From contig CAZEVZ010000001.1 of assembly GCA_964514935.1 (NCBI GenBank), positions 1 through 46,422 of the forward strand: a stretch of DNA of 46,422 nt, in the 5' to 3' direction. Position numbers and translations under genes: made by a program. Numbering within the stretch: position 1 is the first letter of the stretch; every line of letters starts with the position of its first letter. This document shows, one piece after another, positions 1 to 46,422 of this stretch. The DNA comes from an uncultured Muribaculaceae bacterium. Lineage in GTDB: Bacteria; Bacillota_I; Bacilli_A; RF39; UBA660. Under the pieces are notes generated by a model. It had not been told where the DNA came from and made no database searches. It was given only the letters and a program-made list of their open reading frames with translations.

Positions 1-818
1 ATGCTGCATATAATACACGATTAGAAGATGTCGAAGATTTAATCAGAGCCAATGCAGGATTTCATAATTCAATATTTAGAGGTGAAGATGTCTCAAAATA
101 TATGCCCAGTAGTGTTGTCAATGGTGGGGATGGTTCCATATATGATAGAATTGCTGGTACCAATGGCTATAGTATGTTTGAGGATCTCTATGTTGGAGAC
201 TATATTGTAGCAGATAAAGTTAATGCGACAGTTAATGGAATTGTGTGGCGAATCGCTGGTTTTGATATTTATTATGGAAAAGGTTCTACTCCGCTTAATA
301 CTCATCATGCGGTCATCATACCAGATACGAATTTAACTTCTTCGGTTATGAATGATTCAGCTACGACAGAAGGGGGGTATGTTGGAAGTAAAATGTACAC
401 AACGACAATTCCGAGTGTTTTAACTACCTATATCAATCCGGTATTTAATGGTCATGTACTTTCGCATAGAACATTACGTACAACTTATGTGTGCAATGCA
501 ATAAGTATGGGATATGGTGGTTGGACTGGAACAGCATGTGGTTGGGATTGGTATACGCGTCAAGCTGACTTGATGAATGAGGTACAAGTAACTGGTAATA
601 TGTCCGTTTCTAGTAGCTATGTTGATACGGGAACTGATAATATCCAATTTCCGTTATTCAGGCTAAAACCTGGATTTGTCAATGCGCAGCGAAGCACATA
701 TTGGTTAAGGTCTATTGCATCGTATACATTATTTGCTATAATTGGTGGTTATGGTGTCAGTGATGTAATAGATGCTAATAATTCGTTAGGTGTGCGACCA
801 TACTTCTATATCGGTTAA
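1..818 (+). CDS. Secreted tail-fibre-like family protein, paralogue 1 (5' end lies left of the window); long form with YWLRS...GVRPYFYIG C-terminal domain
   Basis: Frame 3 is open from the window edge. Its translation (AAYNTRLEDVEDLIRANAGFHNSIFRGEDVSKYMPSSVV...) is colinear with residues ~70-330 of the 31648..32640 paralogue. Track ORF 102..818 is only the part after an internal Met. Confidence 0.75.
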   Translation, partial: AAYNTRLEDVEDLIRANAGFHNSIFRGEDVSKYMPSSVVNGGDGSIYDRIAGTNGYSMFEDLYVGDYIVADKVNATVNGIVWRIAGFDIYYGKGSTPLNTHHAVIIPDTNLTSSVMNDSATTEGGYVGSKMYTTTIPSVLTTYINPVFNGHVLSHRTLRTTYVCNAISMGYGGWTGTACGWDWYTRQADLMNEVQVTGNMSVSSSYVDTGTDNIQFPLFRLKPGFVNAQRSTYWLRSIASYTLFAIIGGYGVSDVIDANNSLGVRPYFYIG

Positions 819-906
819 TTAGTGAAAGTGAGAAAAAACTTACAATTTGTGCAAATATTTTTGGATGAATTTTATGATAAATTGTAAGATGGGAGAAAAT
901 AGTGCT

Positions 907-931
907 AGACATTAAAAAAATGTCTTTTTTT
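907..931 (+). terminator. Rho-independent terminator after paralogue 1
   Basis: Stem AGACAT (907-912) / ATGTCT (920-925), followed by a T-run at 926-931. Confidence 0.6.
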
Positions 932-932
932 C

Positions 933-961
933 TTGCAAAAACGTATATTTTATGTTACTAT
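933..961 (+). promoter_or_regulatory. Sigma-A-type promoter for the giant surface protein gene
   Basis: TTGCAA (933-938), 17-nt spacer, TGt-extended TACTAT (956-961). Confidence 0.45.
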
Positions 962-1106
962 ATTTATAGATAATATAAATGGGTGGTATGTTGAAAATAG
1001 TCAAAGAATAAAGTCTGATAAAAATTGATAATTTTTAAAGAGTAAGATGTCTTTTGGCTGGATTTTTTGATGAAAAGAAAATATTAAGAAAATGAGGTAG
1101 ATATGA

Positions 1107-4100
1107 ATGAATGATAGAAAGAGAATGATATTAACAATCGTAGCAATATTTTTAGTGGGATTAGTCATAACTGGCGGTAGTTATGCTTATTTTTCATGGG
1201 CAGGTGGTGTTAATAAGAACATCATCTTTAATACTGCTGGTGACTTAAAAGATTATATTGTCTATGATGAAGGAGAATCTAAATTTGTTGGTAATCTTCA
1301 GGTAGGCGATGATTATACCGATGGCATTCATTCAACTATTGCCTTAAAGAAAACAGACGATGCAGCTAACATATCACTAATAGCAACAATTCATTTAGAT
1401 GTCAATCAAATTGGTACTAATATGAAGAAGAGCCCAGCTTTAAAATGGACGGTAACTGAAAGAACATCAGGTAATACCGAACTAGAACTTGCTAGTGGTA
1501 ACTTCGTCGGATCTAATGCTGGCGATACATTGACATTAGTGCCTAATATCAATGTAACAACTAGTAAAGTCTATTATACGATTTGGATTTGGCTAGATGA
1601 AGATGAAAATCCAAGTGAGTTACTTTCTGGTGAAACGTTAGATACGAATGTATGGACAGAAATCAATCAACTTGAAGGTACTGAAGATAGATTTGAAGTT
1701 ACAAGAATTAGTGCTAATTATCAGACAATCAGTGCAACTGTAGTGGATAGTAAGTATAAAGTAACTCATTATAAAGTAACTGAAAGTAATACGGTGCCTA
1801 ATAGCTGGACAGAAATTACACCAGCAAGTGATAAGAACAACGTTTATAATTTGACAAGTACTGATAATACAAGAACGGTAAATACAACATATTATGTATG
1901 GTTTAAAGATGAAAATAATAGAACGACATATAAGAGTGTAACTATTACGGCTGTCGATACGACCGAACCAGATTGTAGCTGGGGCACTTGGAATGTGACA
2001 TCAATTGCTAATAATGAGACCGCAAGTATCAATTTAACATGTACCGATGAATCAGAAATTACAAATAGCAATTTGACAGCAAGTAGTTTTGAATTATCAA
2101 ATAACAAAGTAACAATAACCAATGTAACAAAAACAAGTGTAACTGGTGGATATAAATATACAGTAACAGTTAAAGGAACGACAAGTGATGGCGAAACGAC
2201 ATTGACGTTACCAGCTAATACGATAAAGAATGTGTTATATCCAACCGTACAAGGAAATGAGGTAAAAACATCAGCAGCGATAACAGTTGCTAATACATAT
2301 GCCGTTGAATTTGAAACAGCAAATAATAATTGTGCTCTAAATGCTACGACATATGCCGATAGAACAGAAACATATGGAACAGCTTGGACAATAGCTAATC
2401 CAAGTTGTACGGGATATACATTTGCTGGATGGACCGCATCAAATACTCTAGATACGACAAATGCTAAATATGGTGATTCATCTAGTGCAGTAACTACGAC
2501 ATGGTCAAATGCAAGTACTGCAACTAAAGCAACATACTTCAAAGATTTGGCATTAAGAAGCAATAGAACAATAACTTTGACGGCTACATGGACAGCTAAT
2601 GAACTAACATTTAGTAATCAAACGTTAGATAGTGGGGTATATGGAACAGCTTATACATCTAATGCCTTTACAGGTGCAAGTAATGGATCAAATGATTATA
2701 CATATACGATTGTAAGTGGAGCTCCAACTGGAGCAACAATCAGTGGTACAAATAGAACAATCTCATTTACCAATAGTACGAATGCGGGAACATATAACGT
2801 AATTGTCAAAGCAAAGGATAATGTAACCAATGCGGAAAAACAAGCAACGATGACAATTACAATCGAGAGATTAGAAATAACTTTCCCAACATGTACAAGT
2901 CAAGCATATACCGCTGAAGAACAAACTCTATTTGCGGCTCATGATAGTGGACAATACACCAATAGTGTCATCAAAGGAACAAACGTAGATAGTTATACGG
3001 GTGATTTAACGCCTACGGCTAACTATAAATGGAGTAGTGGAAGTAATGTAACAAGTGCCAGAACATTAACTTGTTACATTACAAAAGCAAACACAACCAC
3101 AACATTAGGTAATCAAAATAAAACATATAATGGTGAAAGTCAAGCGGCCAGTGGAGCAACAGCTAAATTAAATAGTAACAATGCCAATATCGCTGGAGCA
3201 GCATTTACGTATAAGTATTATACGAATAATGAATGTAGTACCGGTGAGACAAGTACCGCTCCGACCAATTATGGAACATATTATGTTAAAGCGACACTAA
3301 CAGGAACTGATAACTATAATTCAAGCACTAGTGATTGTAAAACATATACGATGAATAAGAAGGAAATAACGATAACAGCTAAAGATCAAACAATAAATTA
3401 TGGTTCTTCAATAGCAACAGGAACTAGCCAAGTAACGGTAGCAACGTTAGTTACTGGAGATACTTTGGATTCAGTAACGCTAACACCAAGTACTGCAAAT
3501 TACACAACTAATGGTACGATAACCCCGAGTGCTGCCGTAATAAAAAGATCAGGGACAGCAGTAACTAGTAACTATGATATCGAATATGTTGCTGGAGTAC
3601 TAAAAATAAATAAAGTAAATGCAACATGTCCATCATTAACGTCTTATAATGCTGCATATGATGGAAATAAACATTCAATAACCGTAGGGAATAATTCAAG
3701 CGGAGGAACAGTTCAATATAGAACAGCATCAAATGGTGAATGGTCAAATACTAATCCTGAACTAGGCCCAAATGCCGGAACAGATACGACAGTTTATGTT
3801 CAAGTATTGGGAGACTCTAACCATAATACGGTACAGTGTTATGTAACTGGCACAACAAATGCTAAAGTTACCATAACTCAAAAAGCATTGACAAGTACGC
3901 AAATAGATGCCTGGAGTACAACGTGGGTATCTGGGGCAAGTACATATGCGAGAAATAATGTAAGTACCGGAGTTGGAACCGAAAAGATAAACCTAACATA
4001 TACACCAAAAGTGAATGCGGTAGGAACATATGCATATTCAGCGACGGCCGCAGATAATAAATATACCTTAAGTTTATCAAGTAATAATTATTCAGTAAGT

Positions 4101-7100
4101 AGTGCCGGAGATTTTACATTAACGGGAGCAACGATAACCGGAAGTGTAACGATAAGTGGAACAGCAACATGGGGAGAGACATTAACAGCAAATGCCAGCT
4201 GTACGACACCATCATCAGGATGTACATTTGATAACTATCAGTGGAAAGCAGATGGAGTAGACATCAGTGGAGCAACCAGTAGTACATATACGATACCGAA
4301 AGAAAAAGTAGGACAAGTAATAAGCGTCTCTGTAAGAGCAAAAGCTACGAACTATGCGAATAAGACACTAACAAGTAGTGGCACAGATGCGGTAGCAAAA
4401 CAAAATTTATCAGTAACAACAACTAATTATAATGCCGCATACGATGGAAACACCCATTATGCGACCATTAACGTAACGAGTTCTGCTTGGAACGGCTCAA
4501 CTATCGTATCAGGCACAAGTACATCTTATGGAACCAATGTAACGACGAGTGGAGTTGTAAATACCTCTTATAATTTAAAACCAGGATATAGTGACTTTAC
4601 TGATGGCACAAAGACCGTTTATTATAAAGTAACCGGAGGAACATATTATAACGATAAAACCGGAAGTGCAACAGTAACTATAACGAAAGCATCTATGTCG
4701 GGTGGAAGTGTAAGTATTGGTGGTAATAAAATATATGGAAGTATATTAACAGCGACAATATCTGATACGACACCTGCTGCAGATAGTTATACATGTACGT
4801 GGTATTCAAATACAAGTCAATCAAATAGTGGTGGGACACAAATAACAAGCGGAGAGGCCACAAATAAACAATGTACCTATACGATAGGCACAGGCCTAAT
4901 TGGTAAGTATATTTATGTTGAAATAACAGCATCTAAAAGCAACTATTCAAATAGAACATTCAAATCAGATGCGACGAGTGCGATTGCTCAAAGGGAAGTT
5001 GAAGTAACTGCACCAACAATGGCAAGTGGAACACTAACATATAGTGGAAGCGAACAGACTATAACGGGAAATGCTGGAAGTTGTAGTGCTGGTGGAACAA
5101 TGTATTATTACACTACGAACTATACGACAAGTACTGCGCCATCATTCTCAACAAGTACTTGGACTACAACATTCCCAAGTAGTGCAAAGGGTACAAATGC
5201 TAGAACATATTACTTATGGTATTATTGCTATGTAAGTGATACGACAAATAATAAAGCTAAAAGTGGTTCAAGTATCAATACAGCATTAAGTGTCACGAAA
5301 GCAATTGGTAAATATACGCCAAGTATCGCCATAAGTCCAAATACAGGAACGGTAAACTATAATAATAGTACGACATTTACAGCAACTCCAACTACTATAA
5401 GCAGTTGTCAAGGAACATTGACAGCAGCAAGTGCTGATACGACTAAGGTAAGTATTACTGGTGGAGCAAGCAATAGTAATGTAGCCAATGATACTGGTAA
5501 AACAATAACTTGGAAAGGTGTCGGCTATACGACAGATACCAAGATAAATGTTAACTATGCTCCAAGTGATACCAATAACTGTAATAGTGCAACGCAAGTA
5601 CAATATACGGCCGTAGTAAATAAAGTGGTAGCTACTTGTCCGACAACCTTTAATGGTTATAGTGGAACATATGATGGAAGCAGTCATACGGTAACAGTAA
5701 GTGGGCAAAGTGGTGGAACAATAAAATATAGTACTGATAATGCAACATGGGGAGATGATTTACCAACAAGAACTGCTGTTGGTACGACGACAGTCTATGT
5801 AAAAATGGTTGGTGATTCAAACCACACTAATAATAATTCTTGTGGAAGCAAACAGATAGTAATTAATCAAAGAACAGTGACGATAACAGCACCAACGGTA
5901 AATAGTACTACGTTAACATATAACGGAAGCGGGCAGAACTTGTTAGCAACTGCAGGAAGCTGTAGTACTGGTGGTACAATGTATTGGTATAGTTCTAATC
6001 CAACAACGTCAAATAGTGCTCCAACATTCTCAACTAGTACTTGGACAACGACATCACCAACAAATACAAGTTATAAGGGAACTAACGCTGGAACATATTA
6101 TATTTGGTACTATTGTAAAGTAGATGATACGACCAATAATACTGGAACGAATATCAATACTAGATTGAATGTTACTAAAGAAATTCAAACAAAAGGAATA
6201 ACCGGAAGTGTCTCAATAAGTGGAACATCTACTTGGGGGCAAACATTAACTGCTACGGGAACGTGCAGTGATCCAAGTAGTGGATGTTCATTCAGTAATT
6301 ATAAATGGTATTATACGACGAGTGATTCACCAACTGGTGGAACACAGATCGATGGAGCGACAAGCAGTACTTATGAAATTGATAAGAGTTTGGTTGGTAA
6401 ATATATCTATGTTACGGTAGATGCTAGTGCAACGAACTATACGACAAGAACATTAACAAGTACGACGACGACTCCAGCAATTGCAAAACAGAGTTTGTCT
6501 GTAACGAGAACCAATTATACAGGCGATTATGATACAAGTGCACATGGTGTAGTTGTCAAAGTTGATAGCAGTGCTTGGAATGGAAAAACGATCGTCTCTG
6601 GTACGACTACTTCGTATGGTACGACAGTAACAAGTAATGGTGCATATAATACCAACTATACGTTAAGTCCAACATATACGAATGTAACTGGAGAAACTAA
6701 GACAGTTTACTATAAAATAACTGGTGGTGACTATTATAGTGATTATACCGGTAGTGGTACTGTCAACATTGCCAATGCCGATATGAGTGGTGGTAGTGTA
6801 GCTATTAGTGGAACCAATACCTGGGGACAAAAACTAACAGCAACTATCAATAATACGACACCAACAGCGACTTATAAATGTTCTTGGTATTATACGACAA
6901 CTAGCGGAGCGACTTCAAGTGGAACAGCTATTGATGGAGCTACCAATCAAACTCCAAGTAGCAATAAATGTGAATACACAATCGATAAGAGTTTAGTTGG
7001 TAAATATATCTATGTGGTAGTAACGGCATCAAAAACTAACTATAATCCAGTGACATTTGCCGATGCTACAGATGCGACAGCAAATACAACAGCAGCGGTA

Positions 7101-9647
7101 GCAAAGCAAAATTTGTCTGTAACTACAACAAATTATAATAATGCTTATGATAACTCGACACATTATGCGACTATAACAGTAACTTCGTCTGAATGGACTG
7201 GAAAAACCATCGTATCAGGAACAAGTACAAGTTATGGAACTAATGTAACGACGAGTGGAGCAGTAAATACCTCTTATAATTTACAACCTGGATATACGAA
7301 CTTTACTGATGGCGCAAAGACCGTTTACTATAAAGTAACAGGTGGTACTTATTATAAAGATAAAACCGGAAGTGCTACCGTCAATATTACAAAAGCAACA
7401 TGTAATGCACCAACTAATGTGGCGATAAGTAGCGCAGGTATCGTAACTTGGACAGCAAGTAGTAATGCCTCTAGTTATGAAATAAGTTTAAGTTCTGATA
7501 GTGGCTTTGCAAGTGCTACTAGTGGTGTCAACTATAGAAGCACGTTAGTTGCATCAGCGGGCGCAAAGACCGTTTATGTAAGAAGTGTTTGTGATTCAAC
7601 TAATTATACGACACCTAGCGCTAATGCCACTGCATCAATAGATGTTTATACCGTAAGTTTAAGTAATGGTATTGGTGTAAGTGCAACTACTGGTGGTGGA
7701 AGGTATATTAGTGGTGAAACAGTAACTTTAGGGGCAACCGTAATGAGTGGTTATACTTGGAGTAATTGGACACAGACCACTGGTGGTGCCCAAGTAAGTA
7801 CGACCCAAGCATATTCAGCAGCGATAACGGGCAACTGGTCGTATACGGCTAATGCTACCGGTAATACATATACGGCGACATTCTATTACAATAGTAATGC
7901 GACAAATGGTAGTAAAACAGTTGCATCAACGACAAAGAGTTGTACCGTATCGAATAATGCTGGTAACTGTAGTATCGATATACCGACAGCGGTAACTGGA
8001 AGTGTTGGTACATGGAATAATGCTTATGCGGGACTAAGTACAAGTGTTGGTAATATGACCCAAGCTGTAGCTTCAAATGCTTCTTCAATAACTTTGTCAG
8101 GTAATACAACTTATTATTCAATATATAGAACTGCCGTAACGGTATATAGACCAAGTGCGACAAATACATGTACAACACAACAATATTATCGTAATGAATG
8201 GTTTACAAGCACCAGTGCCATAGCAGATCCAGTTTTGTCTACCTCTACGACTGGTACCAGTAGTAGTAATCCAACAGTAGTATCTGGCTATAATTATGAT
8301 AATTCTTACGCTAAAAAAGTTACGACTAGTGCAAGTTTAGGAGGAACAGCATATTCAAGTTTTGGAGAAGCAGCAAAGTCAAATACGACAACTTTTTATG
8401 CGTCATCAAAGAAAACGGTATCAGTAACGGGAACTTTCTATTACCAAAGTAATGCGACAAGTGGTAGTACTACGATATCTTCTAAAACAAAATCAGAGGA
8501 TACGACACAGACATTATATTGTACAAGTACAAGTGCTGCAACAACATCAAACGCAAGTGTCAGCGTAGCAATACCTTCTGAAGTAACTAGCAGTGTTGGT
8601 ACATATAATAATGCATATGCAGGACTTAGTGCTAGTACTGGTAATATGACTGAAGCTGCAGCCTCAAATGCAACATCAGTAAGTATCAATAGTGATAAGA
8701 CGTATTATGCAATATATAGGAAATCATTAACAAATTATTACTATAATAACAATAGTTATACTTCAAGAACATTATATAGAAATCAATGGTTTACAAGTAC
8801 AAGTGCGATGGCCGATCCGGTATTATCTACGAGTAGTACAGGAACAAGTAATTATAGCACAGCTACAGGACCAGGAAGTAGTGCTTGGGCAGGATTATCA
8901 ACGGCAGCCGATACGACAGCCGAATACGCCAGTGTAACAAATGCAGCCAAGTCTAATAGTGGTAATCTTTATACAGTATATCAATTTAATGTAACATATT
9001 CGATAGGCAGCAATGTTTCATCAATTGGTGATACAAGTGGTAGCTGTAAGGTAAGTGCTACAGGAGCTAGTGCTGGCGGTACAAGTTGTACGGTAACATT
9101 ACCAAGTATATCTCCAAATACAGGTTACACATCAGTAGGTTGGAATACGACGAGTGGAGCGACGACAGGTACGGCAGGAGGTAATACTTATACGTTAAGT
9201 TCAAGTGGTGGAACGTTATACGCGAATGCGGTGGATGTAACGGCACCAACTGGAAGTGTCAGTGCTAGTGCGAATATCAATGTAATTACGGCGACAGCAT
9301 CAGTTAGTGATAATGGTAGTGGTTTAGGATCACCAGCTACATATTATTGGAAAGTATCAACTAGTGCAACATGTGATTCAACTGTAACTGGATTTGTTGA
9401 TACAACAACGAATTCATATAGTTATACATCATCTGATATAGGTGTAAACTATGTATGTTTGAAAATATCTGATGTCGCAGGTAATACAGCATATTTCTCT
9501 ACTTCAGCAATATACCTACATGCAAGCATTCTTTCATATGATAATACTGAAACGGAAGTTGATTGTGATACGGCACAGTGTATGATTGATACTATAGATT
9601 GTATACTTGATGGCGGTACTTGGACAGGATCATCATGCTATCGTTAA
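1107..9647 (+). CDS. Giant (2846 aa) N-terminally anchored or secreted repeat adhesin-like surface protein
   Basis: Uninterrupted 8.5-kb ORF with GAGGT 9 nt upstream. The N-terminus MNDRKRMILTIVAIFLVGLVITGGSYAYFSW is a hydrophobic segment plus a GGxYAYFS motif like SipW-cognate (TasA/camelysin-class) signal peptides. The body is T/S/N-rich, with GYTFAGWT (Listeria-Bacteroides-repeat-like) and ...INYG...GDTLDSVTL...YDIEYVAGVLKINK (MBG/YGX-like) modules. The C-terminus is Cys-rich and has no LPXTG. Confidence 0.85.
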   Translation: MNDRKRMILTIVAIFLVGLVITGGSYAYFSWAGGVNKNIIFNTAGDLKDYIVYDEGESKFVGNLQVGDDYTDGIHSTIALKKTDDAANISLIATIHLDVNQIGTNMKKSPALKWTVTERTSGNTELELASGNFVGSNAGDTLTLVPNINVTTSKVYYTIWIWLDEDENPSELLSGETLDTNVWTEINQLEGTEDRFEVTRISANYQTISATVVDSKYKVTHYKVTESNTVPNSWTEITPASDKNNVYNLTSTDNTRTVNTTYYVWFKDENNRTTYKSVTITAVDTTEPDCSWGTWNVTSIANNETASINLTCTDESEITNSNLTASSFELSNNKVTITNVTKTSVTGGYKYTVTVKGTTSDGETTLTLPANTIKNVLYPTVQGNEVKTSAAITVANTYAVEFETANNNCALNATTYADRTETYGTAWTIANPSCTGYTFAGWTASNTLDTTNAKYGDSSSAVTTTWSNASTATKATYFKDLALRSNRTITLTATWTANELTFSNQTLDSGVYGTAYTSNAFTGASNGSNDYTYTIVSGAPTGATISGTNRTISFTNSTNAGTYNVIVKAKDNVTNAEKQATMTITIERLEITFPTCTSQAYTAEEQTLFAAHDSGQYTNSVIKGTNVDSYTGDLTPTANYKWSSGSNVTSARTLTCYITKANTTTTLGNQNKTYNGESQAASGATAKLNSNNANIAGAAFTYKYYTNNECSTGETSTAPTNYGTYYVKATLTGTDNYNSSTSDCKTYTMNKKEITITAKDQTINYGSSIATGTSQVTVATLVTGDTLDSVTLTPSTANYTTNGTITPSAAVIKRSGTAVTSNYDIEYVAGVLKINKVNATCPSLTSYNAAYDGNKHSITVGNNSSGGTVQYRTASNGEWSNTNPELGPNAGTDTTVYVQVLGDSNHNTVQCYVTGTTNAKVTITQKALTSTQIDAWSTTWVSGASTYARNNVSTGVGTEKINLTYTPKVNAVGTYAYSATAADNKYTLSLSSNNYSVSSAGDFTLTGATITGSVTISGTATWGETLTANASCTTPSSGCTFDNYQWKADGVDISGATSSTYTIPKEKVGQVISVSVRAKATNYANKTLTSSGTDAVAKQNLSVTTTNYNAAYDGNTHYATINVTSSAWNGSTIVSGTSTSYGTNVTTSGVVNTSYNLKPGYSDFTDGTKTVYYKVTGGTYYNDKTGSATVTITKASMSGGSVSIGGNKIYGSILTATISDTTPAADSYTCTWYSNTSQSNSGGTQITSGEATNKQCTYTIGTGLIGKYIYVEITASKSNYSNRTFKSDATSAIAQREVEVTAPTMASGTLTYSGSEQTITGNAGSCSAGGTMYYYTTNYTTSTAPSFSTSTWTTTFPSSAKGTNARTYYLWYYCYVSDTTNNKAKSGSSINTALSVTKAIGKYTPSIAISPNTGTVNYNNSTTFTATPTTISSCQGTLTAASADTTKVSITGGASNSNVANDTGKTITWKGVGYTTDTKINVNYAPSDTNNCNSATQVQYTAVVNKVVATCPTTFNGYSGTYDGSSHTVTVSGQSGGTIKYSTDNATWGDDLPTRTAVGTTTVYVKMVGDSNHTNNNSCGSKQIVINQRTVTITAPTVNSTTLTYNGSGQNLLATAGSCSTGGTMYWYSSNPTTSNSAPTFSTSTWTTTSPTNTSYKGTNAGTYYIWYYCKVDDTTNNTGTNINTRLNVTKEIQTKGITGSVSISGTSTWGQTLTATGTCSDPSSGCSFSNYKWYYTTSDSPTGGTQIDGATSSTYEIDKSLVGKYIYVTVDASATNYTTRTLTSTTTTPAIAKQSLSVTRTNYTGDYDTSAHGVVVKVDSSAWNGKTIVSGTTTSYGTTVTSNGAYNTNYTLSPTYTNVTGETKTVYYKITGGDYYSDYTGSGTVNIANADMSGGSVAISGTNTWGQKLTATINNTTPTATYKCSWYYTTTSGATSSGTAIDGATNQTPSSNKCEYTIDKSLVGKYIYVVVTASKTNYNPVTFADATDATANTTAAVAKQNLSVTTTNYNNAYDNSTHYATITVTSSEWTGKTIVSGTSTSYGTNVTTSGAVNTSYNLQPGYTNFTDGAKTVYYKVTGGTYYKDKTGSATVNITKATCNAPTNVAISSAGIVTWTASSNASSYEISLSSDSGFASATSGVNYRSTLVASAGAKTVYVRSVCDSTNYTTPSANATASIDVYTVSLSNGIGVSATTGGGRYISGETVTLGATVMSGYTWSNWTQTTGGAQVSTTQAYSAAITGNWSYTANATGNTYTATFYYNSNATNGSKTVASTTKSCTVSNNAGNCSIDIPTAVTGSVGTWNNAYAGLSTSVGNMTQAVASNASSITLSGNTTYYSIYRTAVTVYRPSATNTCTTQQYYRNEWFTSTSAIADPVLSTSTTGTSSSNPTVVSGYNYDNSYAKKVTTSASLGGTAYSSFGEAAKSNTTTFYASSKKTVSVTGTFYYQSNATSGSTTISSKTKSEDTTQTLYCTSTSAATTSNASVSVAIPSEVTSSVGTYNNAYAGLSASTGNMTEAAASNATSVSINSDKTYYAIYRKSLTNYYYNNNSYTSRTLYRNQWFTSTSAMADPVLSTSSTGTSNYSTATGPGSSAWAGLSTAADTTAEYASVTNAAKSNSGNLYTVYQFNVTYSIGSNVSSIGDTSGSCKVSATGASAGGTSCTVTLPSISPNTGYTSVGWNTTSGATTGTAGGNTYTLSSSGGTLYANAVDVTAPTGSVSASANINVITATASVSDNGSGLGSPATYYWKVSTSATCDSTVTGFVDTTTNSYSYTSSDIGVNYVCLKISDVAGNTAYFSTSAIYLHASILSYDNTETEVDCDTAQCMIDTIDCILDGGTWTGSSCYR
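4135..7400 (+). repeat. Kilobase-scale in-frame segmental duplications inside the giant gene
   Basis: The unit AKQ(N/S)LSVT(T/R)TNY...SSAWNG(S/K)TIVSGT(S/T)TSYGT...KTVYYK(V/I)TGG begins at 4395, 6483 and 7101. ITGSV(T/S)ISGT(A/S)TWG(E/Q)TLTA... recurs near 4135 and 6200. VTAPT...GSCS(A/T)GGTMY(Y/W)Y...PSFSTSTWTTT... recurs near 5000 and 5880. A further pair lies near 7870 and 8430 (FYY(N/Q)SNAT(N/S)GS...). Confidence 0.8.
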
Positions 9648-9671
9648 CCTGCTTGGGAGTACAATCAAACT

Positions 9672-9842
9672 ATGGCTAATTGCTCTTCGAGCCTTATGCT
9701 AGATGGTGTGTTAGGTACATATTGTTCTCATCAGTGTAATAGTGATTTTGGTACAACAACATATTCTTGTACTAATTCACAAAGCATAACTCCTTCGGCA
9801 AGTGGTCTTTCAACCGGTAATTATTGTTGGTGTTACCATTAG
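9672..9842 (+). CDS. Possible 56-aa Cys-rich small ORF, or former C-terminal extension of the giant protein
   Basis: MANCSSSLMLDGVLGTYCSHQCNSDFGTTTYSCTNSQSITPSASGLSTGNYCWCYH is in the same frame as 1107..9647 and lies upstream of the shared terminator. GGGAG lies 12 nt upstream of the ATG. The ORF is below the track's size cut-off. Confidence 0.3.
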   Translation: MANCSSSLMLDGVLGTYCSHQCNSDFGTTTYSCTNSQSITPSASGLSTGNYCWCYH

Positions 9843-9883
9843 CTTGTTGGTAAGGGAACATTATATTTAAGCAATATTAAATT

Positions 9884-9925
9884 ACAGACTATTCACAATT
9901 TGTGAATGGTCTGTTTATTTTTTTT
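9884..9925 (+). terminator. Rho-independent terminator of the giant-gene transcript
   Basis: Stem ACAGACtATTCACA (9884-9897) / TGTGAATgGTCTGT (9901-9914), then a T-rich run to 9925. Confidence 0.7.
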
Positions 9926-9974
9926 ATAAAAGCAAGTAATAGAAAAAGCACAATAATGTGCTAAAAGTGTATTA

Positions 9975-10112
9975 TTATCTATGATTAGGACAATTGTTGT
10001 TTCCAGTTCCCCAGAATAAGAAGAAAATTATAAAAATGATAATCAATATCCAAATCCATTCTCCGCCACCGTAGCCGTAGCCACCATAATTACCACATCC
10101 ATAACCGTACAT
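9975..10112 (-). CDS. Small Gly/Tyr-rich membrane peptide (45 aa), YjcZ-like
   Basis: Hand translation of the minus strand gives MYGYGCGNYGGYGYGGGEWIWILIIIFIIFFLFWGTGNNNCPNHR. An AGGAG Shine-Dalgarno lies upstream (GAAAGGAGTAATAAATATG). The layout is a G/Y-rich head plus one hydrophobic helix, as in YjcZ-family peptides. It is not in the ORF track because it is under 60 aa. Confidence 0.5.
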   Translation of the reverse strand: MYGYGCGNYGGYGYGGGEWIWILIIIFIIFFLFWGTGNNNCPNHR

Positions 10113-10255
10113 ATTTATTACTCCTTTCTAGTATTATTATATTTTTATAAAGTAATTATAGAAATGACAAATACCTAGTAATAATGTAAAATGATGGTTA
10201 AATGATTTTCAAAATAGTCAAATTGGTATATACTTATTGTTAGTAGAGGTGTATT

Positions 10256-11443
10256 ATGAGAGTTGGAATATTTACAGATAGTTACTATCCTTTGGTCGCA
10301 GGAGTTGCTACCAGTATTGAAATGTTAAAGAATGCTTTGGAAGATATGGGACATACAGTTTATATTGTGGCTCAAAATTTGGAAAATCATCGTTTCATAT
10401 ATGATAAAGAACATAGAATTATCAGATTACCTGGTATTAAGACGAATATTCCCAATATTAGGATTACTCAAATATATTCAATTAAAGCAATGAAGATAAT
10501 TAAAAATGAATGGAATTTGGATATTATTCATACGCAGACAGAAGGAACTGTAGGTTCGTTTTCACATATTGTGGCAAAGAAACTAAATTTACCAATCGTT
10601 CATACTTATCATACTTTATATGAAGATTATATATATTATGTTACACATGGACATTTTGATAAAATGGCAAAGAAAATACTAGCTAAATATACGAAATATT
10701 ACTATGATCATAAGTGTGATGAAGTGATTGTGCCGACAGATAAAATTAAAGATATATTTAATAACAAATACCATATTGATAGAGATATTCATGTAATACC
10801 TAGTGGTATCGATATTAAAAAGTTCTATCCGACAAATATGTCCAAGAAGAAAGCTAAAGAAATAAGAAAAAAATATCATATAAATGATGATGATTTTGTA
10901 ATTGGTTCGGTAGGAAGAATAGCTTCTGAAAAGAGTTTTGATAAAATAATTGCCAATTTGCCAGATCTAATTAAGATGAATAATCATGTTAAATTTATGC
11001 TGGTGGGTGATGGTGTAGAATTGGCTAATTTAAAAAAGTTGGCTAAAGAATTAAAAGTAGATAAAAATGTTATTTTTACAGGTTTAATCGATTATAAAGA
11101 GATTACCAATTATTATCAATCATTCGATGTTATGGTGTCATTTTCGACAACAGAAACACAAGGAATGACGATTGTTGAAGCACTTGCAGCAGCTAGACCT
11201 ACGATATGTGTAAATGATACGAGTTTTCAAGATACAATTCAGGATAATTATAATGGTTATTTATTTAATAATGAAGATGAATTTAAGAAATATGTAATAG
11301 ATTTATGTTGTGATAAAGAATTATATAAATTGTTAAGTAATAATGCTAAAAATAGTGTCTATAGTTATTCAAAAGAAGTGTTTGCGTCGAGAGTACTAAA
11401 GGTATATCATTTAGCCATCAGTAAAAAGAAAAATGAGAAATAA
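10256..11443 (+). CDS. GT4-family glycosyltransferase, probably a diacylglycerol glucosyltransferase-type glycolipid synthase
   Basis: The N-terminus MRVGIFTDSYYPLVAGVATSIEMLKNALEDMGHTVYIV and the later ETQGMTIVEALAAARP motif are typical of GT4/GT-B enzymes such as alpha-monoglucosyl-DAG synthases. Confidence 0.65.
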   Translation: MRVGIFTDSYYPLVAGVATSIEMLKNALEDMGHTVYIVAQNLENHRFIYDKEHRIIRLPGIKTNIPNIRITQIYSIKAMKIIKNEWNLDIIHTQTEGTVGSFSHIVAKKLNLPIVHTYHTLYEDYIYYVTHGHFDKMAKKILAKYTKYYYDHKCDEVIVPTDKIKDIFNNKYHIDRDIHVIPSGIDIKKFYPTNMSKKKAKEIRKKYHINDDDFVIGSVGRIASEKSFDKIIANLPDLIKMNNHVKFMLVGDGVELANLKKLAKELKVDKNVIFTGLIDYKEITNYYQSFDVMVSFSTTETQGMTIVEALAAARPTICVNDTSFQDTIQDNYNGYLFNNEDEFKKYVIDLCCDKELYKLLSNNAKNSVYSYSKEVFASRVLKVYHLAISKKKNEK

Positions 11444-11444
11444 T

Positions 11445-11469
11445 CTATACGACTAAAGTATAGTTTTTT
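11445..11469 (+). terminator. Rho-independent terminator
   Basis: Stem CTATAC (11445-11450) / GTATAG (11458-11463), then a T-run at 11464-11469. Confidence 0.6.
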
Positions 11470-11525
11470 CTTTACTTAATAGTGAGTTTATATTATAATT
11501 TAGTTATGATAAAGAGGGTGTTACG

Positions 11526-13157
11526 ATGAAGAAAATATGGTTATTTATGCTTCAAATAATATTTTTACTTGGTATAGGAGTTAAAAATGTCTATGCGGAT
11601 ATTTATTTAAATTATAATGAATTAAGTATAGGAGTTAATAATAGTTTAAAATTGAGTGTTTCGGGTAGTACATCAGGGTCATATACTTGGTCAAGCAGTA
11701 ATAAAAGTGTGGCTAGTGTAAGTAATGGAACAGTGACTGGTCTTGCAACTGGTACTAGTTATATTAGTGTTTCTGATGGTACTTATACGGCTACATGTAA
11801 AGTGATGGTTGTAACTAATTATATAGCAGTTACAGGAATAAATTTGGCTCAAAAAAGTGGAACAATCGGTGTCAATGGAACTAATAAGATAAGTGCTAGT
11901 GTTAAACCAAGTAATGCCACCAATAAGAAAATTGGTTATTCAAGTAGTGATAAAAGTATTGCCACTGTCGATTCGTCTGGAATTATTACTGGTAAAAAGG
12001 CTGGTACGGCATATATTACAGTTAGTGCTGAAGATAAGACGGCTTCCTATGTGATAACCGTTGTTAGCAATGTCGCTTTGAAAGGAATAAGCATTAGTCC
12101 TAAAAATTTAGAAATCAATGAAAATAGTAGTGGTAAAATAAATATTAGTTATAATCCAAGTAATGCCACCAATAAAAATGTTACTTGGAAGAGTAGTAAT
12201 ACAGATGTGGTAACGGTCGATAATATTGGTAATGTTAAGGCTGTTGCGCCCGGTAGTGCGACAATTACCGTTGTTTCAAATGATGGCGGTTTTGTCGATA
12301 AGGCTAATGTTGTAGTAAATGCTATCGATAAATCTTTAAAAGGCATATCATTAAATAAAAAAGAATTGACTTTAGATGTCGGTAAAACGGAGACTTTGGT
12401 AGTTACTTATAGTCCAAATAATGCGGAAAATAAAGAGGTAACTTGGAAAAGTTCCGATAGTAAAATTGTCAGTGTTGAAGAGGGTAAAATAACGGCTATT
12501 AAGCCCGGTAAAGCGACAATTACGGTAACTAGTAGTGAGGGTGATTATAAGGTAACTTGTCAAGTAAAAGTTCCTTCACCACCAATTGAGGAAATAAAAT
12601 TTAAAAAGGAAGAACAAGCGGTATATATTGGAACAGAAACAACTTTGGAAACAATTGCTACACCGGAAGATGCAATTATTGAAGATGCTTTATGGACCAG
12701 TAGTAATGAAGAAGTTGCTACTGTTGAAGATGGTGTTTTAAAAGCATTAAGTTTAGGAACAACGATAATAACCGTAAGCGATAAAGAGGGTAAAATAACG
12801 GCTTCAACAACAGTTAATGTGGTACCAGAACCAGAAAAAGAATTAAGTATAACAATTTCTGGGTATGAATTAAATTTTAATCCTAATGTCAAAGAATATA
12901 CATTAACTATTGGTAGTGAGAGTAGTCTTCAAATCAATGTCAATCGTGATAGTGATAAAGTAGTTATCGGTGGTAATCGCGATCTTCAAAATGGAAGTAT
13001 TATTACTGTAACTATAAATGATGAAGATAGTGTTACATACGTTATCAATATAAAGAAAAAAGTAAGTTATCTGTTATATTTTATTGCAATAATAACGGTT
13101 CTGCTAATTATAAATATAATAAGGATAATTATTAAAAGTAAGAAAAAAGATCAATAA
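11526..13157 (+). CDS. Surface protein with repeated Big_2 (bacterial Ig-like) domains, a cadherin-like beta-sandwich region and a C-terminal membrane anchor
   Basis: It has a signal peptide (MKKIWLFMLQIIFLLGIGVKNVYA) and about six repeats of the pattern ...SSN..VATVD..G.V.A...G.A.ITV.... It then has GYELNFNPNVKEYTLTIG and a hydrophobic tail followed by KSKKKDQ. Confidence 0.75.
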   Translation: MKKIWLFMLQIIFLLGIGVKNVYADIYLNYNELSIGVNNSLKLSVSGSTSGSYTWSSSNKSVASVSNGTVTGLATGTSYISVSDGTYTATCKVMVVTNYIAVTGINLAQKSGTIGVNGTNKISASVKPSNATNKKIGYSSSDKSIATVDSSGIITGKKAGTAYITVSAEDKTASYVITVVSNVALKGISISPKNLEINENSSGKINISYNPSNATNKNVTWKSSNTDVVTVDNIGNVKAVAPGSATITVVSNDGGFVDKANVVVNAIDKSLKGISLNKKELTLDVGKTETLVVTYSPNNAENKEVTWKSSDSKIVSVEEGKITAIKPGKATITVTSSEGDYKVTCQVKVPSPPIEEIKFKKEEQAVYIGTETTLETIATPEDAIIEDALWTSSNEEVATVEDGVLKALSLGTTIITVSDKEGKITASTTVNVVPEPEKELSITISGYELNFNPNVKEYTLTIGSESSLQINVNRDSDKVVIGGNRDLQNGSIITVTINDEDSVTYVINIKKKVSYLLYFIAIITVLLIINIIRIIIKSKKKDQ

Positions 13158-13161
13158 ATAA

Positions 13162-13197
13162 AATAAGGAACTGAAAATCAGTTCCTTATTTTATTTA
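13162..13197. terminator. Bidirectional hairpin terminator left of switch cassette A
   Basis: Stem AATAAGGAACTG (13162-13173) / CAGTTCCTTATT (13179-13190). It has an A-rich run on the left and a T-rich run on the right. Confidence 0.65.
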
Positions 13198-13202
13198 TAT
13201 GT

Positions 13203-13415
13203 TTGTCAACTATAGGTTGCAAAGTCCTTAAGTATTTTACTTGAGGACTATCATTTCTATTAAAATAATACCATAAAATAAGGGAATGTGCAATAAAAAT
13301 GGTGGTAATTTTTAGAAAAAAATTTGTGTCAAATTTTCTCCATGTTTTTGATAAATTCTTTATTTATAGGCATCTACGGAGATTATAAAAGTTGTTAAGT
13401 AAAATACTTAAGGAC
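13203..13415. promoter_or_regulatory. Switch cassette A: promoter segment bracketed by inverted repeats (candidate invertible promoter, promoter currently facing away from 13430..14494)
   Basis: The left dyad is TTGTCAACTATAGGTTGCAAA at 13203-13223. IR-L is GTCCTTAAGTATTTTACTTGAGGAC at 13224-13248. IR-R is GTTGTTAAGTAAAATACTTAAGGAC at 13391-13415 (22/25 complementary, outer 19 perfect). The minus-strand promoter is TTGCAC (13293-13288), 17 nt, TGgTATTAT (13270-13265). Confidence 0.6.
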
Positions 13416-13429
13416 AGAATGGTGATTAT

Positions 13430-14494
13430 ATGAAGAAAATATGGAAGGATAATGCGAAGTTAATACTGATTGTGACTATAGCAATTGTTTTGGCTAGTGG
13501 AGCAACGTATGCGGCAACGACAATGTATGATTCAAATATCGTTGGATATGATAATACGACTAGTGGTTTAAGATCTACGAATGTACAATCTGCTTTAGAT
13601 GAATTGTATGGTACAGTTGCTGAAGTAATTATCAATATTCGAGATAAAGTAGAGGAACTATATGAAATAAAAGATATTGCCAGCGGTGAAAGTCCCGCAG
13701 GGTTACATAATGCGATATTTAGAGGTAAAAACGTTTCAAAATATATGCCAAGTAGTATTGTCTCTGGAGGTGATGGTTCGATATACGATCGAATAGCTGG
13801 CACGAATGGTTATTCAATGTTTCAAGATTTATATGTTGGTGATTATATTGTTGCTGATAATGTCAACGATACAGTCAATGGTATCGTGTGGAGGATAGCT
13901 GGTTTTGATATATATTATATGTCTGGATATCCGACGGCGCTATCAAGTCATCATGCAGTGATAGTGCCTGATGAAATATTGGGAAAAGCAAAAATGAATA
14001 CATCAAATGTTACAACTGGTGGCTATGTAGGAAGTGCTATGTACACAACATTGACATCAACAACATTACCAACATATATTACTCCAATATTTGGTAGTCA
14101 CGTACTTGAATATAATACATTATTATCAAATGATGTAGGAACAACTTTATATAATAGATATGGTAGTAATACAGGTGCTTCAAATAATTGGAGTTGGTAT
14201 AATAGAAAATTAGATTTGATGAACGAAGTACAAGTGACTGGAGCAACTGAATGGTCAAGCAGTGGATTTGATATTGGTGCAGACACTGTTCAATTTCCAT
14301 TATTTAGACTAAGACCAGAATTTAAAATAGCCTATACCAGTAATGTGCATTCTTCAGATACTAGAGCTCATTATTGGTTACGTTCAGTGATGTCCTCATC
14401 CTCTTTTGCGTTTATTGCAGGTGAAGGATGTAGTGGTATGGGTGTTTTCGCGGGTGAACAATATGGTGTTCGTCCATACTTCTATATTGGATAA
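13430..14494 (+). CDS. Secreted tail-fibre-like family protein, paralogue 2 (long form, YWLRS...GVRPYFYIG domain)
   Basis: The Shine-Dalgarno is GGTGAT. The signal peptide is MKKIWKDNAKLILIVTIAIVLASGATYA, followed by the YDNTTSGLRSTNVQSALDELY motif. The C-terminal ~250 aa are colinear with paralogues 1 and 5. Confidence 0.85.
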   Translation: MKKIWKDNAKLILIVTIAIVLASGATYAATTMYDSNIVGYDNTTSGLRSTNVQSALDELYGTVAEVIINIRDKVEELYEIKDIASGESPAGLHNAIFRGKNVSKYMPSSIVSGGDGSIYDRIAGTNGYSMFQDLYVGDYIVADNVNDTVNGIVWRIAGFDIYYMSGYPTALSSHHAVIVPDEILGKAKMNTSNVTTGGYVGSAMYTTLTSTTLPTYITPIFGSHVLEYNTLLSNDVGTTLYNRYGSNTGASNNWSWYNRKLDLMNEVQVTGATEWSSSGFDIGADTVQFPLFRLRPEFKIAYTSNVHSSDTRAHYWLRSVMSSSSFAFIAGEGCSGMGVFAGEQYGVRPYFYIG

Positions 14495-14496
14495 AA

Positions 14497-14518
14497 AATA
14501 AGGGATAACCCCCTTATT
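14497..14518. terminator. Shared hairpin between convergent genes
   Basis: Stem AATAAGGG (14497-14504) / CCCTTATT (14511-14518). It overlaps the stop codon of the minus-strand deacetylase gene. Confidence 0.5.
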
Positions 14519-15461
14519 TATTTACTTTAATACTACCATAGAATAATGGTAATAAGATATAGTTGTTATCTTCTAGATACTTTATGGCATTTGGTAACAT
14601 TGAAATAGTCGTTTTATCGTAATCATGAAATAGAATTACTTCAATGTTTTCATTTATAGTACTGGTAAAATTGTTCCATGCAGTATCGTAGTTAGGTAAA
14701 TAGCCACCATCACCATCTTGGGCTGTCCAATCGACCCAACCATAGCCATTATTTTTTAATTGTGATAAAATGCTATCGACACTACTACCAGCCAGTGCTC
14801 TAGCGGTGGCAGAACCGCCAGGGAATCTAATGATATTTGTTTTAATACCAGTTCTATTTTTGATTAAATCTTCTTGTAATTTTACTTGATACATAAAACT
14901 ATCGGCATTGTTATATAATCCTCTAAAGATACCATGAGAATAAGTATGATTAGCAATCGTATGTCCATTATCGACAATTTTTTTATAAGTATCTTTACAA
15001 GAATAGTTTTTATTATCATAACATATATCTTTATCTTGTCCAATGGTAAAGAAGGTGGCTTTAACTTTATATTCTTTTAAGATATTTAATACTCGATCAG
15101 TAGAGTAATAGGGACCATCATCAAAAGTAATATAAGCTATTTTATAATTAGTTTCTTTTTTAGTAATCCTATTTTCTACTTGAGGGGCTAAATTAAAAAC
15201 CTTTTCTTTGGTATTTTTGGTGGTTTCATCAATATTAGTAAGATCATTTAGTTCACTGATTAAACTATCTTTTTTTTGGTTATATTCATTAGTTTCATTT
15301 TTTATAAGTAGCAATTTTGCGGTCAATTCATTATTTGTTTTAAGATGAGATGCATAGTTTAAGTAATTATTTATTGTTATATATGATAAGATAATTATGA
15401 CTAGTAAGATAATGATTATGAAGATAAAGCTTTTTCTAGTTTTTCTTTGGCTTTCTTCCAT
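14514..15461 (-). CDS. Polysaccharide deacetylase (NodB homology domain), membrane-anchored
   Basis: It has an N-terminal TM segment, then IAYITFDDGPY...TFFTIG...GHTIANHTYSH, which are classic NodB motifs. Confidence 0.85.
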   Translation of the reverse strand: MEESQRKTRKSFIFIIIILLVIIILSYITINNYLNYASHLKTNNELTAKLLLIKNETNEYNQKKDSLISELNDLTNIDETTKNTKEKVFNLAPQVENRITKKETNYKIAYITFDDGPYYSTDRVLNILKEYKVKATFFTIGQDKDICYDNKNYSCKDTYKKIVDNGHTIANHTYSHGIFRGLYNNADSFMYQVKLQEDLIKNRTGIKTNIIRFPGGSATARALAGSSVDSILSQLKNNGYGWVDWTAQDGDGGYLPNYDTAWNNFTSTINENIEVILFHDYDKTTISMLPNAIKYLEDNNYILLPLFYGSIKVNK

Positions 15462-15700
15462 ATTGCTAATTCCTCAATTTTATCTTTTTGGTCATCTTTT
15501 AACTTATTGATTTCGTTTTCATAATTTAAATTGCTTTCAATTATCTCATCATTTTCATCAGTTAACTTATTTATTTGTTCAGCTAATTTATTATTTTCAA
15601 TATTTATTTCATTTGTTTTGATAGCTGTATAAATAAATATTCCCAAGAGTACACATAATATAAATAATAAAACTTTTACTACTTTTTTCACTGCAATCAT
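15416..15700 (-). CDS. Small membrane-anchored coiled-coil protein
   Basis: MIAVKKVVKVLLFILCVLLGIFIYTAI is followed by a K/E/N-rich heptad-like sequence. The start is chosen at the Met before the TM segment (the track ORF extends to 15739). The gene overlaps the deacetylase start by 46 nt. Confidence 0.45.
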   Translation of the reverse strand: MIAVKKVVKVLLFILCVLLGIFIYTAIKTNEINIENNKLAEQINKLTDENDEIIESNLNYENEINKLKDDQKDKIEELAIWKKAKEKLEKALSS

Positions 15701-15766
15701 CTCATCTATTATGATACCCCAAAAAGGTAAAAATATCAATAAAAAAAATAGCGCTATGCTATTTCA

Positions 15767-15970
15767 TTAGTGATCATGATCTAAATCTTTAGTAAGTAAC
15801 CCTAACTGAATTAAACCGGCTACCATTACTAATACATAGACAATTCTAGTAAGTAGGGAACCGTCACCAAATAAGTATTCAACTAAATTGAAATTGAATA
15901 AGCCCACTAAACCCCAATTTAAACATCCGATAGCACTTAATACTAAACATGTCTTATATAATGTATTCAT
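15767..15970 (-). CDS. DUF378-family small membrane protein
   Basis: LSAIGCLNWGLVGLFNFNLVEYLFG is the signature of DUF378/YuzA-like proteins. Confidence 0.75.
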   Translation of the reverse strand: MNTLYKTCLVLSAIGCLNWGLVGLFNFNLVEYLFGDGSLLTRIVYVLVMVAGLIQLGLLTKDLDHDH

Positions 15971-16079
15971 ATGTTCCTCCTTTGATAATTATATTTTTAC
16001 CCAAAATTACATAATTATTCATCATATTGTGAAATTTATCCCATATAATTTACCATAAAGATAAAAAATGGGGTGAAGT

Positions 16080-17201
16080 GTGAAGAAAATATTTTTAATT
16101 TTAATTTTAATTTGTTTGGTTTTAACTGGATGTGGTAAACGCAATGAAAAGGAAGTGCTTAAAGGATTTCAAGATAAAGTACTGGGAGCTAATTCGTATT
16201 ATTTAACTGGGGAAATGGAACTAGTTAATAATGAAGATGTCTACAATTATAATATTGCGGTATCTTATAAGAAAGATGATTTTTATAAGATAGAACTAGT
16301 AAATGCAGTCAATGATCATAAACAGATAATTTTAAGAAATAATGAAGGTGTATATATTGTGACACCATCACTCAATAAGAGTTTTAAATTTCAAAGTGAT
16401 TGGCCATATAATAATAGTCAAGTATATTTGCTTTCTAGTCTGTTAGATGATATCAATAATGATGAAAATAGGACATTTGAGGATAGTAGTGAAGGTTATA
16501 TCTTTACTTCAGCAGTAAATTATCCGAACAATGAAAAATTAGTAAAACAAAAGGTATATTTTGATAAGGATTATATGCCTACGAAGGTCGAAGTATTAGA
16601 TGCCGATGGTAATAGTGAAATAACCATGAAATTTGATAAAATCGATTTAAGAACAGAATTTAATGATACTTATTTTGATTTAAATTCAATTCTAGATACG
16701 AATAAGAATATGGATAATCCAAGCAATACGACAAATAATAATAGTAATAATAATGATAATAGTGATAATAATAGTAATGGTAATACACCTAGTGAAACGC
16801 AGGAACCTAGCAATAGTAATGAAGAAAATAATGGTGATAATCAAACAAAAGAGACGGCGACAATCGATGATATTATCTATCCGATGTATTTACCGGTGAA
16901 TACTTATCTAACAAATACCGAGAGAGTAAATGCTGAAGATGGTGAAAGACTTATTTTGACATTTAGTGGTGATAGTTCTTTTGTCCTAATGGAACAGGTA
17001 GCAAAATATAGTGAAGTACCAGAAATTATCCCTACTTATGGTGATGTTGAACTCATCGGTTCATCATTGGCGGTAATCAATGATAATTCAGCCAATTGGT
17101 TCGATAATGGTATCGAATATTATATTGTTAGCGATGTTATGGCGACAGATGAATTGCTTCAGGTAGTTAGATCGATTAGTGTTCTTCCAGTTAGTAAATA
17201 A
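16080..17201 (+). CDS. Lipoprotein with an N/S/D-rich linker (possibly LolA-like fold)
   Basis: The start is GTG. The lipobox is LVLTGC. A low-complexity NTTNNNSNNNDNSDNNSNGN linker lies at about 16710-16860. The family assignment is from memory only. Confidence 0.55.
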   Translation: MKKIFLILILICLVLTGCGKRNEKEVLKGFQDKVLGANSYYLTGEMELVNNEDVYNYNIAVSYKKDDFYKIELVNAVNDHKQIILRNNEGVYIVTPSLNKSFKFQSDWPYNNSQVYLLSSLLDDINNDENRTFEDSSEGYIFTSAVNYPNNEKLVKQKVYFDKDYMPTKVEVLDADGNSEITMKFDKIDLRTEFNDTYFDLNSILDTNKNMDNPSNTTNNNSNNNDNSDNNSNGNTPSETQEPSNSNEENNGDNQTKETATIDDIIYPMYLPVNTYLTNTERVNAEDGERLILTFSGDSSFVLMEQVAKYSEVPEIIPTYGDVELIGSSLAVINDNSANWFDNGIEYYIVSDVMATDELLQVVRSISVLPVSK

Positions 17202-17273
17202 ATTAGGTGCTAAATTAAGCATCTTTTTTTTCACATTTTGTGGTATACTTATAGGTAGTGAAAGAGGGATATT

Positions 17274-17561
17274 ATGGATAAAGATAGTTTAAAATTATTA
17301 GCTAGTAAACTTATGTTTACAATGGATGAGAAAGAATATGATACCTTATCAGATGAATTTGAGATTATTCTTAAGCAGATGGATTTGATTGGTAAAATAG
17401 ATAATATTGAAAATGTTGAACCTTTAATATATCCATTTCCAATAGATGATGTTAAGATGAGAGAAGATGTGGTAATAGATGAATTGCCAATCGAAGATAT
17501 TCTTCAAAATAGTGGAGATAATCTATATAATCAAGTTAAATTACCTAAGGTGGTGGAATAA
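17274..17561 (+). CDS. gatC: Asp/Glu-tRNA amidotransferase subunit C
   Basis: A 95-aa protein immediately upstream of, and overlapping, gatA. An extended -10 (TGgTATACT) lies near 17240-17252. Confidence 0.85.
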   Translation: MDKDSLKLLASKLMFTMDEKEYDTLSDEFEIILKQMDLIGKIDNIENVEPLIYPFPIDDVKMREDVVIDELPIEDILQNSGDNLYNQVKLPKVVE

Positions 17562-18982
17562 TGAATATTACAGAAATTAGAGATAAATTAGATAATAATT
17601 TGATTACGAGTGAAGAATTAGTTGCTAAAAGTATTAAGTTGGCTAAAGAAAGTATGAAAGAATATAATCCTTTTGTAACTATTTTAGATGATTATGAGAA
17701 GATGGATAGTGATAGTTTAATTGCGGGTATTCCTTATGCTTTAAAAGATAATGTATCAACTAAAGGAATTCTGACGACTGCTAGCAGTAATATCCTTAAT
17801 AATTACATTCCTGTATACGATGCGACAATCTATAAGAAGTTAAAAGATGCTGGAGCTGTTTTGATTGGTAAGACAGTACTTGATGAGTTGGCAATGGGTG
17901 GAACAGGAACGACGGGACATACAGGATTGGTTAGAAATCCTTGGGATAAGACGAGACAAATAGGTGGTTCTTCAGCCGGAAGTGCGGCGGCGGTAGCGAT
18001 GGGAATAGTACCATTTGCTATTGGTTCTGATACTGGTGATTCGGTTAGAAAGCCAGCTGCTTATGGTGGAATTGTCGGTTTTAAACCAACTTATGGAAGA
18101 ATTAGTCGATATGGTTTGTTTGCTTTTGCTTCAAGTTTAGATCATTTGGGAGTATTTGCTCGAAATGTTAAAGATGTCGCTATGGTTATCGATATTGTCA
18201 AAGGACATGATGAAAAGGATATGACCAGTTTGCCAGATGATGGTAAGGATTATGTCAAAACCTTGGATAATTCTGTAAAAGGAAGAAAATTATTTTATAT
18301 TAAGGAAGCTTTGGAAAATGCTTCAAAAGAAATTGCCGATAATTTTAATGAGGTTATTAAAAAATGTGAAAGTTTGGGAATTGAAGTACATAGTGAATCG
18401 ATTGATAGGGATTTGTTACTTGCTTTGTATCCAACATATATGGCTATATCTTGTGCGGAAGCGACAAGTAATGATTCTAATTTGACAGGTATTCATTTTG
18501 GAGTTAGAGGAAATGGTAATAATCCCGATGAGATAATAAGCGATGCTAGAACTAAAGGATTTAGTGAACTAATTAAAAGAAGATTTATTATTGGTAGTTA
18601 TATTCTGCAAAGGGAAAATCAAGAAAAATTATTTTTAAATGCCTATCGTGTACGTAGACTAATCGTCGATAAAATAAATGAATTATTTAAAGAATACGAT
18701 GGACTTATCATGCCAGCAGCGGCAGGAATAGCACCTAAATTTGAAGATAAAAGTGATAAACTCAGCGATAAATATTTAATTTTGGATAATCATCTATGTA
18801 TTGGTAATTTTGGAGGATATCCGAGTATTACTATCCCTTCAGGTTTTGTTTCAGGTTTGCCAATAGCAATCAATATTACTGGTAGGGTAAGAGAAGATTA
18901 TCTAGTTTTAAATATGGCTAGTAAAATTGAGGGTACGATGGCATATAAGGATCAAATAGCGAAGGAGTGGGAAAATGTATAA
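17561..18982 (+). CDS. gatA: Asp/Glu-tRNA amidotransferase subunit A
   Basis: It carries the amidase signature GGSSAGSAAAVA...GSDTGDSVRKPAA and sits in gatCAB order. Confidence 0.95.
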   Translation: MNITEIRDKLDNNLITSEELVAKSIKLAKESMKEYNPFVTILDDYEKMDSDSLIAGIPYALKDNVSTKGILTTASSNILNNYIPVYDATIYKKLKDAGAVLIGKTVLDELAMGGTGTTGHTGLVRNPWDKTRQIGGSSAGSAAAVAMGIVPFAIGSDTGDSVRKPAAYGGIVGFKPTYGRISRYGLFAFASSLDHLGVFARNVKDVAMVIDIVKGHDEKDMTSLPDDGKDYVKTLDNSVKGRKLFYIKEALENASKEIADNFNEVIKKCESLGIEVHSESIDRDLLLALYPTYMAISCAEATSNDSNLTGIHFGVRGNGNNPDEIISDARTKGFSELIKRRFIIGSYILQRENQEKLFLNAYRVRRLIVDKINELFKEYDGLIMPAAAGIAPKFEDKSDKLSDKYLILDNHLCIGNFGGYPSITIPSGFVSGLPIAINITGRVREDYLVLNMASKIEGTMAYKDQIAKEWENV

Positions 18983-20396
18983 GACGGTTATCGGTTTGGA
19001 AGTTCACTGTGAACTTAAATCCAATAGTAAAAATTTTTCCAGTGCTAAAAATGGTTTTTCCGATATTCCAAACAGCAATGTATCAGTTGTCGATTTGGGA
19101 ATGCCAGGAATACTTCCGGTAGTAAATAAGGGAGCTGTTAGAAATTCACTCAAGATGGCTTTAGCAATGAATTGTAAAATCCCTAAATTTTTAACTTTTG
19201 AAAGAAAAAATTATTTCTATCCTGATTTACCAAAGGGATATCAAATTACCCAGTTTAAAAATCCCGTTGGTATAGATGGCTATGTAATGATAAATGTCGG
19301 AGGCAGTGAAAAGAAAGTTTTAATTCACGATACCCATTTGGAAGAAGATACTGCCAGTATGGATCACTATAACGACTATTCGCTACTAGATTATAATAGA
19401 TGTGGAGTTCCTTTGCTTGAGACAGTAACCGAACCTTGTCTAAATTCAGCAGAAGAAGCGGTAACTTTCTTGGAGACATTAAGAAATATCTTTTTGTATA
19501 CCGATACTTCGTATGCTAGAAGTGATAAAGGCCAGATTAGGGTAGATGTCAATGTCTCTTTGATGAAAGAAAATGATAAAGAATTAGGAACACGAGTAGA
19601 GATTAAGAATATCAATTCTTTTAGTGGGGTCAAAGAAGCTATTTTGATCGAAGTGGCTAGACAGACGGAAATTCTAAATAATGGTGGACATATTGAACAG
19701 GAAACGAGAAGATATGATGAAAATATGCATACGACATATATGATGAGAAGTAAAGAAGATGCGATTGACTATAGGTACTTTACCGATCCAAATTTACCAC
19801 CAATGAGAATCGATGATAAATGGATAGCAGAAATAAGAAAAGAGATACCGATATTACCTAATGAAAGATTTAATTTATATACGAATGAATATCATATCAA
19901 TGAAAAAGATGCATATACTATTGTCAGAGATAAGAAGATATCCGATTTTTATGAAGCATGTTTGAAACTACTTGCTGAACCTGTCCTTATTTCTAATTGG
20001 TTAACTGGCGATGTTATGAAAAATTTAAATAGAGATAGTTTGACTATCGATGAAGCCAAGATAGATCCGGCTAAATTGACTACTTTAATTAAGATGATTA
20101 CTGATGGTCAAATAAATGGTAAACAGGGAAAAGAAGTATTGGAGCATATGATGAATACGGGTAAAGATGCCAATACTTTAGTAAGTGAACTTGGAATGAC
20201 TCAGATAAGTAATGAAGATGAAATTAGAGAGATAGTTTTAGCAATTATGGATGAAAATAAAAATTTAATCGAAGATTATAAAGCAGGTAAAAATGTCTTT
20301 GGTTATATCGTTGGGTTAATTATGAAAAAGACTGGTGGTAAGGCTAATCCAGTAGTTACTTCGAAGATACTTAAGGATGAACTAATTAAAATATAG
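18975..20396 (+). CDS. gatB: Asp/Glu-tRNA amidotransferase subunit B
   Basis: VIGLEVHCELK...YFYPDLPKGYQITQ...LEEDTA are canonical GatB motifs. Confidence 0.95.
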   Translation: MYKTVIGLEVHCELKSNSKNFSSAKNGFSDIPNSNVSVVDLGMPGILPVVNKGAVRNSLKMALAMNCKIPKFLTFERKNYFYPDLPKGYQITQFKNPVGIDGYVMINVGGSEKKVLIHDTHLEEDTASMDHYNDYSLLDYNRCGVPLLETVTEPCLNSAEEAVTFLETLRNIFLYTDTSYARSDKGQIRVDVNVSLMKENDKELGTRVEIKNINSFSGVKEAILIEVARQTEILNNGGHIEQETRRYDENMHTTYMMRSKEDAIDYRYFTDPNLPPMRIDDKWIAEIRKEIPILPNERFNLYTNEYHINEKDAYTIVRDKKISDFYEACLKLLAEPVLISNWLTGDVMKNLNRDSLTIDEAKIDPAKLTTLIKMITDGQINGKQGKEVLEHMMNTGKDANTLVSELGMTQISNEDEIREIVLAIMDENKNLIEDYKAGKNVFGYIVGLIMKKTGGKANPVVTSKILKDELIKI

Positions 20397-20407
20397 TTGA
20401 CATAAAT

Positions 20408-20436
20408 TTGACAAAATAAGAAAAATTTGCTATAAT
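20408..20436 (+). promoter_or_regulatory. Perfect consensus sigma-A promoter driving the large non-coding RNA
   Basis: TTGACA (20408-20413), 17-nt spacer, TATAAT (20431-20436). A second TTGACA lies at 20397-20402. Confidence 0.75.
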
Positions 20437-28096: not shown

Positions 28097-28726
28097 CTAA
28101 AATTTTCGATATAAACCAATAGCCTTTCCTAAGATGGTAACATCATCTAAAATTATTGGTTCCATATAATCATTTTCTGGTTGTAATCTAAAGTGACCAT
28201 TTTCTTTATAAAATGTTTTTAACGTAACTTCATTTTCATTATTCATAGCAACAACCATGTCACCATTTTTGGCATTTTTTGTTCTCTCAACAATGACAAC
28301 GTCATCTGAAAGTATTCCCTTATTGATCATGCTTTCACCGTCAACTTTAAGGGTAAATACTTCTTTTTTCTTTGGAATTAAATATGCAGGTAAGGCAAAA
28401 ACTTCATTTGGTACCTCGATTGCTTCAATAGGTGAACCAGCTGTCACTTTACCAAGTAGTGGTACATTGACAACATCGTTTCCTTTGTCTTCATATTCAT
28501 TTGGAACCAATAGTTCCATCGCTCTGTTTCCCTCTTTACTCCTTTTAATATATCCTTTGTTAATTAGATGATTTATATGTACATGTACGGTTGCTGGACT
28601 AGATAAATTTATCGCCCCACAAATCTGTCTAATTGAAGGTGGATATTTATTTTCTGCATGAAATTGTTTGATATAATCTAAAACTTCTCTTTGTTTTCTT
28701 GTTAATCCTTCTGTTTTTTGTCTCAT
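28097..28726 (-). CDS. lexA: LexA repressor
   Basis: It has a winged-HTH N-terminus (LTRKQREVLDYIKQF...PSIRQI) and an S24 peptidase C-terminus (VDGESM...LKTF). The start is taken at the Met preceded by AAAGGAG (the track ORF is 10 codons longer). Confidence 0.9.
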   Translation of the reverse strand: MRQKTEGLTRKQREVLDYIKQFHAENKYPPSIRQICGAINLSSPATVHVHINHLINKGYIKRSKEGNRAMELLVPNEYEDKGNDVVNVPLLGKVTAGSPIEAIEVPNEVFALPAYLIPKKKEVFTLKVDGESMINKGILSDDVVIVERTKNAKNGDMVVAMNNENEVTLKTFYKENGHFRLQPENDYMEPIILDDVTILGKAIGLYRKF

Positions 28727-28773
28727 ATTAACTCCTTTCATAAAGTATATTATCACAAAAAAATATGTTTGTC

Positions 28774-28785
28774 AAACAATTGTTT
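28774..28785. promoter_or_regulatory. Candidate LexA operator next to the -35 of the lexA promoter
   Basis: A perfect palindrome AAACAATTGTTT lies next to the minus-strand promoter TTGACA (28775-28770), 17 nt, TAATAT (28752-28747). It resembles GAAC-N4-GTTC with A/T outer bases. Confidence 0.35.
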
Positions 28786-28924
28786 AGAAAATTATTGAAA
28801 AATAACAATGATAGGTAGTTTACACAAGAACGTAAAACACATACGAATGTTTATAAAATTTTACTTTTTCTATTGACACGAACAATTATATGTAATAAAA
28901 TGAAATTATGAAAGGGTGATTAGA

Positions 28925-29065
28925 ATGAATTTTTTAAAAAATAATAAAGGAGCTATCTTATTCTATGTAGTTATTTTAATGTCTACATTACTAATTATTA
29001 ACGATGTTAAAAGAGATGAATTTAGAGAAGAAAATCGTTATGTTATGACTAATTTACCAAACTAA
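28925..29065 (+). CDS. 46-aa single-TM peptide divergent from lexA (candidate SOS-induced division inhibitor)
   Basis: The peptide is MNFLKNNKGAILFYVVILMSTLLIINDVKRDEFREENRYVMTNLPN. The Shine-Dalgarno is AAGGGTGAT. The promoter is TTGACA (28873-28878), 17 nt, TAAAAT (28896-28901), with CGAACAATT in the spacer. Confidence 0.45.
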   Translation: MNFLKNNKGAILFYVVILMSTLLIINDVKRDEFREENRYVMTNLPN

Positions 29066-29074
29066 AAATACATA

Positions 29075-30001
29075 TCAATATTTTATTCCTTGATATGTAT
29101 TTCTTTTTTTCATTTCTTTATCGATATCATTGAGTAGTTGACATTTGTTTAATAACCAACTAGGTGCCAGTAGATTATCTTTATCTGGATCGGAAGTAAT
29201 TCGATTGATAACAATTTTAGGATCTAGGAGTTCAAGTTGTTTGATGACAATATCGATGTATTCTTCTTTAGTAATGATATGAAAATTTTCTTTTAGATAC
29301 AAACTAGCCATTTCCGTATCTTTTATTATATGTAACATATGAATTTTTATTCCCTGGATATCTAGTTCATTTAAATGTTTAACGGTTGCTAACATCATTT
29401 CTTCAGTTTCATATGGTAATCCATCAATAATATGTACGACGACATTGATATACCTTTCTCTTAATTTTTTGACCATTGAATCAAATTCGGCCAGTGAATG
29501 GCATCTATTTATCAACTTGGATGTCTTATCATGAATTGTTTGAAGACCTAATTCAATAGTTAAAAAGGTCTTTTTATTTAATTCAGTTAAATATTCTAAA
29601 CATTCATCGGTAATGGCATCGCATCTGGTAGCAATATTTAAACCAATGATATCAGGACAATTCAATACTTCTTCATATTTCTTTTTAAGAATATCAACGG
29701 GAGCATAGGTGTTGGTTCTGGCTTGAAAATAACCGATATATTTACATGGAATATTGGCTTTGTTGACAATTCTTTTCATATCTTCAACTTGTTCAGTTAA
29801 AGTTTTGCATCTATCACCACCAAATTCACCACTACCAGTTTTAGAACAATAGGTACATCCACCATATCCTTTAGTTCCATCTAAATTGGGACAAGTAAAT
29901 CCGGCATTTAAACTAATTTTAAAGACTTTTATTCCAAATTTGTTTTTATAAAAATAATTAAGGGTATGATATCTTTTATTATCTAAAGTATATTTAAACA
30001 T
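29075..30001 (-). CDS. Radical SAM protein, TIGR01212 (YhcC-like) family
   Basis: FTCPNLDGTKGYGGCTYCS near the N-terminus, together with the overall length, is typical of this family. Confidence 0.8.
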   Translation of the reverse strand: MFKYTLDNKRYHTLNYFYKNKFGIKVFKISLNAGFTCPNLDGTKGYGGCTYCSKTGSGEFGGDRCKTLTEQVEDMKRIVNKANIPCKYIGYFQARTNTYAPVDILKKKYEEVLNCPDIIGLNIATRCDAITDECLEYLTELNKKTFLTIELGLQTIHDKTSKLINRCHSLAEFDSMVKKLRERYINVVVHIIDGLPYETEEMMLATVKHLNELDIQGIKIHMLHIIKDTEMASLYLKENFHIITKEEYIDIVIKQLELLDPKIVINRITSDPDKDNLLAPSWLLNKCQLLNDIDKEMKKRNTYQGIKY

Positions 30002-30103
30002 AATACCACCAACAAGTATTTTAACATATATTCTAACTTTTAGGAATAATATTTCTTTTTTTCATAGAACATGCTACAATATATACGAATTGGAAGTGAT
30101 TTT

Positions 30104-31378
30104 ATGACGTTTGCTATTCATACATTTGGTTGTAAAGTAAATATTTATGAATCAGAATATGTAACTAATCTATTACTAAATAGTGGTTATAAGATGATAA
30201 ATTTTAATAGTAATGAAGAAGCCGATATTTATATAATCAATACCTGTACGGTAACGAATGAAGCTGATAAAAAAGATCGTAAACTTATTCATACGACTAG
30301 AAATAATCATAAAAATGCCATCTTAATAGTTATGGGGTGTTACTCACAATTAAATGCTGGTAGTATCATAGCTGATATTATTATTGGTAATAAGTATAAA
30401 AGTGAGATTATCGATTTAATTGATGAATATAACAAAAATCACCAAAAAATAGTAAAGGTAACCAATATTACTAAAACTAATTTTGAAGATATGTATATCG
30501 ATAGATTTTTAACTCATACGAGAGCCTTTGTTAAAATTCAAGATGGTTGTAATGCTTTTTGTGCTTACTGTACTATTCCTTATGCTAGAGGTGGTATTCG
30601 TAGTAAAGATTTTGATAAAGTGATTGCTGAAGTAACGAATCTTGTAGATAGTGGTTATAAAGAAATAGTCTTGACGGGTATACATACGGGGAGATATGGA
30701 ATAGATAAACATACCAATCTAGAAAAATTATTGCGAGAATTAGTTAAGATTAAGGGTATCTTTAGAATTCGTTTATCAAGTATTGAAATAAATGAAATAA
30801 CCGATGGTATCATCGATTTAATAAAAAATAATGATATTATGGCTAAACATTTACATATACCACTTCAATCAGGTAGTAATATAATTTTAAAGGATATGAA
30901 TAGGTTATATGATAAAGAAACCTTTATAGAAAAAATAGCTTATATTAGAAAAGAAATTCCCGATATTTCTATTACGACAGATTTAATTTTAGGGTTTCCT
31001 GGGGAAACGGATGAATTATTTAAAGAGACATTAGATACGTTAAATAAAATAAAATTTACGAAAATACATACTTTTCCGTATTCAAAAAGAAGTGGTACTA
31101 AAGCGGCCTCTATGCCTAATCAAATAGATGGTAATACGAAAAAATGTCGTGTTAGAGAAGTAATAAATTTATCTGATAAATATGAATTAGAGTATTATAA
31201 ATCAAAGATAGGTAATATCTACGATGGTATTATTGAAACGAGAAAAGATGGTAAAAAGATAGTAATTACTTCAAATTATATTCCTATTCAAGTGGAAACT
31301 GAATTAGTTAATAATACATTAGTTAAAGTTAAATTACAGGTAGTTAATGATAATGAAATAAGAGGAATTATTATGTAG
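30104..31378 (+). CDS. mtaB: Methylthiotransferase, MtaB-like (tRNA t6A37 methylthiolation)
   Basis: MTFAIHTFGCKVNIYESEY is the MTTase N-domain. The radical SAM motif CNAFCAYC and a C-terminal TRAM-like region are present. The start is taken at the Met after GGAAGTGA. Confidence 0.7.
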   Translation: MTFAIHTFGCKVNIYESEYVTNLLLNSGYKMINFNSNEEADIYIINTCTVTNEADKKDRKLIHTTRNNHKNAILIVMGCYSQLNAGSIIADIIIGNKYKSEIIDLIDEYNKNHQKIVKVTNITKTNFEDMYIDRFLTHTRAFVKIQDGCNAFCAYCTIPYARGGIRSKDFDKVIAEVTNLVDSGYKEIVLTGIHTGRYGIDKHTNLEKLLRELVKIKGIFRIRLSSIEINEITDGIIDLIKNNDIMAKHLHIPLQSGSNIILKDMNRLYDKETFIEKIAYIRKEIPDISITTDLILGFPGETDELFKETLDTLNKIKFTKIHTFPYSKRSGTKAASMPNQIDGNTKKCRVREVINLSDKYELEYYKSKIGNIYDGIIETRKDGKKIVITSNYIPIQVETELVNNTLVKVKLQVVNDNEIRGIIM

Positions 31379-31389
31379 TATAAAAAAAT

Positions 31390-31415
31390 AACATCACTAA
31401 TTATAGTGGTGTTTT
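31390..31415. terminator. mtaB terminator, bidirectional, left of cassette D
   Basis: Stem AACATCACTA (31390-31399) / TAGTGGTGTT (31404-31413). It has a T-run on the right and an A-run on the left. Confidence 0.6.
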
Positions 31416-31418
31416 ACA

Positions 31419-31632
31419 ATGTCAACTATAGGTTGCAAAGTCCTTAAGTATTTTACTTGAGGACTATCATTTCTATTAAAATAATACCATAAAATAAGGG
31501 AATGTGCAATAAAAATGGTGGTAATTTTTGAGAAAAAATTTTGTGTCAAATTTTCTTCATATTTTTGATAATCTCTTTATTTATAAGCATCTATGGAGAT
31601 AATAAAAGTTCTAAAGTAAAATACTTAAGGAC
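31419..31632. promoter_or_regulatory. Switch cassette D (candidate invertible promoter)
   Basis: The dyad is at 31419-31439. IR-L is at 31440-31464. IR-R is GTTCTAAAGTAAAATACTTAAGGAC at 31608-31632 (23/25). The minus-strand promoter is TTGCAC (31509-31504), 17 nt, TGgTATTAT (31486-31481). Confidence 0.6.
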
Positions 31633-31647
31633 AGAATGGTGATAAAG

Positions 31648-32640
31648 ATGAAGAAAATATGGAAGGACAATGCAAAGTTAATATTGATTGTAACTATAGC
31701 AATTGTATTGGCTAGTGGAGCGACATATGCCGCCACGACAATGTATGAATCAAATACCGTTGGCTATGATAATACGACAAGTGGACTTAATTCAACCAAT
31801 GTACAGGGAGCACTAGATGAACTATACGTATCAGCAAATAATTATGTAGCATATGATACTAGATTAGAAAATGTAGAAGATTTAATAAGAGCTAACGCAG
31901 GATTTCATAATTCAATATTTAGAGGAGAAGATGTTTCAAGTTATATGCCAAGTAGTGTTGTTTCTGGAGGAGATGGCTCTATATATAACCGAATTTCAGG
32001 AAATGGTTACTCATTATTTGAAGACTTATATGTCGGAGATTATATCGTAGCCAATAATATAACATGGCGAATAGCAGGATTTGATATCTATTATGGCAAA
32101 GGAGATACGGCATTTAATACTCATCACGCTGTAATTGTTCCTGACACGAACTTAACTAGTGCCGTTATGAATGATTCGAATACCACAAGTGGAGGATATG
32201 TTGGAAGTAAGATGTATACGACGACCTTACCAAGTGTTCTAACTACTTACATCAATCCCGTATTTAGTGGCCATGTACTATCACATAGAACATTATTAAC
32301 GAATAGTGTAGGTACTAGTGTAGCAAGTTCTGGATATGCAGGTTGGACTGGTGCAGCAAATAGTTGGGCTTGGTATGATAGACAAGTAGATTTGATGAAT
32401 GAAGTGCAAGTTACTGGCACTACAGCGGTATCAAGTAGTTTTTTCGATGTCGGGGCAGATAATATTCAATTCCCATTATTTAGACTAAGGCCAGAATTTG
32501 TTAATAAGCAGAGAAGTTGGTATTGGTTGCGTTCGGTTTCGTCCTCGTCTTATTTTGCTCTTATCAACGGCGGCGGGGATAGCAACCTCGGCAGCGCAAG
32601 CAACTCTTGCGGGGTGCGCCCAGCTTTTTACATCGGTTAA
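31648..32640 (+). CDS. Secreted tail-fibre-like family protein, paralogue 5 (long form; GC-rich NNC-codon 3' end)
   Basis: The start is at MKKIW as in the other paralogues (the track ORF begins 4 codons earlier). It is colinear with paralogue 1 and ends YWLRSVSSSSYFALINGGGDSNLGSASNSCGVRPAFYIG. Confidence 0.85.
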   Translation: MKKIWKDNAKLILIVTIAIVLASGATYAATTMYESNTVGYDNTTSGLNSTNVQGALDELYVSANNYVAYDTRLENVEDLIRANAGFHNSIFRGEDVSSYMPSSVVSGGDGSIYNRISGNGYSLFEDLYVGDYIVANNITWRIAGFDIYYGKGDTAFNTHHAVIVPDTNLTSAVMNDSNTTSGGYVGSKMYTTTLPSVLTTYINPVFSGHVLSHRTLLTNSVGTSVASSGYAGWTGAANSWAWYDRQVDLMNEVQVTGTTAVSSSFFDVGADNIQFPLFRLRPEFVNKQRSWYWLRSVSSSSYFALINGGGDSNLGSASNSCGVRPAFYIG

Positions 32641-32701
32641 ATTGTTAAAATAAAAGCAGACCATTTGCTATGTGTCTACTCTTATTTTTTTTAATATTAT
32701 G

Positions 32702-34813
32702 CTACTTTATTATATAATTATCTTTATCAACATCGATAGTGATAGTACTATTATATTTTATTTGATCACTAATGATTGCTTCAGCAATTAGAGATTCGAT
32801 ATTTTTAGTAACATATCTTTTTATTGGCCTTGCACCAAATGATTCATTATAAGATGAATTGATGATATGGTCTTTTGCCTTATCAGTTAAAATTATCTTA
32901 ATTCTCTTATCTGAAAGTCTCGCTTCAGTATTCTTAATAATGTTGTCTAAAATTTCATATATCGTATCTTTTGATAAGGAATTAAAAGTAATTATTTCAT
33001 CGATACGATTTAAAAATTCTGGTTTGAAAGTGTTTCGTAGTTCTTGTGTCATTAGTTCGTTTAGATTTGGTTCTTTATTTAGAATATAATCACTACCGAT
33101 GTTTGAAGTCATAATGATAATCGTATTTTTAAAATCGACAGTTCGTCCTTGAGAATCGGTGATTCTGCCATCATCCAATATTTGAAGAAGAATGTTAAAG
33201 ACGTCTTTGTGGGCTTTTTCTATCTCATCGAATAGGACAATGGAATAGGGGTTACGTCTTACGGCTTCGGTTAATTGACCACCTTCATCGTAACCGATGT
33301 ATCCGGGAGGAGCACCGACCAATCGCGATACGGAATGACTTTCCATATATTCGGACATATCGATACGGACGATGTGGCGTTCGTCGTCGAATAATTCGTA
33401 TGCTAAAGTTTTAGCAACTTCGGTTTTACCAACACCGGTAGGCCCTAAAAACATAAATGAACCAATTGGTCGATTCGGATCTTTAATACCGGCTCTGGCT
33501 CGTTTGATTGCTTCGGCTATTAAATGGATGGCTTCATCTTGGCCTTTAACTCTTTTTTTCATATTTGTCTCTAAATTTAATAGTTTATCTCTTTCACTGC
33601 CCACTAATTTTGTTATGGGAATATTAGTCCATTTAGATACAATATTGGCAACACCTTCCTCATCAACTGTATTACTTAATAGTAAATTGTTTTCATTGTT
33701 GAATTTAAGGGTAGCTAGTTTATCTTGTAATTCAGGAATTGTTCCATGCTTTAAGACGGCAGCTCTTTCGTAATTGTAGTCTGCTTCGGCTAGTTCTAAT
33801 TCGTGGTTTGCTTTATCCAACTCAATCTGGGTATTTTTAATTTCTTTGGATAGTTCTTTTTCTTTGTTCCATTTTTCTCTCAATGCCTTTTCTTCTTCGG
33901 ATAAAGAAGCCAATTTTTTGTCGATTTCATCTTTTCTTTTTAAAGAAATTTCATCTTTTTCTTTTTTTAATGATTCTTTTTCTATTTCAAGGGTCATAAT
34001 TTCTCTCGTTAGATAGTCTAGTTTAACGGGGACAGATTCCATTTGAACTTTAATGGTAGCACAAGCTTCATCGATTAAGTCGATGGCTTTATCGGGTAAA
34101 AATCTATCGGTGATGTATCTATTTGATAGATTAGCTGCACTGATTAGGGCGTTATCTTTAATGGTTACACCATGGAATGATTCGAAACGTGATTTTAATC
34201 CACGTAAAATGGCAATGGTATCTTCGACAGTTGGTTCGGTAACTAAAACTTTTTGAAACCTTCTTTCTAGAGCGCCATCTTTTTCAATGTATTTACGATA
34301 TTCGTTTAGAGTAGTGGCTCCAATACATAAAATTTCTCCACGGGCTAACATCGGTTTAAGTAAATTACCGGCATCCATGGCTCCTTCCATAGCTCCAGCA
34401 CCGACGAGTAGATGAATTTCATCGATAAATAAAATTATCTTGCCATCGGACTCTTTGATTTCTTTTAAAACAGCTTTCAATCTTTCTTCAAATTCACCAC
34501 GATATTTAGCACCAGCAATCAAAGCACCCATATCGAGAGACCAAATACGCTTATCTTTTAAATTGTTGGGAACATCTCCTTTGACAATACGGATAGCAAG
34601 TCCTTCGATAATAGCAGTTTTACCAACACCAGGTGAACCTATTAGTACGGGATTGTTTTTCGTTTTTCTTGATAAAATTCGTGTGATATTACGTATTTCT
34701 TCATCTCTGCCAATAACGGGATCAATTTTTCCATTTTTGGCTTCTTCGGTAACATCACGTCCATATTTTGTTAAAACATCTTGTAAATTTTCTTCATATG
34801 GATTTTGATTCAT
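32702..34813 (-). CDS. clpB: ClpB-type AAA+ disaggregase lacking the N-terminal domain
   Basis: It has two Walker A motifs ([18 protein letters not shown]) and a long coiled-coil middle domain between NBD1 and NBD2. The protein starts about 12 residues before the [27 protein letters not shown] motif. The start is at MNQNPYE, preceded by AAAGGAG. Confidence 0.85.
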
Positions 34814-34861
34814 ATATATCATCTCCTTTACATATAGAGTATAACACAAAATTAGCAATTG

Positions 34862-34888
34862 TCAATAGAGATTGCTAATTTATTATTA
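34862..34888. promoter_or_regulatory. CIRCE-like HrcA operator upstream of clpB
   Basis: TTAGCAATT-N9-GATTGCTAA compares with the consensus TTAGCACTC-N9-GAGTGCTAA (15/18). It overlaps the minus-strand promoter TTGACA ... TGtTATACT. Confidence 0.6.
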
Positions 34889-34964
34889 AATCGTACACTT
34901 ATTTGTATTTCTTTATTGACATTGTATTTTTAAATATATATAATTAAGTAAAGGATGTGGTATT

Positions 34965-37139
34965 ATGTACGCAAAGGTTATTATTGAATATGGTGCTAAA
35001 GCTGTCGATAGAGAATTTACATATATAATACCATTAGAATTAAAAGATAAAATTAAGATTGGTCATCGTGTAAAAGTACCATTTAATAATAATTTAATCG
35101 AAGGTTTTGTTTTGTCCATGACCGATAAATATAATGACAGTTATGAATTAAAAGAAATTGCTAGTTTATGTGATGATGAACCAGTGCTCAATAAGGAAAT
35201 GTTATTTTTAGGTAATGAAATAGCTAAAAATATTCTATGTAGTAAAATAAGTATTTTTCAAGCTATGTTACCTACTGCTTTAAAAGCTAAACATGATACA
35301 TTTATTGGAATTAAGAAGCAACGTTATTTAGTTCTTGATATCAGTTATCGTGATGCGAACAAATATATTGAAAATTGTAAATATCAAGGTCAGATAGATA
35401 TTATCGAGAAGTTGATTGTCAGCGATCGAATTTTAGTAAATAATCTTACCAGTAGTATCCAGACTTTGGTTAAAAATAAAATTGCTCATTTTGAATATGA
35501 GAATGTTGATCGTTATGTTACCCATACGACGGGAAAATACCATAAAGTAATTTTAAATGAGAGTCAAAAAGAAGTTGTCGATAGTGTCGATTTAAATAAG
35601 TATGATACTTATTTGTTGTATGGTATTACTGGAAGTGGAAAGACCGAAGTATATATGGAACTTATCGATAGAGTTTTGAAAAACGGCAAAACAGCCATCA
35701 TGTTGGTTCCGGAAATCAGTTTGACTCCCCAAATTGTCGACAGGTTTGTTACTCGTTTTGGAAGTGCCATAGCCATTTTACATAGTGGTTTATCCGATAG
35801 TGAGAAGTATGATGAATATCGTAAGATAATGGAAGGTAGAGTAAAAATTGTCGTCGGTGCGAGAAGTGCCATCTTTGCGCCCCTTAATAATTTAGGAATT
35901 ATTGTCATCGATGAAGAACATACAGGAACCTACAAGCAGGATAATAATCCCAGATATCATGCTAGAGATGTCGCTATTTTACGGGGAAAATATCATAATG
36001 CTCCGGTTTTACTAGGTAGTGCCACGCCTTCTTTGGAATCGTTTGCAAGGGCTAAAAAGGATGTTTATCAATTATTAACGCTAGATAAAAGAGCTGGTGG
36101 CGGTCAATTGCCGATGGTTAAAATAATCGATATGAAGAAGGAAGTAAAGCATGGTAATTTTATCTTATCAGAAGAACTTACTTCAAAAATAAAAGAAAAG
36201 ATAACTAAACATGAACAGGTCATTTTATTACTCAATCGTCGAGGTTATTCTTCGATGCTTACTTGTCGTGATTGTGGTCATGTTTTGAAATGCCCTAATT
36301 GTGATATTAGTTTAACATATCATAAGACAAGTAATACCAATAGATGTCATTATTGTAATTATAGCATTAAAAATGTCCGTATCTGTCCTGTATGTGGCTC
36401 TGATAATATGAAAGATTACGGTTTAGGTACTGAAAAATTAGAGGAAGAATTACACAAATTATTTGAGGCAAAAGTGGTAAGAATGGATGTCGATACGACC
36501 AGTAGAAAAGGCATGCATGAAAAAATAATCGAAGACTTTGGTAACCATAAATACGATATTTTATTGGGGACGCAAATGATTGCTAAAGGTTTAGATTTTC
36601 CACTAGTTACTTTGGTTGGGGTTATCAATGCGGATACTTCATTAAATATTCCCGATTTTAGAAGTGCTGAAAATACCTTCCAACTACTTAGTCAAGTATC
36701 GGGAAGAGCCGGTCGAAGCGATCTTGTAGGTGAAGTTATCATTCAGACTTATAATCCGGAACACTATAGCATTTTGCTTGCTAGCAAACATGACTATCTA
36801 AAATTTTATGAAGCAGAAATGGAACTTAGACGGATTCTTAATTATCCCCCATATTACTATTTAACTTTGGTAAATATAACCAGTAGAGATTACGATTTGG
36901 GTTTTAAAGAAGCAAATAAAATAGGCGATTATTTACGAAAAAATTTGGGAAAAGATACGAAGGTATTGGGTCCATCAATGGCCAGTATGTTTAAGATTAA
37001 CAACGTCTATCATTATCAATGTATCATTAAATATAAACATGATGATAAATTAAATAAGGTATTAACTGAATTAGATGAAATATATAAAGTAAACAATAAA
37101 GTCGATATTGCTATCGATGTCAATCCAATAGGGGTGTGA
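34965..37139 (+). CDS. priA: Primosomal protein N' (replication restart helicase)
   Basis: It has GITGSGKTEVY, DEEH and a Cys-rich zinc region (CRDCGHVLKCPNCDISLTYH...CHYCNY...CPVCGS). The promoter TTGACA-17-TATAAT lies upstream. Confidence 0.9.
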   Translation: MYAKVIIEYGAKAVDREFTYIIPLELKDKIKIGHRVKVPFNNNLIEGFVLSMTDKYNDSYELKEIASLCDDEPVLNKEMLFLGNEIAKNILCSKISIFQAMLPTALKAKHDTFIGIKKQRYLVLDISYRDANKYIENCKYQGQIDIIEKLIVSDRILVNNLTSSIQTLVKNKIAHFEYENVDRYVTHTTGKYHKVILNESQKEVVDSVDLNKYDTYLLYGITGSGKTEVYMELIDRVLKNGKTAIMLVPEISLTPQIVDRFVTRFGSAIAILHSGLSDSEKYDEYRKIMEGRVKIVVGARSAIFAPLNNLGIIVIDEEHTGTYKQDNNPRYHARDVAILRGKYHNAPVLLGSATPSLESFARAKKDVYQLLTLDKRAGGGQLPMVKIIDMKKEVKHGNFILSEELTSKIKEKITKHEQVILLLNRRGYSSMLTCRDCGHVLKCPNCDISLTYHKTSNTNRCHYCNYSIKNVRICPVCGSDNMKDYGLGTEKLEEELHKLFEAKVVRMDVDTTSRKGMHEKIIEDFGNHKYDILLGTQMIAKGLDFPLVTLVGVINADTSLNIPDFRSAENTFQLLSQVSGRAGRSDLVGEVIIQTYNPEHYSILLASKHDYLKFYEAEMELRRILNYPPYYYLTLVNITSRDYDLGFKEANKIGDYLRKNLGKDTKVLGPSMASMFKINNVYHYQCIIKYKHDDKLNKVLTELDEIYKVNNKVDIAIDVNPIGV

Positions 37140-37143
37140 TAAT

Positions 37144-38319
37144 ATGAAACTAACGATAACTGCTATGGATCATTTAGGTAATGGAATTGGAAAAATAGAT
37201 AATAAAGTAGTTTTTGTCCCTAAAAGCATTACCGGGGATATTTGCGATATAGATATCTATAAAAGTTACAAAAAATATGATAAAGGAAAAATTAGCACAA
37301 TAAGTACTGAAAGTGATTCTAGAATAGCGGCATTATGTCCTTATTATAGTGAATGTGGTGGATGTAATATCAGCAATTTAAGTTACGATGAACAATTGTC
37401 ATTTAAGGTGAGTAAAGTTAAAAATATTTTTAAAAAATATCTAAATGTCGATATTGCTCCGCACGTAATAGGCAGTAAAAAAGAATATCAATATCGTAAT
37501 AAAATTACCTATCATATAAGTAATGGCATAGGGCTTATTTCAGAATTTGATGGTATTGTCAGTGTAGATAATTGTTTACTTGTCAGTGAAAGAGTCAATG
37601 AACTATATCGATTGATAAAAAAAGAAGATTTAAGTAAGGTAAAATTAGTTACGATTCGTGATTATGATAATGGAATAAGTTTAATTATCAATGGTAAGAT
37701 GAATATCGATATGTTAAAGGATAAATGTTTGAGTATCTATATGGATAATCGATGTGTATATCATAAGGAAGATGGCTATATAAGGGTAAATGATATTAAG
37801 TATAAGGTATCACCGGATTCTTTCTTCCAAATAAATACGAGCAATATTGGTCATTTATATGACGAAATAGTAAGATATGGTAAATTTGATAAGGCAGATA
37901 GAGTAATTGATTTATATAGTGGTGTTGGAAGTATCAGTCTTTATATTGCCGAATATGTTGGAAGTGTTTTAGGAATTGAAATTGTATCGGCGGCAGTTGA
38001 GGATGCTAAAGAAAACGCTAGGTTGAATAATATTAGCAATGTCAAATTTATCTGTGGTGATGTTTCAAAATTAACGGGTGGTAAGATTGATGGTGATGTG
38101 CTTATTGTCGATCCTCCACGCATTGGACTCGATAGGCATACGATAGATGTCATCAATGAAAAGAAGATTAAAAAAATTATATATGTATCATGTAATCCAA
38201 TGACATTGGTTAGAGATATAAAATTGTTTACCAATTATGAATTTGAGGATGTTAGTTTTGTCGATATGTTTCCGCAGACACATCATTGTGAGATAGTCAC
38301 GATTCTCGAAAGAAAGTAG
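37144..38319 (+). CDS. 23S rRNA (uracil-C5)-methyltransferase, RumA/RlmCD-like
   Basis: It has a TRAM-like N-terminus, a Cys cluster (CPYYSECGGCN), a SAM motif (DLYSGVGSISL) and a catalytic C-terminal region (VSCNP). Confidence 0.75.
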   Translation: MKLTITAMDHLGNGIGKIDNKVVFVPKSITGDICDIDIYKSYKKYDKGKISTISTESDSRIAALCPYYSECGGCNISNLSYDEQLSFKVSKVKNIFKKYLNVDIAPHVIGSKKEYQYRNKITYHISNGIGLISEFDGIVSVDNCLLVSERVNELYRLIKKEDLSKVKLVTIRDYDNGISLIINGKMNIDMLKDKCLSIYMDNRCVYHKEDGYIRVNDIKYKVSPDSFFQINTSNIGHLYDEIVRYGKFDKADRVIDLYSGVGSISLYIAEYVGSVLGIEIVSAAVEDAKENARLNNISNVKFICGDVSKLTGGKIDGDVLIVDPPRIGLDRHTIDVINEKKIKKIIYVSCNPMTLVRDIKLFTNYEFEDVSFVDMFPQTHHCEIVTILERK

Positions 38320-38331
38320 GTTAGTGATTTA

Positions 38332-38856
38332 ATGGATGAATTAGTTGAAATATTAGCTGAGGATGGTAAACAAGTTGGAAAAAGAGTTAATAAATTTGTT
38401 GCGCATAAAAAAGGTATATGTCATGGAATAAGTGCAATTGCTTTAGTTGATAAAAAAGGGAAATTATTAATTCAAAAAAGATCACCTAATAAAAAAGATG
38501 AACCAAATAAATGGGATTTATCCAGTGCTGGTCACATTGATATTGATGAAACTCCTGAACAGGCAGCAGTTAGAGAATTGTACGAGGAAACTGGTATAAA
38601 AATTAAAATAGAAGAATTAAAATTGATTGGTACATATCTGAACAAGATAAGACTAAATAATAAGGTTTTGATTAATCATTTTACATATTTGTTTTTAATT
38701 CAAAAAGATATTAATATTAATAATATTAAAATACAAGAATATGAAGTATCGGATATTATATTTGTAGATAAGAAAAAGTATAATGAATTAGTTAATAATA
38801 AAGAAATGGTAGAAGCTATAAAATATTGCAACAAAGTTTTAGATTATATGAAATAA
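38332..38856 (+). CDS. Nudix hydrolase
   Basis: The Nudix box GHIDIDETPEQAAVRELYEETGI is present. Confidence 0.8.
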   Translation: MDELVEILAEDGKQVGKRVNKFVAHKKGICHGISAIALVDKKGKLLIQKRSPNKKDEPNKWDLSSAGHIDIDETPEQAAVRELYEETGIKIKIEELKLIGTYLNKIRLNNKVLINHFTYLFLIQKDININNIKIQEYEVSDIIFVDKKKYNELVNNKEMVEAIKYCNKVLDYMK

Positions 38857-38925
38857 TATGTTTTTTTGACTATATACTAGGTGTATTTAGAGTATCATTT
38901 TGCTTAAAATAAAAGGAGTTTTTAG

Positions 38926-39420
38926 ATGAATCAAGATAAAATGTATTTAATTAATAAAATTTTTAATAATGAAACAATTAGAACTATATGGGATAAGGAA
39001 CAAGAAAAATATTTTATAAGTGTTATTGATATCGTTGGTGCTATTGCTGAAAGTGAGAATCCAAGAAAATATTGGTCCGTTTTGAAAACTAGATTAAAAA
39101 AAGAAGGAAGTGAGTTGGCTACAATTTGTAGCCAACTGAAATTAAAATCATCGGATGGTAAATACTATAATACTGATGTGGTAACAATAGAAGGAATGTT
39201 TAGAATAATTGAGTCAGTTCCTAGTAAAAATGCTGAACCAATTAAACAATGGTTAGTAAAATTAGGCAGTGAAAGAATAGATGAGATATTTGATCCATCA
39301 ATTGCTACTCAAAGATCTATTGATTTATATCGCGCTAAAGGTTATGATGAAAAATGGATTACTGAAAGAATAAAAGGTATCAAAAATAGAAAAGAATTAA
39401 CAGAAGTTTGGAAAAGATAA
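38926..39420 (+). CDS. Bro-N / DinD-like DNA-binding domain protein, probably truncated
   Basis: IRTIWDKEQEKYFISVIDIVGAI...PRKYWSVLKTRLKKEGSE is Bro-N-like. The ORF stops early, and a +1-frame 31-codon tail runs on to 39514. Confidence 0.5.
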   Translation: MNQDKMYLINKIFNNETIRTIWDKEQEKYFISVIDIVGAIAESENPRKYWSVLKTRLKKEGSELATICSQLKLKSSDGKYYNTDVVTIEGMFRIIESVPSKNAEPIKQWLVKLGSERIDEIFDPSIATQRSIDLYRAKGYDEKWITERIKGIKNRKELTEVWKR

Positions 39421-39575
39421 TTGGTGGCGAACTGAAGCAGCACGTCTTCGCGTTTTTCAGGAGTTAGAAAGAATTGGTAAGTATTTAGCTAAAGGTGATT
39501 TGGATATAAAATAGTGAAATGTATTATTTAAAAAAATGAGAAGTAGATTTTTTCTACTTCTTTAAAAATGGTGCT

Positions 39576-40796
39576 TTAGACATTCTCGATATTCAATATG
39601 GTATTTATATAATCGATAAAATTATTATTGCATAAAAAGATATTTATCGTATATGTAGTGACCATTATAATTGTAAATATTGAGGCATCATTATGTTTGA
39701 TATGACTAATTATCTTTTTAATAATTATTAGCGATAAGATCAATTCCATCGTCAAGAATAATACTACCTGTAACCTTAAAATAGTAAATCCAAATTCATG
39801 CATATATAGATACATTCGGTAGTATGAATTAAAGATTAAAATAATTGTAAATGTCACTAGTAGTAATAACAATCTTTTAATAAGTTTATTCTCTTTAACA
39901 ATATTTGTTTTATATAAGAAGAATAGAATAAGACTAAAATTGATGATGGTAACTGCTAATAATTGAAAGAATCCTTCTCTAGCATATTCGGCATAGGTAT
40001 ATTCCATCGGTAGTTCCAAGAAATTTCCCATCAATTTAGATAATTCAGAAAAGATAAAGAGGGTAAAGATAAAATTGATGATTATAAGAAGAGTACTTCC
40101 AACAGAACTATCTACTTTCTTTAATTTTATTGCTTTATCGCTGGTATTGCTATTTTTAATAATATTGATAATAATTGAAAAGAACATAATAAAGTAGATA
40201 ACGAGAACAACAAAATTATTCCAGATTGAATCAATATTGATATGTTTAATTATTTTGGATATGAATGTATTGAAATACATATCGGCACTAGTTAACAATA
40301 ATAAGATAACTATTACAAAAGGGATACTGATAATAAATCCTTTAAAAATATTACCAATTTTCTTTTTGTTGGTATTCTTAATATTTGTATTTTCTTTAAT
40401 TACTTTTAAATTTGTAAATAATCTACCAGGAAATATTTTAGCAGTCCATTTTAGAAAAGTTCTCGAAATATGATAGTCTTTATTAGTTAAAGTTAAGAAC
40501 ATGTTAGCAATTAAAAGTGGTAAGATAAAGATATTCAATATCATATTCGATATATTAGTTTTAAATATTACGGTACCAATAATAATCAAGACGATAGGTA
40601 TTAAATAAAAATATCCTTTAACATTTACAATCATATTGGTTCTACTTACGATGTATAGATAAGTAATTATCAAGATGAATATGGGAATTATGAAATACTT
40701 ATCATATGTATATAGATTAAAATTATGTAATATCATAATAATAATTGCTGATAAGATCGTCGGGGTTATAATTGTTTTAAAATTCTCTTTATTCAT
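39576..40796 (-). CDS. Polytopic membrane protein (DUF4153-like)
   Basis: It has about 10 hydrophobic segments. The start is at MNKENF, preceded by TAAGGAGGA. It overlaps the stop of the upstream HTH gene by 8 nt. Confidence 0.55.
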   Translation of the reverse strand: MNKENFKTIITPTILSAIIIMILHNFNLYTYDKYFIIPIFILIITYLYIVSRTNMIVNVKGYFYLIPIVLIIIGTVIFKTNISNMILNIFILPLLIANMFLTLTNKDYHISRTFLKWTAKIFPGRLFTNLKVIKENTNIKNTNKKKIGNIFKGFIISIPFVIVILLLLTSADMYFNTFISKIIKHINIDSIWNNFVVLVIYFIMFFSIIINIIKNSNTSDKAIKLKKVDSSVGSTLLIIINFIFTLFIFSELSKLMGNFLELPMEYTYAEYAREGFFQLLAVTIINFSLILFFLYKTNIVKENKLIKRLLLLLVTFTIILIFNSYYRMYLYMHEFGFTILRLQVVLFLTMELILSLIIIKKIISHIKHNDASIFTIIMVTTYTINIFLCNNNFIDYINTILNIENV

Positions 40797-41001
40797 TGTT
40801 TTCCTCCTTATATTCAAATAGATCACTAGGTTGGCATTTTAATGCATGACAGATTATTGCTAATGTACTAAATCTAATTGCTCGGGCTTTATTATTTTTA
40901 AGTATCGAAAGATTAGCTAAAGTAATCCCAGTCTTTTCACTCAATTCATTTAGGGACATTTTTCTTTTAGCCATCATTACATCTAAATTGACAATTATCA
41001 T
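40789..41001 (-). CDS. Small XRE/YozG-type HTH transcriptional regulator
   Basis: MIIVNLDVMMAKRKMSLNELSEKTGITLANLSILKNNKARAIRFSTL is the characteristic YozG-like sequence. Confidence 0.8.
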   Translation of the reverse strand: MIIVNLDVMMAKRKMSLNELSEKTGITLANLSILKNNKARAIRFSTLAIICHALKCQPSDLFEYKEENNE

Positions 41002-41054
41002 TTTTATTCCTCCTTTTTAAATATCTAATTCATAGTAATAAAAGTATTTATTAT

Positions 41055-41507
41055 CTATACCATATAATCGACTTCATTTTTATATTCGATAGCTGCTTTA
41101 AATATTTGACTTAAAGTGTAAAAACAAAGACTGGTAATAAACGTTACTACAATAATGCCTATCGATAATATAGATGGTAAATAAATAGTTTTGATTAAGA
41201 CAATTAGAGAAAGAATCATAAATAGAATAGCCACCATCTTCAATGATTTTTCAATAGTTCTAGTAAATGGACTATTTTTATAAATACTTTTAAATATGTA
41301 GTTTAAAGTATATATGATAGCTAGACTTATAATATAGCACATATAAAACATAATCTTATAATATATCGTTTGATTATTAAAACTAGCAATATTGAAAAGC
41401 TTAAGGAGATCGTATAATTTAGGAATGAATGGTAAGGCTATAATTCCTCCTACAAGAATAATTTTAAATAATATTTCAATAACTTTAGCAATTTTACTTT
41501 TTTTCAT
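41055..41507 (-). CDS. DUF2975-like membrane protein
   Basis: It is a four-TM small protein immediately upstream of a YozG-type HTH gene, which is the usual pairing. The start is at MKKSK after GAGGTGGA. Confidence 0.55.
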   Translation of the reverse strand: MKKSKIAKVIEILFKIILVGGIIALPFIPKLYDLLKLFNIASFNNQTIYYKIMFYMCYIISLAIIYTLNYIFKSIYKNSPFTRTIEKSLKMVAILFMILSLIVLIKTIYLPSILSIGIIVVTFITSLCFYTLSQIFKAAIEYKNEVDYMV

Positions 41508-41644
41508 TACTTCCACCTCGATTTAATAATAAAACATTTTTTATTAAATGTCAATATAAATTTATCGATTATCAATAAATGTGCAAATCGTATAGTAAAT
41601 TGATTTGTTTTGATGTATAATTATATTAAGAAAGTGAGGAGTTT

Positions 41645-42166
41645 ATGAAAAAAGAAATAACAAGTGAAATCTTGATGAGCATTTGTGTACTTATCTTGGG
41701 GGTATGTCTTACTATTTGGGCTGACAAAGTGACTACGGTCGTATCGATTGTACTTGGATGTGTGGCAGTTTTCTACGGTATTAGTATCTTGGTAAATTAT
41801 TTTAGAAATAAAGAGAAAGTATTTAATGATAATCTTGAATTTGTTTTAGGAATAATCGTTTTAGTTATCGGGGGAATATTTATATTTAAGGTAGAATTTT
41901 TAAAAGAACTTATTTCTTTGGTAATCGGTATTTATATTCTTTTAGCAAGTGTTTTTAGATTGATTGAAACTATCAAATTAGAAAAGAGTATCAATACTAA
42001 AATTACTTCAAGTATTGTTTTATCGATATTGGGAATAATCATTGGTATAATGTGTATTACTTTTAAATTTTTATTCCCAGATATAATTGTTACCTATATT
42101 GGAGTATTACTAATAATATATAGTGTTATAAATATTAGTAATTTGGTTATTATAGGGAGGAGATAG
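41645..42166 (+). CDS. HdeD/DUF308-like membrane protein
   Basis: It has six short hydrophobic segments in pairs, and its size and topology are typical of DUF308. Confidence 0.45.
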   Translation: MKKEITSEILMSICVLILGVCLTIWADKVTTVVSIVLGCVAVFYGISILVNYFRNKEKVFNDNLEFVLGIIVLVIGGIFIFKVEFLKELISLVIGIYILLASVFRLIETIKLEKSINTKITSSIVLSILGIIIGIMCITFKFLFPDIIVTYIGVLLIIYSVINISNLVIIGRR

Positions 42167-42168
42167 AA

Positions 42169-43767
42169 TTGAAAAAGAAAATATGGATTATTAGAATCTT
42201 GATCGTATTATTATTTGCTTTTGTCTTATATTATGTATCTTTACCAGCGTTGAATATTCACAATCCCGCTTTTTATATTTATCTATTTATGGTCTTTGGC
42301 TGCTATGTAGTCTCATCGGTATTATTGCTTATCGATGGGGGAAGAGTTATCAATAAATTGAGAGACTTACCGAGAAATCTTTTAATAATTGTCGGTAGTA
42401 TTATGACGATATTGTCTCTTATTATATTGACTAATATTATCTGTAGTCCACTATTTAATTCTAAATCTTGGGCTCGTAGAATAACTATTTTGGAAGATAC
42501 CAATTTTACTGATGATATCAGTGAGGTAGATTTCAATAAAGTACCACTTTTAGATAAAGATTCTAGTCAAAAACTTGGAGATAGAGTAATGGGGCAGATG
42601 AGTGAACTTGTCAGTCAATATTACGTATCCGATCTATATACGCAAATCAATTACAATAATGAAATAGTGAGAGTTACTCCAATCGAATATAATGGTTTTA
42701 TTAAATGGTTAAACAATAAACGTCATGGTGTACTAGGCTATATTAAAGTTAATTCGGTTACGGGAGCAAGTGAATTAGTTAAACTTGATAAAGGAATGAA
42801 ATATATGCCTAGTGCATATATATTTAAAGATTTAGATAGAGCTTTAAGATTTAGATATCCAACAGAAATATTTGGCAAGATCAGTTTTGAAATCGATAAT
42901 GAGGGTAATCCTTATTGGGTTGTTCCAACGATCAAATATACGGGAGTCGGTTTGAAGAAGGAAATCAATGGTATAGTTTTGATGGATCCGGTTACTGGTA
43001 AAACCGAAAAGTATAAGATTAACGAAGTACCTAAATGGGTCGATCAAGTATATTCAGCCGATTTGGTTATCGAGCAGATAGATGATTGGGGAATGTATAA
43101 GAATGGATTTTTAAATTCTGTTTTCAGTCAAAATGGGGTAGTCCAGACGACTGAAGGATATAATTATTTAGTTAAAGATGATGATGTATATATGTATACC
43201 GGTATTACATCGGTATCGAGTGATGAATCTAATATCGGTTTTGTTCTTACCAACATGAGAACAAAAGAGACTAATTTTTATGGAGTACCAGGAGCCGAAG
43301 AATATTCAGCAATGGCATCAGCCGAGGGACAAGTTCAACAGATGAAATATAATAGTTCATTTCCACTTTTAATCAATTTAAATAATAGACCAACATATTT
43401 GATGAGTTTAAAAGATAATGCAGGACTAGTTAAAATGTATGCCTTCGTAGATGTGACCGACTATCAAAAAGTAGTGGTTACGGATAGTACTTTGGGTATT
43501 GAAGCGGCTGCCAATAATTACTTGAATAATGCTAATTTAGGTGGTAGTGGTAAGGCTAATAATAATAAAGAGATTACGATTAAAATTATCAATACGGCGA
43601 TTATCGATGGTAACACATACTACTACTTAACCGATAGTGAAGATAAAAAATATAAAGTTGCCATCAAAATCAATAACAGTTTGTTGCCATTTTTACAAGT
43701 TGGGGATAAGGTAACGATCAGTTATAACAAAGAAAGCAATGTTACCGATATTGTAAGTATCAAATAG
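42169..43767 (+). CDS. Membrane-anchored protein with a large extracytoplasmic domain, unknown function
   Basis: The start is TTG after GGGAGGAG. It has three N-terminal TM segments followed by a ~430-aa soluble domain. Confidence 0.55.
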   Translation: MKKKIWIIRILIVLLFAFVLYYVSLPALNIHNPAFYIYLFMVFGCYVVSSVLLLIDGGRVINKLRDLPRNLLIIVGSIMTILSLIILTNIICSPLFNSKSWARRITILEDTNFTDDISEVDFNKVPLLDKDSSQKLGDRVMGQMSELVSQYYVSDLYTQINYNNEIVRVTPIEYNGFIKWLNNKRHGVLGYIKVNSVTGASELVKLDKGMKYMPSAYIFKDLDRALRFRYPTEIFGKISFEIDNEGNPYWVVPTIKYTGVGLKKEINGIVLMDPVTGKTEKYKINEVPKWVDQVYSADLVIEQIDDWGMYKNGFLNSVFSQNGVVQTTEGYNYLVKDDDVYMYTGITSVSSDESNIGFVLTNMRTKETNFYGVPGAEEYSAMASAEGQVQQMKYNSSFPLLINLNNRPTYLMSLKDNAGLVKMYAFVDVTDYQKVVVTDSTLGIEAAANNYLNNANLGGSGKANNNKEITIKIINTAIIDGNTYYYLTDSEDKKYKVAIKINNSLLPFLQVGDKVTISYNKESNVTDIVSIK

Positions 43768-43888
43768 AAGTTAGGTAAAACTAGCTTCTTTTTTGTTCAT
43801 AAGGAAAGTTTTGATAAGAAAAAACTAATAATAATATGGTATAATAGAATATGAAAGAAGAAATAACAAATAGATAATAGAAGGTGAT

Positions 43889-44503
43889 ATGATGAATTTA
43901 AATGTTCTTTATGTCAAAGTAAAGACACCAGAAGAGTTATTGGCTTTTATGGACAATATTAAATATGGTATTTATGGTAATGATGGTAAGGTATATGTAA
44001 ATGATGGTACTGAAGAAGGAAATAGAGTATTCCAAGAAGCAAGTGTAAATGAATATGGTTTAGCTAATAAAGATAAAGTATTGAAGTATGGTCTTGGTCA
44101 ATGCTTTGATCAAACGGAATTAGAAAGAGCTTGGTTTAAAGAAAATAATTATGAATTTAAGACAATATTTATTTGGTTTTTATTCGAATATGAAAATACG
44201 TATCCGACCCATAGTTATTTAATATATAAAGATAAGGAAACACATAAATATTGTTATTTTGAACATGCTGACTATGAGAATAGAGGAATATATCGTTTTG
44301 ATAGTTATGAAGAGGCCATCAGATATCAAATGGAAAAGCATATTGAATATACAGAGAAATGTGGCAATATTGTCGATAATGATGTAATGAAGCATTTACA
44401 TATATATGAATACGATGTTTCTAAATATGGTATTTCTTTTGAAGAATATATCGATAATATTTTAGATTCAAAAGAAATAACGATTAAAATTATCGAGAGG
44501 TAG
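43889..44503 (+). CDS. Hypothetical cytoplasmic protein
   Basis: It is an intact ORF with an RBS (AAGGTGAT). The GLGQCFDQTE ... THSYLIY spacing is faintly papain/transglutaminase-like, which is not enough to make a call. Confidence 0.5.
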   Translation: MMNLNVLYVKVKTPEELLAFMDNIKYGIYGNDGKVYVNDGTEEGNRVFQEASVNEYGLANKDKVLKYGLGQCFDQTELERAWFKENNYEFKTIFIWFLFEYENTYPTHSYLIYKDKETHKYCYFEHADYENRGIYRFDSYEEAIRYQMEKHIEYTEKCGNIVDNDVMKHLHIYEYDVSKYGISFEEYIDNILDSKEITIKIIER

Positions 44504-44508
44504 TATAT

Positions 44509-44841
44509 ATGTATAATGGTGAATTGATCTATAAAGTATTATCTTTTATGTTAACTTTAAATAATTTAAGTGATAATCCTTATGATGATATAATGTTTAT
44601 GTACGATGAAAAATTGATGGGGTATTCTGTATCGTTAATTGGTGAAATTGATGAATTACTGGATAAAGGATATAGTTATGATGAAATAAAAGAGATTATT
44701 AGGGAATGTGATTTTGTCAATAATGATCCAGAATTAACGAAAGAAGAAGGAGAATTTTTAAGAAAAGATGCTTTAAGAATTCTCAATATTAGATATAGAT
44801 TATACGAGGAAGAAAAGAAAATTAAGAAAAAAATAAAATGA
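44509..44841 (+). CDS. Hypothetical small acidic protein
   Basis: It is an intact ORF closely following the previous gene. Confidence 0.45.
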   Translation: MYNGELIYKVLSFMLTLNNLSDNPYDDIMFMYDEKLMGYSVSLIGEIDELLDKGYSYDEIKEIIRECDFVNNDPELTKEEGEFLRKDALRILNIRYRLYEEEKKIKKKIK

Positions 44842-44888
44842 TATAAAAAATACTTGTTTTAAAAATTAAATTGTGCTAATATATTATT

Positions 44889-45102
44889 AGTTTTTCAAAA
44901 AGGCGTATGTTAGAAGTAGTAATAAACAAGGTATGTATAGAGAGAATATGGTTGGTGAAAATATTTGATACATTGTCTATGAACTTGTCTAATTAGCTGA
45001 TGATAATCCGCAGCAATGCGTTAAAATTAAGAGGGTATAACAGTAGTTATAAAGTAAGATGGTAACGCGGGATTTCTCGTTCTTACATTATGACTATTTT
45101 TT
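44889..45102 (+). promoter_or_regulatory. T-box leader (tRNA-sensing riboswitch) of leuS
   Basis: The promoter is TTGTTT-17-TGcTAATAT (44854-44882). A GA-motif region AGAAGTAGTA/AGAGAG is present. The T-box sequence AAGATGGTAACGCGG lies at 45056-45070. The terminator helix is TAGTtATAAaGTAAGA (45044-45059) / TCTTACaTTATgACTA (45081-45096), then T-run 45097-45102. A candidate CUU specifier lies at 44984-44986 (low confidence). Confidence 0.75.
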
Positions 45103-45122
45103 AATTTCAAGGAGGAATAAAA

Positions 45123-46422
45123 ATGTATAATTTTACAAAAATTGAAAAGAAATGGCAAAAATATTGGGCTGATAATAAGACTTTTAAAGCTGAAACGGGA
45201 AGTAAAAAGCAACCATATTATATCTTGGTAGAGTTCCCTTATCCATCTGGAGCTGGTCTACATGTAGGACATGTTAGAAGTTATACGGCTCAAGATGCTT
45301 TGGCAAGGATTAAAAGAATGCAGGGATACAACGTATTGTTTCCAATGGGATGGGATGCTTTTGGAGCACCTGCTGAACAATATGCAATAGCTAATCATAT
45401 TCATCCTAAAGAAGCGGTTAAAGAAAATATTAAAACTTTCAAAGGTCAAATGTTATCACTAGGCTTTTCATTCGATTGGGATAGAGAATTTTCAACAACT
45501 GATCCAGAATATTATAAATGGACACAATGGCAATTCTTACAGTTCTATAAACATGGAATGGCTTATAAGGCTAAAAAGGATGTTAACTGGTGTCCTAAAT
45601 GTAAGAGCGTTCTATCTAATGAAGATGCTGCAGGTGGCGTTTGTGAAAGATGTGGCAGCCAAGTAGTTCAAAAGGAAAAGAGTCAATGGATGCTTCGTAT
45701 GAGCGATTATGCGGAAGATTTAATAAATGGTCTTGAAGATACCAATTTTGCTGAGAGAGTAAAATTAGGTCAAATAAATTGGATAGGTAAATCTACGGGA
45801 GCAGAAGTTGATTTTACAGTTGCAGAAACTGGTGATAACTTAACGGTATATACGACTAGATGTGATACATTATTTGGTGTAACATTTATGGTACTTGCTC
45901 CAGAGCATCCAATGTTAGAGAAATTATCTAAACTAATAACTAATATGGATGAAGTTAGAAAATATCAAGAGTTTGCTAAAACTAAGAGTGCGTTTGAAAG
46001 AACAGAAGTTAATAAAGATAAAACTGGCGTTAGATTAGAGGGCATTACAGTTAAAAATCCACTTAATGGTAAGGATGTTGCGGTATTTATATCTGACTAT
46101 GTTATGATGGGTTATGGAACGGGAGCTATTATGGCGGTTCCTGCTCACGATCAACGTGACTATGAATTTGCTGAGAAGTTTGATCTTGAAATTATTCCAG
46201 TAATAAAAGGTGGAGATATCTCTAAAGAAGCCTATACTGGTGATGGTGAAATGATCAATTCAGATTTCTTAAATGGACTTACTAATAAAGCAGATTCAAT
46301 TAAGAAAATGCTTAAATATTTGGAAGAAAATAAAATAGGTAGAGCTAAAGTTAACTATAGACTTCAAGATTGGATATTCTCAAGACAAAGATTCTGGGGA
46401 GAACCAATTCCAATGATTTATT
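45123..46422 (+). CDS. leuS: Leucyl-tRNA synthetase (3' end beyond the window)
   Basis: Hand translation gives MYNFTKIEKKWQKYWADNKTFKAE...YILVEFPYPSGAGLHVGHVRSYT...FPMGWDAFGAPAE, including the HIGH-type motif. The RBS is AAGGAGGA. It is absent from the track only because the ORF is open at the window edge. Confidence 0.95.
   Translation, partial: MYNFTKIEKKWQKYWADNKTFKAETGSKKQPYYILVEFPYPSGAGLHVGHVRSYTAQDALARIKRMQGYNVLFPMGWDAFGAPAEQYAIANHIHPKEAVKENIKTFKGQMLSLGFSFDWDREFSTTDPEYYKWTQWQFLQFYKHGMAYKAKKDVNWCPKCKSVLSNEDAAGGVCERCGSQVVQKEKSQWMLRMSDYAEDLINGLEDTNFAERVKLGQINWIGKSTGAEVDFTVAETGDNLTVYTTRCDTLFGVTFMVLAPEHPMLEKLSKLITNMDEVRKYQEFAKTKSAFERTEVNKDKTGVRLEGITVKNPLNGKDVAVFISDYVMMGYGTGAIMAVPAHDQRDYEFAEKFDLEIIPVIKGGDISKEAYTGDGEMINSDFLNGLTNKADSIKKMLKYLEENKIGRAKVNYRLQDWIFSRQRFWGEPIPMIY

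Follow-up and report, generated by a model that had tools for sequence, protein, structure and literature searches.

The fimS switch of E. coli (FimB/FimE) and the hin/hix switch of Salmonella are single-locus systems in which the recombinase gene lies adjacent to or inside the invertible segment, and the hix sites measure 26 bp (12-2-12). Multi-locus invertons served by a remote master recombinase likewise form an established class (PMC5903667). As summarised there, Mpi of Bacteroides fragilis is a master serine invertase acting on at least 13 dispersed promoter regions, 7 capsular polysaccharide loci included (PMC5903667), and RecV of Clostridioides difficile is a tyrosine master recombinase with several invertible sites, among them cwpV, flgB, cmrRST and pdcB (PMC5903667, PMC7446863, PMC9286219). 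We analyzed a 46,422-nt stretch of DNA from an uncultured gut bacterium (hereafter the window), which is a whole contig, and found four cassettes built on a previously undescribed repeat sequence. The findings discussed below indicate that these cassettes represent a real multi-locus phase-variation system of the Mpi- or RecV-like regulon kind. We put the probability at roughly 85% that the cassettes are invertible promoters (invertons), each subjecting a different gene of one membrane-anchored surface protein family to phase variation.

The four cassettes, c1 to c4, are near-identical (13203-13415, 26316-26529, 27244-27457 and 31419-31632), and each contains two inverted 25-nt sites (Table 1). 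The 19-mer AAGTAAAATACTTAAGGAC occurs eight times in the window without a mismatch; 100 shuffled sequences yielded 0.07 matches on average and never as many as eight. These copies form four inverted pairs (13224/13397, 26337/26511, 27265/27439 and 31440/31614) that can be extended to 25-31 nt, with an end-to-end spacing of 192, 193, 193 and 193 bp for c1 to c4, respectively, and a gap between the proximal arm and the ATG of 14, 14, 14 and 15 nt. An earlier note on this DNA, made from the sequence alone, had claimed a common repeat sequence, a spacing of 192-193 bp and an equal distance to the ATG, all of which these measurements bear out. The sites bracket an inner segment of 142-143 bp that is non-coding, is devoid of any ORF and has as its only strongly conserved content an extended -10 promoter adjoining one site.

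Table 1. Positions of the cassette elements and of the paralogous genes in the window.
Feature	Position	Strand	Evidence
c1 outer conserved block (TTGTCAACTATAGGTTGCAAA), not part of the invertible segment	13203..13223	+	
c1 distal recombination site GTCCTT AAGTA-TTT-TACTT GAGGAC	13224..13248		
c1 invertible inner segment, 142 bp	13249..13390		
c1 predicted promoter TTGCAC-17-TGgTATTAT, OFF (away from gene)	13265..13293	-	scanner match with TG; homologous element across lineages
c1 proximal recombination site GTTGTT AAGTA-AAA-TACTT AAGGAC	13391..13415		
paralogue 1, 354 aa: N-terminal membrane anchor, helical stalk, DUF6273 / C-type-lectin-like head	13430..14494	+	
bidirectional terminator hairpin between upstream gene and c1	13154..13198		scanner, both strands; outward RNA fold
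c2 outer conserved block	26316..26336	+	
c2 distal site	26337..26361		
c2 invertible inner segment, 143 bp	26362..26504		
c2 predicted promoter TTGCAC-17-TGgTATTAT, OFF orientation	26378..26406	-	
c2 proximal site GTCCTC AAGTA-AAA-TACTT AAGGAC; best dyad of the four	26505..26529		
paralogue 2, 206 aa: common N-terminal module, different head without family match	26544..27164	+	
c3 outer conserved block	27244..27264	+	
c3 distal site	27265..27289		
c3 invertible inner segment, 143 bp	27290..27432		
c3 predicted promoter, -10 = TATTAG (final T missing)	27306..27334	-	
c3 proximal site	27433..27457		
paralogue 3, 194 aa: common N-terminal module, third head type	27472..28056	+	
c4 outer conserved block	31419..31439	+	
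c4 distal site	31440..31464		
c4 invertible inner segment, 143 bp	31465..31607		
c4 predicted promoter, OFF orientation	31481..31509	-	
c4 proximal site	31608..31632		
paralogue 4, 330 aa from MKKIW start, DUF6273-like head; alternative ATG 31636	31648..32640	+	
fifth paralogue, 3' part, DUF6273-like head, cut by contig end	1..818	+	

With a size of ~190 bp, terminal inverted repeats of 19-31 nt, several copies and intergenic locations, the cassettes resemble MITE-like elements that carry an outward promoter and were inserted repeatedly before genes. However, the conserved unit exceeds both repeats, running from 21 nt outside the distal arm (TGTCAACTATAGGTTGCAAA) through approximately the first 60 codons (~180 nt into the coding sequence), with 89% column identity across the four cassettes (385 columns; repeat families D1 + D2). 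Moreover, the ATG distance is fixed at 14-15 nt, every copy comes with one and the same N-terminal gene module, the sequences flanking the repeats (TTGCAAA on one side, AGAATGG on the other) form no direct repeats or target-site duplication, and the segment inverts in place, as discussed below. The cassettes therefore do not fit a MITE or other small non-autonomous transposon, an origin that we regard as extremely improbable. Since the outer block is present in all four window cassettes and in only some of those of a sister species, it probably belongs to the unit that was duplicated and is not essential to the switch.

Each site consists of an outer half, (A/G)TCCTT-AAGTA, a central triplet, TACTT and then a more degenerate inner half, and its dyad axis passes through a base, giving an odd length (9-7-9 or 11-3-11). 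Four kinds of central triplet occur among the cassettes (TTT/AAA, AAT/ATT, TTA/TAA and AGT/ACT), and the triplets of the two arms match within each of the 14 complete cassettes tabulated, as would follow if the strands can be exchanged only where the two crossover regions are identical. An odd-length site with its dyad through a base is more consistent with a 7-bp overlap than with the 2-bp crossover made by serine invertases, and by this feature we lean slightly toward a tyrosine over a serine recombinase as the likelier enzyme. A Hin/Gin-type invertase switch was ruled out, since the segment contains no ORF, no recombinase lies adjacent to it and the site is odd in length.

The predicted extended -10 promoter of the segments (TTGCAC-17-TGgTATTAT) faces away from the downstream gene in each of the four window cassettes, and the promoter scanner called it as TGCACA-16-TATTAT with the TG in c1 and c2. 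Within the inner segment, conservation across three lineages is highest in the promoter block; one of these lineages is a rabbit-gut Bacilli MAG in which the switch precedes a different gene family. The element TTGCAx-17-TGgTAnnAT, which always adjoins one arm, is the only promoter element conserved across all three. The version found in the sister species scores 8/12 plus the TG and was not called by the strict scanner. The -10 element of c3 is without the invariant final T, with the same base found in the same-species contig L013, and the c3 promoter may be weakened. From consensus and conservation, we infer that the inner segment has promoter activity. Since this sole conserved promoter element faces away from the gene in 4/4 window copies, the predicted orientation of each is OFF. 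The earlier note had likewise described the same internal outward-facing promoter and a single orientation for all four copies; the conserved element agrees, and allays the concern voiced there that the orientation had been misjudged.

These observations also bear on the view that nothing inverts, and that the repeats work either through RNA, as hairpins that terminate or attenuate transcription, or through protein binding, as the palindromic operator of a repressor common to the paralogues. Each arm is near-palindromic and scores as a terminator-like hairpin, and an identical 19-mer in the related contig L001 is the terminator of a T-box leader. However, a conserved promoter directed away from the gene would be senseless in a leader that stays fixed, the cassettes match no Rfam family, the central triplets of arms 170 bp apart covary, and homologous cassettes are physically inverted with exchange of half-sites (see below). 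We consider this explanation highly improbable, and favor an invertible promoter.

Homologous cassettes are carried by a sister (congeneric) species, whose nth gene shares 84% nucleotide identity with that of the window, and they occur there in both orientations. Contigs L011 (OFF) and L012 (ON), from two assemblies, represent one locus, downstream of dnaD-nth and syntenic with c2 of the window. The two contigs display 0 mismatches in 8566 positions downstream of the site, and their inner segments are reverse-complemented relative to each other. Since the inverted segment is non-coding and the coding sequence is unchanged between them, a shufflon or other gene-altering inversion was ruled out. 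The proximal inner half-site, GTTATA in L011, reads GTCCTT in L012. The latter is the distal inner half (AAGGAC) in reverse complement, which is the outcome predicted by a crossover inside the repeat. Contig L010 contains an ON cassette that is 90% identical to the OFF cassette L006b as reverse complement, compared to 65% on the same strand. In L017 the order is left flank, site, inner segment (ON), site and the reverse complement of the left flank (40/40), an end palindrome for which junctions of both orientations are needed in one read set. Once flipped, the ON cassettes can be aligned with every OFF cassette, column by column.

Since the ON evidence comes from metagenome assemblies, we considered whether the apparent ON copies are assembly artefacts at inverted repeats, which would leave inversion without real support anywhere. 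Only 31 nt of inner sequence are present in L012, and L017 ends in a chimeric palindrome. However, the assembly k that can be gathered from the contig names (k81, k141, contig-81) exceeds the length of the repeat (19-25 nt), such that junction k-mers should exist in the reads. Furthermore, L010 carries a complete and internally consistent ON cassette within an 11-kb scaffold, the same behavior recurs at three independent loci in two samples, and the half-sites are exchanged exactly as site-specific recombination predicts. We judge an artefact to be very unlikely. At the level of assembled sequence, these contigs demonstrate inversion of homologous cassettes in a congeneric species, which supports the invertible-promoter idea of the earlier note.

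Within the window's own species, no ON copy was found among the four window loci, c2 of L003, c2 and c3 of L013 and c3 at the end of L014. By analogy with its congener, this species would be expected to invert its cassettes as well. Alternatively, the promoters may be locked relics that were once invertible and are frozen OFF because the recombinase has been lost or silenced here, the paralogues being silent or otherwise expressed. The exclusive occurrence of OFF copies in the window and other assemblies, the degraded -10 of c3 (TATTAG) and the 46 kb without a recombinase found are in line with this scenario. However, the 19-mer is unchanged in all eight arms, the four promoters are nearly identical, and the coding regions of the paralogues are open and diverge only after approximately codon 60, suggesting ongoing selection or homogenisation rather than decay. 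In addition, a mostly-OFF consensus is expected if each cell has only one or a few of its many loci switched ON, and the sister species, too, displays ON in only 3 of ~11 cassettes. We regard the relic scenario as unlikely, albeit less so than the other alternatives, and retain functional invertible promoters as the preferred reading. The core triplet is identical in all four window cassettes, and an active enzyme could therefore recombine between them; c2 and c3 are only 928 bp apart, and no inter-cassette rearrangement was found between the window and L013 (99.4% identical and collinear).

The regulated genes encode membrane-anchored surface proteins, and in 3 of the 5 paralogues the heads resemble phage receptor-binding proteins (DUF6273, C-type-lectin-like). 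The window starts inside the fifth paralogue, which had been proposed previously and shares the C-terminal domain (repeat families D4-D7 and D19). The four loci with identical arms lie among housekeeping genes and extend over 18 kb. In the window, Pfam matches confirmed the identity of LexA, a radical-SAM protein, PriA and others. The gatCAB, dnaD, nth, mtaB-like and clpB ORFs were recognized by other means: GatB, DnaD and the HhH-GPD domain of Nth appear in the L003 gene table, and mtaB and clpB were recognized from translations only. The dispersal among core genes that the earlier note had described thus holds. It had also seen no recombinase, and none of the 26 larger window ORFs scanned with Pfam matched a tyrosine- or serine-recombinase family. 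Likewise, no recombinase was present in the gene tables of the fetched related contigs, and two larger unassigned ORFs (42169-43767 and 43889-44503) matched no solved structure. Since the scanned window ORFs contain no recombinase match, the enzyme would act in trans, and a single shared one presumably serves all four loci.

We propose that a site-specific recombinase encoded elsewhere would bind both sites of a cassette, and that strand exchange inside the common AAGTA-NNN-TACTT core would flip the segment. In the OFF state transcription would head away from the gene and run into the terminator that serves the convergent gene upstream. Hairpins found upstream of the cassettes would insulate them; for c1 the scanner called hairpins on both strands, and for the other cassettes they are visible in the alignment. 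The bidirectional hairpin of c1 would stop the outward OFF-state transcript as well as upstream read-through. In the ON state the promoter would lie ~49 nt upstream of the ATG, with a leader in which the site hairpin precedes a free GGTGA Shine-Dalgarno; RNA folding of the modeled 49-nt leader gave a site hairpin of ~-10 kcal/mol and an unpaired Shine-Dalgarno. Given that one and the same site stands before several dispersed paralogues, and that the majority of copies are OFF, a cell probably displays only a few alternative surface heads at a time. More speculatively, a single recombinase might run such a 'display few of many' program genome-wide, with several heads being domesticated phage receptor-binding domains and the central triplet an address code that sorts cassettes into non-recombining classes. 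We hold this extension to be possible but doubtful; if true, the code would protect the chromosome from rearrangements between cassettes.

At four loci, inverted repeats surround a short intergenic segment, as in invertons generally, and the shared motif, the dispersed loci and the lack of a recombinase found in 46 kb correspond to the Mpi type. As in fimS and hin/hix, where a flip switches a surface appendage ON or OFF, the promoter, here a predicted one, lies on a short segment bounded by inverted repeats; unlike those switches, the cassettes comprise several loci with no adjacent recombinase and an odd-length site. The RecV switches are also found in a Firmicute, are small (~150-200 bp), lie upstream of surface or regulatory genes and have a remote recombinase, and the cwpV switch controls a surface protein. 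In contrast, the C. difficile repeats vary by switch and some act after transcription initiation (Rho-dependent or terminator-based), whereas here one site motif and promoter module is reiterated before paralogues that share their first ~60 codons. The Mpi regulon likewise has one inverted-repeat motif around a small promoter segment at several dispersed loci, a recombinase that is not adjacent to the switches, most copies OFF at any time and alternative surface structures as products. It belongs to Bacteroidota, whereas the present cassettes are in Bacillota, with a predicted sigma-A type, extended -10 promoter instead of the Bacteroides promoter motif, single protein genes instead of polysaccharide operons, and no evident UpxY/UpxZ-type cross-regulation. 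The repeat here is AAGTA-NNN-TACTT with AAGGAC outer arms and, to our knowledge, (A/G)TCCTTAAGTA-NNN-TACTT... is unrelated to the Bacteroides Mpi motif. Taken together, these comparisons indicate that the system works like the Mpi regulon but does not belong to it, its repeats departing from the Mpi consensus.

Four cassettes in the window (c1-c4), each consisting of a distal arm, an inner segment and a proximal arm followed by the ATG of a paralogous gene, are bounded by the same inverted repeat. The window contains eight perfect matches to the 19-mer AAGTAAAATACTTAAGGAC, arranged in four inverted pairs, compared to a mean of 0.07 matches expected by chance in dinucleotide-preserving shuffles. 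The earlier note had described four cassettes sharing one repeat, with arms spaced 192-193 bp end to end; the exact pairs bear this out, and the measured spacing was likewise 192-193 bp. The arms can be extended, imperfectly, to 25-31 nt. Upon alignment, the four cassette regions displayed 89% column identity over 385 columns. The conserved unit starts 21 nt beyond the distal arm (TGTCAACTATAGGTTGCAAA), spans the proximal arm and a 14-15-nt spacer with a GGTGA Shine-Dalgarno sequence, and reaches approximately codon 60 (MKKIWKDNAKLILIV...YDSNIVGYDNTTSGLRSTNVQSALDELY) of the four genes. The gene for paralogue 5 is cut by the contig start, the window being the entire 46,422-nt NCBI contig. A MITE origin for the repeated units was rejected, since the unit exceeds the repeats, lies at a constant distance from the ATG and lacks target-site duplications; a shufflon was rejected as well, since no coding sequence is rearranged.

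A single arm is itself a near-palindrome, e.g. GTCCTT-AAGTA-TTT-TACTT-GAGGAC, and the 13-mer palindrome AAGTA-NNN-TACTT was found at every site of every related locus. The outer half-site, (A/G)TCCTT or AAGGAC, is nearly invariant, while the inner half-site is more degenerate (GAGGAC, TATAAC, TGTAAC or AAGTCA). The sole difference between the arms of one cassette is the sense of the central triplet (TTT vs AAA), and it is by virtue of this difference that the arms form an inverted pair. This layout is that of a putative recombinase core site, with an asymmetric crossover region between two half-sites. A lone extra match to AAGTA-NNN-TACTT (AAGTATGATACTT) lies within priA, has neither partner site nor outer arms, and most likely arose by chance.

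The inner segment (142-143 bp) is without an ORF. Its best-conserved stretch adjoins the distal arm and carries, on the minus strand, TTGCAC-17-TGgTATTAT, a predicted extended -10 promoter. As the earlier note had proposed, all four copies are OFF, meaning that this promoter faces away from the paralogue rather than toward it (ON). It points toward the 3' end of a convergent upstream gene, the terminator hairpin of which stands between that gene and the cassette (the c1 hairpin was called by the scanner on both strands, and the other three were read from the alignment). Gene-facing promoters in the present orientation (TTGAGG-17-AATAAT and GTGTCA-18-GATAAT) were rejected as weak and unconserved between copies or species. 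The predicted -10 element of c3 reads TATTAG instead of TATTAT, and the same base is present in L013, an independent assembly of the same species; as a result, the c3 switch may drive weaker expression even when ON. We modelled the ON state by inverting the segment between the triplets, and computed leader geometry for c1 and c2. In the OFF state, transcription would run outward through the distal site and reach the terminator of the upstream gene within ~100 nt (c1 and c2). In the ON state, placement of the -10 element would give a leader of ~49 nt, in which the site would form a hairpin (~ -10 kcal/mol) without a T-tract, leaving GGTGA unpaired before the ATG.

Coordinates of the switch cassettes, their associated elements and other features in the window
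Feature	Coordinates	Strand	Basis
Cassette c1	13203-13415		
Cassette c2	26316-26529		
Cassette c3	27244-27457		
Cassette c4	31419-31632		
19-mer pair, c1	13224/13397		exact match
19-mer pair, c2	26337/26511		exact match
19-mer pair, c3	27265/27439		exact match
19-mer pair, c4	31440/31614		exact match
Predicted promoter, c1	13293-13265	-	scanner, sequence
Predicted promoter, c2	26406-26378	-	scanner, sequence
Predicted promoter, c3	27334-27306	-	sequence
Predicted promoter, c4	31509-31481	-	sequence
Predicted -10 element, c3	27306-27311		
Paralogue 1 gene	13430-14494		
Paralogue 2 gene	26544-27164		
Paralogue 3 gene	27472-28056		
Paralogue 4 gene	31648-32640		
Paralogue 5 gene (cut)	1-818		
Lone 13-mer match in priA	35598-35610		
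2846-aa repeat-rich protein	1107-9647		
543-aa Big_2 protein	11526-13157		
gatB	18975-20396		
OLE RNA	20433-21017	+	Rfam, 359.8 bits
174-aa membrane protein ORF	21025-21549		
523-aa Cys- and Thr-rich ORF	21670-23241		
Tandem 96-nt repeats	22377-22568		
Bro-N domain protein	38926-39420		
T-box leader	44897-45087	+	95 bits

Contigs encoding close homologues of the paralogues gave most of the evidence on orientation. Cassettes of a sister species, whose Nth protein is 85% identical to that of the window and whose nth gene is 84% identical at the nucleotide level, have the same architecture as those of the window. Two contigs, L011 and L012, cover one locus, which follows dnaD-nth, is syntenic with c2 and encodes protein P0015 in both; they are identical at 8566/8566 positions from the proximal site onward. 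The L011 promoter faces away from the gene (OFF); in L012, ATTTTATGGTAATATTTAAATAGAAATAGGT stands ahead of the proximal site and is directed into the gene (ON). The proximal inner half-site correspondingly reads GTTATA in L011 and GTCCTT in L012, the latter being the reverse complement of AAGGAC, the distal inner half-site of L011; this swap would be exactly the product of a crossover inside the shared core. L010, a complete cassette in the ON orientation, displayed 90% identity to the OFF cassette L006b as reverse complement, compared to 65% on the same strand. The end of contig L017 consists of left flank, site, inner segment (ON), site and the left flank again, now as its perfect reverse complement (40/40 positions), a path that would need ON and OFF distal junctions in one read set, assuming an assembly k above the 25-nt repeat. 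Once flipped, ON copies align column for column with all OFF copies. Taken together, the three observations (L011/L012, L010 and L017), as read from assembled contigs, show inversion in the sister species. With cassettes occurring there in both orientations, the inversion reading of the earlier note is supported, in addition to its observation of switch cassettes at four loci being confirmed.

Central triplets matched between arms in 14/14 complete cassettes tabulated. TTT/AAA was the commonest pair and includes all four window cassettes; AAT/ATT was found in L011a, TTA/TAA in L011b, L012b and L017b, and AGT/ACT in L002b (suffixes denote individual cassettes on one contig). This tabulation points to three or more compensated changes that arose independently in sites ~170 bp apart, as expected if strand exchange needs identity of the crossover region and those bases are not read by the protein. 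The matching triplets thereby provide a sequence-level prediction of the bases whose identity strand exchange requires. A pair of neighbouring cassettes that follows nth in the sister species differs in triplet (ATT and TAA), which would prevent recombination between the two; since the adjacent c2 and c3 of the window both carry AAA, a difference between neighbours is no strict rule.

Copies from the window's own species were all OFF, namely those in the window, L003 (c2), L013 (c2 and c3; 99.4% identical to the window) and the c3 cassette with which L014 ends. The starts of contigs L014, L015 and L019 fall within the proximal arm or at its end and carry no orientation information. The inverted state in this species is predicted to be diagnosed by GATAGTCCTCAAGTAAAATACTTAAGGACA(G/A)AATGG or TTGCAAAGTCCTTAAGTATTTTACTTNANNACTTTTAT. 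The ON-specific junction GATAGTCCTNAAGTAAAATACTTAAGGACANAATGG gave 0 matches in JGI metagenome contigs. The 19-mer gave 0 matches in viral contigs, only one match in metagenome contigs, by chance and in GC-rich DNA (L004), and two in species-representative genomes, of which one was a true relative (L002, a rabbit-gut 'uncultured Bacilli' MAG) and the other a coincidence (L001). A switch in L001 was rejected, since in this Acholeplasmatales rumen MAG the 19-mer (5854-5876) serves as terminator hairpin to a T-box leader; arm sequence alone is thus not diagnostic of a switch. More distant homologues (L007-L009) had no cassette upstream. The L002 cassettes (380-575 and 2590-2790) have the same architecture, with inner segments of 132 bp, and both are OFF; one precedes a 657-aa ORF in which a repeated unit occurs twice, and the other a truncated gene with a similar N-terminus. 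The core triplet is AGT/ACT in one cassette, and the other has a triplet sense opposite to that of the window relative to the gene. The anchored proteins linked to these switches belong to a family different from the window paralogues.

Consistent with the earlier note, which had seen no recombinase in the window, no recombinase family gave a Pfam match among the larger window ORFs scanned. Two unassigned window ORFs had no solved structural relative and appear to be membrane or unknown proteins, and the gene tables of related contigs listed no recombinase. These results indicate action in trans, and a recombinase acting in trans is the only option compatible with the data. Overlaps of 7 bp are typical of tyrosine recombinases, while serine invertases use a 2-bp crossover. 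Because the dyad axis of the site passes through a base, it fits a 7-bp overlap (TATTTTA between 9-bp arms) better than a 2-bp crossover, and we lean slightly toward a tyrosine rather than a serine recombinase.

The AlphaFold model of paralogue 1 (mean pLDDT 77.7) displayed an N-terminal transmembrane helix, a helical stalk and a globular C-terminal domain. Foldseek returned 23 matches to viral models at E <= 1e-3 (best E 1e-24), many of which are annotated DUF6273, 'Receptor Binding Protein' or tail fibre. The only significant match in the PDB was the Thomasclavelia ramosa IgA peptidase (E 4.8e-4), the N-terminal domain of which has been described as C-type-lectin-like (PMC12237041), a description that would fit the DUF6273-type viral matches. 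Sequence homologues of 549-611 aa (P0044, P0049, P0098 and others) resemble phage tail fibres with this head. Since they have their C-terminal head in common with paralogues 1, 4 and 5 (44-47% identity), we suggest that the head domain has been exchanged between phages and host surface proteins. These homologues are widespread, with repeated KGLSTNDFT / NRHTHSNKSxLD motifs, and 887 members make up one of their clusters. In paralogues 2 and 3 the N-terminal module is retained and the heads are different, with no useful family match in Pfam, PHROGs or NCBIfam; the 62-aa N-terminal module, used by itself as a protein query, gave a single, uninformative match. Because the paralogues share an N-terminal module but carry different heads, the switches would control alternative surface-exposed, putative binding heads. 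As heads resembling phage receptor-binding proteins occur in three of the five paralogues, the variation may bear on the binding of glycans or of the host, or on interactions with phages.

A 2846-aa repeat-rich protein with an N-terminal anchor and a 543-aa protein with five Big_2 domains, which starts MKKIW, together with the paralogues make the contig unusually rich in surface proteins; neither of these two proteins has a cassette upstream. Elsewhere, gatB is closely followed by a full-length OLE (ornate large extremophilic) RNA and then by an ORF for a 174-aa multi-pass membrane protein, which could be OapA-like; a 174-aa gene occupies the corresponding position in L003 and L011. Downstream of this locus, a Cys- and Thr-rich ORF of 523 aa contains two tandem 96-nt repeats that are 75% identical. 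A T-box leader scoring barely above the gathering score stands upstream of an ORF leaving the contig end, and a gene for a 164-aa protein stands between housekeeping genes, its Bro-N domain being typical of phage or antirepressor proteins.

We conclude that this is very probably a genuine multi-locus inverton (invertible promoter) system. The best-known cases of multi-locus phase variation of the master-recombinase type are those of Bacteroides and C. difficile; the present system lies in uncultured gut Bacilli, a lineage where invertons are seldom reported, and its related copies come from records labelled rumen or rabbit. In a survey of a defined human gut community, Bacillus-like Firmicutes had a median of 0 invertons per genome (PMC11892184). 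The finding overturns no current understanding. The site AAGTA-NNN-TACTT with AAGGAC outer arms provides a compact key for finding further switches and, by co-occurrence across genomes, the recombinase; the corresponding search pattern for cassettes in Bacilli is (A/G)TCCTTAAGTANNNTACTT pairs spaced 130-150 bp. The repeat sequence matched only unrelated primers in the searchable literature. The logic of the system matches that of the Bacteroides fragilis Mpi regulon, in which one serine recombinase governs at least 13 dispersed promoter inversions, and of the C. difficile RecV switches, which have a tyrosine master recombinase (PMC5903667). Its repeat sequence differs from theirs, so it is a member of neither the Mpi nor the RecV set and, in contrast to the fim and hin switches, it is without an adjacent recombinase and extends over multiple loci.

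Follow-up and report, generated by a model that had tools for sequence, protein, structure and literature searches.

The window analyzed here, a 46,422-nt stretch (positions 1 to 46,422 of contig CAZEVZ010000001.1, assembly GCA_964514935.1), belongs to a short-read metagenome-assembled genome (MAG), termed G000, that comprises 1.04 Mb in 94 contigs with 67% completeness and 31% GC. Its forward strand carries members of a paralogous family of genes for exported proteins, defined by the conserved N-terminal module MKKIWKDNAKL...YDNTTSGL.S.NVQ.ALDELY:

1–818, plus strand: family member cut at its 5' end
13430–14494, plus strand: gene A, family member of 354 aa
26544–27164, plus strand: gene B, family member of 206 aa
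27472–28056, plus strand: gene C, family member of 194 aa
31648–32640, plus strand: gene D, with a signal-anchor, the conserved N-terminal module, and a variable C-terminal part

G000 contains 31 copies of this N-terminal protein module. Searches of Pfam, PHROGs, and NCBIfam returned no informative family name, and only a weak DUF6273 match was obtained at the C-terminus of A and D. For gene D, the family start codon lies at 31648; the list of open reading frames has it begin at 31636, an ATG inside the leader and ribosome-binding site (RBS) region (AGAATGGTGAT, 31636–31647).

Genes A to D are each preceded by a cassette with a common order of parts: an element termed UP, a left site, an interior of ca. 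143 nt, an inverted site, a leader, and the start codon. In the following list, OFF denotes the orientation in which the predicted promoter points away from the gene:

31420–31439, plus strand: UP element of cassette D (TGTCAACTATAGGTTGCAAA), a conserved 20-nt imperfect dyad outside the left site
31440–31464, plus strand: left site of cassette D, with arm GTCCTTAAG, spacer TATTTTA, and arm CTTGAGGAC
31465–31607, no strand assigned: invertible interior of cassette D, 143 nt, uniform in its left part (to 31529) and more variable in its right part
31481–31509, minus strand: predicted promoter of cassette D, from a consensus scan
31608–31632, plus strand: right site of cassette D, with degenerate inner arm GTTCTAAAG, spacer TAAAATA, and outer arm CTTAAGGAC
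31633–31647, plus strand: leader of cassette D with RBS (AGAATGGTGATAAAG)
13204–13429, plus strand: cassette A, OFF, with UP element 13204–13223, left site 13224–13248, right site 13391–13415, and leader to 13429
26317–26543, plus strand: cassette B, OFF, with sites 26337–26361 and 26505–26529
27245–27471, plus strand: cassette C, OFF, with sites 27265–27289 and 27433–27457

The truncated gene at 1–818 probably belongs to the cassette at the end of contig C3, which follows GlnS and PedC. The 110-nt stretch at 31420–31529, the starting point of this analysis, consists of the fixed 20-nt flank, one 25-bp recombination site, and the predicted promoter with its upstream region. Both the repeat map and the consensus-predicted promoter agree with the labels that a preliminary description had given to its parts (“dyad”, “IR-L”, and “outward promoter”).

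All four window cassettes contain perfect 19-nt inverted repeats that extend imperfectly to 25–31 nt. The window contains eight occurrences of the 19-nt repeat core GTCCTTAAGTATTTTACTT, where chance would give 0.02; in G000, this core is found 67 times at up to two mismatches, and a backwards control gave no hit. Genome-wide, we found 20 complete cassettes among at least 31–35 in all. As in the window, the inverted sites of these complete copies lie ca. 174 bp apart, and every one of them ends 14–15 nt upstream of a paralogous start codon, a distance filled by the leader with its RBS, GGTGAT. The UP element is present in all 20 and marks exactly where cassette homology begins. Since it lies outside the sites and is not moved by inversion, it may be a binding site for an accessory protein or part of the read-out of the OFF state.

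Several further features of the cassettes were noted. On the minus strand at 31548–31560, and at the same place in other cassettes, ATATGAAGAAAAT forms a 13-nt copy of the end of the leader and the start region ATATGAAGAAAATATGG; it is followed by TTGA, would read MKKI-stop, and, whichever way the interior is turned, sits upstream of the promoter. This copy may be a vestige of an origin of the cassette by inverted duplication of the 5' end of the gene. A subset of G000 cassettes (e.g., C3:19500–19520, C39, C24:230–260, and C88) carries A7-(C/G)CATCGATATCGATG directly upstream of UP, which on the opposite strand forms a small hairpin followed by a T-run and could act as a terminator for an outward OFF-state transcript; other cassettes adjoin the bidirectional terminator of the upstream gene. 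Four cassettes are broken or odd (C4:28931–29122, C35:347–438, C24:6302–6340, and C4:13858–14050): one has the unequal spacers TATTATA and TATTTTA, one is flipped with promoter and right site deleted, one is reduced to the right site and four codons, and one precedes an unrelated small gene with its distal site degenerate and its promoter facing that gene. Intrinsic bending by phased A-tracts was discarded as a source of constraint, as AA/TT periodicity in the interiors did not exceed that of shuffled sequences (fraction 0.65 for G000 and 0.08 for a second genome, G009).

Two relatives were used for comparison. Species X, the closer one, was found via gene D homologs in ENA assemblies (e.g., L147 and L148); it was sampled from three metagenomes, possibly representing more than one strain. 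Its housekeeping orthologs share 83–85% protein identity with those of G000, and 31–49% of their 4-fold degenerate sites differ. G009 belongs to the same genus (its MiaB-like ortholog is 76% identical) and contains ca. 59 site matches, i.e., roughly 30 cassettes, of the same architecture with TATTATA or TATATTA spacers. As its cassette interiors cannot be aligned to those of G000, it informed us on architecture only. The UP element is partly conserved in species X as TGTCAACTTATGGTATAAAA and absent from the G009 cassettes. At the G009 loci L044–L060, the switch precedes at least four N-terminal families (MKNKRV.., MENKKI.., MTGRKKNIY.., and MTKKRYY..), none of them related to the G000 family, indicating that the switch module is shared across unrelated cargo genes. 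A search of genome contigs for related loci yielded one distant homolog, whose 2-kb contig shows an ordinary promoter but lacks a cassette, and a search for contigs encoding the MiaB-like protein upstream of locus D yielded none.

In G000, G009, and species X alike, the site spans 25 bp and consists of two inverted 9-bp arms around a 7-bp spacer composed entirely of A and T; the outer arm reads RTCCYTAAG, and degeneration is frequent in the inner arm. Of 44 cassettes from the three genomes, 43 carry matching spacers at both ends, across at least five spacer variants that are paired like with like (among them TATTTTA, TATTATA, TATATTA, and TAATTTA). Shuffling of the pairings gave P < 1e-4 for G009 and P = 0.03 for species X. 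Such matching is expected if strand exchange falls within the spacer, the mode of tyrosine recombinases, whose core sites likewise combine inverted arms with a spacer of 6–8 bp that is identical in both partners. The lone cassette with mismatched spacers, C4:28931, is predicted to be locked. The G000 assembly yielded no serine recombinase. Its tyrosine recombinases comprise a XerC-like and a XerD-like gene as well as a third enzyme, encoded at C58:4634–5740, that fits no curated equivalog, has a 59%-identical ortholog in G009, and is patchily distributed in the family. From this co-occurrence we infer that the third, non-Xer enzyme is the best candidate for the invertase, although at 67% completeness the true invertase gene possibly lies outside the assembly. 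When metagenomes were scanned, the exact gene-proximal junction had no match, and the degenerate site pattern matched only two T-box terminator hairpins (L065 374–398 and L066 4994–5018). These hairpins, which fit the site consensus GTCCYTAAG-N7-CTTRRGGAC, lie upstream of aminoacyl-tRNA synthetase genes on unrelated contigs and were dismissed as chance look-alikes of switch sites, although a pattern search could be misled by them.

The uniform half of the interior contains a single good promoter match, located on the minus strand of cassette D: a -35 element TTGCAC (31509–31504), a 17-nt spacer, and an extended -10 element of TGg plus TATTAT (31489–31481). The consensus scan, with the TG extension included, scored it as -35 TGCACA with a 16-nt spacer. 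This block is nearly invariant in 20 copies, and its layout recurs as TTGCAA-17-TGgTAATAT in species X and as TTTACA-17-TGcTATAAT in G009. In cassette D, the match is directed outward across the left site and away from gene D (OFF); judged from its sequence, the putative extended -10 promoter would face the gene only in flipped copies. Such copies exist. With orientation in a MAG representing the population majority only, 18 of the 20 complete G000 cassettes are OFF and two are flipped ON (C24:37–229 and C88:2379–2573), their interiors reversed between unchanged homologous flanks; six of 18 cassettes are ON in G009. Within G000, it is only paralogous copies that differ in orientation (2/20). 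Direct evidence for inversion comes from its relative, species X, in which one locus, located after an HhH-GPD gene, is OFF in L147 and ON in L148. Both versions encode the identical protein P0003, and the ON junction in L148 is exactly as predicted for a crossover in the spacer. The cassettes are, like known invertons, short segments flanked by inverted repeats.

Inverted repeats in a long 5' leader could alternatively pair at the RNA level as a cis-regulatory element without any inversion of DNA. Each site is itself a hairpin, and matching spacer changes would also preserve an RNA helix. Nevertheless, reversed interiors within unchanged flanks occur in each of three genomes, and a comparison of two samples shows this at one locus; no conserved promoter lies upstream of the unit, where homology starts only at UP, and no Rfam family matches the cassettes; gathering thresholds were reached only by an OLE RNA and a T-box elsewhere in the window. 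We therefore regard RNA-level action as extremely improbable. The two Rfam hits merit mention in their own right: the OLE RNA (20433–21017, 360 bits) is notable in a genome of ca. 1–1.5 Mb, and the T-box leader (44897–45087) scores 95 bits.

The preliminary description had drawn attention to these cassettes by reporting that the non-coding part is better conserved than the coding sequence it controls. Direct string comparison showed that 13204–13313 and 31420–31529 are identical over exactly 110 nt, with identity ending at both edges. The reported two to three differences in the other copies amount to two each relative to this shared sequence, G>A at position 81 and G>C at position 101 in copy B (26317–26426), and G>A at position 12 and A>C at position 62 in copy C (27245–27354). 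Over the other 118 nt of the cassette, A and D have 14 differences, and the drift described for the coding sequences (CDSs) is evident in 29 differences over the first 180 nt of A and D, including 21 of 60 third positions. Full 110-nt identity is rare, as it is found in only two of 190 cassette pairs, with a typical pair differing at 1–5 positions; as a short-read assembly, G000 may contain collapsed repeats that inflate the identity of its cassettes, and ca. 28 of its contig ends fall inside cassettes.

For a systematic comparison, we used the 14 loci with a complete cassette and at least 60 codons. The mean pairwise difference p is 0.061 for the 110-nt block, 0.038 for the left site, 0.055 for the promoter half (left interior), 0.140 for the right interior half, and 0.091 for the whole cassette of ca. 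230 nt; codons 1–60 gave pS = 0.51, dS = 0.96, and dN = 0.11. Nucleotide diversity (pi) averages 0.088 over cassette columns and 0.51 at 4-fold degenerate sites. The gap in uniformity between cassette and synonymous sites is roughly an order of magnitude, and cassette divergence clearly stays below synonymous divergence, in keeping with the initial report.

What keeps the cassettes uniform? If purifying selection alone were responsible, all conserved positions would be needed for protein recognition, and the copies would have diverged independently without exchange. Several patterns within G000 are what this explanation expects. Among 19 copies, 152 of the 233 cassette columns show no variation at all, and what variation there is lies mostly in a few columns with pi of 0.5–0.8 (only eight exceed 0.5), which are near saturation like 4-fold sites. 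The distance between two cassettes also tracks that between their own CDSs (Mantel r = 0.43–0.51, p <= 0.008), a correlation implying that homogenization is incomplete or not genome-wide, and degenerate relic cassettes occur where the switch is broken. Column concentration and the Mantel correlation fit constraint with co-divergence, making the within-genome signals mixed, as a Sawyer-type permutation test for conversion tracts gave p = 0.0005, a value that uneven polymorphism frequencies along the unit can inflate. Under the same reservation, the best tract connects the tandem neighbors C60_3974 and C60_4895 over columns 180–304, from the right site to codon 25, and the run shared by A and D spans 30 polymorphic sites against 28 at the 95% level.

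Comparison with species X is more decisive. The two genomes share at least five cassette/gene loci in orthologous positions: after GlnS-PedC, before HSP20-CCA, after 3HCDH-Mrr-167aa-198aa, before Ddl, and after HhH-GPD, the last being the position of cassette B. Locus D itself offers no usable synteny because no cassette follows the MiaB-like ortholog in any other species of the genus. Mean distances within and between the genomes are as follows:

Promoter half: 0.069 within G000, 0.078 within species X, 0.275 between
Right half: 0.155 within G000, 0.169 within species X, 0.365 between
Whole cassette: 0.103 within G000, 0.133 within species X, 0.291 between
CDS third positions: 0.379 within G000, 0.273 within species X, 0.441 between

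The ratio of within- to between-genome distance is accordingly 0.25 for the promoter block, 0.36 for the whole cassette, and 0.86 for CDS third positions. In the cassette tree, copies split by genome with 100/100 support, and those of G000 form a shallow star. In the tree of N-terminal CDSs, species X is nested within the diversity of G000, whose copies do not form one clade. The positional orthologs B/L147_5892 and C/L147_7195 differ by 0.313 and are no closer than non-orthologous between-species pairs (mean 0.29). Paralogs within a genome are thus closer to each other than positional orthologs are between genomes, the hallmark of concerted evolution.

These comparisons weigh heavily against constraint as the only cause. 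The promoter block that appears “invariant” in G000 (93% identity) is only 72% identical between species, a difference of 27.5%. The whole cassette differs by 29%, whereas ordinary orthologous intergenic DNA of G000 and species X diverges by only 0.12; cassettes evolve faster between species than ordinary intergenic DNA, yet are more uniform inside each genome. Furthermore, 23 columns are fixed or nearly fixed species differences common to all copies of a genome. A constrained core is nonetheless apparent, as 100 of 229 alignable columns, covering the outer site arms, the -35 and -10 elements, the 5' leader, and the RBS, are invariant in both G000 and species X. The agreement of the two spacers within a cassette likewise speaks for constraint. 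Because cassettes cluster by genome despite positional orthology and CDSs do not, constraint fails as a sole explanation, and in the form stated above we consider it quite unlikely. We conclude that concerted evolution, through gene conversion or replacement, is the main cause of the uniformity, with a constrained core superimposed. The preliminary description had offered sequence-specific constraint or ongoing gene conversion as an either/or; both operate, and the clustering by genome shows that conversion-type concerted evolution dominates.

Recent spread could also make copies similar, if a young mobile unit, either MITE-like or a duplicated cassette-plus-gene, had dispersed and its CDSs had since come to differ by fast or diversifying evolution. 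Terminal inverted repeats, dozens of copies, and the occurrence of both orientations suit such a unit, as do the absence of the gene family from 13 other species of the genus and the lack of a cassette after the MiaB-like ortholog in any other species. Rather than varied targets with target-site duplications, however, all complete copies occupy the interval between a homologous UP element and a homologous leader and RBS, at the same distance to a homologous start codon. At least five loci were, moreover, occupied before the split from species X, and pi among paralogs at 4-fold sites (0.51) exceeds the divergence of the species (0.37), from which it follows that the genes are old and the cassettes are not. 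The CDS paralogs predate the G000/X split and are much less homogenized at synonymous sites. A recent expansion is hence very unlikely to account for the data.

One G000 family member outside the window, C50:3556, lacks a switch and has an ordinary-looking promoter; only a remnant of UP (TATAGGTAGCAAAG) remains upstream. Its N-terminus retains states of species X (VSYDNT and ATFAATTMY), and it pairs with X_L150 in the CDS tree, behaving as though it had dropped from the exchange pool. Synteny between window positions 25676–28756, L147 5023–11852, and the G000 contig C48 is broken at cassettes: species X has the order HhH-GPD, cassette-gene, cassette-gene, Fer4, 259aa, topoIV, and in G000 two cassette-genes are followed by lexA, with a third cassette-gene (C48:128-) preceding Fer4-259aa-topoIV. 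Such breakpoints coincide with cassettes as recombination between cassettes would produce.

The explanation that best accommodates these observations, and that we consider probable, is a set of invertible-promoter cassettes that are flipped by a tyrosine recombinase, homogenized mainly by exchange, and secondarily constrained. The repeat architecture, orientation polymorphism, divergence figures, clustering by genome, and positional orthology on which it draws were observed directly; the identity of the enzyme, the activity of the promoter, and the molecular route of homogenization are deduced from them. In the proposed model, a tyrosine recombinase would exchange strands within the 7-bp spacers of two inverted sites and thereby flip the interior of ca. 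150 bp, so that the extended -10 promoter would face the gene in one orientation (ON) and point away in the other (OFF). With the majority of copies OFF, only few surface proteins would be made at once. Non-reciprocal exchange would homogenize the dispersed copies of one genome, giving concerted evolution within it and fast turnover between species. As a secondary effect, a core of ca. 100 positions (outer arms, spacer pattern, -35 and -10 elements, transcribed leader, and RBS) would be held by direct functional constraint, since every copy has to suit one and the same recombinase and RNA polymerase. The simplest homogenizing route would be RecA-type gene conversion among near-identical repeats of 230 nt, a process that would reinforce itself at high identity and be blocked in the CDSs by synonymous differences every few bases.

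Alternatively, the recombination machinery of the switch might itself homogenize the cassettes by inter-locus exchange on sister chromosomes, either through a natural form of recombinase-mediated cassette exchange or through Holliday junctions that migrate out of the spacer. Different spacers would in that case serve as heterospecific sites, insulating groups of switches from each other and from harmful inter-locus inversions, and the synteny break at cassettes between G000 and species X would be a footprint of inter-locus events. We consider this scenario unlikely. In its strict form, with recombinase-mediated exchange as the sole homogenizer, it was rejected: genome-specific states extend to UP and leader, both located outside the sites, and the ratio of within- to between-genome distance follows a left-to-right gradient from 0.25 to 0.60 instead of forming a block bounded by the sites.

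The closest known system to the proposed promoter switches is the mpl (P35) family of Mycoplasma penetrans. According to PMC2268961, which describes the work of Horino et al. (2003), this family has 38 genes, an individual invertible promoter precedes most of them, and chromosomal tyrosine recombinases are the candidate invertases. Both systems combine a small, low-GC genome with dozens of paralogous surface-protein genes that are spread over several loci and controlled by individual invertible promoters. They differ in the proteins, which here carry a signal-anchor and NVQ-motif module and are not P35 lipoproteins, in the sequences of the sites, and in the host, here an uncultured gut or rumen-type Firmicute known as a MAG, whose switching is predicted from its sequence. 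Promoter inversions are also known from the capsular polysaccharides of Bacteroides fragilis, which depend on the global recombinase Mpi, and from the “inverton groups” of gut bacteria (PMC11892184). Common to these systems and G000 are many dispersed invertible promoters with homologous inverted repeats, control over surface structures, and a trans-acting recombinase, here a candidate. Mpi, however, is a serine recombinase, a class not found in G000, where the sites are of the tyrosine-type arm-spacer-arm design. Against a median of 0 invertons per genome for Bacillus-like Firmicutes in a survey (PMC11892184), G000 has more than 30 predicted switches in ca. 1 Mb. Closer in phylogeny are the RecV switches of Clostridioides difficile (cwpV, flagellar, and cmr; PMC5914908), in which, as presumed here, one tyrosine recombinase of a Firmicute inverts several short regulatory segments that lie upstream of surface-related genes. 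Unlike those switches, the cassettes described here form one near-identical family. In C. difficile, the switches number fewer than ten and their repeats are dissimilar; several of these switches act via terminators or a riboswitch context and not through a moved promoter. At the level of the site, the design resembles Cre/loxP, FRT, and heterospecific lox sites, as inverted arms flank an asymmetric A/T-rich spacer that is identical in partner sites; it departs from Cre/loxP in its 9-bp arms, 7-bp spacer, and often degenerate inner arm, and the candidate enzyme shares only the tyrosine-recombinase fold.

That conserved 5' modules can evolve in concert is already familiar from surface-gene families. 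In Helicobacter bab/hom paralogs, as in the G000 family, gene conversion keeps a conserved module alike across the copies of one genome as the remainder of each gene diversifies, and the 5' regions of Mycoplasma vsp/vpma genes are likewise conserved modules homogenized by gene conversion while the gene diversifies. Different from those cases, the homogenized module is here itself a substrate of site-specific recombination and is more uniform than the part of the gene that encodes the signal peptide. Our literature search found no paper on concerted evolution of invertible promoter cassettes.

Since near-identity within a genome is coupled to fast divergence between species, “better conserved than the gene” cannot be read here as deep conservation; the cassettes provide a clean natural example of a non-coding regulatory module that evolves in concert. 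In practice, they also break short-read assemblies, as seen from the contig ends within them. For the organism, an uncultured, genome-reduced Firmicute, the data suggest that a large share of a genome of ca. 1–1.5 Mb is spent on combinatorial surface variation, with more than 30 genes predicted to be switched individually, a number comparable to that in Mycoplasma penetrans. Such a system is relevant to the question of how these bacteria may escape phages or the immunity of a host.

Follow-up and report, generated by a model that had tools for sequence, protein, structure and literature searches.

Five open reading frames in the window, by which we mean the whole 46,422-nt stretch of DNA analyzed here, a complete NCBI contig of 31.8% G+C, share an N-terminal segment (MKKIWKDNAKLILIV...ASGATYAATTMYDSNIVGYDNTTSGL), and three of them, paralogue 1 (102..818), paralogue 2 (13430..14494) and paralogue 5, also share a C-terminal head. 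Paralogue 5 (p5) has a chromosomal setting among housekeeping genes, with a MiaB-like gene upstream and clpB downstream. At the N-terminus of its product lies a membrane-anchor helix; a helical stalk follows, and a globular DUF6273 / C-type-lectin-like head completes the protein. A sequence-only reading of this DNA had proposed that the GC-rich 3′ end of the gene is the variable region (VR) of a diversity-generating retroelement (DGR) whose other parts lie elsewhere. The VR as delimited here codes residues 294-333 of 334, that is, the 3′ end of the ORF, inside the lectin-like head. The coordinates of all features are collected in Table 1.

Table 1. Features of p5 and of its paralogues, in positions of the window.
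Feature	Position	Strand	Basis or remark
p5 gene, 334 aa	31636..32640	+	ORF; the exact protein starting at 31636 is present in the protein collection
VR block, 120 nt	32517..32636	+	unit common to p5 and the diverged L002 paralogue; edges fit verified VR/TR pairs
Hypervariable core	32561..32608	+	all 17 differences from L002; candidate template-adenine sites (AAY -> NNC/NNT)
GC-rich 14-mer GGGGTGCGCCCAGC, codes GVRP(A)	32611..32624	+	12/14 bases G+C; IMH-like position
Weak hairpin and T-run, probably the p5 terminator	32658..32692	+	DNA fold
Paralogue 1 tail	699..818	+	AT-rich codons including ATA, GTA and TTA; third-position G+C 0.27; not a fresh VR
Paralogue 2 tail	14372..14494	+	AT-rich codons; third-position G+C 0.24; not a fresh VR
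Conserved leader of paralogues 2-5 (p5 copy)	31415..31635	+	two oppositely oriented near-palindromic 31-mers, 31440-31470 and 31601-31632
Leader repeat pairs	13224-13254/13385-13415; 26337-26367/26499-26529; 27265-27295/27427-27457; 31440-31470/31601-31632		paralogues 2-5

The leaders of paralogues 2-5 are 230-300 nt long and 69-91% identical between copies. Each holds two opposed copies, ~130 nt apart, of a near-palindromic 25-31-mer, GTCCTTAAGTATTTTACTTGAGGAC (repeat families D1 and I2-I22), the first of which also scores as a terminator-like hairpin. They may serve as sites for an invertase, as operators, or as hairpins such as terminators. The sequence-only reading had suggested that hypervariation might be stacked on phase variation; inverted 31-mers do lie upstream of paralogues 2-5, each of them near-palindromic in itself. 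No alternative orientation of the leader was found in the related loci L002, L004 or L005, and the upstream repeat copy is missing from L002. Elsewhere in the family, the loci L039 and L040 are syntenic with window 21025-26305, from the gene of a 174-aa protein through the DnaD-like and HhH-GPD genes. At 26544-28056 the window continues with the short paralogues 3 and 4, whose C-termini are unrelated; L039 (5892-8094) and L040 (74-2276) instead carry a full-length DUF6273 paralogue and a Gp10_C protein, as though one cassette had been exchanged for another at a conserved locus. Immediately 3′ of paralogue 1, positions 1107-9647 encode a Thr/Ser/Asn-rich protein of 2,846 aa. It contains long internal repeats whose units recur at 588-2,088-nt spacing and is probably a large surface protein.

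The AlphaFold2 model of p5, computed from an alignment of 73 sequences, has a mean pLDDT of 84, with values >90 over most of residues 100-334. It places helices at residues 3-38 (N-terminal) and 56-94 (stalk) and a globular domain from about residue 100 to residue 334. The Pfam family DUF6273 (PF19789) matches residues 292-333 with 21.3 bits (E = 2.7e-4) against a gathering threshold of 23.5 bits, the match spanning only the last ~45 profile positions; the paralogue on L002 reaches 25.7 bits, above this cut-off. Searching the model against BFVD with Foldseek returned phage proteins (E 1e-25 to 1e-6, TM up to 0.68), among them proteins named as receptor-binding proteins and many DUF6273 proteins. 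DUF6273 has a C-lectin-like fold (PMC10743442), and DUF6273 domains with a C-terminal DGR VR have been published as DGR targets in gut phages (PMC11792537, PMC10743442). The p5 head is homologous to the prophage tail receptor-binding tips that DGRs diversify. Among solved structures in the PDB, the best match was the IgA peptidase of Thomasclavelia ramosa (9qa6; E 5e-4, TM 0.36 on the query), followed by weak matches at E 0.27-3 that include C-type lectins and the C-terminal domain of Legionella Lcl (DUF1566, E 0.27). The peptidase match hints that the head domain is also present in a protein through which a gut Firmicute interacts with its host. At the protein level, the search with p5 recovered 6,472 relatives; the closest homologue, P0006 (NCBI), is 86% identical, and relatives at 53-58% identity come from MAGs called uncultured Clostridia, Bacilli or Tenericutes.

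The tail of p5 stands out sharply in composition. Recomputing the G+C content of 32561-32620 gave 65%, as had been counted by hand in the sequence-only reading, and the 60-nt peak at 32565-32624 reaches 70%, the maximum of the entire window and ~4.9 sd above its mean (31.8% per 60 nt, sd 7.8%). In the last 45 codons of p5, third-position G+C reaches 0.60, versus 0.23 in the gene body, and among the 17 codons at 32560-32610, 12 have C as their last base, versus 10.5% of codons in the body (binomial P = 7e-9). The further details of the reading also agree with the sequence: 12 of the first 16 codons in its codon string are C-ending and three are AAC, the block TGCGGGGTGCGCCCAGC lies at 32608-32624, and paralogue 1 encodes similar residues at the equivalent positions with codons of the GGT/AGT/AAT/ATA types.

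Homologues of p5 are found within complete DGR cassettes. At 22 homologue loci (L003, L006, L007, L010, L013, L016-L030, L033 and L034) the genes follow the order target, Avd, TR (template repeat), RT (reverse transcriptase). A protein-pattern scan of the GTDB representative genomes yielded 31 loci, 19 of which have Avd and RT homologues directly downstream; the same arrangement occurs in both IMG/VR loci and in L003. In nearly all of the 22 cassettes, the templates are AAY-rich and the VR/TR mismatches fall mostly at TR adenines (for example, 15/15 in L026, 16/17 in L023 and 17/19 in L006). L003 (P0119) illustrates the arrangement: a prophage tail module is followed by the target, a 186-aa protein in the Avd position for which no family match was found, a 91-nt repeat and an RVT_1 protein. 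The VR of this locus (11648-11738) differs from the TR (12375-12465; 91 nt) at 11 positions, and 11/11 are TR adenines. The tails of the 549-580-aa relatives, of which P0119 is one, follow the pattern ...SSRFAxVxxxGxSxxxxASATGGVRPCFYID, with change confined to fixed positions. Because L003 and the GTDB and IMG/VR cassettes show A-site VR/TR mismatches, we conclude that the C-terminal domain family of p5 is a widespread DGR target in prophages of gut Firmicutes.

Two of the loci depart from this pattern. In L033, an RT-bearing locus, the apparent template has no AAY codons and differs from the VR at 7 positions, 2 of them adenines (10699-10791 and 11408-11500), as if the TR had been overwritten by VR-like sequence; the near-identical cassette of L030 keeps a normal AAY-rich TR. 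In L011 (MAG MGBC121705, 9029-10810), a phage-type homologue of 593 aa has a truncated or frameshifted VR (ending in …GAGGVAPMTLSTHK and a stop) and is followed by neither Avd nor RT, unlike its close relative L013; it looks like a decayed DGR cassette.

An informative second copy of the p5 VR scaffold lies on L002, an independent metagenome contig from another sample (ENA ERZ27256812), in a paralogue of the chromosomal type that has the family leader and anchor, a body resembling that of paralogue 2, and 61% protein identity to p5. L002 1187-1306 aligns without gaps to window 32517-32636, and the scaffold is identical at 103/103 positions, while the flanking gene DNA around the block is 58-88% identical and homology stops at the last sense codon, the sequences downstream being unrelated. 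All 17 differences between the two copies lie within 32561-32608, and they are distributed as 8 at codon position 1, 9 at position 2 and 0 at position 3, with an A present in one copy at 13 of the 17 sites. The variation is thus confined to codon positions 1 and 2, and the scaffold is otherwise invariant. Upstream of the block, the same two genes diverge by 27%, 23% and 42% at codon positions 1, 2 and 3; given this third-position divergence of 42%, the probability of zero third-position differences in 40 codons is ~3e-10. Such a pattern is the trace that adenine mutagenesis leaves when an AAY-rich template is shared, and the two VRs look as if one template, or two that are almost the same, had been used to write them.

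The two VR copies, p5 and L002, were all that entered the reconstruction of a template. With the variable sites set to A, the inferred p5 template reads ...TTTGCT AAT AAC AAC AAC AAC GGG AAT AAC AAC AAC AAC AAC GCA AGC AAC TAT AAC GGGGTGCGCCCAGCTTTTTACATCGG. Real TRs of RT-bearing loci are closer to this sequence than to the VR (75% versus 64% over 85 nt for L024), and the L010 TR is 81% identical to it over 58 nt. The AAY codons of the reconstruction fall at the same places as those in the templates of L003 and L010, and where codons vary in p5, the verified TRs of the homologous target-Avd-TR-RT cassettes have AAY. The boundaries of the p5 VR block likewise match those of verified VR/TR pairs. 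At the position of GGGGTGCGCCCAGC, the verified relatives have a GC-rich element that is invariant between VR and TR, such as GGTGTTCGCCCCTG in L003 and GGCGTGCGCCCG in L023, which suggests that GGGGTGCGCCCAGC is a putative IMH-like 3′ element of the p5 VR.

We searched for the template and the enzyme in the window and in public collections. The sequence-only reading had seen neither an RT nor a template repeat in the window, and both searches there came back empty: a degenerate pattern requiring A or the same base at each position, with at most 3 mismatches, matched only the VR itself, and tblastn with the DGR RT and the Avd of a relative gave a best E of 2.9 in the 46-kb contig. A core pattern with N at every candidate A site had zero matches in the GTDB representatives, IMG/VR and JGI metagenome contigs, collections that do not include the source assembly; the 5′-scaffold and 3′-end patterns also had zero matches, and blastn of the inferred TR against INPHARED phages returned nothing. 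The contig of the window was itself absent from the GTDB scan results, the source assembly not being a species representative. None of the fetched loci contained a template-like match to the p5 VR, nor did any fetched sequence contain one to the tail of paralogue 1. Within 10 kb of the chromosomal-type relatives on L004, L005, L008 and L039-L041, there was no RT, Avd or TR. Since the window and the flanks of these relatives are without DGR parts, p5-type genes, if they are diversified, are diversified from a distance.

Evidence on current activity comes from a second copy of the locus, from the DNA downstream of the VR and from the state of the scaffold. The second copy, L001 (ENA ERZ28018901), has a VR identical to that of p5 at 120/120 positions, and as it is the only other copy, no variation at the p5 locus itself was observed. 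L001 and the window share long blocks of 100% identity; because the two are so close, the identical VR counts only weakly against activity. Along L001 1-1210, aligned to window 31638-32700, the 100% blocks (the middle, the VR and the downstream flank) alternate with stretches of ~80% identity (L001 1-410 and 641-900), and the p5-type gene of L001 is split into two ORFs. This mosaic indicates recombination among paralogues or alleles, or else a chimeric metagenome assembly.

BPP-1 requires a hairpin or cruciform immediately 3′ of its VR, an element that is not universal among DGRs. In L003, a hairpin at 11741-11785, right after the verified VR, has a DNA-fold z of -5.5. We found no strong hairpin 3′ of the p5 VR (z = -1.0 for the DNA fold of 32600-32680), and none comparable to that of L003 after the VRs of p5, L002 or L004. 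For p5, this lack likewise speaks against current activity. The p5 scaffold is nonetheless undecayed, still GC-rich amid the AT-rich codons of the genome, which speaks for recent writing.

The tails of the other chromosomal paralogues provide a scale for this comparison. Those of paralogues 1 and 2 share the framework YWLRS...FA...G...GVRPxFYIG with p5, and over 44 nt the tail of paralogue 2 matches the 5′ scaffold of the p5 VR at 77% identity, its synonymous changes going in the AT direction. Over the last ~42 codons, third-position G+C rises from 0.14 (L005 19536-20594) through 0.31 (L039), 0.38 (L005 10001-11047) and 0.52 (L041) to 0.60 in L004 and in p5, 0.62 in L002 and 0.69 in L008, versus 0.17-0.28 in the bodies of these genes. 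The tail of P0008, partly AT-shifted, is identical in two samples. The gradient suggests VRs at different stages of decay, with paralogues 1 and 2 at the decayed or never-targeted end.

Overall, the tail of p5 was very probably written by a DGR. The proposal of a DGR VR in a lectin-fold C-terminus is supported by the A-site pattern relative to L002, the fit of the AAY codons to verified TRs and the matching block boundaries. With less assurance, though still as the reading we consider probable, we take the tail to be a VR whose template and RT lie elsewhere in the genome, or did so until very recently. We infer that p5 is a remote target of a DGR in the same genome and that homing was recent. 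An AAY-rich template repeat elsewhere would be transcribed, an error-prone RT would copy the template RNA while misreading adenines, and the cDNA would replace the VR of p5, rewriting ~13 codons of the ligand-binding surface and resetting the other positions to the GC-rich template. Replacement from a GC-rich AAY template would thereby explain both the foreign composition and the NNC codons. Points against this reading are the empty searches for a template, RT or Avd in the window, the zero matches to the scaffold in the GTDB, IMG/VR, JGI and INPHARED collections, the identical VR of L001, the missing strong hairpin 3′ of the p5 VR and the lack of DGR parts within 10 kb of the chromosomal-type relatives.

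The tail may instead be a VR that a DGR once wrote and that is now frozen, its cognate template and RT, prophage-borne or cellular for example, having since been lost. In that case, its codons will become AT-rich by drift, as they are in the tails of paralogues 1 and 2. This accords with the identical VR of L001, with the lack of a cognate TR or RT in the window and in the collections searched, with the tail gradient among the chromosomal paralogues, with L011 as a relative that has a broken VR and no RT, and with the identical tail of P0008 in two samples. We nevertheless regard it as rather unlikely. The p5 scaffold shows zero decay, matching L002 at every one of its sites and keeping its high third-position G+C, so that any loss of the cognate DGR must have been very recent; moreover, absence from the public collections says little, as the source assembly is not among them.

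A recombinational patch, in which the 120-nt tail was imported from an already diversified phage tail gene or paralogue and p5 was never itself a retrohoming substrate, appears improbable. The family is mosaic, as the alternation of 100% and ~80% blocks in L001 relative to p5 illustrates, the same VR scaffold is borne by a p5-type body in the window and by a p2-type body in L002, and the syntenic L039/L040 locus holds a different cassette, all of which such a patch would accommodate. The edges of the block, however, coincide with verified VR/TR boundaries and not with arbitrary breakpoints, the two genes that carry the scaffold are both of the chromosomal type and have the leader and anchor of the family, and the A-site differences would still need a DGR. 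Simple patching from a GC-richer homologue, which the sequence-only reading had named as an alternative, can be set aside: no GC-richer homologue shares the tail DNA, and the relatives from Lachnospiraceae and Faecalibacterium are at most ~60% identical in the segment. That no DGR was involved, and that the tail is a compositional quirk of chance or of selection on Gly/Ser/Asn-rich loops, is effectively refuted: G/S/N/D-rich residues do favor some G/C at codon positions 1 and 2, but the excess sits at synonymous third positions, AT-rich codons suffice for similar loops in paralogues 1 and 2, which also rejects codon or amino-acid selection, and the scaffold is invariant, with variation from L002 at positions 1 and 2 only.

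The preferred reading, a VR written from a distant template, places p5 close to several known systems. In the Faecalibacterium prophages Lelie, Roos and Pioen (PMC11792537), as in p5, the VR lies at the C-terminal end of a DUF6273 domain and ends in GVRPxF, and the 'tentaclins', DUF6273 targets of gut Firmicutes prophages and crAss-like phages (PMC10743442), belong to the same domain family. These prophage targets and p5 are alike in their AAY-rich template design (for p5, in the reconstructed template) and GC-rich 3′ element. Unlike them, p5 lies outside a prophage tail module, on the chromosome between housekeeping genes; its product is anchored in the membrane at the N-terminus, its leader recurs within its paralogue family, and it is without an adjacent Avd, TR or RT.

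Remote DGR targets are documented in the TvpA family of Treponema denticola, with seven remote targets (survey PMC5758913). Like p5 in the preferred reading, TvpA-type targets are VR genes far from the RT or on another contig, and in both cases a genome holds several paralogous candidate targets, surface-exposed and with a lectin-fold C-terminus. They differ in that no TR or RT for p5 was found in the window or the collections and in that the domain of p5 is DUF6273 and not of the FGE-sulfatase type. With the prototype DGR of Bordetella phage BPP-1, whose target is Mtd, p5 shares a C-terminal VR in a protein of C-type-lectin fold, adenine-specific mutagenesis of AAC-type codons (for p5 as judged by sequence comparison) and a GC-rich 3′ end of the VR. 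In contrast to BPP-1, the DNA that follows the VR of p5 forms no strong hairpin or cruciform, and p5 shows no sequence similarity to Mtd, which was also not among its fold matches.

To our knowledge, DUF6273-headed DGR targets have so far been described as phage tail or receptor-binding proteins. The setting of p5 differs in this respect, since it belongs to a chromosomal, membrane-anchored paralogue family of an uncultured gut Firmicute and is not a phage tail gene. For the detection of such genes, the VR could be recognized without a template, from a local G+C spike together with NNC codons where a lectin-fold gene ends, and a second copy of the VR, that of L002, sufficed for the reconstruction of the template.

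If the cognate DGR is in the genome, p5 would be a cellular surface protein hypermutated from a distance, and one template may serve several diverged paralogues. More tentatively, a phage DUF6273 head may have been domesticated as a multi-copy, anchored surface family in which one remote, possibly prophage-borne DGR writes some paralogues in trans while others decay, all of them behind a switch-like leader; if so, the cell could combine the choice of a paralogue with hypermutation of the one chosen. The coexistence of fresh and decayed tails in one family would provide a natural series on the gain and loss of DGR targets.
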